DNA of 64,000 nucleotides, taken from Lytechinus pictus. Lineage: Eukaryota. The notes below the pieces were generated by a model that was given only the letters and a program-made list of their open reading frames with translations, was not told the DNA's origin and ran no database searches. Both the position numbers and the translations under genes were made by a program. This document shows, in pieces, positions 1 through 64,000 of this stretch. Location of the stretch: assembly GCF_037042905.1 (NCBI RefSeq), contig NC_087251.1, forward strand, positions 31,002,001 to 31,066,000, in the 5' to 3' direction. How positions within the stretch are numbered: position 1 is the first letter of the stretch; every line of letters begins with the position of its first letter.

Positions 1-390
1 TCAGTGTGTGATTAGATAGTAGTGCATACAATTGCCTTGCCTAAGGTGCTGTGGCTTGGCATTGAACAATGGACCCCGAACCCAGAGCATGAAATGTTCT
101 TCGAATGTTTCCATGGTGGATAACGTAATCATAGTCTTTCTAATGACTGTTTGTATTCTTTCTTGAAAGGAGAGGAATATTAGTTCTTCAGAGGTCCAAA
201 ACTGATGAAGGAATGCAATCAAATTAAAGTTCTCTAAGCATTTTATTTCTTGTCTTCTCTCATCAGAATAATCAACAGTCCTAAAGACACATTACATGGT
301 GTCACAATTAAATCATAACATAAAAGAGTTACAAAAGTGTTTTGTTATGAATGCATACCTTAAAACATAAAAATAATAAAACCCAACCCG

Positions 391-1888
391 TTTTTGTTTC
401 ACCTGCACAGCAGAGCGAGACTATAGGCGCCGCTTTTCCGACGGCGGCGGCGTCAACATCAAATCTTAACCTAAGGATAAGTTTTTGAAATGACATCATA
501 ACTTAAAAATTATATGGACCTAGTTCCTGAAACTTGGACATAAGGTTAATCAAGTATTACTGAACATCCTGCCTGAGTTTCAGGTCACATGACTAAGGTC
601 AAAGGTCATTTAGGGTCAATGAACTTAGACCATGTTGGGAGAATTATTTTCAAAATCTTAACCGAAGGTTAAGTTTTTGAAATGACATCATAGCTTAGAA
701 AGTATATGGACCCAGTTCATGAAACTTAGGCATAAGGTTGATCAGGTATTAGTGAACATCCTGCTTGAGTTTCAGGTCACATGACCAAGGTCAAAGGTCA
801 TTTAGGGTCAATGAACTTTGGCCAAGTTGGAGGTATTTGTTGAATTACTATCATAACTTTGAAAATTTATGGATCTAGTTCATTAAACTGAAACATGAGA
901 TAAATCAAGTATTAGTGAACATCCTGCCTGAGTTTCAGGTCACATGACCAAGATCAAAGGTCATTTAGGGTCAATGAACTTTGGCCATGTTGGGGGTATT
1001 TGTTGAATTACTATCATAACTTTGAAAATTTATGGATCTAGTTCATGAAACTTGGACATAAGGTTAATCAAGTATTAGTGAACATCCTGCCTGAGTTTCA
1101 GGTCACATGACCAAGATCAAAGGTCATTTAGGGTCAATGAACTTTGGCCAAGTTGGAGGTATTTGTTGAATTACTATCATAACTTTGAAAATTTATGGAT
1201 CTAGTTCTCGAAACTTGGACATTAGGTTAATCAAGTATCACTGAATATCCTGTGTGAGTTTCAGGACCATGGTCGATGGTCATTTAAGGTCAATGAACTT
1301 TGGCCGTGTTGGGGGTATTTGTTAAATTACCATCCTAACTCTGAAAGTTTATGGATCTAGTTCATAAAACTTGGACTTAAGAGTAATCAAGTATCACTGA
1401 ACATCCTGTACGAGTTTCAGGTCACATGACCATGGTCAAAGGTCATTTAAGGCCAATGAACTTTGGCCGTGTTGGGGGTATTTGTTGAATTACCATCCTA
1501 ACTCTGAAAGTTTCTGGATCTAGTTCATAAAACTTGGGATATAAGAATAATCAAGTATCACTGAACATCCCCTGTGAGTTTCAGGTCACAAAACCAAGTT
1601 CAAAGGTCAGTTAAGGTCAATAAACTTAGGCCATGTTGGGGTAGTTGTTGAATTGCCATCATAACTTTGAAAATTTATGGATAGAGTGAAAGAAATGTGG
1701 ACATGGGTGTAGTTGACAAGTCTTAAGTCACCGTTCAAGTGTCATTTATGGTCAATGAACGTGATATTATGTCATTATATGAATGGTGTTTTTGTGAATG
1801 ATTATTTTATAGTAGTTTTCAAAGTTAGCATTGCTGCTATATTAAATCGCGTAATGCAGACGAGACTGCCAGAGGCGTTCCACTTGTT
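391..1888 (+). mobile_element. Non-autonomous Helentron/HINE (DINE-1-like) element with internal tandem array
   Basis: T-run start, sub-terminal inverted repeat gtttcacctgca (396) / tgcagacgagac (1855), (CGG)n microsatellite, about 8 tandem units of ~163-190 bp (aaacttggacataagg...ggtcaaaggtca), 3' end cacttgtt. No TSD seen. Confidence 0.7.
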
Positions 1889-1950
1889 ACTAGATTCAGT
1901 TTAGGAGTGTTTTTAAAGTAATTGTCTTTGTTTACCTCACCAACCTTTAG

Positions 1951-2126
1951 ACTTGTAAAGCCAAGCAAGAAGTCAAGCTCGAGGCACAGTTCCACCAAAG
2001 AAACCTCCACAATATCAAAGGAAGAAGAAGCAGAGGCAGAAGGGCTAACCCAGCTGGTTCCCGAGATACAGAGGACAGTTGAGATGGTCAAGAAACTCAC
2101 CAGCAAGATACTAGCACAGAGACAGG
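1951..2126 (+). CDS. BIRC6: BIRC6/BRUCE internal exon (gene is 5'-truncated by the window edge)
   Basis: tttag acceptor at 1949-1950 and gt donor at 2127. EAEGLTQLVPEIQRTVEMV resembles the BIRC6 pre-UBC segment as I recall it. Phase joins the next exon. Confidence 0.8.
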
Positions 2127-2179
2127 GTGTGTACTGATCATATTTGGATTGGATGGGCATTTAGAGCAGCATGTTAGCT

Positions 2180-2480
2180 GCTGGATAGTGCGGGATAGTG
2201 CGAGGTCTGGAATTATCTAGAATTATCTAGAATTTAGATCAAATATAGCATTCAGGGCAACTCAGTAACATGGGGGGGTTGTTGTATAAAACAAACAATG
2301 CACGCATTCTAGTGCATAGAGGACCTAAATAATGAAATTTGTGCGAGAAGAGCCAATGGATGGATATACCGCGCTCGGTCCTGCGGACCTCGGTGTGGTA
2401 TATCCATCCATTGGCTCTTCTCGCACAAATTTTATTTTTTGGCCCTGCATGCACACGCTTACGTGCATTATTTGTATAAA
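2180..2480 (+). repeat. Dispersed hairpin-type repeat, inverted copy of 15196-15471
   Basis: Long near-identical reverse-complement matches, e.g. aatgcacgcattctagtgcatagaggacctaaataatgaa, plus an internal palindrome. Confidence 0.85.
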
Positions 2481-2600
2481 ATCTAGTGTTTGTAGGTGAG
2501 CTGAATGATCTTTGAAGGTGCTGGTGCATCTGTAATTGGTTCATCTAATTCTGATTGATCTAAGAACCAGTCTATCTTCTATTATATTGAATGTTTGTAG

Positions 2601-2720
2601 GTGAGCTGAATGATCTTGGAGGTGCTGGTGCATCTGCAAGTGGATTATCCAATTCTAATGGATCTAAGAACCAATCTGCTGATCAGAGATATATCGCTGT
2701 CATGACTGATCTACAGTTTG
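2601..2720 (+). CDS. BIRC6: BIRC6 exon
   Basis: tgtag acceptor, gtgagt donor. Ends RYIAVMTDLQF and joins in phase 1 to DTFQMV. Confidence 0.85.
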
Positions 2721-3159
2721 GTGAGTTCATTTACTTTCTTTCTTATTGTTCCTGTAAAACAAAATTGTGTAGCTCCCTTTTCTGTTTGATTAAAGCCTGC
2801 ATAAAGCTTTGGTAAAGTCAGTAATGTGAACTACATGTATTTTCAAGTATCACGATTATCTAACATTCAAATCATGCAAACTAAAATCCATTCAGTTATT
2901 TTCTTCTGTTGTTTCTTAATGAAAATTTTAATTTTGATTCTAAGTATTGGATCTGTAGTATCCATCTCGGCAATGTTTTTATTTTAAGGACCCTTTGACC
3001 ACGTATCCTACAAATAGTTGTTTTTTCTAGTTCGTATGAAAGGTTGTAAAATGTTTATGGATAAAGTGGTTTATGTATTGAATTAAGAATGGAGAGAAAT
3101 GGGGGATTATTATCATTGCATCACCCTTATATGAATGTTATTTTGATGTTGTTGTTCAG

Positions 3160-3377
3160 ACACTTTCCAAATGGTGACGGAAGACTGTAAGGGTAAGATC
3201 CAGTTTGCTGTCCCACATCACTACGCATCCAATGCCAAGTCAGTTGGGAATGTAACCAATGCAGCAAGGGCAAGGAGATTAGCTCAAGAGGCAGTAACAC
3301 TCTCAACATCCCTGCCTCTATCTGCTTCATCCAGTGTCTTTGTTCGATGTGATGAGGATAGACTGGATGTGATGAAG
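3160..3377 (+). CDS. BIRC6: BIRC6 exon, start of UBC domain
   Basis: AARARRLAQEAVTLSTSLPLSASSSVFVRCDEDRLDVMK is diagnostic of BIRC6. ag/gtaag boundaries. Confidence 0.95.
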
Positions 3378-3499
3378 GTAAGCATGTACCTTGAACAGAT
3401 AGCACTGATGTCACTAGGTGGGACTATTAGTGGCTGTACATCCATAATCCATTATGAATAGGTTATTGCAGAGGTCTCTATACCCCCAAGAAAAAGACA

Positions 3500-3710
3500 T
3501 GATTATAATGATGATGGTGAAGATGATGATGATTAGGATGATGATGAGAATGATAGTGATATAAATATTTATGGTGATGAGGATGATGGCGATAATAATA
3601 TTTATGATGATGATGATGGTGATGACTATGGTAATGATGATGATTATGATGATGATGATCATCATCATGATACTGATGATAATGGTGATGATGATGATGA
3701 TTAAGATGAT
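3500..3710. repeat. Degenerate (ATG/ATA)n microsatellite
   Basis: gatgatgat and ataata runs in a BIRC6 intron. Confidence 0.9.
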
Positions 3711-3915
3711 AGAAAAAAAAAATGAATAAATGAATGAATAATAACAATTTATCTTTAAAAATGGGTGTCTGATTGTCTCGTTTGTTTATCCTTTCTTTGA
3801 TGGAAACATGCCTTGAACTCATTAAAAGTCTATCATTCTTATTTCACATAAGAGACATGAAGAAACTTGACAGCATTACCAGAGTACGAATTCATTTATT
3901 TCATATTTCCTCTAG

Positions 3916-4077
3916 GTTCTCATTACTGGTCCTTCTGAGACACCATACTCCAATGGATGCTTTGAGTTTGATATCTATTTCCCTGCTGATTACCCTAACT
4001 CACCCATGCTTGTCAACCTAGAGACTACAGGACAACACTCAGTACGCTTCAATCCAAACCTCTACAATGATGGCAAG
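3916..4077 (+). CDS. BIRC6: BIRC6 exon (UBC)
   Basis: [54 protein letters not shown]. ctag/gtgag boundaries, 162 nt. Confidence 0.95.
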
Positions 4078-4443
4078 GTGAGCTCTCTAGAGGCTTCTTC
4101 TGAATTGATGTGATAACATTTTATTGACCTTTGTGCATCCCTCATATTTTATATGCATTGATTTTTTGGAATAGGAAGGAAGATGATCATTATTTGTTGA
4201 ATATACCAAATTTCATATCTTTAGATTTGAGGAGATCATTTTTGGTGTGTGTTTTGAAAGTAATTTGAATTTGCATATGAGTAAACTACACACAGTATAA
4301 AGAACTTGCATCAAGAAACCCTCAGCTGAATAGCTTATTAAATAATACTGAATTGTTAAAAGTGTAGAAGGTATTGTTTGACTTGTAGCCATGAAAATGG
4401 ACTGAGTTTTCTTTATCAATGTTATGTTTTGGTTTGTTAATAG

Positions 4444-4521
4444 GTATGTTTAAGTGTTCTCAATACATGGCATGGTAGACCAGAAGAGAAATGGAACTCA
4501 CAGACATCCAGCTTTCTACAG
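4444..4521 (+). CDS. BIRC6: BIRC6 exon containing the E2 catalytic Cys (TGT 4447-4449)
   Basis: VCLSVLNTWHGRPEEKWNSQTSSFLQ. tag/gtatg boundaries, 78 nt. Confidence 0.95.
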
Positions 4522-4945
4522 GTATGTTCATAATCATAAAAAAAGTATGTTTAATTTGAATATAATTCATGTCAATCCTACATTGATAATGTAATTTCGG
4601 AAAGAACATTATATCAATTTGGTTACTTTGACAATGATGGCCCAAATCACAGATCCCACCTCATTTTTCTCTAAGCATACAAACACACTGATGTTGTTCC
4701 CCTTTTATATTTTAATGAAGCAAGCATATGTGGCAGGTATGTTATCTAAGTTTATATTCATAGATTACGCATGGTTTAAAATTCTTTTACAAATCTGGCT
4801 AATGTTCCTATGATTGTGCAATTTATAGCGAAATACATTGCTGGTAATCAAAAGTTGATGAAATACGATTTCTTGTTTTAATTTATTATTTGTTGCAGCA
4901 CTATATTTACAGATTTCTAATCGAAATTTTATTTGAACTTGACAG

Positions 4946-5134
4946 GTTTTGGTCTCCATCCAATCCCTCATCCTTGTTTCTGAACCGTACTTCAACGAGC
5001 CAGGTTACGAGAGATCCCGGGGCACCCAGGCTGGTACCTGGAGCTCAAGGGAATATGATGCTAACATCATGCAAGCTACTGTTGAGTGGGGCATGCTAGA
5101 CATGGTTAGGAACCCACCACCAGTCTTCAAAGAT
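4946..5134 (+). CDS. BIRC6: BIRC6 exon (UBC)
   Basis: [27 protein letters not shown]...[10 protein letters not shown]. cag/gtaagt boundaries. Confidence 0.95.
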
Positions 5135-5145
5135 GTAAGTCACTA

Positions 5146-5405
5146 AGGCCCTGTCACATCGCTCCGTGCAAGCCTTGCGGGTGAGTTGCAGGTGATTGCT
5201 CGCAAATCACCTGCAACAAAGTTTTGAGCATGTTCAGAACTTTTCTGCGTCCAAACCAGACTTGCGTGCGCTTTTGCGAGCAACTGCTTGTGAGATGCTT
5301 TTGAGATACTGTAAATGCGGGTGACCTGCGGGCGACATGCAGGGCGCAAAAATAGTTACCTGCAAGTCACCATCAAGGTTTGCACAGAACGATGTGACAG
5401 GGCCT
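5146..5405. mobile_element. MITE
   Basis: TIR AGGCCCTGTCACATCG / CGATGTGACAGGGCCT. TSD unclear. Lies about 11 bp downstream of a BIRC6 donor. Confidence 0.75.
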
Positions 5406-5625
5406 TCAGGGTTGAGTAAATTATGGTGGCAGTTACCAGTATGATGCCAGAAATTCATTGGGTCATGAAGGTTTTCTTTAATACTTTATATTAGGAAGTG
5501 ATTTTTTTTTTAATGGTGGCTCCATTTTCATTGAAAGTTCAATTCACATTGATACAGGTATCTTTGCCTAAGTCAACCTTCCATTAGTTGAATTATTGCC
5601 TTAGGCAGAGCAAATTTTAGACCAG

Positions 5626-5836
5626 GGTGGTGTTTCACAAAGATTTAAGTATGACTTAAGTTGCACTTAAATACTGAATTGCGTACGGTATGAAAGGCTT
5701 GACCACATTGGTCAGATTGTGTTACGAGGACGCGCACTACTCTGTATCTATCAATAAGATCGCGCGTTGCATATCATGTACGCGTCGGCATTTAAGCGTG
5801 ACTTAAGTCATTCTTAAGTCTTTGTGAAACGCCCCC
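5626..5836. mobile_element. PIF/Harbinger-like MITE
   Basis: TIR GGTGGTGTTTCACAAAGATTTAAG / CTTAAGTCTTTGTGAAACGCCCCC, flanked by CAG on both sides. Confidence 0.75.
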
Positions 5837-6018
5837 CAGATTATACAAATTGTGTTTTATGTACCTCTTCTAAGTTGAATTTCACCTAAGTCAAACAGTC
5901 TGGTCCCAATAGATTTGTTTTACCTGTATCAGTATTGTTTGTAATGTACAAGTCTATCAGAGGTTCACTATAGATAAGATCTCGAGAAATGAATTGATGT
6001 TGCATTATATTTTGTCAG

Positions 6019-6153
6019 GTTGTCCAAGCACATTTCTACCTGAAGAGAGCGGAAGTGATGGCACAGTGTGAGGAATGGATTGCATTGGTTGGTCAGTACT
6101 GCAACGATAAGAGGGTCGGTAGGAGTATGCTACATCACTGGAAGAATCTCAAG
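6019..6153 (+). CDS. BIRC6: BIRC6 penultimate coding exon
   Basis: VVQAHFYLKRAEVMAQCEEWI...DKRVGRSMLHHWKNLK. cag/gtggg boundaries. Confidence 0.92.
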
Positions 6154-6464
6154 GTGGGTATTATACAGAGACGCCAAGGTCAAAGGCTAATTACCATTCA
6201 CTCATTATGTGCTTCAAGGGTGGTAAAGAGTGCTGTTAGGTGTCCAGTTCAGTATCAGCCCTATCATCACGAGGACTGCAGAGTATCTTTGGATATTTGA
6301 TTATCTCCGGCTGTTGAAGCCAAGATATATATTGATGTATTGTCTCCAATTGAATGCATTTCAAACATTGTAGCATAGGTATTTTGGCAATAATCAGGTG
6401 ATATCGATAGTATTGATCACTTTTGATACAGCTGTCTGTGCAAATTACAAAAATGATCAGTTAC

Positions 6465-6830
6465 GTGGTAAATTGCCAATTCGTCTACTGCCAACTCGTC
6501 CACTCACCTCATGGTCTACTTTCATTTCGTCTAATAACCATTTGGTCCAATTATCACTTTCTAATCACCATTTCATCTGTGACCATTTCGTCTCATAACC
6601 AGTGGGTCTAATGTCCATTTCATTTTCATTCATTTTGCACAATTAACACTTTAGTCCAATTAGACCAAATGGTATATGGACTAAATGGCTATTGGACCAA
6701 CTGGCAATTAGACGGAATGGCATTATGCTCAATGAAGGTAGACCATGAGGTGAGTGGAGGAATTGATGGTAGACCAAATGACAGTAGACGAGTTGGCAAT
6801 TGGACAAATTGGCATTAGACGAATCGGAAA
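6465..6830. repeat. Foldback repeat built from ~15-bp subrepeats; a related degraded copy lies at ~17380-17650
   Basis: ttgccaattcgtctactgccaactcgtc in the left arm versus cagtagacgagttggcaattgg in the right arm. Repeated tagacca/tggtcta motifs. Confidence 0.65.
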
Positions 6831-6890
6831 TATAGCAGTTAAGTTGATGTAAGCTACCAGCATAACATCCTAATTTTTTTTATTCAACAG

Positions 6891-7208
6891 AAACATACAG
6901 CCAAGCTAAGAGAAGAACTCAACAAGCTCCAACCCCCAGAATTCCTTAAGGAACAACTAGAGAGCGAGAGCGAGCCCTTACCTCCTCTCTCATCGGAGGC
7001 TACCAACGATGTCAGTTGTGCCTCGGTCTCTGAAGATGCAGATAAGAGCAGTGAGAACGATGCAGAACACAGTGGATCATCGTCATCATCGCAGGAAATC
7101 ACAACAGCAGAGACGTCGACAGCGGACAGTCAGATAACCGAACCAACGTATATGTTTGGTATGTCTCTTGAAGAAGCCGTTGTCTATGACCCTGTCCTGT
7201 TTGAATGA
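6891..7208 (+). CDS. BIRC6: BIRC6 terminal coding exon
   Basis: caacag acceptor. KHTAKLREELNKLQPPE is followed by an acidic/Ser-rich tail, open to TGA at 7206-7208. Confidence 0.9.
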   Translation, partial: KHTAKLREELNKLQPPEFLKEQLESESEPLPPLSSEATNDVSCASVSEDADKSSENDAEHSGSSSSSQEITTAETSTADSQITEPTYMFGMSLEEAVVYDPVLFE

Positions 7209-10200
7209 AGGGAGTCTGAAGGATACAAGGGAAGCTTTTCATGAAACAAAAAGGTGGTGGTTTTCACTGAATGATGTTATAAGCTACTGTAAATCCTTGC
7301 ATCTGATTGGCTGAGAGCAAATTAATCTGTGAAAAAACTTTCATCAAATGCTTTCCCAGGATTATCAGTAATTTGCTTAGTTAAATCTTCATGTAATTAT
7401 TCACATCTTCACCAAACCCACTAAAATGCAGTCATGGAAATTGTGACACAAAACTTAGAATTCAAAGGTGTATTATTTCATTGATAAGTCATTATGGAAT
7501 TACTGAGAATTTATACAGTGATAATTTTAGTCTTTGATATATGCTAATGTTACATTTGTTATTTTGGAGGTCATGAGAAACATGAGTGCCCATAGTGTCC
7601 CAGAAAAAACATTGGATTGTAAGCACTTAATTTGTATATGATGTTGATGATGATGGTCATATGTGCGATATGTGTGGAATTCATCTATTAGTTTCCTTAT
7701 AATGTGCAAGCAAGTGGATGGATTGTTCCTATTTAAGTATTATCACAGTAAAATTCCTCCCAGTTATACTTATTAATACTGTTATTACCCGTCCCATGAA
7801 AAATTATCCTAGAATTTAATGATAGTGTTAGATTGAGTTACTTAATGTCCATATATATTATTACTAGTCTTGACGTTCAGAGTATGTAAAATTATATTTT
7901 GTCTGAAACAATGCCACAGTAAGTTGATTCAGGTTCTCTAGATTGGTTTCTATAGGTTGGTTATTACTTTGTGAAGATATGACTTGTTGGTGTATCTGTC
8001 TTTCACTACTACTATTTACTATTGTTTTTAAAAGTATGCAAAAAATGGTGATATATAGATTTTGTGTATAAATAAGATTCATCCTAGTTCCTGCTTTAGT
8101 TTAAATTCATTGCGTTGTTCATATAAAAATGACTTATAATAAATCACACAGCTGCTTTATCTTAACTATTTTGTCTATCTGTTTTAACATATGTAGTCCT
8201 TGTCATATGAAAAAAAATATATATTGTGATATTAAAACTGGCACTCTAGTTTAAAAGTAAACAGACAAAATAATTGTGCAAAGTAACACATGCTGTACTC
8301 GTTTGTTTTGTTTTTGTTGATATTGAAAAGCAAGTCTTTATGTCAAAGCTTAGAAAAATATAGCTCAATATTTTTTTTTACTATCTCTATAGATATAATG
8401 TTATTTTGTGTTATCTCACCAGGAACTTACGTTGAAAAGACATTTAGTTTGCAGCACAAGTTTTACTTCAGAGTTATGTAAATCAAGTTTTGTGCATGGT
8501 TTAATGTTCCCTGATTTTAGTTTATATCGATGTATTTTTTTTGCGTTTCCTTTTAAAGCTATTCTTTGTGTAAAAAAAATTACCATCTCTAGTGAATGAG
8601 GACATGCAATGACAGATATTTTACTTCATTTTATAATTGCTTTTTATTTTGATTTCCAGTGTGAGTGACATCTTCCAAAATTTGTCATATTCTTAGGAAG
8701 TTATTTTATGAACATGAATTGATTTATTTCAAGTTTTAGACTGTTTTAGCAGCTGCAGTGTACAGAAACCATGATTCATGTTGATCAATGACCATTGTTA
8801 CCATTCATTTGTGTGATGATAAGTCGTGAATATTTATGAAAATGATTTACCATAAAAGGAAAAAACAAAAAGTGCAGTACTCAGTTAGCATATCATTTGC
8901 ATACCATCGCCTTGTATATAAATGGGCCTGACTTTCATTCTTCAGAAATGACTGTAAATACACAAATGTGACTCGTATTTTGATTTTTCCCTTTTTTTTC
9001 CATTTGATTTCTCCCTATTCATTTGGCAATGAAAGTACAGAAAAGCTTTACATTAAACGGAATAAAAAGCTGTCTTTTGATAAGTTAACAAGCATCATAA
9101 TTGTGTTTTACATGTGTAGGACAGTGACACTTCTTTTCTTACGATGCATTTGTTTAAGTTTTTCTTTGTCATTACCATGAATGATTTATAAAATATGATT
9201 ACAACTAGTCAGCAATGTCGCCACGACGGTGGTCGAAATTGTTGAAATCTTCCACCACTCAAAATTTCTGATCGACACTTTTTACAATATCACACCCGCC
9301 TACCCGGCACCAATTTCCCTACTTAAAATGAGTAAATGATATTTTCATTGTCCTGGGAACAGAGTAGTATCCATCCCCTATATCCCTGGTGGCACGGCGG
9401 TGTTGGGCGGTAAGATGTCCACTCGTAAAAATTCCTTGGTGACAAACCTGCTAGTCAATAAATATCAGCCATTGAATTCAGTTGCAATATTCAGATCATT
9501 ATTTGAAGAATATTCTCCGAAAATTTATAAATATATAAGGAAATACATGTAGAATGTGTCATGATTATGCACTAAAGAGGGGGATAATATAAAAATAAAT
9601 GAAAGATGGTTTATGTGAACAATTTCGATGTGAAATATTGGCTGTTTTGTATTGAATATTTATTTTTATTTGTTCTGTTATATTTTCAATATGTTATAGT
9701 GATAGATGGAGAATGAAATTGATAAATAGAGCTATGTATAAATTTAAACATAGATGTTAAGCATCTTAACAGCTATTATGGAAGTCAAAACCAGCATTGA
9801 ATTCATTGTTTGGATTTTGAGATTGCAAAGGAGGCACTTAATTTTTGTCAGTTTGACTGCAATATTTAGGCAGATTAAGTCAAGTTTGGCAAGTTGTGGT
9901 TTTGTCATGTGTTTTAATAAGGCACAAATTCATTGCCATATGAAACATTAATGGGGGACAAATGAATTATGATTAGATACATTGTCATGTACTTCAGATG
10001 ATAAATACTAAATTGTGGATATTCTTTGTAAAAAAGTGATATAGAATTTGACTGAATTGTATAGACTTAAGTTCTTTTGTATGATTCTAATTTATAAAGA
10101 GGTCTAAAGAAAACATATTTACAGCCATATATACATCTTTCAAGATATTTTTGACTCGCATCTTGATGTTAAGATGTGGATACTTTATAATGCTCTTTGT

Positions 10201-11347
10201 TTATCCAAGCCTTTTAGCAGAAGTAGCATGGGTGACTGGATAAATCCTTTACAACTTTTGTTTAGTTACTATCGAAGTGTTCTCACAAATGTTCTTAATA
10301 TCATCAAAACCTTTTGGATGTAAAACTTGCATGCTTTTTGCTTTCATTGTTCCAATAGTTATATCATTTGTATTTAGTTCATGATATGCCAAAGCTAAAG
10401 TGAAAGATACATATAGAAAAGTATTGACCTACTTTATGCTTTTAATTGAGAGAGTAGAATCTGTTAAGAGCATGTCTTATCAATTATGCAAAAATAGTTT
10501 ATTCTGTCTAACATTGCTAAATATGTCCTTTTTATGAATATATGCTGTAGATAATCTTGTGTATGTATTGTGGAATCTTATTTAAGAAATGTTATATGGC
10601 ATATCACATAAATACGATTCAATTCCTGTGAATCATATGTCAACATGAGAAAGATATTACTATAACTTGTGCAGGAATGTATGTAGAATGTTGTAGTGTA
10701 TATCGAAGAATGTGTGAAATATGTGAAGATGGATCGGGTTTAGGATCCAAATTATATCTTTTTCCTTTCTCGTCACGTGAGAATGAAATATGTATACTTA
10801 TTAACTGTTATGTACAGGCAGATAAATACAAAATTAAAAAGAAATTCTTAAGACATGCAATGAAGAATTGTTTTCAAACTTGTTTTTATTTTGAAGTATA
10901 AAAGTACAAATATAATTTTTAGCATCCTGATATACACATATAGATGAGTCTGAGCCAAATGTTTCATATATTTTCAATAATTTTGATATATTTTTCAACT
11001 TGCTAAGCTCCACCCCTTAGAAGAGAGCTCAGATACATCATGTATCATTTCCCCCGTGACATCAGAATCAAGTACATTTTACAGAAGGCAATGGTATGCA
11101 ACTTCCCACAGCTCAGCACATGCTAACAATAAAATACCATGCTCTTACACAATACCTTAACATTGCACCTTTTGTATTGAGACATAATGTGATCAGCTCT
11201 GGAAAAACTATATACCACTATCTCTGACAAGATGATGCCAGAGGAAAATGAGATGTGACATCTCTTTGTAAAGGGGTGGAGCTTAGCCATTTGAAATATA
11301 TTCTCTAAAAAGATTTTTTTTTTTAAATCTGGATACTTAAATAGTAT

Positions 11348-11930
11348 ACAAATATACAATGACACTTGAGGATCTGGCTAAAACTATTCGCATCGAAAGA
11401 ACATCACATAGTACTATTCTCCCGAGGGCCATCGGCCCGAGGGAGAATAGTACTATGTGATGTTCCTGAGTGCGAATAGTTTTAGCCTGTTCCGAGAATG
11501 GGTCATTGTATATTTGTTTTATATCCCTTCCACTCATACCATTTTACAGCGAAACGATTTTTAATAAGTCGATATAGAACAATTGTTGAGAAGTTGAGAA
11601 AATAATAGGTCTTGCTGTATGGATCTTCTGTTCAGCGAGCGCACCTGGTTAGTGCAGCTCGCCGAAAGTTTCCCGTGGCATGCAGTGGAGAGTACCGTCT
11701 GGCTGAGCAGCGCTCTGCTCGCATCGCGCCGCACAGCTCGCGAATCGCGAGGTAGGGGGGGGGGTCAAAAAAACGTATAGTTCACTTTTTCCCTAGGGAA
11801 AAAATGGACTATGCGTGACGCCAGCAAGGAAAATGAACTATTTTATGGCAAACGTTTATCGTAGTAAAACTATTCTTTTTCTCCTTGTGTACACCCTAAA
11901 TACAACAATCTTAAGTAAGGGATATAATAA
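11348..11930. repeat. Hairpin-type non-autonomous element
   Basis: ~170-bp imperfect hairpin at 11348-11517 centred on cccgagggccatcggcccgaggg, plus an IR pair tatatccctt / aagggatata. Confidence 0.65.
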
Positions 11931-14724
11931 CATATAACCTGTATTTTGCATTGTGCTGAGTGCATCAATAGGAATCAACTTGAATATGGATTGCATAGGC
12001 ATACAACATGATGGGACCCCCCCAAAAAAAAAAAAAAAAAAAAAAAACTCTGCTTAATTTCAAAAAGATTGCTTCAGTTGTTACTTTCTATGATATAGAT
12101 ATTGTTCATCAACTTACATATTACTAATAACATTCCTAACAGCAATCATCCAATGTCATATGAAAAGAAGATACAATCAATGCTATGATTGATATCAATC
12201 ACAGATCCAAGACATATCATCAGCTAAAGAAATCATTCTAAGATTCTGTATTTAATTTACAGGGCACAAATATGAACAAGAATGCCCTGGCAATGTTGCC
12301 TGCATTATGATATTCAGTATAGTAGCAGTGTAGATTTTGTGACATAGCACTTGAAATTTCTCTGATTTAATTCACTGTTTGAACAAAGAAAAATAAAAAT
12401 GATAATACAAGGCCACCAAGGGCCAATGCTGCAGATGTCCCGTTGAATGGCCTTGGAAACTTTTAAATGGCCTTACTATAAAAATAAAATTTTCACATGT
12501 AATTCTCCCATGAGAACACATGAAAACATTTATAACATACCCGACACATTTTATGGAAGAAGAATAAGAGAATGGATATGACCATTCAACCTCCTCCCTG
12601 AAGTGCTATACCCTATTGTTATGCACATTAGAATCTGGGAATGAATAAACCAGTCAGGCTCCACTGCACTCTCCCTTGCTTAACAGGTGGAACATATTTT
12701 GTGTTGGGTGGGTTGCCTTAACTAGCACCATAACTTCACTATCTGCACAGAAGTCACACAGGCAGGACCTATGGGTCTAACAGATATTTGAAGTTTTAAG
12801 CACAATTTTAAGTCCATGCCAGAGCATCAAGATCACCAGGACTGATGATGAGGCATTCCTGATGATTCCCTTTATGTATTCATTCCAGTTAAATTGTAAG
12901 TTGACATATTCATTTTCTCTTCACTTTGTACGGTAATTTGCATGTAATTGAGAAAGTCAATGTCACAAGAAAACCTTTGAATTTGAGATGATGAAGAATG
13001 TTATAGTCTTTAGTTTAATCAATGTCATGTGTCCAAGACCCATTTTCAAGATGATTAAATTAAGTGAAAAAATATAATTGTTTAATGGCATTAAGTTTTT
13101 AACTTTGAGTCTTAAGATTGGCAGGGGTATTTTGAAATGCTAATTAGGCAGAAATCCTTCTGTTACATGAAATGCATTATGGCACTGATCGTGTTTATTA
13201 TTCAGTCCCAAAATTTACAATAACAATTTACCAAAATCAATCTAGGGAATTACAAATATATGAATTTTGTGAGTTTGAAGATGCTATTACTCAGATTTTA
13301 TGTAGTTTGGTAATGTTTGGTTTTAGATGGGTTCCAGTTGCTGTTCTGGTCCCAGTTTTGGTTTCACTACAAATGCGATTGTCAAACCTCTACCATGTGT
13401 GACACAGTTTTTACTCAATGATGAAATCAAAGTTTTCACCTGAAATCTTACTAACATACTAGCGGATACTTGATACTCATTAAATACAAGCTTCATTGCT
13501 TATGAAGAAAAACTGAATAATTTTTTTAAATTGGAGAAGAAAAAAAAAAAACCTTTATTTGGTAACTGGTTTATTCATTTCATGTCATTTTAATATCCTA
13601 TAACCATCTCAGAAAAGTTTCATTAAATTTGATTTTGGAAATTGATCTGATATATGACCATGACCCGGTGACCAGGGGTGTGTTCCAGAGTCAAGTATGA
13701 CTTATCATGCTTAGTGCAGATGATGTGCACATGATAATGTAACATGCAATCTTGTTGATTAATATGCAGTAACACGCATCCTACAGGCATGATTTGACCA
13801 ATGCGAATATTTGCGATCAATTGCAAATATTCTGTTGCAATTTTACAACTGAAAGATCAAGTTAGCTGTAGCAAATCAGATTAAACTTCTTGTTTCAAGG
13901 AGCAGATTAGCAATCAATCACTAATTTGCAAATTAACTGCAAGACATATGATTGATTTAGGGAACAAAAATAGACTTGCAATTGATCGCAAATTACTTGC
14001 AACGCCCCATTAGACATACTTAACTCCTTGTGAAACACCACCCTGATATCAAAAGCCAAAACCTGACAACCAATATGTCATATCTTCAACATTGCATATG
14101 CATAATTTGATAGTGTTTTTTTTTTTCTCTCTCTCTCTTCACCTGTGCGCCTTGAGCATTTAAATGTATTTGGCACCTTAGAAATCACATTTATTATTAT
14201 TATTATTAAAAGGGTCTTTATAATTTCAAAGTTGTGATAAAAATAAGTTAACCCTGGTGAAGATATTGATGTTGGCAACATCCGTGATTGGAAAAGTGGT
14301 GCCTCTGTCTCACCTTCTGTTATGCAGGTGAGACATTCGACCCACTGCTATTGTACAATATCAGAAATTTGCAGTAGCATTTGGTATAGAACAAGCACAT
14401 TTCATTTAGCCAGAAAGAGTATTTCAAACAAGTACTTTGCCATATGTGAGAACAAGAAAACAAAGCTTGGGAGTGAGAGGGAGTAAGAACTGCAGTGTTT
14501 GTGGGAGCTCCCAAATGGTGCATTTCCAGAAAAAAAGGATAAACGACAAAAATAAGCACACTTTCATATCCTGAGTTTATAGAAATTTTGCGTACAACAT
14601 ACAGGAGTGCCCTCTCCAGGGTGGCAGGGATCATGCAGTGTGCGGTTTGATGGACCTTTCTCATTATTCATATTGAGTTCTCCAAAAAGGTTCTGAACCT
14701 TTAAATGATGGGTTTACTTGATCA

Positions 14725-14989
14725 TCACCTCGCATATCCACCTCTTGAAAACTTGACTTGGCAATTGTAAGAACACAAGTAGCCTTTCATGAGGATGGGT
14801 GCAGCCCGATGCTGGAAGTCTGATGATGTGACAGTATGCGCTATATGTGAGAGATTGAGGGGCATCGCAAATGTCCCGTAGGGCTGACCTTCAACGCTAA
14901 TGGGTGTACCGTGGAAACACCAATGCCAACGGGACGTTGAGAGGTAGAAGCACAATGTCAATGGAATGTCGCCCTCCTTGTATGGTAGC
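14725..14989 (-). CDS. LRR1: LRR1 last coding exon
   Basis: LPYKEGDIPLTLC...LNLSHIAHTV...GYLCSYNC resembles the LRR1 C-terminus. Acceptor at 14990-14991, stop at 14725-14727. Confidence 0.85.
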
Positions 14990-15195
14990 CTTCAAGAACA
15001 AATACACAAAATATATAAACAGTCAAAATGGGATACAGGAAACATCCCTCCTTAAGCAGAAGAATTCACAACATACATGAACATAGAATTATATAAAAGA
15101 TTAATGTTGGTCACAATGGTAGTATTATAGAAAATACTACCATTGTATTATAGTATTTTGAATATATATAATCGGGGTGCTTTTTCAGAATACAA

Positions 15196-15613
15196 TGTAT
15201 ATAAATAATGAACGTAAGCGCGTGCATGCAGGGCCAAAAAATGAACCATGTGCGAGAAGAGCCAATGGATATACCGCACCCAGGTCCGCAGGACCGAGTG
15301 CGGTATATCCATTTAGCGAGTCGAGCACAGAGTTCATTATTTAGGTCCTCTATGCACTAGAATGCGTGCATTGTTTTTTACAACCCCACTCCCCCATGTT
15401 ACTGAGTTGCTCTCAATGCTATATTTGATCTAAATTATAGATAATTCCAGACCTCGCACTATCCTGCACTATGACGTCAGAGTGCAGGATAGTGCATTTG
15501 GTATGACGTCAGAGTGCAGGATAATGCATTTTAGATGCCATAGTGCAAATCGCTGAATATCATGTGATCTGATTTGGACCAATCAGATTACAGAACATTC
15601 TTTGAGTTGTATA
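15196..15613 (-). repeat. Dispersed hairpin-type repeat in the last LRR1 intron
   Basis: Same family as 2180-2480, with extra tgacgtcagagtgcaggata direct repeats. Confidence 0.8.
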
Positions 15614-15783
15614 AAGCACAATACTAAATAAGAACATATCTTTTCTGCCTGCTATTTGATAATTCAATATTCCACACTGACATCAAGCAGAATATTCAGA
15701 TTAAGAATATTATTACATAGTTATCAAATCCTCCATCTTCAACAGTTTTGACATTTAAACTTCACAGAACTATGTCTACTTAC

Positions 15784-16315
15784 TTTTCTGTAATGGTTGT
15801 TCTTCCTGCTAGCTCTACCAGTTTAGGCACTGTACCTGAAGTGTTTGGGATATCCACAGAGCTCTTTGCTGTAAACAATGTTGAGTCACTCCCTGACAAA
15901 TCAATCTCCTCCAACCTCAGCTTAGAGAACGAAGATGGAACAAATGTGATTGCACTGCCACTCACGTTCAGGAAGCGCAGATGGTGCAGCTTGCCAAAGT
16001 TCTCTGGCAAGCTCTCCAGGCTATTGTGTGAGATGTCCAATCTAACCAGTCTCACTAAGCACACTAGTTCACATGGCAGATGCCTGATTTGATTATGTGA
16101 AACATTCAGGCATTGCAATGTTCTTGCCAGGTGATTACTTTTGCAAAGTCCCATAGGTAGTCTTTGAAGTTGGTTATTCGAGATGTTGAGTTCAGAAAGG
16201 TTTACAAGCTGTTCAAGATTCTCTGGGATTTCACAGATGCTGTTGCGGCTCAGGTCTAATCTTTTCAGATGCTTCGCCTTCAGAATCCTGCTGTCAACTT
16301 TCTTCAAACCACAAT
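15784..16315 (-). CDS. LRR1: LRR1 exon 4, leucine-rich repeats
   Basis: DCGLKKVDSRILKAKHLKRLDLSRNSI followed by several LxxLxLxxN repeats and a PKLVELAGR BC-box-like segment. gtaag donor. Confidence 0.92.
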
Positions 16316-16879
16316 CTTTTAAAAAAAAGAAGAGAAAATTGCTTGAGAATGGACTTCGTTCAGATTCATAAAGTATAGATTTATATTTTTATGGAGATTG
16401 ACATCAACAAGCACATTATTTCACTGCAAACCATTGACATATCGGCACATAAATCCTATCAGATCATAGTATATGAGCCAAAGAGGGAACTAATTTGTCA
16501 ATTAGTTGCCATGGAAAACCCCTTTTTTGTAAATTTGAGATTCTCTATGACCTATAAAACTAATCTGAGAATTGTCACTCTCATCCAGATACATTAGTCA
16601 AAGATTAATGTTAATCTCTTATAGATATCACAGTTCTTATAGTGCTTCACTGACTTACCTGTTTTTTTTGTTTTCTGATTTGTTTTATTTTGTTCAAAGC
16701 AAGTTTCGTTTCAAGTTCAACCTTCCCTTAACATGATATCAAACAGGTGTTAAGTATGCAATTCTTCGAAACATTTAATTAACGACAATACAAATGTGGC
16801 ATATATCATATTAGAAGTATCATCTCTCCTGTGAATGACCGAGAATATAAGCAGGATAGTGCTTTCTCATATTACATAC

Positions 16880-17087
16880 CATTAACCTGAAGAGATTCCA
16901 TTTTCTGAGGAAAGCCAGTACTGATAGGATAGTCCCGTCTCTGGTGGATCACCACATTAGTCTTGGGCCGTTCTACTTGGGACTGTTTGGCTGGGATCAG
17001 ACTAGAGAGCTGGGTATTGGGTAGGTCCTGGTCTCGGTGGGCTAGATTGACAGCTGTCAGGAAGGCTTTCAGCTGGAGAGGGTCAGC
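16880..17087 (-). CDS. LRR1: LRR1 exon 3
   Basis: ADPLQLKAFLTAVNLAHR...RRDYPISTGFPQKMESLQVN. cag/gtatg boundaries, phase-compatible with neighbours. Confidence 0.9.
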
Positions 17088-17658
17088 CTGGGTTAGATGG
17101 AAGATAGAGGGGTAAATGTACATACATTACAAAAAAAATAATAGCTTGTACTTCAATTTCTGATTACTTAATATCCTGCCCAACATTCATGTTACAAAGG
17201 ACTAATAACTGCACTACTCTGCTATCAATACAAACCAGGTAATAAATTGTAATTGCATAGCCCAGGGAGTGAAAATGTGAGAATTCTAAATTTTGAATAA
17301 AGCTAAAAAATTTAAATGCCTCATCATTTGTAAATGAGAGCAACCGCACACCAATCAAAGCTACAACCAAATCATTTACTAACCAAGTGGTCTATTCGTC
17401 ATCTAGCATTTTACCATTTTGTGTCATTTCCTGTTAAGCTGTACCCATTTCGTCTAATATCCACTTGGTATCCCAACACATAGTCTATATGATTATATGA
17501 ATTATTTATGCACCAGATATGGACCAATTGGATATTAGACCAATTAGTAGTAGACCAAGTGGGTTTAGCCATGGTGGTGTTAGGTGATCTGATAATTAGA
17601 TCATCTGCTAATAGACCAAGTGAATACAAATCGTTGACTAGTATTGTAGAAGACTCAC

Positions 17659-17757
17659 CTTACTGATACACACATCCTGTGCTGGTTCATGGATACGAAT
17701 TGTGGCTTTGCCTTCTTGAACAAAGCGCCCAAAGATCTTGACCACATTCCCTTTCAA
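17659..17757 (-). CDS. LRR1: LRR1 exon 2 (N-terminal PH-like domain)
   Basis: LKGNVVKIFGRFVQEGKATIRIHEPAQDVCISK contains the FVxEGKAT motif shared by LRR1/PIF1 N-termini. 99 nt, cag/gtgag boundaries. Confidence 0.92.
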
Positions 17758-18444
17758 CTGTACAATAATAGCAGAAAATAAATTACAATTCAATGTCTTT
17801 ATAATGAAAATGATTCTCTATGGCTCACACATACAGTGCAACCAGATTGAAAGTCAATCAACAATCTGTAATAAGTGACAAAATTGAGTTTGAATTGTTT
17901 GAAAATTTACCAGTGCTGGAAATTTTTGAGCCATAATATTATTTCTTATTTTTTCAATTGGAATTTCCTTTATATACCTCCTTCAATTTGATTTTGTTGA
18001 TGCACTGTTGTGTGAAAAAAAATAAAAGAAATGTAAAAATCTTAATTTGGTATAATACAAGCATTTTTTCCAGCCTCTACATCAAGCAAAACATCAATTG
18101 AGAAACATTCCTGAATTTAAGGCATAATATTTTTGGCTTTCATGAGGAGTGGATTTGCCGCCATCAGACTTTATGAAAAGCACTGACAATACCTGTAGAT
18201 AGTCTCTGGGGCACAGCTAAGAAGCTGACTTCGACCTCAGCTGGTAGTCAGGTCAGAACAAAAGATATCATGAATTAAAAATATTACCATTTAAGACAAT
18301 GGATGTAGTATTCTACTGACCAGTCACAAAACAAATTCCACTCTGGGTGGACATCACCTGTTACTGAGGAAAAGCCAAAATGTTTTAAAATCCCTTTAAA
18401 AGCCTTCAATATGTATGCCATACTTCCAAACAACATAAACTCAC

Positions 18445-18627
18445 ACAATACTTTGCTCCATCACGGTCTTTAGCTGTGCAAATTGCAAGGAAGATTGCAC
18501 CTTTGCCGTTCCCAGCCAGCGGCCTTCGACCAATCACAACAGAGGCCCTCACAGATCGCCCTCTCTTGACCATACCATGTGATGGCAGCATCCTGTTTTG
18601 AATCTCAACATCGCAGGGAAGCCTCAT
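18445..18627 (-). CDS. LRR1: LRR1 first coding exon (leucine-rich repeat protein 1, CRL2 substrate receptor; total CDS 1287 nt, ~428 aa)
   Basis: MRLPCDVEIQNRMLPSHG...KDRDGAKYC resembles the LRR1 N-terminus. gtgag donor. A cag acceptor at 18644-18646 implies upstream non-coding exon(s). Confidence 0.9.
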
Positions 18628-21600
18628 GTTTTTGTTTGTTTTTCTGAAAATATAACAAAGGAATACATTTTATTGTTACTTAACTAGATTCAACAAAGAA
18701 GCATTATTACTCCCATGACATAGGATCAGTTCACAAGACAGAAAAGTAGGATAAATTTGGCACAATCAATGAAATTTGAGTACATTCCAGTACAAGTTAC
18801 ATCCCACTTTAGCTTCCAGAATGACCTGCGACAGGGATTAATTCTTCAAGGTTCAAGTACCGTTTCCGAACTGGGAAGCCTTTGACCTCATGAATCAATA
18901 TGTAATGAACGAAGTTATAATGCTGGTTAAAAACCCTTTTGTGTATTTCTGCAACTAAGTTGCAAACTTGTGCTGATTTTCCATTCATATTAATCTATGC
19001 AGTGAAATGCATTGGTTAGTCAACTGCTACCTGCTGTCTATAGCTCCCTGCTTTCATTTTCTGTTCATGTTGCAGTGAGCATTTTTTATCAATTAAAATT
19101 CATTGGGTCCACACTGCATTGCCGACATACCATGATTTTAAGTTTCATGCTGGAGACTCCCGCATTACTAGGCCTAGGGACTCCAGTCTTGCTCATCCCC
19201 TCAAATCTCTCTCTCTCGTGGTTGTATCACAGCCTACCCCCAAATACACAACGCCTGTGATCTCATGCAACCAATTACCATGCATGCAAGACAGAAAATC
19301 CCTTTCTCACGCCTAGGTGATCGTTGAACTTGGCATCTCTGCTTCTGACCTGGCAATGTCATGATCAGAATGGTTCTCTGGCTGGCGAACAATGATTGTG
19401 CAAAATTTTGTTTTCCAAGAAATCTAGCTAAACAACAATTAGTTTTTGGAAAAAAATATCTAAAGATGAAATTGTGTTTGAAATAATCAAAGTTATCAAG
19501 TGTTTGGAAATCAGTGATTGGATACAGCAGAGGCAGAGCAAGTTACCATGGTAACTGCCTCGGCCTCCTTGTTGTAATTGAAGCCACTCACACTAGTGCA
19601 AGGTTAGTATTAGTATACTAAAATTGCACAAGGAACCATGTTTGGCAGTGGATTTTCTGGCATCCACCTCACACAATATTTATGGCTTGATTTTTCTGTG
19701 CGCTGCATCAATGTCCCCTAGCCTAGCTTGTGTGAAATTTGAAGCATGAATGAAAATAGACCAAAAGCTTTGGTCTCTGTTATGTTGGTTGTTCCGCTGA
19801 ACTCCGCTGGCTCCACTCACCAAATACAGAGACCGAAGTTCTACCTAACCCTGTAAGTAAGAGCTCTGATCGGATCGGATGATCGAGGGCACATACTAAT
19901 CCCTATGATCGGTATCGGTCGAAAGTATCGGCAGTAAATATCGGATTTTGCTATTTGTTTATCAAGCACAAAATGACCCAGATTGTCCTTAACTGACCTG
20001 ATTGTCCTTAGCTGACCCCATGCATGCCAAGTACTACTCACATATCGTATTTATCCCTTGGGAGTCTGGGTCTCACTGTCAAGCGAGGCAGTGATTTACG
20101 ATCGTTCTACGCCGACATGACCCAGCTGGTTGGTATCACTACCAGCGTTAGAATGGACCCCCGCCTTCACAGCACCAGCTTAATGCCGCGCCCTTGTAAT
20201 AGTTAAATACGTCATCGCAAGCCAAGGCCTGGCCGTCCACTAGAGAGAGGGAGGGGGAGAGGTAGCATCGGAGCACATGTAATAAATACGCCAATGCAGA
20301 CACTGTCCCGATCCGATCCGCACAGAGTTAGAGAGGTGAGAGAGAGAGATTGGGAGAGGGGACGGAGGAAGTTATGGAAGAAAAAGAGAGCAGAGAGCAA
20401 ACCTCGTGGAATGATGCCAACTTTCATCTGAGGGTATTTATAAAATTTGATCAGGCCTGACGGAAAATGTAAGAAAGGTCTGATTTTTTTTTTTTTTTTT
20501 TTTTTGTATGAAGTCGTTTGTTTTTTGGTTGCTTTTTTTCAACAAGCGTTAATCATGAAAATAGGGATGATTAAATGTTGAAGTAACAGCCTCAATGAAA
20601 ATACCATATTTTGTATTCAAAGTTGTGGCGGCACCGGGAGCGGGTGGGTGATTTGAATAAACAATGAAGTCCATAATCCCGTAACTATAAAAAAAAAATC
20701 TGGCCTGCCCTCAGCTCGCCCCAACATTTTCCATTATGACATGAGGTGGGATGAAGAAGAGAAAGAGCAGATGATATTTTTTTTGCTCTTTGCTAGAGGT
20801 TTCAAATATATCTACATGAATATTTGATGTCCATATTGATATTAACTGAAGATAGTAGCTGTGAAAATACAAGAATGAAAGACTTGCAATATTTGAAAAT
20901 TAAAAGATAATATTTCAGAGATAATTTGTAATTTACCATCACTCAGAAACGTTCTCTAATTGTTTTTCTCCTCTCTTCCACTCTGCTTTCATACAAGTTA
21001 TCATGAATCAACTAAGTTCTCTCGTTCTCTTGCCTCTGGCTTTCCACCCTCTCGGTTACTCTTTCCCTTTCCTCACCTCAATGACCATTCACAGCATCTT
21101 TTTCACTCCTGTGCAATGCCAGTTTTCATGCCCCAACACTTAATAATGGAAACACTTCTCAAAATTGCACCTCACATTTTCCATATCATGTCATCAAAAA
21201 CATCTGCAAAGATCTTTTTTTTCTTGACTATTCTTTTTAATGAAAGCTTATTTTTCTTTATTTTTTTACAAATGAGATTGTTATGATCTGATAAATTGAG
21301 TTTCAAGTTTTTACCAATATATATTTATTTTTTTACATCAAATGACATTTCTATTGAAATAGATAAAAGTTGCAAGTTGTGACGAAACTCCCCTTAAAGA
21401 TTAGCAATTGAAAACAAAATTATGGCATAAACTGCAAGAAAAGGAAACAAAAACCTGAAACCCGGACATAATAAACATATATTGCTCAGTTTTTACGAAA
21501 CCAGAAATCCAACCATAATGTTTAGTTTTATTAAAAAAAAGGTGTAAATTTTAAACCCATTTCTTAATCATTTTCCATTCCCTGATCATTAAAATATATA

Positions 21601-22201
21601 TCTTCCTCATTTAACTAACCATCTTTATCTTCTCTTTTATTAGGGCTATTCAAATGGAAAATTCAACTGTTAGCACCCCCTGAAACAAAAAAAAAATTAA
21701 AGGATATTCATAGTTGGAAGTAACATGACTTGAACAGTAAAATCAAACAAGAGATTGAAACATTCACAATTTTCCCCTCTCACAAGTCTGTAATTGAGGA
21801 TTATTTCTTTTGATAAAATAGCAAAAATGAAAATGGTGGAAATGCCTCTATCAGGAATAGCATATTCATGACGACATAAATTATGTTCAACTGAAAAGTA
21901 AACATTACTTATCTTTAAATGCAAAGTCTTCAATTTGTATCAGATTTATTGAGATATTTTCTGCTGATCAGATGGACTGACTATCACTATTTTGTGGTAC
22001 AACAATTTAGATTTAAATTTATCATTATTTCCGTAAATCATGCCAAATGTGTCATTATCGGCGTTGAGAGATTTTTTTTCTTATGAAATCCTAACTGCAC
22101 AAAAAATTATCACAGCAATTAAAATAATGCAACAAATACGAAAATTCAATAAACTTAAAACTTGATCTTAGTCTGATCTTCATATCTGTGAACAATTAGT
22201 T

Positions 22202-22865
22202 TTAACGAATGTAGTGATAGTTCACCTTAATGACTGCTAATTTGTTTAGGTTTTCTGGGTCCAGGGAGCATCTTTTCTTGGTAAGAATGTTTCCTGCCAA
22301 TGAGAACATGCGTTCTGAAGTAACGCTCGACATCGGGCATGCTTGGAAAGAGAGAGCGGTTTGGGTTAAGTTTGGGAATTCTCTCCCGTTCTCTCCGAAA
22401 TAACGTAGAACGGCTTCCTGACCGCTTGTTGTGTCAATATTGGGTTTCTCAAGGTACCGCTTGAGTTCTCGTGATGCGACATCGCGGAGAGATTCAATAT
22501 CCACCGCGATGTCGTCATCACTATCAGGCTCCGTTGCTGCCAGTATTCCTGCCATTAGAGATGCACCCTCCATGTTAGTTGCAGCATGACGGTCTTGAAC
22601 AGGAGGCGGAGGTTGATTGTTGATGGGCGTGGCAGGGCTACCATTGTCGCCATCGTCGTTGGTGTACTCAGGCGGCGTCTCGTCGGAGTCGTATGGGTCG
22701 CCGTATTCTTGAGTTTGCTCTGACTCTTCTTCGGTCTCATCCTGATCTCTGTTAGCCGCCGAGATTGGTCTTGTATATTTTCTCTCGATGACGGAGATGA
22801 TGGCGTCTATAACCGCCGATTCCACCTGTTCCCGTTTGTGGCGGGGGATGAACTTCTTCTTGTAT
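22202..22865 (-). CDS. hAT transposase last exon, C-terminal hATC domain with catalytic Glu
   Basis: Splices to give LDPR-YKK. FPNL...PMSSVTSERMFSLAGNILTKKRCSLDPENL, then TAA stop. Confidence 0.9.
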
Positions 22866-23262
22866 CTGTGATGGAAAGATGGGGAACAAAACAAATAATT
22901 TAGAAAAGTAATGGAAAAAAATTGTCGCATTAATAGAAACACAATTTATTTTACATTATTACAGAAAGATAAACAATATAAATGTAAAAGTAGTTTCGCA
23001 CTTTACTTTGCTTTGCCCGGGACTTATACCGAATAACATAATTGTGCAATGCCCAAGAACTTGTTCCTTCATTTTTCAAATAGAATTTTGTTTAATTACT
23101 GGCATGGAAAAGGACCAAAAAATTTAATTATTGGCTTGCTATTTCCAATGAAACTACATTTCTGATGGTTTTATCGCTACACTCATGCATTGACTGTATC
23201 TTATCACTTGGATCTTATCTTATCACTTGGATTCAAAATTTTAAATTTCAAATTAAACTTAC

Positions 23263-24071
23263 CGAGGGTCTAGCAGAGTTGCTGCCAAGTAGATGTGGTC
23301 GTTGTCATCAGACATGACGTGGGTCGCCATCACTTCGCGAAGTTTCTTCAAGAGTTGATCTTTAGTGGCGCCTATCCCCCTCACCTGAGCACGCTCCACA
23401 GACACAATAAGCCCCTTTAATGTTGGAAAGTACGATGAAAGTGAGGAGGTCGTCTTACTGCACAGGAGTGTTGCCTCGTGAAACGGCTCGAGGACCTTCA
23501 CAAATTCTTGCATCGTGTCGCACATGTCTGTCCAGTGGTTGTAACATTTTGGGAGCCCCACACCATGGGACTGCATGACACGATCCTGGATGAGGGCCTC
23601 GATTGCAAGTCGCTGAGGTAGAATCGTAGAGAGCATCCTCAGGCAGCTATTCCACCGTGTCTCAACGTCTGCTTGGAGCTTGATGTGGGTGGAGTTGGGG
23701 TAGTAGATTTTGAGAAGCTCCTCAAATTTACGCTTTACTGGCATAGAGTTCTTCACTTTAGAAACAATCTTCCGGAGGACAGTCAATCCGTCTAAGATAC
23801 GGCGCTGGGTCTTCATTACATCATGCACCACGAGGTTGAGATTATGAGCGAGGCATGAAACGGAGCCGTGGATGCTCCCGTTGTTGGCTGTGTCTCGGAG
23901 ACTCTTCTTGATGTTCGCCCCGTTGTCGCTCACCCCGCACATGATGCCCATCGCTCTCGTATCGTGGCACCACTCATCTACAACTTTTTCGAGCCGTGAT
24001 CGAATGTTGTCGGCCGTTGCAGCCTGGCTAAATTCTTGGATACTCAATAAAGCGCTTCTTAGTTGTGGTAT
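23263..24071 (-). CDS. hAT transposase central exon
   Basis: SDNGAN (second Asp), CLAHNLNL (CxxH), TRWNS, LEPF, AATLLDPR. cag acceptor at 24072-24074, gtaag donor. Confidence 0.9.
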
Positions 24072-24770
24072 CTGTCAAATTTATAAAAAAACAAAATATA
24101 TTCTAATAAGTCTCGAATTTTCTGCAATTCCTATTTAACATTAAAAAAGTGAACATATGGCTTGTAGGGAGATTTAGAGAAACTTAAAAGCATTAAAAGT
24201 TTCATTCTGATGAGATAGAATTATTGAACCTTGGGAGCCAAATAAATTTTGGGAAAATGTAAGGGAATAATTGACCGCTTACATTCAAGGCTGTCCTTCA
24301 TGATTATGAAAAACAATTATACTTCAAAGTTAAACCATGAAGAAGTCACCGTAGTTACGGATTTAACAATTAAGGAGGATGAAAACACACGTACACGTAA
24401 TGCGTGGCCATCACGATAACCAATCAGTTTTTTATGTTTTGCGTATTTTAAAATGGGCAATTGAGTGTGTTTATGGGATTAATATTGTTAAAGCGAAATT
24501 CTAAGATTAACATTGACACCGGAATCATTATAAATCCGTTATGATAACATAATTGCAACAAAAATCAGAAAGGTTTTATAATTGGAAGAGACTCGTATGA
24601 ATAAAATATAATGAACAAAATACGGAGTAATTATATAAAGGAAGAAAAATACTATTCAAGAGATGAAATAAAACTTCTTTAATTATTTTTTTCTCTCAAA
24701 ATATGAGGGAGAAAATCAAAGAGTAAAAGGTGCATATTAGAACATAGAACAAAATAATAAAATAGATTAC

Positions 24771-25461
24771 TTAATCTTTCTTCATTCGTCACCAACCAAT
24801 GTAGCGTAACACACATGTACTCGGTGTTTTGGCCTCTCCACATATCGGTGGTAAAGCTAAATGGTACAACCGTCCTCCTCAGATCTTTTTGAAGTGCCAT
24901 CTTCACCTCGCAATAGATAGCAGGTACTAAATTCATAGAAAATACTGGTCTGGAAGGCATTCTATAGCGAGGGTCCATGTATTGCACAAGGTTTCGAAAA
25001 CCTTCGTTCTCGACGATGTTAAATGGGCGAAAATCTAGGGCCATCATCAATGCTATTTTCCGAGATATTGCAACTTGTCTAGGGTGGTTGTGGGGGTATG
25101 CCGACTCGACAGACATAAACGACGTCAACGATGTCTGCTGCTCTCTTCCTCTATGCCTCGGCTGGCTTGATGTCGATGATGTAGATGTCGATGACGGAGA
25201 TGTCGATGACGAAGTTGTCAATGAAGAGGAGGATGATGATGGTGCGTTTGGCTGTGGGCGGCGTCGTGGGATATAAAGACAAACTTGCACATGCCTTGCT
25301 AAGTTTGTTGTATTAAACTTTCTTTTGCAGGTCCCACGAGATACAGATTTACTGCAATGAATGCAGATAGCTTTGCACTCGTCATTTTCATCGATTCGAA
25401 AATGCTCCCAAACTAGTGACTTTTTTCTTCTAAGTGCCTGCGAAGGTTGATGATCATCCAT
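24771..25461 (-). CDS. hAT transposase exon 1: BED zinc finger and first catalytic Asp
   Basis: KSLVWEHF...CIHC...TTNLARH (BED finger), PFNIVENEGF, YRMPSR, FTTDMW. The 3' donor (gtaatc at 24770) is uncertain. Confidence 0.85.
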
Positions 25462-25531
25462 TTTAGTTACTACAGTATGTTAACCAAGCTAGAAAACTTG
25501 TGAGACTGGCTACTAAGAATATTTTCTCAAG

Positions 25532-25540
25532 CCTTTTATA
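25532..25540 (-). promoter_or_regulatory. Candidate TATA box of the transposase gene
   Basis: TATAAAAGG on the minus strand, about 75 bp upstream of the ATG at 25461. Confidence 0.5.
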
Positions 25541-26005
25541 GACGAATTGCGATATCGATTAAACGAATACAAATTATGAGACAAGTAAGTAAATCAATGA
25601 ATAAAGAAAAGTCCTTCCGTTCCGACACTCCCCGGCTTTCCCCTTTGAAGATCATTTTTCTTTTTTTCCCTTTTTTATCTTTTCCGATTGTAAACTATCT
25701 AATTAATGAACACATAAACACAAATTTGCGGCGTTTTTCTTTGTGGTTCATCTTTCTTGTTTAATTTTTCCGATTGTCACATTTCTGGTGGGATCCACAA
25801 AGATGAAACTCATTTCCTTGCATCGGAAGCAGACTCTTCCTCAAGGCAGATCTTCTTGCAAGATCAGAGAGTCCAAATATCACGAAGAACCCTTCTCGAG
25901 TGTACTTCACTTTCAACCAATCAGCGGACATTTCATCATGAAGCGGGAACTGGACTTCGCAACGATGGCCCGTATGGCGATTTGCAAGCAAATTCCTATA
26001 TTTAA

Positions 26006-26431
26006 AGGGGAAGTTCACCTTGCTAAAAAGTTTAGTGAATAAATAGAAACGTAATTGAAAAAAAAAAAAATTATGAAATGTTTGAGGAAAATCCATCAAA
26101 GATTAAAAGTTCTGATGATGTCAATATTTTGGTTTGTGACGTCATACGCGACCAGCTACCCGTGTATTGTGGATTACAAAAATCAATAAAATGTGATTTT
26201 ATCAGTATATTAAGTGAAAATATTATCTTACATCCGCCTCCGAAAGAAGAAAATTTTTAGTCATCATGAACCATTTAAATTCTTCAAGTTTTATATTACA
26301 TACTATAATGGGAAAAGCAGCACGTATGTGTCGTCACAAATAAAAATCTCCTCACCGTCATATCATCACCGATACCTTTTATTTTTTCTGATATTTTTAC
26401 AAGAAACTTTCAGTCAGGGTGAACCTTCCCT
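26006..26431. mobile_element. TTAA-site MITE (Kolobok-like) nested in the hAT element
   Basis: TTAA|AGGGGAAGTTCACC ... GGTGAACCTTCCCT|TTAA. Confidence 0.8.
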
Positions 26432-28301
26432 TTAAATTTGTTATCAATGACATTTCGTGGAATGTGGTCTAACAAACTAAATCTGTGGATACCGTTGCCG
26501 TCTGAAGGGAGATGTTTGTTAAATTTCTGAACAATTGCAAACTATCATGGGCACAAGGGATGCTTACATGTAGGCCTAGTTCATTTCAGACGTTCAAAGA
26601 ATATCAGTATTCCTATTGAACAAAGTGTGGCGTAGATATTTAAATACATATGATATTTTAAATTTCAAGGATATGAATAAATCTTGATTGGCTGTGAATA
26701 GTGATATCCCGATATTTTAATCTTTAGGATTGACTTTATAATCAAAATATTTTCTAATTCAAATCTTGTGGTTTTATAATCGACAAGAATTCAATCTATA
26801 TCAAATATTCGACTGTCACTATATATTCACATCCGAACTGGATTAATTTCAAATCTTCGGAATTTAGAGAGTATATATATAGGCCTACGATAACAAACAA
26901 TTTTTATTCCAAGAGTTAAAATGCAGCAAGAACTGCACATCACTATAGTATGTACCCCCCCCTTTATTATAATTTAACGATAATATAATGAAATAATAAT
27001 TTTCTGAAAGAGCACAGGTGTTTGTGGTGGTTTTCTTTAATGATAATAAGAATATAGTATTGGTGAAGATGATAGTAATGGGTATGTTTAGAAATCTGGA
27101 ATAATTTCTTGTCAGAAGGGGACCAACACCACTGAGCAAATGTCGGAAGCGCACTTCCCCCACGCTACCCCCAGGCGTTTAATCGGGGCTACAAAGGCGT
27201 AATGTATACCCCTTCACCCTTGATTGAAAAACAAAATGCTCTCGTTATGTAACTCAGATCTGGAAGCTGTAATCAATCCTCTCTCTTTCGGCATGCTAAA
27301 AGGCATACACGATAGGGCGGAAAGAGAGAAGATAGAGATAGAACCAGGAGGAGGAGGTGTTGGGTGACAGAGTAACAAAACGGTCACACACCCAAGTTCA
27401 CTCTTATGCTATATTCGCACACCTTTTTCCCATAATCACTCAAAACGTATTCGCGCAAGAATGTTTCCCATATGATTTCATATCATCCCTCTTCATAATT
27501 ATACTCTAGAGGTCTGCTTGGAGGCAAATGATCGCTGTTTTATTTTTATATCACCACAACAGGTAAAAAAATGAGGGATTTTGCGGTAATATGAATTAAT
27601 AAAGTCGATCTTTTTTTGTGCTTTTTTTTTCTTCAATTCCTGCCTGTTTATTTCAAAATTACCATGAATTGATAAAACAGGGCAAGATCGTGTTAAATTG
27701 CAAAAAAAATGAAAAGTCGCAAGATTGGGAAACAGAGTATTGGCGCAGTTTTTTTTTTCAAAGCACCCTTTGCCCCCCCCCCCCCCCCAGAAAAAGGGAG
27801 ACAGTTATAACACAAGCGAAAATAAAAGGCAAGAGAAAGTAAAAGATCGAAATTAACATTGGAGTTTTCACGCTTTGCGAGGAGATTGGTTGCTCCTGTT
27901 CCCAACTTTGCTAACAGATCATGTGTGTGAGAATGTGGGATGATAGAAAAAATCAGGGGGAAAAAACTCTTCATTCTGACATGCGGGAGCCTCAGCTGGA
28001 GCTAGCTCGTAAATTTTGGCGAAGTCCTGTCCTCCTTGCTTGGAATTGACCAATGAGAATCGTTCCCTCTGATTTCCATTCACGGTACTCGATGCTGATT
28101 GGATTTATCATCTGACAAGATCTCCTTCATTATCACGAGCGTTGTTTACAAAACCACTGGAGCGTAATGCGCGCCAGTCGATTAGGGGGATTATCTCAAC
28201 TTCTCAAGTGGATGTTTCCAAAATATTAAACAAGTCTGGTCCCTGGGGTTAAAGTTGTCAATGAAGGAGATGTGGGCAGGAAAGGGTTTTCATATGTGTT
28301 A

Positions 28302-28555
28302 GGGACGCACCATCAGATATCCAGGGGAGGGGGCTCGAAGTTTGAAAAAAAAAACTTGACTTGCTAATTGAGCAACGACAAAAAATTGACTCAACACGAG
28401 AGTAAAAAAAAACTTGGTCCACTGACAAATCATCTCAAAGGTGAAAAAAAATCTGTTCTCAATGAAGTATGGAAAAAAAATGCTCAAAGAAAGGAAAAAA
28501 ATTACATGAACGCAAACTTCCAACTCCCCCCCCCTGGTATCTAATGGTACGTCCC
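28302..28555. mobile_element. Harbinger-like MITE nested in the hAT element
   Basis: TTA|GGGACGCACCATCAGATATCCAGGGG ... CCCCTGGTATCTAATGGTACGTCCC|TTA. Confidence 0.75.
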
Positions 28556-31008
28556 TTACGGAAGATGATTATTCAGGGAGATGTGTACCAGCCATGATCC
28601 TTCTAGTTTTCTTTCCTATCTTTTACTTTTATATTTGTCATCACCATGATTGTCACCAACATAATGTTCATACCTACAGCAGTATTGTGTAACTCGAAAA
28701 CTAATACTCGGTTTATGTATTAGTTGGGGGAAAAAAATCCCCTACTTGACCTATGAGACTAAAAATTGCAATGAATAAGCTAATTTTGCTATGTCGACTA
28801 ATAGTAGCCCAGTTCAATCAAAATAATAACAGATCAACATTGATACTCTATTAAAAAGCATATAATTTTTTTATTTAGTTTCTTATAAGACGCACAAAAC
28901 TAATTCAGTTCCAGCATATTTTGTTCTACGCACATCACTATCCTGTCCCCGAACCCCCTATTGCTACGATCTGGCGTTATTTTAAAGTAACATAAACCAT
29001 TGCTCTCATTCCTTTCAGCCCCCCCCCCCCCCCGTTCTCTCTCCCCCTCGTACGGTACCGGTAGTCAGTCTCTCTCCCGATCTCTCTCTCTCGAGCTCAT
29101 ACAATCGTTTGAATTCCCAGGTCATCATATCAGGACGGCCAGCATGGAGCTCCACCAAGCACCTAGTAGTACCTCGATGTGATGCTGCACGCGAACACGT
29201 GGTCTTTTTTCTTTTAGTGTTGTTTCCTCCGATCCTTCAGCGCTAGCGCTGCATTCATATCACATTATCACACCCATGGCATGCACAACCAACGACTTCA
29301 ATTAATATATGCACTGGATTTAATCAGTATCACAAACAAGTTGGATTTATACCAGGATTTATAATGGGAATAATAAGATTCATAAGTATAAAGGTACATT
29401 TTTTGTGTGATCGTGATTTAAGTTGGAAACTTCGAAATCTATTCTGTTACATGTTCAAATTTGAATTGGTGATCATGACAATGATGCGATCTAATTCTTA
29501 AAGCCATGCAATTCTACACCAAGTCTGTCTTAATTTATGATTAATTTTTTTTATTTAGATCTTTTAATTTTTTTTTTGTTCTGTGTACAAACATTGTGCA
29601 TTGTATCTGATCTACAGGTGTGTAAACCAGTGAAAAAATAATTTACTATAAGGACAGTAAAGTTATTCAATTCAAAATGACATGAACCACCCCCCCCCCC
29701 AAAAAAAAGTAACGTTAAATGCAAATGAGGAATGAGAAAGAATAGGGCATGATTTTCAAAAGCTGCAAAGCGAGAGATGGAAAAGATGGCTCGAGGAATG
29801 GGTGGTAAAACAGATGAAAAAATGTAGTCAAGATAGGAAAATAAAAATTAGAATCAATGGAGGAGTTGGTTTACACCCCTCTTCACTTTCTTGCACAGCC
29901 TTCATAACCGCTCACCTTACTGCGGGAAAGAAGAAATTTAAACATGCTTTTCATATTCTTAAACTGATTAAAAAATATACACATGCTTTCAAATTCAAAA
30001 CACATCAAGTTTCCTTTATTTTTCGAAATATAACAGAAAGTGAAATAACAATTGAGAACGTGAAACAAAACAGTGAACATGATGGGCTCAGACTTTGGAG
30101 GTCGCGATAACATTCTTGTGCACGGTGGTGGAAGTAATTTACGAGCGCAGCCTGCCAAATGGCGCTAGCTGGGCAGAAAAAAGTGAACTGTAAATCTTTT
30201 TCTTTAAGAGGAATGTGGAATGATTGTGGGGCACGCGACTCCAATTAATCCGCGGTTTTCTGCATGGCAACAGGTATTTTTTTATCTTTATTTGTGGTAA
30301 CCCCGGAGCAATGATGACCTCAGTTAAGGACATCTAAGGACATCAAAACATCCATTTCACTGTTGCAGTCATATCGGCTTGCTGCACGGCAGCGCAGCCG
30401 ACCAAGAGCTAACACAGCGAGCGCACAGCAGCTACGGCCGGCTAGCGCAGCCAACTTTGGTCCGGCGCGGTGCGGGGAATTTCGCAACCGATCATAACGA
30501 TACATTTGCTATGATCGGTGATCGGCATGAAACGATCGATCAGCATTGATTAGATCGAGATCGGCCGCCGATCCGAGAATCGGTTACAGGGGTAGTTCTA
30601 CCTCGATTTGTACAGGGACTCAATGGACATATGTTTATGTATTAAGTTCGGATAAACCAGGAGGTGGGAGTTGCGCGACAGCCGAAGTAAGTCACTGTTT
30701 TTTCCCCTTTTAAGTTTATTTTTCCCTGTTTTGGTGCGTTTCAGGCCAAAACGGAATAATAATCTTTATTTTGGACAAGTTCTTTTTATAATTTTTATGA
30801 AATAAAGACAATTGATGAGCCTTGACGGGGGGATGTTGCATTGTAAACCCCCTAATGGTGGCTGCACGATAGCGAGCCGTCTGAGGAGAAATTAAAAAAA
30901 TAATAAATAATGTTAAAAAAACTTCTCGAAACAGACGGCTGCCAGGCCAGCTGTAGGCCGTAGGCCTACTCTAGAATGAAAATAGCTGACAAGTGACAGG
31001 AAGATTGA

Positions 31009-31534
31009 TAACCCAGAGAGCTCCCGCCCGCGCAGCGGGCGGGAGCCCAGAAGCTTACCGTGTATTTTACCATTGTCACCGGACTAGGGTGATTTATGGT
31101 CTAAATATTTCTCCAAATGAATTGTGAAAACAGAAAGTATACAATTACCACGATTATATGGATGAAGGTCTAACGAGTGGCAGATTCCTGACATCTGGGC
31201 ACAGTCTGGAACCTCAAAAAAACGAAAAGTTCTCTCCTTCTACCCCGTCTCGATCGGCCATTTTTGTTAAAAATCGTAACAAAATGGCCGATCGAGACTG
31301 GGTAGAAGGAGAGAACTTTTCGTTTTTTTGAGGTTCCAGACTGTGCCCAGATGTCAGGAATCTGCCACTCGTTAGACCTTCATCCATATAATCGTGGTAA
31401 TTGTATACTTTCCGTTTTCACAATTCATTTGGAGAAATATTTAGACCATAAATCACCCTAGTCCGGTGACAATGGTAAAATACACGGTAAGCTTCTGGGC
31501 TCCCGCCCGCAGCGGGCGGGAGCTCTCTGGGTTA
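31009..31534. mobile_element. Near-perfect foldback element with 9-bp TSD
   Basis: ~260-bp arms that are almost exact reverse complements, with a tiny loop. TA...TA termini. TSD GAAGATTGA at 31000-31008 and 31535-31543. Confidence 0.92.
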
Positions 31535-31770
31535 GAAGATTGATAGACCTGGAACTAAGCTTGACTGCTGATTCTTCCAGTATTTGTGGCAAGGTATTAA
31601 AAGTAAGTAAATGTTGATGATAGGCATACACTCGGCCTCAATTTGAATATTCATTCACACAGGATGCCATCTTCATCACTAGCGCGTGCGAGTTTTTATG
31701 CACATACGTCCTATTGAGATATCACAATACTATGATGCTGTACTCGAATTGCACATGAAATATATCCCAG

Positions 31771-32795
31771 GGGCCCGTTTCTCAACACCGTCATAAGTCT
31801 AACTTCTTGACTAAATCAGAGATAGTGAGCTACTTGTCCGCTATCCGTTTCACGAAGCCCTCTTTACCAAGATCGGGTACAACGACCTCACTAAATATTT
31901 ATGACACCTCCGAACCTGTCATAACTTCTTTCTTAATGACGTAGTGGTATCACGTGGGTAGACTATGACATGCAAAAGTGCCTAGAAATTTTAAAATTAC
32001 AATCTTACGTAATCAATCATAGAGGTTGAAATTACATCACAAAACAAGTGGGTTAATGCATTCAATGATAATTGTAATACAAAGAAACTATAAAAACTGT
32101 TGGTAAAACGCCACAAAACGATTCATTTTGAAATAGTAAAATGATTTAATCGATAAAGATTCTACACGTCAGGCCATCCATAACTGAACTCGTATTTGTT
32201 GTTTTCAGACCCCTATACATTTGGATAAATTCTATCTCTAATTTATGCATATAATTTGTCAAATATCGTATGTTTCGGTATAAATGATTGAAAATGTTTC
32301 GTTAAACTATATTTTGATGACGTTTGGAATCGTAAAAGACCGTATAATTATCATCATTTTAAAAAGAAAACCGTTATGGTTTACTTTCGTAAACTATCAA
32401 AATTGGATATCCCGGGGGTACCCATCTCAACGTCCACAAGTGATTTTTTAGTCATGAAATGAATTATTCATAATTTAATTTTCTGTGCAATTGAATGCTC
32501 CAGTCTTCATGGTCTAAGTATGTATGATGCATAATTCACCTGTGCTATTATTTTAAAAAGATTTATTTCCCAATTCATCACAATATTTGCAATTTTGTCA
32601 TAATTTTTCTTTTTGAAAATTATGCTATATTGTGACTAAGGCTACGTCTCGTCTGCTCTTTTTACCGATAGTATCGATATCAATGTATTCTAGTTAGGAA
32701 GCCTTTCGAGAAACAGGTTTAGTAAGATTGGAACTAACTCCGTGGTTGGTGGATAAAGATATGACTAACTTGTCCATGTGTTGAGAAACGGGCCC
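31771..32795. mobile_element. Harbinger-like non-autonomous element, ~1 kb
   Basis: CAG|GGGCCCGTTTCTCAACAC ... GTGTTGAGAAACGGGCCC|CAG. Confidence 0.85.
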
Positions 32796-32804
32796 CAGAT
32801 TATT

Positions 32805-33196
32805 ACATTTTATAAAATAGCTGTATTATTTCAAGCATCGCGATTGGTCAATACGCGTCACATGACATCCAACTTTTTTTGTGCACTGCACGGTAGTGCA
32901 AAAGGTGTGCAACGAAAATTGACATTGCACGCTCGAGCAAACCAGTGCGGTTAAGTCCAACAAATCTGTACTGTAACTTTTTAAAAAATTGTTTCTGTGT
33001 TGCTATTTTATAAAACAAATAATGCACTTGCTCTGTCGTGCGTAAAAGTAAATGCAGAGAAAGCTCGGTTTCTTCAGATGGAGCACATGGGCACTCGCCG
33101 CAAGCGGCTCGTGCACAGTGCGACTCCTATCTAAAGAAACCTCGCGTGCTCTGCATTTCCACTAACGCACTCGGCTGCATGCATTATTTGTATACA
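32805..33196. repeat. Hairpin-type non-autonomous element
   Basis: IR ttttataaaatagc / gctatttttataaaa, then a hairpin acaaataatgca...tgcattatttgt centred on gccgcaagcggc. Confidence 0.6.
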
Positions 33197-33846
33197 ATGT
33201 GTTCGTTCGCTACAGTAAATGTTGGTCACGTCAGCTCAGCAAACAATTAGGCCCTAATCAATTTACAAACATTCTCAGACTAAACAGGTGATCAGTATAT
33301 TTAAGATAGATCTAAATTTTACTTTATATAAAAGCCCCGTCCCCGATCTTATTTAAAAATGAAACTTAGATCTAGGGCCTACTAAAAACTCACCAGCGGC
33401 ACCGCAGCAGTTCAATTATTGCCGCGCCAGAAATCCGAAATCACAATCTCGGACGAACGGCCGGAGAGGGCTCCCTTTACGCAGTAAGATTTTGCGAAGC
33501 TAGCTGAGATTGGTCATGTTGGCGAGGGAAAACCGACGGATAAACAGTTCTCTGAGGACGTTTTGACGACCAAGTAGGGTATGTTTTTAACTGCAGCTAT
33601 ATTCAAATAAGTATTTACTATTTTAAGATTGTCCTCGAATTATAATGAAGGCACGATGTGCATTAATCCTATTATTTTTCTCGTTCAGACTTCGAGTTCG
33701 ACCTCCCACTTCCAGCTCTCTTCTGCACTGTGCAACGCATCGGCGCCGTCGGCCGGGCTCGATCTCTATCGCAAGGCCCACGGCACGGCGACCGGCGCGG
33801 CACGGGCTTGGCCCTCTGGCTGGAGTCCCAACTAGCCTGGAGGCTT

Positions 33847-34199
33847 CAGGGGCCGATTGCACGAAAGGGTCTTTGCAAGGACCGTCTTTCGTGTCGCCCA
33901 TTTTTTATGATGCGCCATGTGAAACGCATTTCAAATAAATTATCTGCAAACATATTTTATTTGTCTGTTAAAATAAACAAAATATTTATTTATAAAATGA
34001 TGTAGGGGGGGGGGGGCCTATACTATAGTAGCTCATGAAATTGTATAAAATTTTATTTAAAACTATAAAAGCAAGCTTACGAATTTTATTTGTTTATCAT
34101 AAATTTCAGGAACACCCCGCTTATACTATAGCGCATCATAAAAGATGGGCGACACGAAAGACGGTCCTTTGAAAGACCCTTTCGTGCAATCGGCCCCTG
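33847..34199. mobile_element. MITE with ~70-bp TIRs
   Basis: CAGGGGCCGATTGCACGAAAGGGTCTTT...ATGATGCGC mirrored at 34131-34199. Confidence 0.85.
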
Positions 34200-35897
34200 G
34201 AGAGTAAAAAAGTATCTACTGTACTGTAGTGTAGGTCACTCTAAGCACCAAGGCTTATTAATTCCTGTGTTAAAAAAGTGAGTGCACGCGAATTAAATGT
34301 TGGACCTAAATTACTAGATCTTACCATGGAGCTCCATGACAAAATCTGTTCTTAAATTAGACTCTAGATATTACTAAATTGAAAAAATGTATAAATAGTA
34401 CTCGCCTGGTCTTTTCTTGGGGTATTGAAGCCTTTTTGTCCAGAACTTGCTCAACTTTTGCGGCAAATTTTGTCGCCATAGGGTTGTGCACATTCTCGTT
34501 TAATACTGGTTGTCACGTGACACAGCAATGTCGTTAGGCTGTTTGGCCTGTATTCAAGGCGTTCTATCCGTTATGATTTTATATTGAATGAAGCTAATTC
34601 CATCAGGTATAGGCCCCTATCAAGTCAAAATCGATACAGGGATCGAGAGGGGGGGGGTGGAGCCAAAAATTTCCCAGTCACATGGTATGAAAATGATATT
34701 TTTTATGATTGTCCACGATCATTAGGGCAAACCCGTGTGTGGCAGTACGGTAGCGTGATGAGTAAAAAAAAAAATAAATAAAAGAAAGAAAGAGGGCCAA
34801 TGTAGGCATACATGGCGTCTGGGAATAAAGTTGCTTTATATGTTCCAAGCGAGTGAAGCAAGCGAGAAAAAAACTTTTCATGCAAATCTAAATTTGAGAT
34901 AGATATCTTAACTTACACTTTTCCTTTTCTTTTCATTAATTCCCTTCATTTCTTTTTTATCTTGGTTGTAGAACTTTCGGGGGCCCCTAGGCCTAACCCT
35001 TCCATCGTGTACCCCCAGTGCAATATCAGCAGGTGGGTCTCGATAACTCTGGATATTTAGCAATTAGACCTATTTATAGAAAAACATAACGTTAATGTTT
35101 TGACCCCTTCCCCCCAAAAAAAGGAAAAACAATTATAAACTAAGTTATATACATCCCCCTTTTCTCATTTCGCTTTTTATTTTCTCTATTCCCTCCTTAT
35201 TTTTTTTTGGGGGGAGGGACCTTTTCGGGGGGCATCGCCCCTAGCTACGCGCCTACCAGATGAAGAGGCGAGCGAGCAAAACCTTTGTCACTTTTATTAC
35301 AAATATCAATTTTGCAATAGATTTTGACATAACATTCGGAATTATTCTCGCATGCATTTTTCTTTCCTTTTGCTTTTTTATGGCCTTTTATTTCTCTTCC
35401 CTTTCTCTTTCTGTCTTTCTTTCTTTCTTTCTTTCGTTTCCTTCCTTCATTCCTTTTCTCTTATCCCGTTTTTTTGTTGGTGAAATCCACTGGACCGGGG
35501 ATCAAGGGCCAGCCTGCATGCCCCCGGCGGTTTACGCCTCTGCCGTGGATGTAAGCTATATATACGCATGATCTTAATCTTCATTATAGAGGCGCATCCA
35601 AGATTTTCCAAATTAAGTAGGGGGGGGGGGCAGGGTGAATTTTCTCAAGTAAAATTTGACAACTCCCAAAAAAGGTTCTTACTAAAAAAAAAAAAACCGG
35701 TCATTATATTGTCTCGCGTAAAGTTTGACAAGTTAAAAAAAAATGGTCACTCAAAATGAAAGTCATTTTGTCCGCGTAATATTCGGCAAGCCCCCCCCCC
35801 CCCACAAAAATAAGAAAAGGGAAAGTCATTTTGTCCACGTGATATTTGGCAACCCCCCCCCCCCCAAAAAAAAAAAAAAAAAAAAAAAAGGTTTTAA

Positions 35898-36480
35898 AGG
35901 AGAATGAAACCCTTGAAACCAGCTGAATCCATATCAAAGAGAAAAATCAAAGAAACATATTGTTGAAAGTTTGAGGAAGATTGAATGAATAATAAGAAAG
36001 TTATGAGCATTCGAATATTGAGATCACTAGTGCCATGTAGATCCTCCCAACGGCAATGCGACCAAGATCTGTGATATCACACACGTACAACTCCCTCATT
36101 ACTTTAGTACTTATTTCACTTATATTCTCACTTTTATAGAGTCTATCACAAGGTGAGGTGTTCTCTTTATGAGATGACAAGTACAGAGGTTTCACAACAT
36201 TATATCATTGATGAATCGTTTGTCATATGATTAGAATGAGCAAAAAGAGATGTTTTGGGGTATATTTTCAGTGTCCAAATGGGAGAGTTGTACGTGTGTG
36301 ACATCACAGATCTTGGTCGCATTGCCAATGGGAGGATCTCCATAGCATTAGTGATCTCGACATTCAAATGCTCATAACTCTTTTATTGCTAGTCCTATTT
36401 TACTCAAAGTTTTGTTGATCTTATTCTTTGATTTTTCTGCTTTCACAAAAGCTAACTTGCTCCAAGAGTTTCATTCTCCT
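35898..36480. mobile_element. TTAA-site MITE (Kolobok-like) with long imperfect TIRs
   Basis: TTAA|AGGAGAATGAAAC ... GTTTCATTCTCCT|TTAA. Internal arms 36001-36093 and 36285-36378 pair. It interrupts a ~60-bp tandem array (gtcattttgtc...ggcaagcccc). Confidence 0.85.
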
Positions 36481-38654
36481 TTAACTATAGCAATGATCGA
36501 AGGTCATTTTGTCTCGCGTAAAATTTGACAATTTTTTTATAAAGTTGTCACTAAAAAGAAGGTCATTTTTTCCACCATTGATTATATTTGGCAAGCCCCC
36601 AACCCCCACCCCCATAAAAAAAGTTTGTCCCTAAAAGTGATGTATAGAAAGTCATATTGTTAATTTGTTCCCAGTAAAATTTTGAATTTGGCAATTAAAA
36701 AAAAAGGCAAAAAAGAGAAAAGAATATGAACGAAATATCCCCATTACAAATAATGCTGTACGTGATTCTCATGAGGGGGGGGGGGCACATAACTAGTATT
36801 AATAACATATTTAATTCCAAAATGTTTACTATAAATCTCAAAAGGGGGAACGGGCAGAAATGCTCACCCCAACCCCCCCCTCCCCCCCCCCCCCCCCCCC
36901 CGCCACTGATTCCAATCAATAATGACTTTTCTCTGCAATACTGATGCTTTGAAATCAAGATACTGAAGATTGATACGCTTAACATAAATTATGAACGTCT
37001 GACAAAAAGATAACCAACCGATCACCTGACCGATCAGCTGACCAGTACGCGTATCACTTCGGAGTTGATCACTCGTCGCAGCTGTGTGGAACGCTCACCG
37101 AAAATCAACAAAAAGGGCCTGAAATGTAAGTTTAACAATAATCGATTTTAATTTCAACTATTTTTACAACTAAATAAAGGTTTGCCGTCCGAATGAAAGG
37201 TATATCGGATAACTCTAACTTGTATTAAGGTGTACATTTACCAAAGTCTTGGGTTGGAAATCAGAACAGCATTGTCCAACCCATAATTTGGGTAATGTCG
37301 CCTATGAGGTCCATACATGTTAATGTTTGGACCTCATTGGTACTAGGAGTGGTGTAGGTAGGCTTACTCTCCATGTCATGAAGCCTGGTTCGGTTAGCCA
37401 TTGGTCTATACACACCGTAGGTTTTCCCACGGTGAAACTAGACCTAAATCACACGTTTTGCTTAGTTAGGATTTGAGGTAGCCCAAACTAAAGTACATGG
37501 GCCAAAACAATATTAACCCCCCAAATTTAATATGTTTGTATATTTTATTCAATAAATAGTAGGGCCTAGTAAATATGAAAAATAATTAAGAGCACGAGCG
37601 TTGACTTACCCAGTCTGTTTTCGTCGCCGTCTTGATGTCTTTGTTATCGATACCTAGATAGCACACGTGTGTATAGACAGGAATAACCGTCATTTCTGGC
37701 ATTTTACTAGTTTTACTATCATCCCCATTCACCGACGGTAGTGTGCTAGTGTGAGCCTGCATGTGTAATCATTTCTTCCAATTCGGGGGACCGGGTTTGT
37801 CTATATATATATTTTTTTAAATTCTAAATGACATTATAAATTTATATTATCTTGAACGAAGACCCACTTTTTTCGTTAGACTCTAATCTTTCTTTTGATA
37901 ATATAAACATTTATGATTTATTCCTTATTTTTTTAAATTTCTGCCGGAGAGGAAAAAATGGCAGCCGTGTGTTGCTGCCCTATATACGTTCAACGAGTTG
38001 TGCTTTTGTCAAGGCTTTCCGATTAAATTTTCGATATCCTGGCCAATCAATGCGAGCGACAAGTTCCGAGCGCACGCATATCAACAAGCGCAAAGCAGCG
38101 GCACAAATCGCGATATGTAGCGACTGGTAAATACGTCTGTAAGGATGGTGACGTCATCCAAGATGGCAACTTACGTTGACCAACGAAAGGATCGAAGATG
38201 ACTATGTTTTGATCATCATTTGAAAGGCATTGGCGGTAACTGCGGTCTAAGGTACAATATTTTTTAATTTTGTATATTTTTCGTAAATTTGATGTAATAA
38301 TTTTTTCATAATGTGACATTTTATGCACAAAAAAATGATCCGAAAATCAGGTTTCAGCCGAATGTTAGATCTAACATAACTGCTAATACGTTGTCTATAC
38401 GTACAGCCCTCCAAGCTCTTCAGTCTATGTATGTAAAAAATACTTGCATTGGCCGATAAATATCATGAATCGTAAAATACTTGCATCGGTCGATTAATAT
38501 CATAAAGCAATTTTCACAGAAATTCCATATAACTTCTGAATAAGTAGCAAAATAGATCATGTATGTGCCGAAAACTACATAGACGAAATGGTACCTCGCT
38601 CCACTGTATGTCGCATGGACATGCGCACACACGTAGTGTACTCATCTTGTGTGT

Positions 38655-39152
38655 TACCTCGAGCGATGTTCGTGCAGGCTCCACTCCACTTCACTACCGC
38701 TACACTACGCTCCACCTACCTGAACATCGAGACGGTGAACCAGTTCGGATATACCGAGTCACAAAGGTGGGATGGAAATCATGTTTATCGTAAAATTTAA
38801 AGAAAAAAAATATAACGAGAAAAGATGAATAACTTTAAAATATCTTAATCTACAACCGTATTTCACTCCGTTTCTATCCTCCGGTTATCCTCAAAATTGG
38901 TGATTTTGGGCCAGTATCTTTTTCCTCACACGTATTATTCACCGCTGATTTCAAAACATTGCATGCGATCACGATCGGTCGCAGGTCAAAACGATATTTT
39001 TTTTCTTTAATTTTTACGATAAACATGATTTCCATCCCACCTTTGTGACTCGGTATATCCAAACTGGTTCACCGTCTCGATGTTCGGGTAGGTGGAGCGT
39101 AGTGTAGCGGTAGTGAAGTGGAGTGGAGTCTGCACGAACATCGCTCGAGGTA
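38655..39152. mobile_element. Foldback element with ~165-bp TIRs and near-perfect 9-bp TSD
   Basis: TACCTCGAGCGATGTTCGTGCAG mirrored at the right end. Flanks CTTGTGTGT / CTCGTGTGT. Confidence 0.88.
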
Positions 39153-42100
39153 CTCGTGTGTAAACATCTTCGTGCGCTAGCGAAAATCCATGGAATTCAT
39201 AATGCAAGCCTGTAGCTACATGTACATGCTTCATTATGCCTTGGGCGTGCCCTGCACATGTTTTTACAACCATACAACGAAACTTCAACAATTCAAGTTT
39301 CGAAAATGATCAATAAATTTTGACCCATTCGAACCCAACATTTATAAAATGAGAAAAGAATGTGGCGAAACGTGAAATGAGCTATCAGAATTTCTGAATT
39401 ATTGGGGCGGTTTCAAGGTCAGTTGCATTACACTTTTATGTGTTTATTCTAATACTTGGTGCTATTATTATGATCAATTATGATAACCCTTTGTATTTAT
39501 GAACTTCCATATGAGTTTAATAGAAAATTTTGGTCTAGATCTAAAATAGAGCCAATATAATTTTTTGGAAAATATCTGCTTGATTCAGAGATTTAAAAAG
39601 ACATAGCTATAAACAAAAATTATTTTCTTAAAAAGCTGAGACAGGTTTACTTGAATGGCTTCTTGTAACTTGGTTGCAATTGTAGTGTTTATAGATGAAG
39701 TTACATGTATCTTGTATTTTGTATTATTCCATGTAGGCACCAGCCAATGTGGAGAACCTCTCAACAGAATTTTCAATTCTTTTAGGTGATCCCCAGGCAT
39801 TGGCTGGTGCTCAATTTTACATTTCTTTTGTAATGTTTCTATTGCTGTCATGCTTTCTTGCCTGGAAATGAAATAAACAAATAAATAAATAAATAAAATT
39901 TTAGTTTGGGACATGCGATCACAATCAGAGACACTACAAGCCGAAGACTGGATACTTTGGCAAATCTGTATACACTAAACAAGTGTCCAGTCTTCTCGTA
40001 TTGGGTCTTGGTTATGTTGCTAGCAATAATTGTCATTAATTGTTTGAAGGAATTATTTTCATGGAATGTTTTTTTTTTTTTAATGAGTAAGCACATATAC
40101 ACTGTATGTGCTATGGCTGCCCTGTATCACTGTTTGTGCAAGGATTGTGAAGTATTGTGTATGATGAAGATGCAGAGTATTCATAATAAACTTTTGTTGT
40201 TGTTTTGATCTCATACTACTGTACCAGGGTAATGCAAAGTGCAAATGTTGAAAATACAGAAGATGATGGTGTGAATCAAACTGATTATGATGTAACATAA
40301 TAATATTTTACTGTAACAGTATAGCCTTTAACAATGATAATAATAATAAAAGTAATAATAATAAAGATAATGATTATAATAAAATACACCCCCCCCCAAA
40401 AAAAAAATGAACAAACCAAAGGAGAAATACAAAAGCAATGATTTTTAGTGCTTTTATATCCTGTCTTAAGTTTGGTAAATCCCCCCCCCCAAAAAAAAAA
40501 AAAATAGATGCACCTTTCATTATTCCAATTCATAACTTCATGTAGCTACTGTGAATATGCCCTAAAAGAGTTATGATGTGGCGGATATGAAATGAAAATG
40601 CCTTTATATTTAGGATAAATTTTGCAATTTTATATGAAATTCTGATTTGATTTGGTGCCCTATCAAAGTAAAATATTTGTGTTTTTGTTTTTATTTCTAT
40701 ATAAAATGTATTCTTAGGCATGGAATAGGCTGAAACTTTCAGGATATATATATTGTATTTTTTGTCTCTATCTTTCGAATATCCAATCGCTATTAAAATT
40801 TATCAGATACATGTAAGTACATGTAAGTGCTAGAGTGCATGAGATTGTTACCGCAATGGGCATTCAATTTTTTCTAGATGAAAGCTTTGAAGACAAAAAA
40901 ATAAAGGAAGTGGATATGTTCAAAGAAAGAAGAGTGGAAAATGTGAGGGGTCTATGTGAAATGAAGATTCCCATTTTAGATAAGATGTGAAAAATAAAAT
41001 ATATGAAAATTCAGTCCTTTAATAGGAGTGACTGTTTGAAATTCAAAATGAATAGTGGGATGGATTTATTTGAATACTGCAAAAAAGTAATTTTACTGTA
41101 GGCAATTCCACATGATAAAAAACGATCACCTTATTTTATGTTAATAGTACCAACAATTCAATTTATAGCCTTGATACCCAAATCTTTGGATTAAACTAAA
41201 AAATATACTGTACAAACTGGAATTTTGCCATGGTGATGATTGTCAGTGTTTTTATGTACATTTTGTTCAATCTTTTAATACGGTATTGCTCTGTGAAAAT
41301 ATCTTTATGTTCTGGTAGGTCCATTTGTCCATTACCATGGATACATACATGTACAACAATGTCATGAATGTAAGAATTAAACGTTAGAATCTAAGAATGG
41401 GGTGAAATACAAGACATATTTTACTCACATTCCATGATGAAATTGAAAGCAAGAGACGAAACAGGCACAGGATCCCTATTATGTTGATAAAGGAATTAGG
41501 TTGCTCATTTAAGATTGTCCATATAACTCCCTGATAATGTTGTATTGTATGAGATATTTTGATACATCAAGTTGGTTATCAGGGTTTGCAATAAAGTATC
41601 CCTCTATTATACATGTATGTCTTCTAATGTAATATTTTGGCAATTTTGTATGGAGTATTATGTTCTTTTGTGTGTTTTTTTCAATGGGTGTTATTCTGTA
41701 TTTGAAATGACATGGATCCCCTGCAGGGCAGGTGAACTAGATACGCACACTACTCGCCTTACAATGTCAACATCATTATCACGATGGACTGACATTTTGC
41801 AGTATCACAGTGTCATTTATTATGCAATGTAAAGCACACCTTGCCTTCAAGAGCATACACATGTAACTCCAAGATTTAAAATAGCGCCTGGAAGAAAAAC
41901 ATAGGAGATTGACAGAAAAGGGTTAATATAAAAAAGGATGGTCTTAATAAAAAAACAGTATGATATCTACTCTTAACTCCCTGATATAGATGAGAAAGAA
42001 ACCTACACTACGTTTACATAAAGTAGCATTGATGTGAATTTTATTCTTGTATTTTTATTCTTTCTGAGTGATTTTCAAAGAAAATTGTATCCTTTCATTT

Positions 42101-43107
42101 TTTTCTGACTTTCATTGACTTTTGCTTGCTATTTATAACAACCAAAGTTTTAATATTTTGATAATTATAATACTCAGTTATGGTAAAATTTAGGATGAAA
42201 TTGTGGGATGGCCTTGAATTATGGTTTACTTGATGCATACATGTAATGTATAATGAGGAGATTGAGAAAAACTTAAAGTGAATGTTGTGAGTCATTGACA
42301 TTGGTTGTGTTTCTGTTATTTTTCAATATTCAGTATTATTTCTAATACACACAAGTACTTGTAGCCGGTATTTGGGACATGCACTATGTGTACATATCAC
42401 CTGCACCCACTGTAAAATTGTCGGCACTGGGCTACTTCAAACAAGAAGCAAATTGGCAGTAATGGAGTCTGGGCATTCATTCCCATGATATCCTGTCATC
42501 AGCGTTAACCTGACTCCTGTATAATTTTCTGCCTTCATTACATACATGTAGTTGACATTTACCAAGCCTGGAGGGAGAGAAAAAAATAAAACAACCCCTA
42601 ACCTGTATTGTATGTCATTACACTTTTAAAATAAAATGGTCCACTCCACATTACATGGTAAAGTGGCTAGGTTGTGATGGTAGTTTAAATCTGTTTAGTG
42701 CTGCTGATGCTGTAGATATATCTGTTGAATTGTAATTATGATAATTGCTGCCCCCTTGGAAGCTCACCTGTGCAGGTGTATGATCCATCTAATAGGTCAG
42801 TGGGACAGTGACCGAAAGACAAGAACTCATTAAATTACATGTACTTTCTTCTTTTACATGTAGGTACTGTAACTTCAAAATGGCAACAACAACAAAATTA
42901 AAAAAGAAAAAAAGAGGGAGGAGAAAAAACAACAAAACCTGTGGAGAGTCATGATGCTGTGTGTATTTTTTTTTGGGGGGGATGGGAAGTAAATTTCTTT
43001 AAATCTACATTCTTCATGGCAAACATATGTGCAATTGTGCGTGTACATGTTACTGTTCGATTGAAGAGAAGTGAATGATTAGGGGCCTAGATATTCATTG
43101 TAATCAC

Positions 43108-43637
43108 CCGGGGGGGGGGGGGGGGGGCACTCAGTATATAATGCATAGTGGGTATGTGCCGCGGAGGGGACCCAATTATTACACTCAAATTTCCGTTCCA
43201 AGGCACAGCATTTTTGTCTTATTGAGAAAAAGAACAAAGAAAGCCGCTCCAAAGCATAAGATTTTCTTCTTATCGTGAAAAAAGAAGAAAGAAATCCGCT
43301 CCAAAGCTTCGCATATTTTCCGTTACGCCGTTCCAGTCGCATTTATCTCCTACAATGAGCCGCAATTTTGGTGAAAAGTGGTCGCAGAGCGCTGTCCGAC
43401 TATCGTCTCTGCGCTAGCGCACCCGGATGCCCGTTCCATAGGGATGCATACGCACTCACATGCAGGCGACCCGTTCCAAGGACCCCCGTTTTCACAAACA
43501 TTTGTAGCTCTGAAGCCCGTTCCGAGGACCCTCCTTTTTACAATAAGCCCGCTCCAAGGCCCCCGTTTTTGGCCTTGCCCGCGGCACATACCTACTACTT
43601 TTTTTGGTCGAGTGCCCCCCCCCCCCCCCCCCCCCGG
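43108..43637. mobile_element. Non-autonomous DNA element with poly-G/poly-C TIRs and 8-bp TSD
   Basis: GTAATCAC|CCG(n)CACTC ... GAGTGC(n)GG|GTAATCAC. Internal ccgttcca/ccgctcca subrepeats. A related degraded copy lies at ~54830-55247. Confidence 0.85.
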
Positions 43638-44294
43638 GTAATCACACTGTTTATATAAAATTGTAGGCTCTGAAAATTTGGTTTGAATTGAAAACAGGAA
43701 TTTTAGGGATTTCCCCATGTTTAGGCCTTTCAGGAGGAAGTTTATCTTTTTGATATATCCCCTTCTAGAAATCAAAGGTCTGTGTATGCACAAATATGAA
43801 TAGAGCTACAAATGTTATGAGAAGTGCAATGGCTCAAAGCAAAATCTGAATTATACAAATTAGTACTGACTGATATAACCACCGTGATTGTTTAAAATTT
43901 TGTTTGTAGGCCTATTCTAATGTCTGAAATACAGGTATTATCTTTCTTGGAATACTCAATAGAAATTAACAGTGTTGTCAGAGAAATTATGTTTTAATGT
44001 AAGTACTTACTTCATTATGTAAAATTATGATCATCCATTTTGGGCATGCCAACTACATCATGTATGTCAAGAAAAGCGAAGGAAATAACCAATTGCATTG
44101 GACAGGTGTGGCTTTTGTTGAATAGTCCTACCACCCATGGTTTAACATGGAATTCATCATGTCTCTCATTTATAAAGCTCAACTTTGATTATGAATGAAT
44201 ATTGTTTTAGACAGAGAGTTTAAGGCTATGCAGGGAGCCCCTGACGCCCCTAAGACTCTCAGTTTAATGTGCATTAAATGTATTTACACAAAAT

Positions 44295-44711
44295 AGGCGG
44301 TGCTGCACCAGCCTGAGTTTGCTCAATCTCGAGATTTTAGCCCGATCAGCCCTCTTCACGATTAATCTCGAGATTCAAGAAACCCCATCTCCACCAGCGC
44401 AAGAAGAGCAATTTGTGCTCGAGCGGGGCATGAATGCATTATGGTCTGATGCTGTGAATAAATAATAACGAGTCAAATCTCGGGTGCGTCTGCACCTGGG
44501 AATTAGCGGGATAATTCATAAATAGGGCACTATTTTGCAAATAATCCCAAGTTGACTTTAATAGGATTGCAAGCTCGAGATTAATCCAGCGAACTATTGC
44601 GATGATTACGTCTCAATTACAAATAATCTTGAGATTGTTCAGATTGGGATAATTTGCCGGATCAGAAACAGCACTATTATTTTTGAAAACTCGGGCTGGT
44701 GCTGATAGGCC
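44295..44711. mobile_element. MITE
   Basis: GCACCAGCCTGAGTTT / AAACTCGGGCTGGTGC inverted termini and internal atctcgagat subrepeats. Confidence 0.6.
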
Positions 44712-44854
44712 TCATGTGAAACCGAGGAAAATACAAGGGTTGTGCAAAATTAGGCTTGATTTTAAAAGCTCCGGATTTCTCAGGGAATTCTTTGAATTAA
44801 TACCTTTTTTGTACCATGTCTCACCTTTTTACTTTCCCTCTCCGTAACATGGCA

Positions 44855-45054
44855 AAGGAGAAGTTCACCCTGACTATATTATATTCATGATAATATATTT
44901 GGGGGAGCTGCTCGCATATGACATCACACATTTAAAAATCTGTAACTTTCTTATTCTCTGATGGATTCTCATCAAACCTTTACCAATTTTTTCTCTATTT
45001 TTTCTGCCTTTATTTGAAATCAACAAATATAGACAGGGTAAACTTCCCCTTTAA
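44855..45054. mobile_element. Internally deleted copy of the 26006-26431 TTAA MITE family
   Basis: aaaggagaagttcaccctg ... cagggtaaacttcccctttaa. Confidence 0.65.
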
Positions 45055-48000
45055 AGAAACATTCATTCTTCCTCTCTGGAGTCGACAAACTTGTGATGTT
45101 GGAATAGGAAGTGCATGAAAGTCACCGTTCCACTTTGAACTTGTGACTGCTCGTCCTATATTTATTTTCTTATCACCATTTGTACAAGATGTCTTCTCAA
45201 GATTGTACAATACAGGTTAAGAGCTAATCAAGATAAGTGATATTACCTCACGCTTCTGTGATTCGTTATTACCTGCCTGGTTTAGATATGAAATCTTAAC
45301 CAGTTGAAGTGTTGAACCATTGAAGTTCATGGCTCAACTTGGGCTGACATTTTGTGTGTTTATGTAATACATGCACCACTAAAGTGCTCTTCATCATGAG
45401 ATTCTTGTGAGTTTACTAAATTCATTTCCTATAGCACACACTGTGAGGGAGAACTAAAAAATTAAGAAAGTATATATACATGTATTTATTTCACCAAACA
45501 ATGAATTCCAAGCGCAGTGAAGAATAAGGATTTTAGATAATAATCACTAGAGCAATCAGAGAGATCCCAGGAAAATTGTAGTGTTTAAATGATATTTGTA
45601 ATCACTTTGAGAGAGAAACACTGATGAATGCATATATGTACATTGTAGACTATACTTGTAGACACAATTCATTAGAGGTACAAAATGTTCAGAAAGCAGG
45701 GGGTTTTTTTGGGGGGGTTGATATAAATTCAAGGGAACAGGTATTATAGAGCACAAGTTAAACTTCCCTCATGTAACCACCTTCAGGGTCCCTAAGGCTT
45801 AACACAATCGAATATTAAATCGTACCGAATATTAAATCGTACGCTTGATTTTTACGATTGATCGTACATTGTAGTCAATGGAATCAATTGTAGAAAAATG
45901 TTCTACGATCATTGCTAAGCTTTGTGTTACAGGCCCCAGGTCATGCTCTTGTAATAAGCCATCAATTGCATATGGAATATATCTGCCGTCAGGAAATAAA
46001 AGCAATATTAGACTTATTCCAGGTTTAATAAATTCTTGACCTCAGAATTCCATTCCAAGCTTCAGCATATTTGACCTTTTGACCTTTCTATGCAAGGTCA
46101 AGTTATCTTGGCCAAGCTACAGGTTGTTTATAATTGTATGGATGGGGCATTTGACTTATTGCTTCTTTTTTTACATTTGAAACCCGCTTGTTTTTTTTTC
46201 AAAGATTAAGTAACCATGTGGTTCATTTAGTTTGATTTTGATCTCTTGTGAAGAGCTACAATCTAGGTTCACGTTAAACAGTGCATGAAGCTTAAATTTA
46301 GGGCATCCAATAAACGTGTGAAGAAAGAGAGGACATTGTTTAATGGAGAAATGGATGGAAAGATCAAGCTATCCCATGAGCTCATTGGTTTGAAGCCGGT
46401 GAAAGTAAGGGGCAGGGATCACGATGCATGTTTATTGTTGGGGGCATTCACGTGAGCGGGCGCATTGGTTGTAGATGAGAGAGAAATTGGATGGGGGATT
46501 TGAGATTCTGTTTCATTAGTGGGGAGCAGAGGAATGACAGGATAGTATTGAGCTTTGTTGAATGATTTTAAATTGGTTCTTGTGTACATGTATATGGGTC
46601 CTTCATGGATGCACAATCTGAAGGTTAGTTGTTACAAGAATTGTTTATCACATGGGATACTTGACTTACTGTGAGGTCACTGTACTCTGGTATGTTACAC
46701 ATTAAAGAGATTTTGGTATTCATATAGGCCTATTGTACAAGTATACCGGTACGTTATGTAGACTACCTGTACTCTTGAGAAGTAGAGATAACATGTTGAA
46801 GTATGTTTGAATATATTTTTATGTTGTGTGTTTATGTGAACTATTTTTTAATACAACTTTATTAAGATCAAAGCACAATTGGTATAGGTAGTATTAAAGT
46901 GAGTACACGTGTATTTCAGACTCTGAATAATAGTTGTTAGACATCCTCGAAGGTTAACAAAACACCAGCACCAGTTGAATAAACACAATTTTAGCCGGAG
47001 AAATACGATTGTCAAAGATGTTAAGTTCTAACCATGGTTGAGATCCATCATTGTTTCATCGATATTCAAAAAAATCTTTCAAACTGCAGATTTAAAACCC
47101 TGAAAAGGATGTAGTATCTGTGTTTAGTAGTGTATTATGATTTTGATTCATGTTTCAGATTTTAGCCTAAAATTAAATTTGATTTAATGCGCCCTAAAAT
47201 AATGTGTATACATGTACATGTAGACCTATAGTACATGTACCTGAATAATGGATGTCATATCCATATTCACACTTGATGAGTAAATTTTACCTCAATGGCA
47301 TTCATCTCGATATCTTGCAGGCAATGTAATTGGCAAATTGCTTTATTTTCTTTAATGGTACTAATTGGAAGAAGCAGTGCTTAGTTTTTTTTGCAGGCTT
47401 GTCAGGTATCAGAAGCTCTAATTATCTAATTAATGAGTTAGTAGTAATCTTTAATTCACAGAAGCATAATAGTGATCTCTGACAAGTCAATAAGTGTATT
47501 AATGATCTCTGACAAGCAATTAATGCAGATGTGGTTTGAATCATTTCATGAATAAAACAAGTTTTCAAAGACAGTTAAAGCCAGAGGTTGATTTATTCTG
47601 AAGAAAAAATTGAAAAAGCAGTTTTGACTCCAGTCAGTTGACACTGTTATTATAATTTAGCATTTAGGTTTAAATGTAGATCTTTATCATCTTGAAAAAT
47701 GTAAATTTATCAATTTCAGTCTTGAGTTGCTGTTTCTTTAATTTTGTATGCTGTCAAGTGACAATGCAAACCATTACTTGTAATTGAATCAAATATTTCA
47801 TCAAATACAAGCTATTTATAATACACAAGCTGTATATGTATTTCCCCCCTCTTGACTTAAGTTGCCCGTGCTGTTTCATCTTTGTTTCATCATTATCGTC
47901 ATCGTGGAATTAAAATTACAATTACATCAACCCAACATTTAAGTTCAGAATTTCATTAAAATGATTACATTATGTATACATCTGGAAACCTGTTGCATCA

Positions 48001-48528
48001 TACTTCTGTATGAATTTTATTATTGACATGAGTTGCTCTCATGAAATATTAACATGATTTACACTCATGAACCATTTTGACGTACCTTGTACCTATCAGA
48101 GTGATGAAAGCATGATAGCCTGGAAGATGCATATTTGCCCAACTTAAATGCCTACAGAAATGAACGTGAGGTCATGCATGTGCATACATTCAAGGTCTTA
48201 CAATCGATAACATACATGTATGTGGCCATGGAAACATATCTTATACGTGAATGAACATGGTAATCAATTCAGACAAAACACTCACTGTTATCGACTAATG
48301 TATGTACTCTATACTCAGGAATGTTCATATTATACTACAATGTATATTAAAGAGAAAGCCAACCGTTTGTTGTACATTATTATGCAGAAAAAAATATGTG
48401 GAGGATTAGGAGAATGGTGTACATGTATATTGAATTATTTAATTGTAGAAGAAGATCAACTTCAATAAAAAAAAAATCACTATTTTGCTTTTAATACATT
48501 GAATATTTTCATCTTTTCTAATATGCAG

Positions 48529-48649
48529 GATAGTTTCACTGTGGTTTCAGAGAGAAAAAAGCAATTTCCTGCCGATATTACATGTACCAGATCATAAGCT
48601 CATCATCGAAGAATGGAGCAGAATGTTGATGTATACATAAAGTATACAG
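48529..48649 (+). other. Candidate non-coding 5'-UTR exon of BTBD7
   Basis: Pyrimidine tract, ctaat branch-like motif and tgcag acceptor, then a consensus CAG|gtaagt donor 121 nt later. No recognisable protein. Confidence 0.45.
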
Positions 48650-48739
48650 GTAAGTGTTTCTATCCATTGTGTATATTTTTAATACTCATTGTTTTTTCCC
48701 TGATGTTGTTTGTTCCCCCTGGGATCAGCACCCCCCCCC

Positions 48740-48895
48740 CCCCCGTTTCATAAAGGACTGTTGTAACTTTGCCATTATGGCAACTACCATGGAAACCTTG
48801 ATTATGATTGGCTGTTGAGCCCTGTTACCATGGTACATGTAGTTGCCATAATGTCAAAGTTACAACAGTTGCAAGTTCTTTATGAAACGGGCCCC
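48740..48895. mobile_element. Harbinger-like MITE
   Basis: cccgtttcataaag...ctgttgtaactttgccattatggcaactaccatgg mirrored by ccatgg(tacatg)tagttgccataatgtcaaagttacaacag...ctttatgaaacggg. Confidence 0.75.
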
Positions 48896-49879
48896 AGACC
48901 TTTTCATGGTTTAAATCTGCAAATGACACATCATGTACTGATATCCCACATTAAATTGATGTGCTTCGGATCAACATTCCTATTGTTTTTACAGGTATAT
49001 TGCAGCTATTAATATTGTTTCAGCTACATGTACTATGGTACATGTAGTAGAGTGTAGGACTTTTTATATAAAAACACATAAATCATGCATCCATCCTTTT
49101 CTTATTGTATTGTGGACATGGATTGTCTCTAGTATAAATAAAAAATTATTGAATACCATTTATTGAATAAATTCGGGCAAAAAATGTAATCATTGGGGGT
49201 TCATGTTGAGTTGAATGTCCTATTTTCCCCCACTGATCTATTACTATCTATGCCATTAAATAAAAAAAATCCTATTTTCCGACAAAACATTTGTGCCCTG
49301 TACCATAATGCTAAGCAATTGATTGCAGAGCTGATTCTTACAATTGACAATACCTATTAATCAATACAATTAATTGTAGAAATTAGTGTCACAATTAATT
49401 TCTAAGCTTTATGTTACGAGGTCATGCACTTCATTTAGCAGTAGCCAGTAATGTTACATGTATGTATGAGAATGTTGGTGTGCAGGCAACCATAAGGAAT
49501 GGAAGCTTGCACACAGGTAAATCAGGGCTGAAATTGGCTGGAAATGGTTATCGCATGGCAGACGAAGCGTGGTTCCACTCACGAGACCTGCAACTGACTG
49601 CAAGGCATATGGGAGACAATATTTATGATTTATGTGCCAGATAAGTCTGCAGTTTTATCTGCAAATCTGGAAGAATGAAAAGTATTTCCATATTGCACAA
49701 ATGTTGTTTTTCGATTTCAGACAGGAACTATGGTGGCTTAGGTTGCATTCAAGTGATTTTTATGGGCTAGAGTCATAAACATGCTGAATCAATAATCAGA
49801 CAGTGATGAATATAACATTGATAACTCTGATTATAATGATAAAACTGATAAATTATAGGCCCAATACTAAGTAATGAAA

Positions 49880-49960
49880 AATAAAATAATAATAATAACA
49901 ATAACAATAATAATAATAATAATAATAATAATATAACAATAATAATAGTGATAATAATCT
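49880..49960. repeat. (AAT/AAC)n microsatellite
   Basis: aataataat run. Confidence 0.9.
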
Positions 49961-52900
49961 GTATGATGATGAATATGGTGATCATAGTCATCAATACTAG
50001 TGATCTTGATGTTGATGATGTAAATTGAGCTTTTTTTATTTGATGTTGATTGTATTTTTATGTAAATGATTGTAAAGGGTTATGCAATTCGGCTTTTCAG
50101 CCGCTATAAATACCCTTGTTGAAATAAACCGTTTTAAATAAATAAATCAATAAATAAATACTGACAATAATCACAATAATACCAACCCATGTTAGTCAAA
50201 ATGTCTGATTGACTTTATTAATTATTCAATCTTGGTGAAGAAGCAATTCATTAAAGACGGTAATGTACCTGTGAATGATGGTCATTAAAAGGACATTAGT
50301 CATTAGGCTTCATTTGTTTTGAAGGTAAATTCAATTGTATAGTCACACATTTCTAATAGCTTGATTGTAATTCCTAAAAATGTCTTTGGGTGCGTTTAGG
50401 CTTCACTGATTGAATGAGAGTAGTGATGGGTTATATTGGTTTCTGGTGCAAAGCTTGTGTTACAATAGGGAGGCTATGACTCACCCACAGGCTTGGAAAA
50501 CCCTTTACTAATTAAGTTCCCGCAAAATTTCAACATTGTGGAGTAGCAGAGAGTGTCCATTTTGGCAGATTATGCAGCAAGATTTTATAGTCTGAGAAAT
50601 CAAAATGAAAAAGAGGGAAGAGCCAAAGGAAAAAAAAGTGAATTACTTTGAAATAGATTTTCTCTATACATGTACATGTAGGATTGTAGAACAAAAAAGA
50701 GGCAAATGTTAGTTTGTTGTGCATATTACAGTTTACAGTGATTTTACATTTTAATTTGATGACCAGTTATTGGATATTTAAAAAAAGTAGTGAAATTATT
50801 GGTAATTGTTGAATTTTTATAACACTATAAAGAGTGTATTATTAAAATTTAACACATTTATTACAGAATGTTTTATTTATTCATTTTATTTTCTCAAGCC
50901 AACCTAAACCATTTTTCCCCCTTTTTTTTATTATATTTTTCATAGAATCATACATGTAGGTCTTTCTTACTCCCAATTTGTTGTTTTAACCTGATACCCA
51001 AAGTTAGCTCTGATACTTAACCCACTGGAGACTGGCTGACATACATGTAATGTATAACATGCAGTCTCCATACACTCAACCCCTCATATATATTTTGTGC
51101 TCAATATTCAACGGGTTAATTCATTTACGTTATCCATCCAGATTGTCATCAGATACATGTAGATTGGCAGTAGAGATTCTGTATTAACAGGGAAGGAAAA
51201 TTAGGATTTTTTTCTTTTTATCAAGGCATGCATCATCAATTCATTCATTCAAATGAAGTGTAATGTGACAGATAAAAGGATGACTCACAGTTTAACCAAG
51301 CCAGCCCACAAATTAGTATGCAAATGCAAGCAGGCAACTCACATACATTCTGGTCGACTGAAATTGGGAGAAAGACCTTTTTGATGAAATCACAGACAAC
51401 CAACATACTGCGGATATTCCGGTTTTCTTTACAAATCATTTTATGACAGAACTTTCATTTTGTTCCATATTCTTTGTATTAAAAAACACACTAGTCAGGT
51501 AAATGAAAAAAACACATACACAGAGCAGCACTGAAGAATATACAGTTAATCTTGATATTGGTAGAGAAGTAGGCAATATTCCCTCCAACCTTAATATTGA
51601 AGTTTGGTTGTTTTTCTTTTATCAAGTGAAACATTTTTTTTTTACATTTTGCTTTCTGAAGGGCTAGTAGAAATGAGTGAAGTTGTACTAATACATGTAT
51701 TTTTTTTCTTTCATGTATACTTAAAATTCATCTTCATTACACATGCCCACATTTAATGATAAGAATAATACATAAAGCTTTATAATATGTTTTTTTTTTG
51801 TTAACACACTTCAGGCTACATACATGTAAAGCACTAACTATAATTTTGAATATTCTCTTCTAACTTTACAAGTGTGTACTCATCTAAAACAAAAGGAAAT
51901 CTATAGGGCCTATACGTTTCTCAGCTCTTTAATAGACATGCCTTAAAAAAAAAACCAGGTTGGTGTGCATGTGTTGACCAAAATATAGATGCATCTAAAA
52001 ATCTAGGCCTATGGAAAAAAATGATAGTATTGTATGTCACACGAAACAAACTTAATATTAATAAAGGGAAACTAGAATCTATAGAGATTGCTATGAAGAA
52101 ATAAATATTAAACAAATAACAAATTTAAGATATAGAATTTTTTTCTCTCACAAGTATTTCTGCACATGTAACATAATATTGTAATAGTGCAAGGATAGGG
52201 AAACATTAGCCGTCTGGAGTTCATTCAATGCTACAGATAAATGTATAAACACATTAGAGTGTAATTTAACCTTTACAACCTTAAAATGGGCCAATGTCAC
52301 TCTTCAATAAACGCCTCTTCATCCCGGAAATGGGCTTAATATATTGAGACAAGGAATACCACGCTATAAAAAGATTTCACATTGACGCATCCATACATTT
52401 TCTAATGATCATACCCACTGCCTTTCATAATTCATGAAGAACAGTCATAGCATAATCTGAACAGCTTTTAAGTTGCTATGGCGATCGTGCAACAGGTGTA
52501 TTTGAAAGTGTGAAACTCATGACCTGCCTCTCATTCGCATACCGTAATTTAAAGTGTAGTAGTATTGCTGAATGCATTTGAGAAAATTGAGTGGATTGAG
52601 CCAAATTATTAACATTGATTATTCACTCATGTAGATGAGAAGTTTCTCTACTGATTCATGTTATATTCTCATGTTTTTAGTTTAATGAATAGGCTTATAA
52701 TTTTCAAGTCCTCTGTGATGCAAAATCTTCATTGGTATCAGATTAAATGTTTTCAGTTCAACCTCAAAGTTCAGTTTTAATTCTGATTAAAAAGCAGCAA
52801 AATTAACCATGAATCTATCACATTGTACGTATAAAGTGGAGTTTAATTTTTCAATGAACAATGAAAATGAAATTGTAAGAAAAAAATCATTGCCTTGCTG

Positions 52901-54040
52901 GCATAAGGGCGATAGCTCAAGGCAAGTGTGCACTACACAAGATGTACAGTGCGAGAGTAACACCTTTCTGCCTGACAAACAGGAATGGAAATTGACATGG
53001 AAATGATGGAATATCCTAACACGTTATAAGAGAACTATAATATTTGTATTGGTTTAACTTTGAAATTTGACGCTCGATTATTTATAGCATATAAACTGAT
53101 AGTGAAACCTCCATATGTTGTTTTGATGCTCTAAAATATCAAAAATATTTTCTTTATTTCTTGAATTTTTTTATAGGTAATGCTTACATGCAGAAATGTA
53201 AAGAGGTTTCATGTGACCAATTGTGAATTTTTTCTTTCTTTTTCACATTCCTAAGAAGTAATTTGCTTGAAATACCATACAATTACACATCAGACAAAAT
53301 GGGAGTTGTTAAAAATTAAAATTTGGTTATGGAAAATTGATCATTTGTCAGCAAAGAAATTCAAAAGATTTTTCCATCTTGTAGACGTTTATTATGCATG
53401 GACAAAATACCAAATACTTCCATAACCTAATTCAATTCCTTGTTGGCTTGTTGCATTATGCATCTTCTCTACCACCCACCCCCCCCCCCCCCTTCCAAAA
53501 AAAAGAAGAAAATAGTGATTCATGTTTTCCCCATCTCATTTTCCCTTTTATTTGCAAAAGATACATGTACAGTCCTGTATGGGACACAGCTGTCACAATG
53601 CAAACACATATTCTGTCTGAATGTTTCCCCTGGGTAAAAACTACATGTACCTCAATCTCCGCATCTCTGTACTTCTAGCCTATTTTCTAAATGGCATGGC
53701 AAAGGTCCCCTGTCTATATTGCTTTTTGAGAGAATCTTCCAGTCTGGAAAAATTGATGAGATCAATTTCGTCCGCCTCCTCAAAAATTAAATGATATTCC
53801 TTTAACCCATTGAATACTGCATGTGGTTTTTGCCTTTCAATTTTTAATGCTCAGTGTTTGGTTCATGCTTATGATCTGAGGCCTACATGTAGTTCCTAGT
53901 CATATTTTCATGAAAAATAATCTACCTGTACATGTATGTACTTGTTAAAATTTATTGGCTGCAGGTTATATTTTGGTATGACGTATTTCAAAATTGAAAG
54001 AAGAATAACTTTCCTGAAACTAATAATATGACACCATAAA

Positions 54041-54789
54041 TAGGGACAGTGATTTTCCGCGATCGCAGAAAATGGACAGAATGCACGGAAATTGCCTTTT
54101 GAAATGGAAAGTGGCATTTGAAACAGAAATCACAGAAAACATATTTTTCCTCAGAATACACAGAACAGCAACAGAAATTACTCAAAAATCTCAACAAATT
54201 ATGAATATTAAATGGCCACAAAACCTCACGAAACACAATCGCACTTCACTACAATCATGACAATCCACACATCGTGACTGCTCTTGACTCCATCACACTC
54301 GATCGTACCCATTGTCCCTGGCCCTAATTGCCGGCGCGGCCAGCGGGGTCGGCCGTATCAAAAACATTCACACATGGTTTGATTTCAACAACACGGTCGT
54401 GTGTTGCTGCCCTTTACGTTTGAAGATGTAACAGCACGATGTCCCGGTCTTGAAATCCAAAATGGCGGATAGACCGAAGTCATTGACTGCTCAAAACGAT
54501 GTCCAAAAAAACCCAAAATTATCGATAAAATTTCATTCAACCATAAAATACTTATAATGTGAAAGGTGAGGATGTATTAATGTTAAATGTGTTTGTCAAA
54601 AAATTGTATGTACCCGCATAGATCCGATTAGAGCGGATTCTACTGCATTGTTGGTACAGTGGCATATACAAACGGAATTGCCACTTTTTTATGTACGGTA
54701 CACAAAGTCTATGGGGAAGCGGAATTTCTGTTTTCTGACATGCTGAAACGGAATTTACGATTTTCTGAAACGGAAAATCACTGTCCCTA
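54041..54789. mobile_element. hAT-like non-autonomous element
   Basis: Perfect 19-bp TIR TAGGGACAGTGATTTTCCG, (a)cggaa subterminal repeats, 6-bp flanking direct repeat CATAAA. Confidence 0.85.
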
Positions 54790-56305
54790 CATAAAATAAT
54801 GCAAAATACTGTATTTCAGTAGCCTAAATTTCCGTTCCAGAGCATCACCAATTCAGGCAGCCACAGAGATTCCCATTTTTCCCGTTCCGGAGACCCTCAA
54901 ACTTATTTCTCGCTCCAGAGAACGCCCATCATGATCTACTCAGCCGGTCAGAGTAGCAAGGTCGATCAGCGCGGAGCCCATATGTTGGCCCGCCGAAGCT
55001 CCCCTTACCCGCAGCTAGCTTGCGCCGATGTTTTTTTACATAGCCGCTACCGATTACGCCTACGATCTAATGAGTTCCGGAGACCCCCGTTTTTTATGTG
55101 GTCCGTTCCAGAGCATTGTATATTTAGCAATCGTTGATCCAAGAGACCCTCATTTTAAGACCAAGATTTAGTTCCAGAGCCCCCTATTTTCGAGTTGGCC
55201 AGCACAGGTATCATGTTATAATTCAAGTACCCCCCCCCCCCCCCGGAACTTATCTTTCAATTCTAATTTTGTTTCTGTAAGATGTAGGCCTAAATATTCT
55301 TGAAAGACCAACGTAAAGTGAAAGTGGAGCTACTAGCCTCGGATGACCATTGTAGAAAGAGTGACATTGACCATACCTTAAAAAAAAAGAAATTCTCAAA
55401 AATGCATGCATATGATTGGTTGATTGATCAAGTTGCATTTGATTTTTTTTTTAGGATTTAGTTTGATTGCAGCTCTTTCTACATCAGGCCCCTGTATTTT
55501 GTTGGTTGTGTTGTCCAGAGTTTCCAGACTTGGACATCGGTAGCCCACGGATCTCTTCAAAAGATAAAAGGGAAACAAATTTGCCTTCCACTCTTCGCAT
55601 GCTCAACATTATGCATACCAGGCATATCTATATACCATTGTACAGATGTATGTCTGCTGGCTGTCTGTCTTTTTTTTTTTTTTTTGAAAGAGATCATGTG
55701 GAAAAGCCATTGACATGCCTTCCTGTAGAAGCTTGAATGAGGATCAAAGTCCTTGGGTGACAGCTGAATCAAACCCAGTGGAATGAATGGTGGAAAGAAA
55801 CCCCCATCCAAAGATATGAATCTCTGACATCCCATGTATGGATCCATATTTCATTACAGTCTGCCTTTAATATTGATGGTGTAGATCGGTACTTCTAGAT
55901 ACTGTTCTTTCTGAGAAATAGCTGCTTCATGTATATATTTAAAGCCGTTTCCTAAAGGATCATTATTCTGAATTTTTTTTTCCATTTGAAGGCTTATATT
56001 TTTCAAAGGTTTGGTTGTTCTGAAGGTTCGGTAGCCTGAGGTTCTTTATTTATAAGTATAGAGTCCATTATCGCAAAGTTTTGTTGATAGAAAAATGCTA
56101 CATGTTTTTTTTTTTTTCGGGGGACACTTTCACAACCTACAGGCTAAATCTGCAATATTGGAGAAGCTTCCATTGCAGTGAATGGAGATTTTCTAGGGCT
56201 GTGTTTTATTTACCAGGGCTCTTTTTTACCATTTCGGTGGCGAAATTACCCTGAGACCCCATACAATTATTCCTCTGCATTGATACTGTAGGTCTAATCA
56301 TCTTA

Positions 56306-57017
56306 GGGTGTGTTCAATGTCGATTTTCAAATTTAATGAGCAACATGAATCATGAGGCGCGATAGCTCAGTCGGTAGAGCGGGGGTTTCGGATTCCGGTG
56401 ACCCGGGTTCGATTCCCACGTGGTGCGCTAGTGCCCTTTGGTAAGGCATTTATCCTCATTACCAGGTCCCTCGGAGAGGACCTTAAGCCGTCGGTCCTCT
56501 GGTTGCTTGCTCACAGGCATTCGTGCTTTCTTAGCAGTCAGGTAAAAAAACCTCGGTATAACATGATTTGGTATACATGATTGAAAACTCAATTGCAAAA
56601 CACTGAACACAAACACATGCACTGTTCAGTGTCGAGAATATAAAGCCGTTTATATGTTGATTGTCTTTAAATTTCACGCTTTCGTTTGCGCAGTTTGACC
56701 CATCACAAGAAAGGTCAGTTCTGGCACCTGTTTGTGTAGCCATCCACTGCGAGAGCAAATTTAAAGAGGTTTCAAAACTCGATTGTTTTCAATGTCGCAT
56801 TCGCGATACGCAAGGTCGTAAAATTTAAGCTGATCACGTTTTTACAAACGCATCTTTTTTTACATTTAAATTTTCCTCCGAATCATGATTTGAAAGACTT
56901 ATAACGGAATAGAGGACATTGAACACACCCTTTGTTTCTCATATGTGTCTTGTAATCACGTTTTCAATCATGATCCATGTTGCCGTTTGAATTTGGAAAC
57001 TGACATTGAACACGCCC
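56306..57017. mobile_element. Harbinger-like non-autonomous element carrying a nested SINE
   Basis: TTA|GGGTGTGTTCAATGTC ... GACATTGAACACGCCC|TAA, with a second internal TIR copy near 56915-56931. Confidence 0.7.
56355..56550 (+). mobile_element. tRNA-derived SINE
   Basis: Pol III A box TAGCTCAGTCGG and B box GGTTCGATTCC, no proper tRNA acceptor stem, ~120-bp unrelated body and a short A tail. Confidence 0.8.
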
Positions 57018-60000
57018 TAAAGAGTATTGAAAATATGGCTCGGTATTTAGAAAAAAAATATGTTTCATTCATCCAAAAATGAATAAGTTAGTTTCATTAG
57101 CTGGAAAAGTATTAAAATGCATAGTATGAATTGGAGTAGGCATGAAGAGCCTTTAAACTCATTCATGTTTTACCTTTGGACTGGTGAACTTTTTTTAAAT
57201 AGACAATTACTATAAATGAAAATTCAGAATATAGAACCTTTGATAAAAAAAAATAAAGAGAACATTTTTAAAATGGAATGGCTAATTTCCCTATTGTTTT
57301 TATGCATGTACAATGTATGTGGAGAACGGAGATTTACTATTTTCTTTTACTTTTTTTCAGTATGAAAAATAGATTTTTGATATATTGAGAATAATTCAAT
57401 TAATTTGTGTAGATTGCAGTGTAGGTGCTGCGCATTCCCCTCCATAATATGTGGAAATTTGGTTACCGCTAGCTTGTGAGCAGTGATTAACATACGATGA
57501 TGCATAATTTTCTTTGGTGTTGTAGACCGGTTCCTTTTCTCAGCTCACTGCCCATAATGATCTACAGACCCGAGCAAATCCAATTAGTTGGGATGAATTG
57601 AAGGCCAGCCCCAAATTAACCAGATTTTCATCCTGGCTACCTACTCTCTCTCTCGATGGACGCATGATATTATTAAATTCTGAAAGAACACGTTTTCCAA
57701 TATGGTGTAATGGAAACTTCATGGAATGTGGACAAGTAAAAGAGATGCCCGGATGTGCCTGCCATTAATCTAATAGAAGCTTCATGTGCATGTGGAATAT
57801 GTACAAATTAGAATTCAAATGATGGTAGTTATTATGAGATGTATCACTTATGTAGATTATGCATACCTGCATATGCCTTGTACTGAGAGGGGATGTCATT
57901 GCAAACAAACAGTTTTTGTGCTTAGGCCTAGTATGGATTAAAAATTATACAAACATTTATTCATCGTGCTAATATAAACAATGATCATAGTTCTATTGGT
58001 CAATATAACACAAAAACAGATAAATAAACTTTGCTGATAAGCAATCAAAATCCATTTACAGTAATTGACAAGGAAATAAATTTGTACAAATTCTGGAATA
58101 TTATATTATTGTAATTGGTTTGACTGAAGAAAAAAAGGGGGCATAACAGGTACGAGAGAAATGTGGAAGAAATTTTACAAGCAAATATATTTTTTGCATA
58201 CATGCCAAGTGTCCCTATCAAATAGGAATAGAGAAAAGAAAATTTGCCATTTATACCCATTTCTTCTGATTTCTATGATTTTCTTTTTAGTATTAAAAAA
58301 GGAAATAAATATTCATGAAAATATCATAGTTATTTGTTACTTTTTTGTTGTTGTCAGGGTTTAAATAGTGCATCTGTTTCTCGTGATTCAAATGATCAGT
58401 TGAAGAATTGCGGTTAATTGTTATCTTTGTTAAAATGCACAAAATTATATTACAAGAACTGCGCATGTATGGCATGTTTTGTGCGTAACTCATGTAGCCT
58501 CCCACACAACATCCCTGTCACTCTGTTCAGACCTAGTGTCCTTGAACTCCACAACTCATTTGGATTATTTGATTAACCCTTTTCACCTTGGGAGAAAACA
58601 TGGGCTTACCTGTAATGCAGTTTCAAGTCTCATATTATGAATCTCATTGGAGAGAATCAAAGGATATATCAACATGGGTACTTCATGACCTAACTTTACC
58701 AATGGAAATGCGAAGAAAGAAGAAAAAAAAGGAAATGAATATTACTTTGCTTGGTTTGCACTTGACAGAAAGAGTTGTTTGTTTCTAGGCCTGTAATATC
58801 TAAATCTTTACATCGTTGTTAGGGTTATATTGATGATGATCTTCTACATCTTTCCTGAAGGGGAGCATTTCCTAAAACAAATATTGATTTTCACTGACGA
58901 CGTAATGTTATAGTTACTGAAGCCATTGCACCTGATTGGCTGCGGGCAAATATGTCAGTGTAAATCACTACAACAAGCTGCTTCAAGAAGCCCTCCCCTT
59001 GTCCTCATGCCCATGGAATGAATGAGATATGCATTATGCATATCACTTTTTTTTTCATATGGAACAAGAATGATTATTTATCCAAACATTGCGCGTCCGG
59101 GCCTAATGGGAAAGGCAAGCATGGAATAGCATGCAGATAATGGATGTTATCTTGGAGAGTCCCTGCTATCTTACCAAACAACAAACTACCACTGCAAACA
59201 TTCACTAATGGAAAGGATCCTGAATGTCACAAGTTCAAAAATATTTGTATTCTGCTTCTATCTTGTCCCTCTCTCTGCTTTTGTTTACATTCAAGACATT
59301 TTCATTTTACTGTGACTGAGTTATGTTGCCAGTTTGCTGCATTATAACTGCATTTATTATACTGAGGTCTTGTCTTGTGTGGAGAATGCTGCAAGACAGT
59401 AGGCGAAAAATGTCGTCCTTACGACCCCGCAACAATCTAATGTGGAGTAACATTCCCCTTTACATATATGCAGCATCAAAATCACAGATTGCCTAGCATC
59501 ATCTCTGAACCTACATGTATTTTAAATTAACAAGCAATTTACATCTTAAGTGAAATAGAAAAAGCGTGTGTTTACTGAAATTATTTGTATTCTTTTTATT
59601 GTTTTCATGTCATTCGCTTTATGTGTATAATTCTATTCTAGATGGGAATCATATCTTAGTTTTTAGAAAACAAAAAAGATTAACGTCACATAGAAATATA
59701 CAAAGCAATATATTAATGGCCTTGAAATTTATATTTCATAGGTTTTTTTTGTTTTCGTCAAATACTGTTTGTCATGTGTTCTCATTTAAAAATCTGAGAA
59801 TTTCGCACAACCAAACTTTTGAATGGAACTGACCAGTGCTGTGTATGCATGCTCCCAACCATTTTTGCATCAAGATTCTTGTCAACAAACAAACCCCTTG
59901 GTTTGATCATGGAGAGCAAATAGAACGACAGCCATTTCCTGTCAACCAATACAGTCTCTGGAGTATAGGAGTGATACATGGTTCATGGTGAAGGTTCAGA

Positions 60001-61151
60001 GGCTACCAGGCTCATACACTCTCTTCCGTTTCATCTCCGGGGCTTTGTTATTCCTTCAACTCCAAAAAAGAAATGAAATGGAGTCGGTGTATCCCTGTAT
60101 TTCATGATTGGTGAAATGGTATGATCTATCTACCAATTCTCAATTTGCAGTCCGATGCTTCTTCAATGCATTGGCCTTCATGTGTCAGAAGTCATTGTTT
60201 TTACACCCAAAGTATATTTTCTTTAAAGAAACACTTGTGCATGGACTTGTAATGTGCAAAAAAACTAAAGAACTAAAAAGAATGTTTAATTGCTTTACAG
60301 TTCTTTACAAAAATAGGAAAACTAATCTCTAAAGGTACCCCAAAAATGTATTGAATTGTAAAATATCAAAAAGGATGTGTAGAGATGAATGACTTTATAA
60401 AGATTTGTTTCATATAAATCTTTCTTCTTTTCTTGTCTCCAATGAATAAGATATTCACTACTTTTGCTGTTTATTTGTCAGACTGCCTCCTGTCCTCTTT
60501 GCATAACTAGCTTTATTTGTTTGTCATGCTGTCCTGTTCGTGGATTTTTCCTGTCCCATTAAATTGAATGATTGATTACAAGCATCTATGTTTATATACA
60601 GTCATGGGGGTACAGAGACTGGAAAATTACCCCCAATCTTCACTAACATGCTTGAAATCTGTGTCCATTATTTTTATGGTTGTCGCTGTTTAACTCTCGG
60701 AACAAGATAATTGATTGAATACTGTTCTTCTTTTTTTCTGTCTCCCCCTTTTCTGTGTGCAGGTCAGCAATGAGTCATGGAGAAGTCGACTTGATATTGA
60801 TCAAGCTCTCAGCCTGTGTCAGGTTGTAAAACACTCCATTCAGAGTTGCTGATCTTGGACTGAACCCAGAGTCATATTGCTCAGAAGTTAGTCATCGTGT
60901 TTCACCAAACTTTTGTTGGCTACACTTAAAGATTTTAACGGAGCTGTGCCATCAAATACACAATTGAAAAGGCAATACTGCTTAGAGGAAAATTGTCAGA
61001 TGCATCAGCCATAATTACAAAAGCGTTGTTTTTTGGCTTGAGACTTGTTAGCACTGAATGAACAAAAGTTACCATGCTTTTGATTATATCCATTGATTTC
61101 TGGGAATGAGACAAAATGTAAACTGTGATATTTATAGTGAGTTGATAAACA

Positions 61152-62337
61152 ATGGGAAGTAACCCTTCAAGTCATAAGGACTCTGGTGAGTCCGCGAGAG
61201 AGGAAGGAAGCACTGCAAGGGATCATTCAAGCACGATGTATCCCACTTCACTTCATGGACACCTAGGAGATGAGGTCTTAGAACCTCCAAGCCAAACGTT
61301 GCCATCTCCTGCAAAAGTGGACAAAGTGAAAAAGAAGAAGCCCCCAAGCTTTTCCTCCTTAAAGAGGAGAATTGTGAGAAGAAAGACTGCTGGTAAGTTT
61401 CAGGATCATGCTCGTTCTATACGGGATCTCATAGTAACATGGAATCCTCTGGATGTTTGCTCACTTATCGAGGAATACGATGCTCTTGCAGCTCTCAAGG
61501 AGATCACCATTCAGACAGACTTGGCTAGGACATCAGCATCACCACTGAAAAATGATCTGTTGCAGCTTTTTAATAGTAAAAACTGTGCAGATGTGAATTT
61601 GCTTTACAAAGGATCAACATTCCCAGCTCATCGTGCCATACTTTCTGCGAGATGCAGTTTCTTTAGAGAACTCTTACGGAGAAACCCAACCGTAGGTGCA
61701 GAGGTTCCAGTGGACCTTGGTTGGTCGGGGGTAACAGTGAACATGTTTGCTTCATTACTCAGATACCTGTATACGGGAGAGTTCAACACCCAAGATTCGC
61801 AATTAGAAAACTTTGATGTATTGATCCGATTAGGAGAGCGATTTGGAACGCCGAATGCACTTGAGCATGACTTCAGGATGTTACTGGATACAGGCAATTA
61901 TGGAGATGCTGCACTTGTGTTTTCTTGCGATACTGAATCAGTTGGAGTAACTCGTGCTGTGGAGGCATCGAGGACATCTGTTGGGAGTTCTGTTAAGTGC
62001 CATAAAGCTATCTTGTCCGCAAGATCACCATTCTTTCGGAGTGTTCTCCAGAGGAGACACCAGCAGAGCAGTGACTCTACTACAAGGACGTTGCCAAGCA
62101 TTACACCCATTGTACTTGATGAGTCAGTCATACCCAAGAAGTATGTTCATGTACTGTTGTATGCCCTTTATCAGGATGTAGTGGATTTAAGCCTTGTCTT
62201 GCCAGACAGTCCTAGTGTTGGAAGCCTTGGAGAAGCCCAAGCTATGGCATCAGGAAGGACACCACTTACCAAGGTTGAACAGGCCATGGAGTTGTATCAG
62301 ATCGCAAGATTCCTTGATTTTGCAACTATGGCTCATG
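61152..62337 (+). CDS. BTBD7: BTBD7 first coding exon (two BTB/POZ domains)
   Basis: MGSNPS...SLKRRIVRRK...DHARSIRDLI...EEYDALAALKE...FPAHRAILSARC...CHKAILSARSPFF resembles BTBD7. gtaag donor at 62338. The exon probably begins at the acceptor ending 60762. Confidence 0.92.
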
Positions 62338-62874
62338 GTAAGAAAAACAAATCAGAATGAAAATCCCGAATAGTCATTAGTAATCAGTTCATTCTATATT
62401 AAAAAATTGATTTTACTTTGGTTAATGTATTGTCTATAAGAATAAACCAAATATTTACAATCTAAAAAAAAATGATATGTGTAAATTACTACTTGCTCAG
62501 ACTTCCAAGAAAAAGTTTATTTTATATGAAATGCCCATCTTAAAAATGTTGAGAACTTTGTTCATTGTTAAAATATCAAATTAAAAGTGTAAGCTACTTG
62601 AGTACTAATAATGCATAATTTGCACCGAGAATGGAGCTGATGAAATTAAATGTTACATTAAGTCTTGGCCAGTGGATAACTTTGTATTTTTTTTTTCTCA
62701 TGATCAATTATGAACATTGAGGAATTGGATTTATTGAAATTTGATGAAATAGTCTTTTTGCAGCAGACCAATGATCAACTTTAAATAGTTTCAAAGTGAT
62801 TGTATGTCCATTCATTTGTGTAATGAAAATTGATATCAGTAGTCTTCTTTCAACCCCTTCTAACAACCCTTCAG

Positions 62875-63083
62875 CTTGTGAGGACATCATAGCACGGAGT
62901 ATCACCACAGAGAACCTTGTCTCCATCTTGACTTGGAGTCTAGAACCTCATGGATCTCACTGGGTACATCGGCAGGCTCAGCAGTATCTACAGGAGGAGT
63001 TTGCTGCTGTAGCTGCGTCTCCGGTCCTCTTTGAGCTCCGGGAATCACAACTCATTATGGCTCTCAAGTCAGACTTTCTTCAG
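62875..63083 (+). CDS. BTBD7: BTBD7 second coding exon (BACK region); gene continues beyond the window
   Basis: ACEDIIARSITTENLVSILTWSLEPHGSHWVHRQA...SDFLQ. tcag/gtatg boundaries, phase 1 join. Confidence 0.92.
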
Positions 63084-64000
63084 GTATGGTAGCTCTCAAT
63101 GTCTCTTCAATGTACTGTAAATAGATAGATTGATAGATAAAGACAAATAGATAGCTTTGAATTCTACAATTATTGAATTCATCTATACAGACATACTACA
63201 TAGTTCTTCCACCACTTTCTTAATGAGCTTGTCTATATACGGTGTTTTTGATAGCAGTGCATTAATAACATGTATGTTGGTCTACATGGTTTGCCTGTAC
63301 AGTATCAGAGCATAATTTCAGAATAAAGAAGTCAAAATCGGATAAATTGCTCATCGCATAGTCTAATGAATAATGATAATAAAAGATGATGATAAATATA
63401 TTTGATGAGTTTTCTTCATGGGAATACTTGTTTTGTGCATTATTGACCCTAACTCATGGAATATTCCTGTTATTCCACTTTGAGCCATCTACTGTATTTA
63501 TCATTATTGCAAAATGTACATGTATATTGCTTGCTATTAAAATGCTATGTAGGTACATGTACATCCTAACTGGCCAGGATGCCTTGTACAATTGGGAAAA
63601 TTAATAGAGTCCTTCAATTAGATTCCCCAGGAGGGTAGGTTCAATATCAATGTCTGGGGGATTATTTCCTCATTTTGATATCCTCTTTTAAGCATGGTAG
63701 ATTAATCAAGAAAGACAAAACACAGCTCCCTATAGAATCCTGCATGTAGCCAGCCTCAGCAGCAGTACAAAATATATACCCTTCCTGCTGTGTGTGTGGC
63801 CAGGATATTGTCTTTCCTTCCCACTTGTAAGATGCACAGGAGATTCACTCATCAAGAGATAGTACAATATCTCTCTTCACTCAGACTCAGATGGAGGTCA
63901 ATGTTATTGGGATATAACGAAGCCTTGGTTTCTTGCCGAGCTGTACTCCTTAATTACACTCTCTGCAGATATGAAATTTATTGCAAGCACCGGTAAAACT

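Follow-up and report, generated by a model that had tools for sequence, protein, structure and literature searches.

A full-length, long-armed hAT element of Lytechinus pictus with a TT donor at transposase intron 1

Transposase gene and its relatives

Members of the hAT superfamily (Ac, hobo, Tol2), including Hermes of Musca domestica, encode a transposase with a BED finger, an RNase H-like DDE core, CxxH and RW motifs, and a C-terminal hAT domain. They also have an 8-bp TSD, short imperfect TIRs, and asymmetric subterminal repeats (PMC10368747). These features were all shared by an element found in a 64,000-nucleotide stretch of L. pictus DNA (the window). It differs from Hermes in being 10.7 kb instead of approximately 3 kb long, in showing only approximately 20% identity, and in having a broken donor at intron 1.

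The transposase gene was found on the minus strand as three stop-free blocks, with matches to zf-BED (E 1.4e-9) and Dimer_Tnp_hAT (E 2e-16). Exon 1 (24775-25461) contains the ATG, the BED finger C33/C36/H57/C61, the dimerisation region, and D206; exon 2 (23263-24071) contains D278, C302xxH305, R368-W369, and an internal Met270; and exon 3 (22202-22865) contains an acidic linker, E683, the hAT C-terminal domain, and the stop. The BED finger, D-D-E triad, CxxH, and RW motifs reported in a preliminary description were thus located, with C33, C36, H57, D206, D278, C302, H305, R368, W369, and E683 all in conserved alignment columns. The TATA box reported there is TATAAAA at 25534-25540 (minus strand), 73 bp above the ATG, and its function is putative. 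One residue stood out: position 673 (codon 22343-22345) is Gln here, whereas 82 of 99 homologues have Leu at this column, as does the L. variegatus orthologue.

A profile search matched the Hermes structure 4d1q (E 2e-66). The predicted model of the L. variegatus orthologue XP_041462046.1, which is 94% identical, had a pLDDT of 84.9; its top 10 Foldseek matches were all Hermes, and comparison with 4d1q gave E 3e-17 and a TM of 0.57-0.58, indicating a predicted Hermes-like fold for this orthologue. The element belongs to the hAT superfamily, of which its family is a new member. Assignment to the Ac group, as opposed to Buster or Tip, would be tentative: in searches the transposase was close to Hermes and ZBED4-like proteins, and the tree had no named Buster or Tip references. 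Two sister Lytechinus hAT families (XP_054775594.1 and XP_041456512.1) and a moray eel protein (KAJ8290588.1), compared as proteins and approximately 40-60% identical, formed one clade with this family (quick tree, 11 rows, SH-aLRT 100).

Four public Lytechinus models named "ZBED4-like", XP_041462046.1 (L. variegatus) and XP_054763940.2, XP_063958558.1, and XP_063963945.1 (L. pictus), were 94% to 100% identical to the transposase and had the same intron positions. These records are annotated as host zinc-finger genes and are N-terminally truncated, and the element ends, TSD, and arms lie outside them. XP_054763940.2/XP_063958558.1 corresponded to exons 2 and 3 from Met270 (450/450 aa), XP_054763940.1 matched at 443/450 aa, and XP_063963945.1, from another contig, was cut short and identical at 384/388 aa. 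Met270 is the first residue of each of the three public L. pictus models, which thus lack the BED finger and D206, and none of the four members of that protein cluster is full-length. A protein search with exon 1, covering lengths of 125-401 aa, returned two distant proteins, neither of them an exon-1 product of L. pictus. At least two loci are present in one assembly, one of them frameshifted, and copies of the ends with other flanks were 3-10% diverged.

Element ends and landing site

The element occupies 19846-30594 (10,749 bp between the TSDs, transposase on the minus strand). The perfect 8-bp TSD of the preliminary description was recovered as identical copies of GTTCTACC at 19838-19845 and 30595-30602 (both plus strand). 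If the terminal T and A of the element are counted, the exact repeat extends to 10 bp (AGTTCTACCT); a length of 8 bp agrees with a hAT but is not the sole reading of the sequence. Against the target preference nTnnnnAn of the Ac group, the single TSD has the expected T and lacks the A (1/2 positions). The TIRs noted earlier are 11 bp long and match at 10 of 11 positions, with TAACCCTGTAA at the transposase 3′ end (19846-19856, plus strand) and TACCCCTGTAA at the 5′ end (30584-30594, minus strand), the mismatch being at position 3. hAT TIRs range from 10 to 25 bp (PMC3942097), and their consensus (T/C)A(A/G)NG is a tendency, the original search having allowed up to 4 mismatches (PMC6027215); here the starts TAACC and TACCC have the TA and lack the G at position 5. 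A search of the whole window with the TIR pattern gave two matches, both of them the element ends.

TSD and TIR by themselves are weak evidence for the boundaries, because the combined criterion, which gave 3 matches in the window, was also matched 0.4 times per shuffled window (16 in 40 shuffles). The ends are secured by three further observations together. First, a joint 19836>30594 was found in all four runs and skips 10,757 nucleotides, equal to 10,749 + 8; it fixes element plus TSD at 10,757, with 8 and 9-10 bp not separable because the terminal T and A match. Reads skipping the element and 8 bp derive from other copies of the host repeat, and since the flanks are high-copy repeat, they say nothing on an empty allele at this site. 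Second, diverged copies with dissimilar flanks stop matching at 19843 and 30597. Third, GATCG/CGATC occurs 4 and 9 times in the two terminal 150-bp stretches vs. 0.13 per 150 bp elsewhere, forming a GATCG/ATCGG cluster at 19868-19944 and a GATCG/CGATC cluster at 30489-30583; these repeats are likely candidates for BED-binding sites. Shared-word comparison of the ends also showed TGTCCTTAACTGA at 19984-19996 (plus strand), with an inverted partner at 30320-30332 (minus strand), to be the only 13-mer common to both terminal 600-bp stretches.

The landing site is an interrupted high-copy repeat on the minus strand. Its left piece (19757-19845) is bounded by loose ends at 19756-19757, with very high depth in all four runs, and its right piece (30603-30905) by joints and loose ends at 30883-30915. 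The hairpin, followed on the minus strand by an end resembling CTAG, suggests a host repeat of the Helitron/Helentron type. The insertion lies upstream of an LRR1-like gene, 1.2 kb from its first coding exon. If this position is within the first intron of LRR1 and the two share an orientation, the element might serve as a natural gene trap.

Arms, length and age

Gene and arm lengths of approximately 3.3, 2.4, and 5.1 kb had been proposed, and 3,260, 2,356, and 5,133 bp were measured. The 3′ arm (19857-22201, approximately 2.35 kb) contained no gene that could be found and had minus-strand AATAAA/ATTAAA signals at 21950, 21641, 21532, 21329, 21262, and 21241. The 5′ arm (25462-30583, approximately 5.1 kb), also without a gene, is mostly low-copy family DNA that is present as well in organism B, a related species. 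As previously noted, two TIR elements are nested in it. MITE 1 (26006-26431, 426 bp) is flanked by TTAA on both sides, has the ends AGGGGAAGTTCACC and high read depth, and has a related copy at 44902-45055 in the window; its ends are presumably of the Kolobok type. MITE 2 (28302-28555, 254 bp) is flanked by TTA on both sides with ends GGGACG, and we take it to be of the PIF/Harbinger type. A record of run X12 (record 14) spans 28141-29014, placing MITE 2 inside the organism-B copy also.

No second ORF had been recognised before, and this was borne out: among 63 stop-free frames of at least 55 aa in the element, the two matching Pfam were both transposase blocks. A second gene in the arms was considered and rejected, there being no Pfam match outside the transposase and the arm ORFs being equal to those of shuffles in number and length. 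The MITEs do not explain the length of the element, because the arms total 7.5 kb, of which they supply only 0.68 kb. Depth in the organism-B DNA run was 37-419 for 12 of the 15 bins across the arms, compared with 72-84 for the LRR1 introns and up to 147,176 for repeats, and colinear arms were seen both in organism B and in diverged organism-A copies.

These data bear on the idea that a small ordinary hAT was swollen in this copy by later insertions, or that foreign ends were paired by chance. The two nested MITEs fit the former and the rate of TSD plus TIR in shuffled windows the latter. However, the empty joint corresponds to the element plus 8 bp, the arms have a depth near that of the LRR1 introns and far below that of repeats, with colinear copies elsewhere, and the ends share GATCG clusters and a 13-mer; we consider this explanation very improbable. 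The 10-11-kb layout is instead probably an old trait of the family, neither recent accretion nor cargo.

The preliminary description called the element unusually long. This holds against the textbook hAT length of 2.5-5 kb (PMC3942097), outside which the 10,749 bp falls, length being a descriptive and not a defining trait; it does not hold against a hAT of Pseudocercospora fijiensis, which at 9.5-9.9 kb is roughly double the usual size and is likewise full-length, its TIRs being short and its TSD 8 bp (PMC6710886). That element captured histone H3 sequence and is present in 133 full-length copies (PMC6710886), whereas the Lytechinus element had no cargo ORF that could be found and its copy number is seemingly low.

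Divergence of the arms from organism B was 5.0-6.0%, compared with 5.2-7.4% for LRR1 introns and exons. In a quick tree, the distance within the species was 0.014 vs. 0.051 to L. variegatus. The CpG o/e ratio was 0.96 in the element vs. 0.29 and 0.43 in host exons. The transposase core was conserved at 373/384 aa, above the neutral drift predicted from 5-6% DNA divergence, and such over-conservation implies that the lineage was functional until recently. Run X1 differed from the window at 12 of 6,249 letters; the near identity of X1 and X4 is no proof of youth, because both runs also agree with the window at most of the LRR1 sites listed and could derive from related animals. The literature gave no date for the split between the two Lytechinus species; hence, ages in years are not given. 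The element had been described as probably young. This is acceptable for the insertion or its sub-lineage, given the perfect TSD, the absence of CpG loss, and the second copy at 384/388 aa, but not for the long arms and the MITE shared with the related species at host-like divergence.

Transcription, the L. variegatus orthologue, and apparent purifying selection on the core could also suggest a domesticated ZBED-like host gene, as the public name implies, that retained its ends by chance. Against this, TIRs and a perfect TSD lie within a high-copy repeat, one of the loci in the same assembly is frameshifted, CpG is not depleted, and the donor is broken, so that such a gene is scarcely credible.

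Intron 1 donor and capacity to transpose

Intron 2 (22866-23262, 397 nt) is a canonical GT-AG intron, which P0012 spans. Intron 1 (24072-24774, 703 nt) has a normal acceptor and the donor TTAAGT at 24774-24769. Its position is set by the junction NEER/IPQL of XP_041462046.1 (567/602 aligned aa identical), whose own GT donor was deduced from the L. variegatus gene model, not from its DNA. Sliding intron 1 by 1-2 bases by hand gave no GT-AG, GC-AG, or in-frame AT-AC pair. Two nearby GTs were rejected as alternative donors: use of 24770 shifts the frame to a stop at codon 245, and 24750, though in frame, matches only 2/11 U1 positions. Record 18 of run X4 covers the TT donor with 0 differences, so that an error of the assembly is not its cause.

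Record 3 of X1 joins 22865 to 23263, intron 2 being removed, and runs through the intron-1 acceptor; record 4 of X1 and records 17 and 18 of X4 cross the intron-1 donor or acceptor unspliced. All four listed contigs crossing an intron-1 end, from two runs, were therefore unspliced there. These runs are not recorded as RNA, the contig depth at intron 1 was only 3-8, and the listed joints are 15 of 196, so that minor splicing would be missed. Depth of run X12 was low at 23436-24383, which was not taken as a deletion. In RNA run X21, of which approximately 6% was read, depth on the transposase was 0-1.4, and the reads, with 8-12 differences each, were opposite in orientation to LRR1 reads. Because of this partial reading, and because nearly all reads carry the organism-B letter at 4 LRR1 exon sites, X21 was not counted as evidence on this copy. 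In JGI metagenomes, the protein pattern gave 138 matches with 0 confirmed, and the donor pattern gave 0 matches.

Retention of intron 1 introduces an in-frame stop at 24679-24681 and a 260-aa product. The element had been called intact; its exons are stop-free, yet intron 1 starts with TTAAGT instead of GT, which the preliminary description did not report. Of the spliced transposase transcripts sought, removal of intron 2 was seen in one contig, but intron 1 was kept in the listed contigs. Autonomy and possible activity are undercut by the TT donor, by these contigs, and by public models without exon 1, since transcripts that cannot give an open frame had been named beforehand as one finding against them.

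It is unlikely that the copy is leaky but autonomous, a few transcripts being spliced at TT (719 aa) or at a weak in-frame GT at 24792, 18 nt upstream (713 aa), to allow occasional transposition. Both routes give open frames. According to PMC6280755, GT>TT donor changes mostly disrupt splicing, TT ranks second among non-canonical donors in use and can function at low levels, and its accurate use depended on a further GT at +5/+6; the donor here has that GT, without the -1 G of the sites tested there. In the orthologue model, the six residues lost via 24792 would be at a β-hairpin tip (strand end and loop of E99-110/E116-128). Moreover, the model of the second copy also starts at Met270, and the lesion may predate the last jump. 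On the other side stand the unspliced contigs and the U1 matches, 6/11 for TT and 5/11 for the cryptic GT vs. 8/11 for the working intron-2 donor. With the cryptic GT, two anchors would be separated by 12 residues, below the minimum of 13 in 113 aligned rows (17-19 in the closest kin), and Gln673 stays either way.

We consider the element to be most probably a full-length copy of a low-copy, long-armed Lytechinus hAT, recently crippled in splicing, whose ends may still be mobile in trans and whose length is an old trait. A transposase of the family would have cut the element at the 11-bp TIRs, its BED fingers, by analogy with Hermes, recognising the GATCG-rich subterminal repeats, and pasted it into the high-copy repeat upstream of the LRR1-like gene, where the 8-bp duplication is seen. 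The copy is transcribed, intron 2 being removed in one contig and the TT-donor intron 1 kept in the listed contigs. The RNA would encode either the 260-aa BED/dimerisation fragment, ended early by the in-frame stop, or a 450-aa fragment lacking both BED and D206. Both should be incapable of transposition; BED is indispensable for Hermes transposition in vivo (PMC10368747). The ends of the crippled copy could still be moved in trans, and a GT-donor copy may exist elsewhere in the genome or in other animals. An improbable variant would make the TT donor a throttle, with the hAT kept jumping by small amounts of TT-spliced or cryptic-GT mRNA, perhaps in the germline only, and the 260-aa product acting as a repressor by GATCG binding or by poisoning of transposase oligomers.

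The suggested use as a native transgenesis vector loses force with Minos available, which reaches 47% integration in L. pictus, although the foreign hAT Tol2 did not work in this species (3.0% vs. 3.6% in the control) (PMC11361634). The element is not a ready-made tool, this copy being probably unable to move by itself. Titles and abstract openings of the literature on Lytechinus hAT transposons did not describe the family, which may stand in Repbase/Dfam.

A gene with a dead splice site is not intact, even when its exons are free of stops and carry every motif, and the "ZBED4-like" models can be corrected to transposon fragments. The ends and reading frame of a recently active native echinoid hAT are now given, and given the failure of Tol2, this native hAT could be tested as an additional vector alongside Minos. 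If the throttle reading were true, the family would represent a native hAT that limits itself, with arms of 2-5 kb, in a species in which Tol2 does not work. The family documented here is a hAT family whose 10-11-kb layout outlasted a species split.

Transposase gene and ends of the hAT element

Three stop-free minus-strand blocks (exon 1, 24775-25461; exon 2, 23263-24071; exon 3, 22202-22865) were found to match zf-BED and Dimer_Tnp_hAT, and the middle block matched Lytechinus variegatus XP_041462046.1 at 97%. By comparison with this sequence, the exon joins were placed at intron 1 (24774-24072, minus strand; normal acceptor, donor AGA/TTAAGT) and intron 2 (23262-22866, minus strand; GT-AG). 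Removal of both introns in silico gave a frame of 719 aa with one stop, identical to the orthologue at 567 of 602 aligned residues. In an alignment of 149 rows, the columns that hold C33, C36, H57, D206, D278, C302, H305, R368, W369 and E683 are all conserved. The top 10 matches of the predicted orthologue structure (pLDDT 84.9) were all Hermes (E 3e-17), and a profile built from 52 relatives matched Hermes as well (E 2e-66). Since Pfam domains, conserved residues, orthologue model and profile agree, the assignment to the hAT superfamily is firm, and the BED finger, D-D-E triad, CxxH and RW motifs of the preliminary description are upheld. The first residue of the L. variegatus model corresponds to Met116, so it has no BED finger; upstream damage may affect this copy as well, or the model may simply be too short.

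The 10,749-bp element (19846-30594) starts with TAACCCTGTAA, its other end is the inverse of TACCCCTGTAA, and it is flanked by identical 8-mers, GTTCTACC, at 19838-19845 and 30595-30602. The direct repeat is exactly 10 bp when the terminal T and A of the element are included; a duplicated target site (TSD) of 8 bp with TA ends is the reading compatible with hAT. Compared with the hAT consensus (T/C)A(A/G)NG (PMC6027215), the terminal inverted repeats (TIRs) keep the TA start and lack G5. By itself this pattern is poor evidence for the ends, because the window has three cases of an 8-bp repeat with a 10/11 inverted repeat 2-20 kb apart, and 40 shuffled windows together have 16. The ends are fixed by clusters of GATCG/CGATC words (4 and 9 in the terminal 150 bp versus 0.13 elsewhere), to which the BED finger may bind, together with a 13-mer common to both ends in inverted orientation; by reads or contigs joining 19836 to 30594 in all four runs mapped on 16800-31000, with 10,757 bp, the element plus 8, skipped; and by two diverged contigs of source organism A, in which the match to the element ends stops at 19843 and 30597 and the flanks are unlike. 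The TSD and TIRs reported earlier are therefore borne out.

On its two sides (19757-19845 and from 30603 to about 30905) the element is bordered by the pieces of a single high-copy repeat that it splits. In the DNA run the depth of this repeat, which is not copy number, peaks at 147,176, versus 72-84 in LRR1 introns. The 19836/30594 joint accordingly does not demonstrate an empty allele of the locus, and the joined reads derive from other copies of the repeat. This repeat is about 390 bp long and showed very high depth in four of four runs; on the minus strand it has a T-rich run at the start and a hairpin plus CTAG-like motif at the end, and variant forms are visible in several joints at 19832-19844. 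It resembles a non-autonomous Helitron/Helentron-type element.

Probable damage at the intron-1 donor

The element is a new, full-length and recently inserted hAT superfamily member, and the intron-1 donor has most likely disabled it; the earlier view of it as intact is contradicted by the TT donor, intron-1 retention, public models without exon 1 and Gln673. The TT is real, as contig record 18 of public run X4 spans 24739-25371 with 0 differences. In record 3 of run X1, intron 2 is removed exactly, yet the contig is continuous across the intron-1 acceptor; three further contigs (record 4 of X1, records 17 and 18 of X4) are unspliced across an intron-1 end. Intron 1 is retained in all four contigs crossing an end (depth 3-8; X1 and X4 are not on record as RNA) among those listed (24 of 6,818 pieces, 15 of 196 joints), a sample in which rare splicing could go unnoticed.

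A phmmer search returned a 450-aa L. pictus protein (XP_054763940.2 / XP_063958558.1) equal to exons 2 and 3 from Met270 (450/450), a match that also points to L. pictus as the likely host. Exon 1 is absent from every member of its cluster, which includes a 392-aa version on another contig (384/388, cut short), an older version with the same start (443/450) and an unrelated 53-aa entry. Residue 673 is Gln, with Leu in 82 of 99 homologues and in the orthologue; among 9 departures from well-conserved columns, it alone differs from the orthologue too.

With intron 1 retained, a stop follows after 260 aa, and the product would keep no more than BED, the dimerisation region and D206; both BED and D206 are missing from the public 450-aa form. 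Hermes cannot transpose in vivo without BED (PMC10368747), and GT>TT donor changes mostly disrupt splicing (PMC6280755). The ancestor would have carried a GT donor, and the predicted outcome is loss of activity; the element may still be mobilised in trans. The main rival, that rare intron-1 splicing still yields transposase, appears unlikely. Among non-canonical donors TT ranks second in use according to PMC6280755, where accurate use accompanied a second GT at +5/+6 in sites also with G at -1; the present donor has the GT at +5/+6 but, unlike accurately used sites, no G at -1. Similarly, an in-frame GT at 24792 would yield 713 aa, with six residues at a hairpin tip lost, but leaves a spacing of 12, below the minimum of 13 across all 113 rows having the anchors.

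Arms, age and relatives of the element

Described hATs measure 2.5-5 kb, their TIRs 10-25 bp and their TSDs 8 bp (PMC3942097). Against this, 10,749 bp is unusually long, but 133 full-length copies of a fungal hAT reach 9.5-9.9 kb (PMC6710886). The arms (19857-22201 and 25462-30583) contain, as first described, two nested MITEs: 426 bp between TTAA (26006-26431) and 254 bp between TTA (28302-28555), accounting for 0.68 of 7.5 kb. Depth was 37-419 in 12 of 15 arm bins in the DNA run; therefore, the remaining arm DNA is low-copy family DNA. No second gene was found in the arms, in agreement with the initial reading: among 63 frames of at least 55 aa, Pfam matched only two transposase blocks, and the observed ORF counts and lengths were as in shuffles (32% and 16.5% of 200 shuffles reached the counts). 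Much of the arms is covered by X1 contigs, which fits read-through transcription.

The description "young" applies to the insertion but not to the architecture. Recent insertion is supported by the perfect TSD, a CpG o/e of 0.96 in transposase exons versus 0.29 (LRR1) and 0.43 (BTB gene), another locus whose protein is 99% identical, a tree path of 0.014 within species versus 0.051 to L. variegatus (quick tree, 32 rows) and core identity of 373/384 aa; the core seems better conserved than neutral drift at 5-6% DNA divergence would leave. An old architecture is indicated in that contigs of the related species, organism B, mismatch the 5′ arm by 5.0, 5.6 and 6.0%, much like LRR1 (5.2 and 7.4%), one spans the 254-bp MITE, and organism-A copies of the element ends are 3-10% diverged with many gaps. 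The arms are thus common to the element and the related species. At 22284-22600, a C-terminal stretch, X1 and X4 coverage came mostly from diverged contigs with a likeness of at least 85%; these runs therefore contain related hAT copies as well.

A literature search, with Repbase and Dfam outside it, found no paper on this Lytechinus family; PMC9940879 refers to Gulliver as a hAT that is active, without a length for it. As a candidate native vector the element is less needed, because Minos already serves L. pictus (somatic integration 47%, versus Tol2 3.0%, piggyBac 1.9% and control 3.6%), though no hAT tool is established among those tested (PMC11361634).

Neighbouring sequence and a possible position in an LRR1 intron

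A tandem array with units of about 163 bp lies at 425-1760. A repeat with two inverted copies 12.7 kb apart (2185-2485 and 15191-15472) also yields an 8-bp repeat with a 10/11 inverted-repeat match (2446-15230); these are probably two MITE copies, not one element. Plus-strand exons at about 3100-7200, which we take to resemble BIRC6, gave no Pfam match at E 0.001 in two frames tried. The near-perfect palindrome at 31017-31528, which lies 400 bp away from the hAT and has a 16-bp spacer between 248-bp arms at 96%, is a young foldback or MITE-like element, and more TIR-bounded MITE-like elements occur at 33844-34202, 35940-36438, 38655-39152 and 56303-57020. A plus-strand BTB/BACK gene (Pfam; 61149-63092) is presumably BTBD7-like.

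An LRR1-like gene with PH_LRR1 and LRR matches occupies 15783-18628 on the minus strand. At 17052, 18487, 18497 and 18553, in its exons, nearly all reads of X21, a run with the species label of X1, carry the organism-B letter; the window and X4 differ from X21, and X1 agrees at 17052 only. Either X21 comes from a divergent stock or there is a problem with its label. The first coding exon (18425-18628) is preceded by an acceptor; therefore, the 5′ UTR exon lies further upstream, not adjacent. A strong minus-strand donor, CTG/GTGAGT, is found at 33393, with a candidate first exon at 33394-33500. If this donor is right, the element would lie inside the first LRR1 intron, oriented like the gene, and such a hAT could be a natural gene trap.

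Follow-up and report, generated by a model that had tools for sequence, protein, structure and literature searches.

A patch of TACATGTA octamers near a candidate BTBD7 promoter, most likely a field of Tc1/mariner-type excision scars

We analyzed a 64-kb stretch of DNA (the window) in which a dense patch of the octamer TACATGTA lies between two candidate exons on the forward strand. The product of the candidate second exon contains two BTB stretches and is presumably BTBD7, a name suggested by a weak Atlas lead. The candidate first exon is non-coding and sits in CpG-rich DNA (o/e 1.44 in 38001-39000). The TACATGTA field begins about 1 kb downstream of it, and the patch probably occupies the first intron of the candidate BTBD7 gene. 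The original prediction had already proposed a 5' intron of BTBD7, a setting that is read here from sequence features (candidate exons 1 and 2) rather than from transcripts. The coordinates of all features are collected in Table 1.

Table 1. Positions of the TACATGTA field, its parts and neighboring features in the window
Feature	Position	Strand	Basis or content
Candidate promoter and first non-coding exon	38150..38251	+	CpG island, GT donor at 38252
TACATGTA field, 33 copies at 31 independent sites	39217..53936		counts
Left sub-field	39217..42862		10 sites in 39001-43000, CpG o/e 0.38
Tandem duplication of 10 bp, with one motif copied	40808..40827		sequence
Gap in field	43001..46500		1 site (45477); several high-copy repeats; raised CpG o/e, 0.62
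Right sub-field	46585..53936		20 sites in 46501-54000, CpG o/e 0.32
TA(CATGTA)2 double	47209..47222		motif count
High-copy palindromic MITE with TACATGTA in its right arm	48742..48891		repeat comparison
TACATGTA as a 6-bp CATGTA insertion at a bare TA	48834..48841		gap relative to the left arm of the MITE and to family copies
Second TA(CATGTA)2 double	50667..50680		motif count
TACATGTA and TAGGCCTA on one common TA	26565..26578		sequence
Candidate exon 2	60763..62345	+	polypyrimidine tract and AG at 60761-60762; ATG at 61152

An exact count gave 33 TACATGTA starts in 39217-53929, 3 in 1-39000 and 3 in 54001-64000, for 39 in the whole window. This recount was identical to the 33 copies, and the 3 in the first 39 kb, reported in the original prediction, and every TACATGTA coordinate quoted there was correct. 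The 39 copies correspond to 37 independent sites when the two doubles (47209 and 50667) are each taken as one; the 47209 double probably arose by slippage or by a second hit on one TA. Dinucleotide shuffles of the whole window (n = 100) contained a mean of 1.59 copies and a maximum of 5. When trained on DNA from outside the region, Markov models of order 0-5 predicted 0.31-0.49 copies in 39-54 kb, in line with the earlier expectation of fewer than one per 15 kb. Training the same orders on the region itself, a background inflated by TACATGTA, raised the prediction to 0.5-16.6. All of these values are below 33, and the excess thus survives a higher-order background. TACATGTA is the top 8-mer of the region, level with poly-C. 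The excess is restricted to the TA-flanked form: 33 of the 127 CATGs in the region are within TACATGTA, the runner-up 8-mer accounts for 4, and other CATG-centered 8-mers show no rise there. One-mismatch variants are slightly raised (22 in the region vs 10.6-16.9 expected).

Copies are packed at about 2.5-2.7 per kb in old, CpG-poor DNA, where they occupy 2.9% of TA dinucleotides. Methyl-CpG decay of TACGCGTA, or of TACACGTA/TACGTGTA, could in principle yield the word, and the copies do sit where CpG is scarce (o/e 0.32-0.38), with almost none in the CpG-rich 20-39 kb. However, none of these precursors occurs in 40-56 kb and the entire window contains 2, and the lack of any rise in other CATG-centered 8-mers also speaks against decay. 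The equally CpG-poor 1-20 kb contains 2 sites among 1537 TAs, compared with 30 among 1042 in the patch (p = 2e-10). The proven site at 48834, described below, is a length change. The absence of precursors from 40-56 kb and the indel at 48834 largely refute CpG decay, which we consider extremely improbable. Methylation or CpG-poor DNA is also rejected as a sufficient cause of the patch, since 1-20 kb and 57.1-60.8 kb are both CpG-poor yet nearly empty of TACATGTA sites. A simple rule that places sites in the 5' part of any transcribed gene finds no support, as an LRR gene at about 15.8-20 kb (inferred limits) has none.

One TACATGTA copy could be compared directly with an empty counterpart. Alignment of the two arms of the MITE showed that the left arm lacks the 6 bases at the position matching 48834. 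In four runs against MITE family copies, 46, 46, 25 and 17 contigs left out 6 bases at 48833, and 250, 293, 115 and 113 contigs continued directly with arm sequence after the TA (loose ends behind 48835). The filled MITE site had 0 matches in viral contigs. Clean 12-bp gaps at TA were found in two unrelated metagenome cases, one in a comparison of loci L060 and L069 and the other among the tandem units of L021. The predicted 6-bp insertion at TA is therefore borne out at 1 of the 37 window sites, and as 12-bp doubles in the two metagenome cases; we infer it for the other 36 sites, which have no empty counterpart in view. A CATG lies directly upstream of the 48834 insertion, which might conceivably have arisen by local slippage. 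Neighboring CATGs were found at 6 of 37 sites and 108 of 1257 controls (p = 0.09).

The copy within the MITE also bears on the reading that the word is part of an unrecognized dispersed repeat, or else an assembly artefact. The flanks of the copies are unrelated to one another, a repeat match by self-BLAST was seen for just 1 of the 39 copies, and an independent run (X11 record 8) reproduces 40510-42871 with 0 differences. For the 7 copies that lie within 40510-42871, this reading is refuted in both versions, and overall we find it scarcely credible. Runs X10 and X11, which come from the same study, both end at 42871, ahead of an A-rich tract; such ends are at most a weak hint of RNA priming.

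We examined the flanks of all sites after collapsing each to a single TA (n = 37). A at -3 or T at +3 was present in 45 of 74 half-sites, compared with a fraction of 0.30 in 2422 control half-sites (p = 5.5e-8). The bias remained when stacked and duplicated halves were left out (38/67, p = 6e-6) and against controls matched at the two inner flank positions (z = 6.0). It recurred in metagenome DNA, where 48 single sites from 14 AT-rich, CpG-poor loci gave 0.52 vs 0.33 (p = 2e-4); 10 sites from 5 other motif-rich loci showed no bias (0.30 vs 0.37). Single TACATGTA copies numbered 73 vs 6.3 in metagenome loci and occurred in 61 of 119, a measure of co-occurrence rather than prevalence because the 119 loci were picked for a doubled motif. 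The Sleeping Beauty-type scar TACWGTA had the same flank preference (20/34, p = 0.003). The available text of three papers describes a preference of Sleeping Beauty and ISY100 for ANNTANNT, with conserved A-3/T+3 (PMC8934666, PMC2756404, PMC2831304). The flanks of the collapsed sites are this ANNTANNT signature of Tc1/mariner transposases, and the Tc1-type target proposed in the original prediction is upheld by their ANN-TA-NNT preference.

Insertion at TA could also proceed independently of transposons, if CATGTA were written there by slippage, by fold-back or by templated repair of breaks at TA and were then amplified as a palindromic sink. The two doubles, the 10-bp duplication at 40808, the stacked TACA/TGTA halves (5 of 74 vs 0.4 expected), the CATG that adjoins site 48834 and the failure of window scans to find a donor element are all consistent with such a process. 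On the other hand, 31 of the 37 collapsed sites lie more than 10 nt from any CATG, and the A-3/T+3 bias persists once stacked halves are removed. Fold-back should yield many palindromes, but strong enrichment is confined to 2 of the 16 palindromic TA-xxxx-TA words. We consider this mutational route unlikely.

Other candidate scars and donors were sought in the same DNA. The TA-xxxx-TA word TAGGCCTA occurs 10 times vs 0.37 expected, over a span of 19169-57923, and may represent a second scar class; its flanks show no A-3/T+3 bias (5/18). The +4 scar TACATA/TATGTA, with 57 copies vs 66.6 expected, shows no enrichment, and its flanks are likewise unbiased (30/104). Scans of the 64-kb window returned no convincing TA-flanked inverted-repeat element of the CA...TG type, the donor put forward earlier, and no TA-flanked element with CATG termini (one scan left out left ends beginning TACATGTA). 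In metagenome loci, the TA-flanked CA elements that match best begin CAGT, CACT or CAAT.

We compared orthologous sites over 40510-49850, which contains 20 of the 39 copies, at 80% likeness; high-copy repeats dominated the output. In organism A, which is 3-7% diverged, 0 of 6 resolvable sites were empty, and the remainder of the 20 copies were either covered but not resolvable (7) or uncovered (7). A second haplotype of organism B also showed 0 of 6 resolvable sites empty. Site status was obtained by gap arithmetic, the matches listed being 12 of the 260 rows for indels and 40 of the 664 for substitutions; parity checks on 13 listed pieces agree with gaps given as numbers of letters. The scars look older than the split from organism A because none of its 6 resolvable sites is empty. 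The proposed comparison of bare TA with TACATGTA thus fits pre-split scars and gives no positive confirmation of excision.

Retention of all 6 sites would also suit protein binding sites kept or gained under selection in a regulatory first intron, as would a field that starts 1 kb past a CpG-island promoter candidate. The available text of one oomycete transcription-factor paper names TACATGTA (PMC11134190), and that of another paper describes CATG motifs bound by NACC1 (PMC11472053). However, neutral sequence older than the split is expected to be retained at 3-7% divergence. The word is all-or-none, with few one-mismatch variants, and its sites lack short-range clustering (5 gaps <=50 bp vs 3.0 expected, p = 0.17). 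The copy within the MITE is insertional in origin. We judge selection for binding sites to be quite improbable.

We conclude that the TACATGTA copies arose by addition of 6 bp at TA, as seen directly at 48834 and presumably elsewhere, and that they most likely represent germline scars, now fixed, of TA-targeting Tc1/mariner-type cut-and-paste transposons (probability roughly 0.7). Of the excision-footprint field originally predicted, insertion at TA (at 48834) and the target signature hold, whereas the donor was not found in the window and the +4 Tc1 scar is not enriched. In the proposed mechanism, an element would insert at a preferred ANN-TA-NNT site and duplicate the TA. The transposase would later cut a few bases within the element ends, leaving 3' overhangs at the donor site, and end joining would retain four element bases between two TAs. 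These bases could be CA and TG from two filled-in 2-nt overhangs, a route available to any CA...TG element (Tc1 has these end letters), or a single self-annealing 4-nt CATG overhang from an element ending in CATG. The neutral scar would drift to fixation after the element was gone. Each scar also contributes two new TAs with one favorable half-site apiece, as read from the sequence, which would favor stacking.

The scars can be compared with three known systems. The Minos-type footprint is 6 bp, consisting of TA and four terminal nucleotides. It resembles TACATGTA in its net +6 and its four element bases between TAs, but a Minos-like origin would require a CATG-ended element, and none was seen in the window. 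Footprints are described as 2-4 terminal nucleotides between TAs in the available text of PMC6943129, and the canonical Sleeping Beauty footprints as TACAGTA/TACTGTA in that of PMC6943129, PMC8934666 and PMC2756404. As with Sleeping Beauty, terminal element bases are kept between two TAs and the target carries A at -3 and T at +3. Unlike Sleeping Beauty scars, those described here have 4 nt (CATG) and are palindromic, uniform, germline-fixed and dense, with no donor in the window. For Tc1, the accessible portions of PMC4490562 report non-complementary 2-nt 3' overhangs upon excision and heterogeneous germline repair in Caenorhabditis elegans (26 products in 103 animals) involving polymerase theta; those of PMC13148408 give a somatic scar that is typically +4 (78%). 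The C. elegans system shares the TA target, and its 2-nt overhangs could give CA and TG, both kept. It differs in its +4 scar and mixed germline repair, whereas we found a uniform +6 excess and no +4 excess.

Our preferred account of the crowding in 39-54 kb, offered as a proposal, is that one element lineage hopped again and again over short distances. The patch might then be the trail of that lineage along the intron, with about 30 identical +6 scars produced by uniform germline joining, an extension we advance only tentatively. The same reading includes two further parts that we regard as speculative: a joining route unlike the mixed repair of C. elegans, and a genome-wide fossil record made up of TACATGTA, TAGGCCTA and TACWGTA fields. 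If true, the fields left by vanished cut-and-paste activity would be a major and so far neglected origin of short indels in marine genomes, sea-urchin-like, coral-like and others, with about 3% of TAs struck in hot patches.

None of the matches listed in a search of titles and abstract openings, mostly in open-access literature, described fixed scar fields of TACATGTA or TAGGCCTA. Known Tc1/mariner biology has yet to account for two features, the uniform +6 form and the sharp patchiness. If the patch is a scar field, intronic matches such as TACATGTA in motif discovery should be treated with caution, as they can be mutational rather than regulatory. Experiments usually show excision footprints singly. 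With a fixed field at about 3% of TA sites, transpositions whose elements have vanished could be counted and mapped, and their natural insertion preference, local hopping and germline repair route could be read as well.

The octamer TACATGTA, CATG flanked by TA on both sides, occurs 39 times in the window, at 37 independent sites. Exactly 33 copies start within 39217-53929, as originally claimed, with three upstream and three downstream. The claimed excess over background also survives all models. Dinucleotide shuffles of the whole window gave a maximum of 5 copies, Markov models (orders 0-5) fitted to sequence beyond the region predicted <0.5 copies in 39-54 kb, and models trained on the region itself still predicted <33. 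The excess is sharp: TA lies on both flanks in 33/127 CATG words of the region (the next commonest CATG 8-mer has 4 copies), and variants with a single mismatch total 22, where 10.6-16.9 were expected. An assembly artefact was ruled out where an independent run matches the window. A field of protein binding sites is very improbable, as degeneracy and clustering are both absent.

We propose, with a probability of about 0.72, that the TACATGTA copies are scars, now fixed, from the excision of Tc1/mariner-type elements that target TA. Tc1 excision produces non-complementary 2-nt 3' overhangs (excerpts of PMC4490562). Keeping both overhangs would yield TA-CA-TG-TA. Since every family ending in CA...TG would leave this word, its wide distribution among phyla would be accounted for. 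In a second scheme, a CATG-ended element cut 4 nt inside could produce self-annealing ends and a uniform scar. A search of the window for TA-flanked CA...TG elements found no donor. The best-matching inverted-repeat elements of this form in other organisms' metagenome loci (L001:1358-1971, L030:3984-4769, L071:4904-5384) start with CAGT, CACT and CAAT, and the same loci carry the doubled motif TA(CATGTA)2. The somatic Tc1 scar is typically +4 (excerpts of PMC13148408) and germline products are mixed (excerpts of PMC4490562), whereas +4 words are not enriched in the window.

When sites were collapsed to TA, 45/74 half-sites had A at -3 or T at +3, compared to 0.30 of 2422 control half-sites in that region (p 5.5e-8). 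This bias persisted without stacked or duplicated halves (38/67) and when controls were matched for the two bases closer to the TA (45 vs 21.6, z 6.0). Among metagenome loci, it recurred at 48 single sites of 14 that are AT-rich and CpG-poor (0.52 vs 0.33, p 2e-4) and was absent at 10 sites of 5 others. The collapsed sites thereby share the target flanks of Sleeping Beauty and ISY100, whose preference is ANNTANNT with conserved A-3 and T+3 (excerpts of PMC8934666, PMC2756404 and PMC2831304). TACWGTA, the canonical Sleeping Beauty-type scar (excerpts of PMC6943129), shows the same flank bias in the window (20/34, p 0.003). Transposon-independent slippage or fold-back is an unlikely source of the field: it accounts for the doubles as well as for stacked halves (5 vs 0.4), but leaves unexplained the flank bias, 31 sites without a nearby CATG, and the limitation to 2/16 palindromic words. 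CATG lies near 6/37 collapsed sites versus 108/1257 control TAs (p 0.09).

Self-BLAST tied 1/39 copies to a repeat, the palindromic MITE at 48742-48891, whose right arm, at 48834, is longer than the left by exactly 6 bases. A caveat is that a CATG immediately precedes this insertion. We compared contigs of four public runs, which include many other copies of the MITE family, with 40510-49850. The 6 letters were absent at 48833 in 46, 46, 25 and 17 contigs (8-12% of local depth), and 250, 293, 115 and 113 contigs broke off behind 48835, followed by arm sequence. A minority of MITE family copies may carry the motif. Because the left arm and other MITE copies lack the 6 bases, the site at 48834 was ancestrally a bare TA and not a CG precursor or a conserved octamer. 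CpG decay as the source of TACATGTA is scarcely credible, since precursors are absent. A set of 119 metagenome loci was chosen for carrying the doubled motif; in it, L060 and L069, and likewise tandem units of L021, differ by clean 12-bp gaps at TA; the remaining motif-spanning alignments were uninformative or had the motif in both copies.

Addition of CATGTA at TA, as predicted, is thus borne out at 48834, but the proposed orthologue comparison (TA versus TACATGTA as 6-bp indels) was null, with no empty allele at resolvable sites of organism A, a relative, or of a second haplotype of organism B, the source of near-identical pieces. In the listed pieces, divergence from the window is 3-7% for A, and one piece of B is identical across 40510-42871. 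Orthologue status at the 20 copies in 40510-49850 was deduced from lengths and gap counts among these pieces, as individual indels were itemised in 12 of 260 rows. A 6-bp deletion in A is impossible at four copies (41610, 46585, 48213, 49455) and also unlikely at 42836 and 42855 (net +1 over 169 bp); of the other 14, 7 are covered without a call from lengths and 7 lie outside the listed pieces. In the second haplotype of B (public run X10, 1-2% different), deleted letters are too few for loss of 41610, 42238, 42543, 42836, 42855 or 46585. The scars appear to predate the divergence of A and B, and a slight surplus of decayed copies agrees with this (roughly 2-4% per base, our estimate). The absence of empty alleles is also formally compatible with selection. 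Record 1 of X10 (41478-42871) has 7 letters added and 1 left out relative to the window, and 41442-41477 is also absent; the added letters could hide a polymorphic +6 scar. Contigs of X10 and of a further public run, X11, both stop at 42871 ahead of an A-rich tract through which a DNA run continues, a weak hint of plus-strand RNA priming.

The window (~37% GC) alternates between CpG-poor and CpG-rich blocks, the pattern of a mosaic-methylated invertebrate. The field lies between a candidate first exon and a BTB-domain exon, and so probably takes up the initial two thirds of a long intron 1. This fits the predicted BTBD7 5' intron in position. The name BTBD7 is our assumption from an Atlas match at 0.88. 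Sites per TA reach 30/1042 in the field versus 2/1537 in CpG-poor 1-20 kb (p 2e-10); CpG depletion thus accompanies the patch and is insufficient as its cause.

Features of the window and local TACATGTA density
Feature	Position	Remarks
Tandem array	461-1704	163-bp unit, ~6 copies, 87% matches
Leucine-rich-repeat gene, likely LRR1	15780-18650, minus strand	Zero TACATGTA in span; PDB match to LRR1 covers longest stretch, upstream exons identified by eye
hAT transposase	22202-25479, minus strand	Three open frames; BED zinc finger and dimerisation domain
Possible divergent transcript	37590-37960, minus strand	Same CpG island as candidate first exon; CTTAC donor-like near 37606
CpG island with candidate first exon	~38.15-38.25 kb	
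Element, presumably hAT-like	54041-54789	TAGGG...CCCTA ends, apparent 6-bp target duplication; right edge of scar field
BTB-domain exon	start ~60763	ATG 61152
TACATGTA density	1-20 kb	0.10 per kb; CpG-poor
TACATGTA density	20-39 kb	0.05 per kb; CpG-rich
TACATGTA density	39-43 and 46.5-54 kb	2.5-2.7 per kb
TACATGTA density	43-46.5 kb	0.29 per kb; repeat-rich
TACATGTA density	57.1-60.8 kb	0.27 per kb; CpG-poor
TAGGCCTA	19169, 26571, 26880, 30961, 34988, 43907, 46725, 52004, 55285, 57923	

A second word, TAGGCCTA, occurs 10 times in the window against 0.37 expected, scattered over 19-58 kb and present also in CpG-rich DNA. It lacks the A-3/T+3 bias (5/18) and shares one TA with TACATGTA at 26565, as it does in metagenome locus L080. 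Elements with GG...CC ends could have left TAGGCCTA as a second class of scar. TA-bounded inverted-repeat elements at 56304-57019 (ends GG...CC) and 38655-39152 (ends CC...GG) are possible donors of other TA-xxxx-TA words.

Excision footprints themselves are of an already known kind; among the matches listed from the open-access literature, we found no description of fixed, dense, uniform scar fields. The presence of ~30 scars with zero elements left suggests that excision is faster than element fixation, or that a single element made many local hops. Such hopping has been described for Sleeping Beauty (excerpts of PMC2756404), and we regard repeated hops of one element along this patch as a tentative, rather doubtful account. 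Judged from sequence alone, each scar creates two TAs with one favourable half-site apiece, and these new half-sites could promote doubles such as those at 47209 and 50667.
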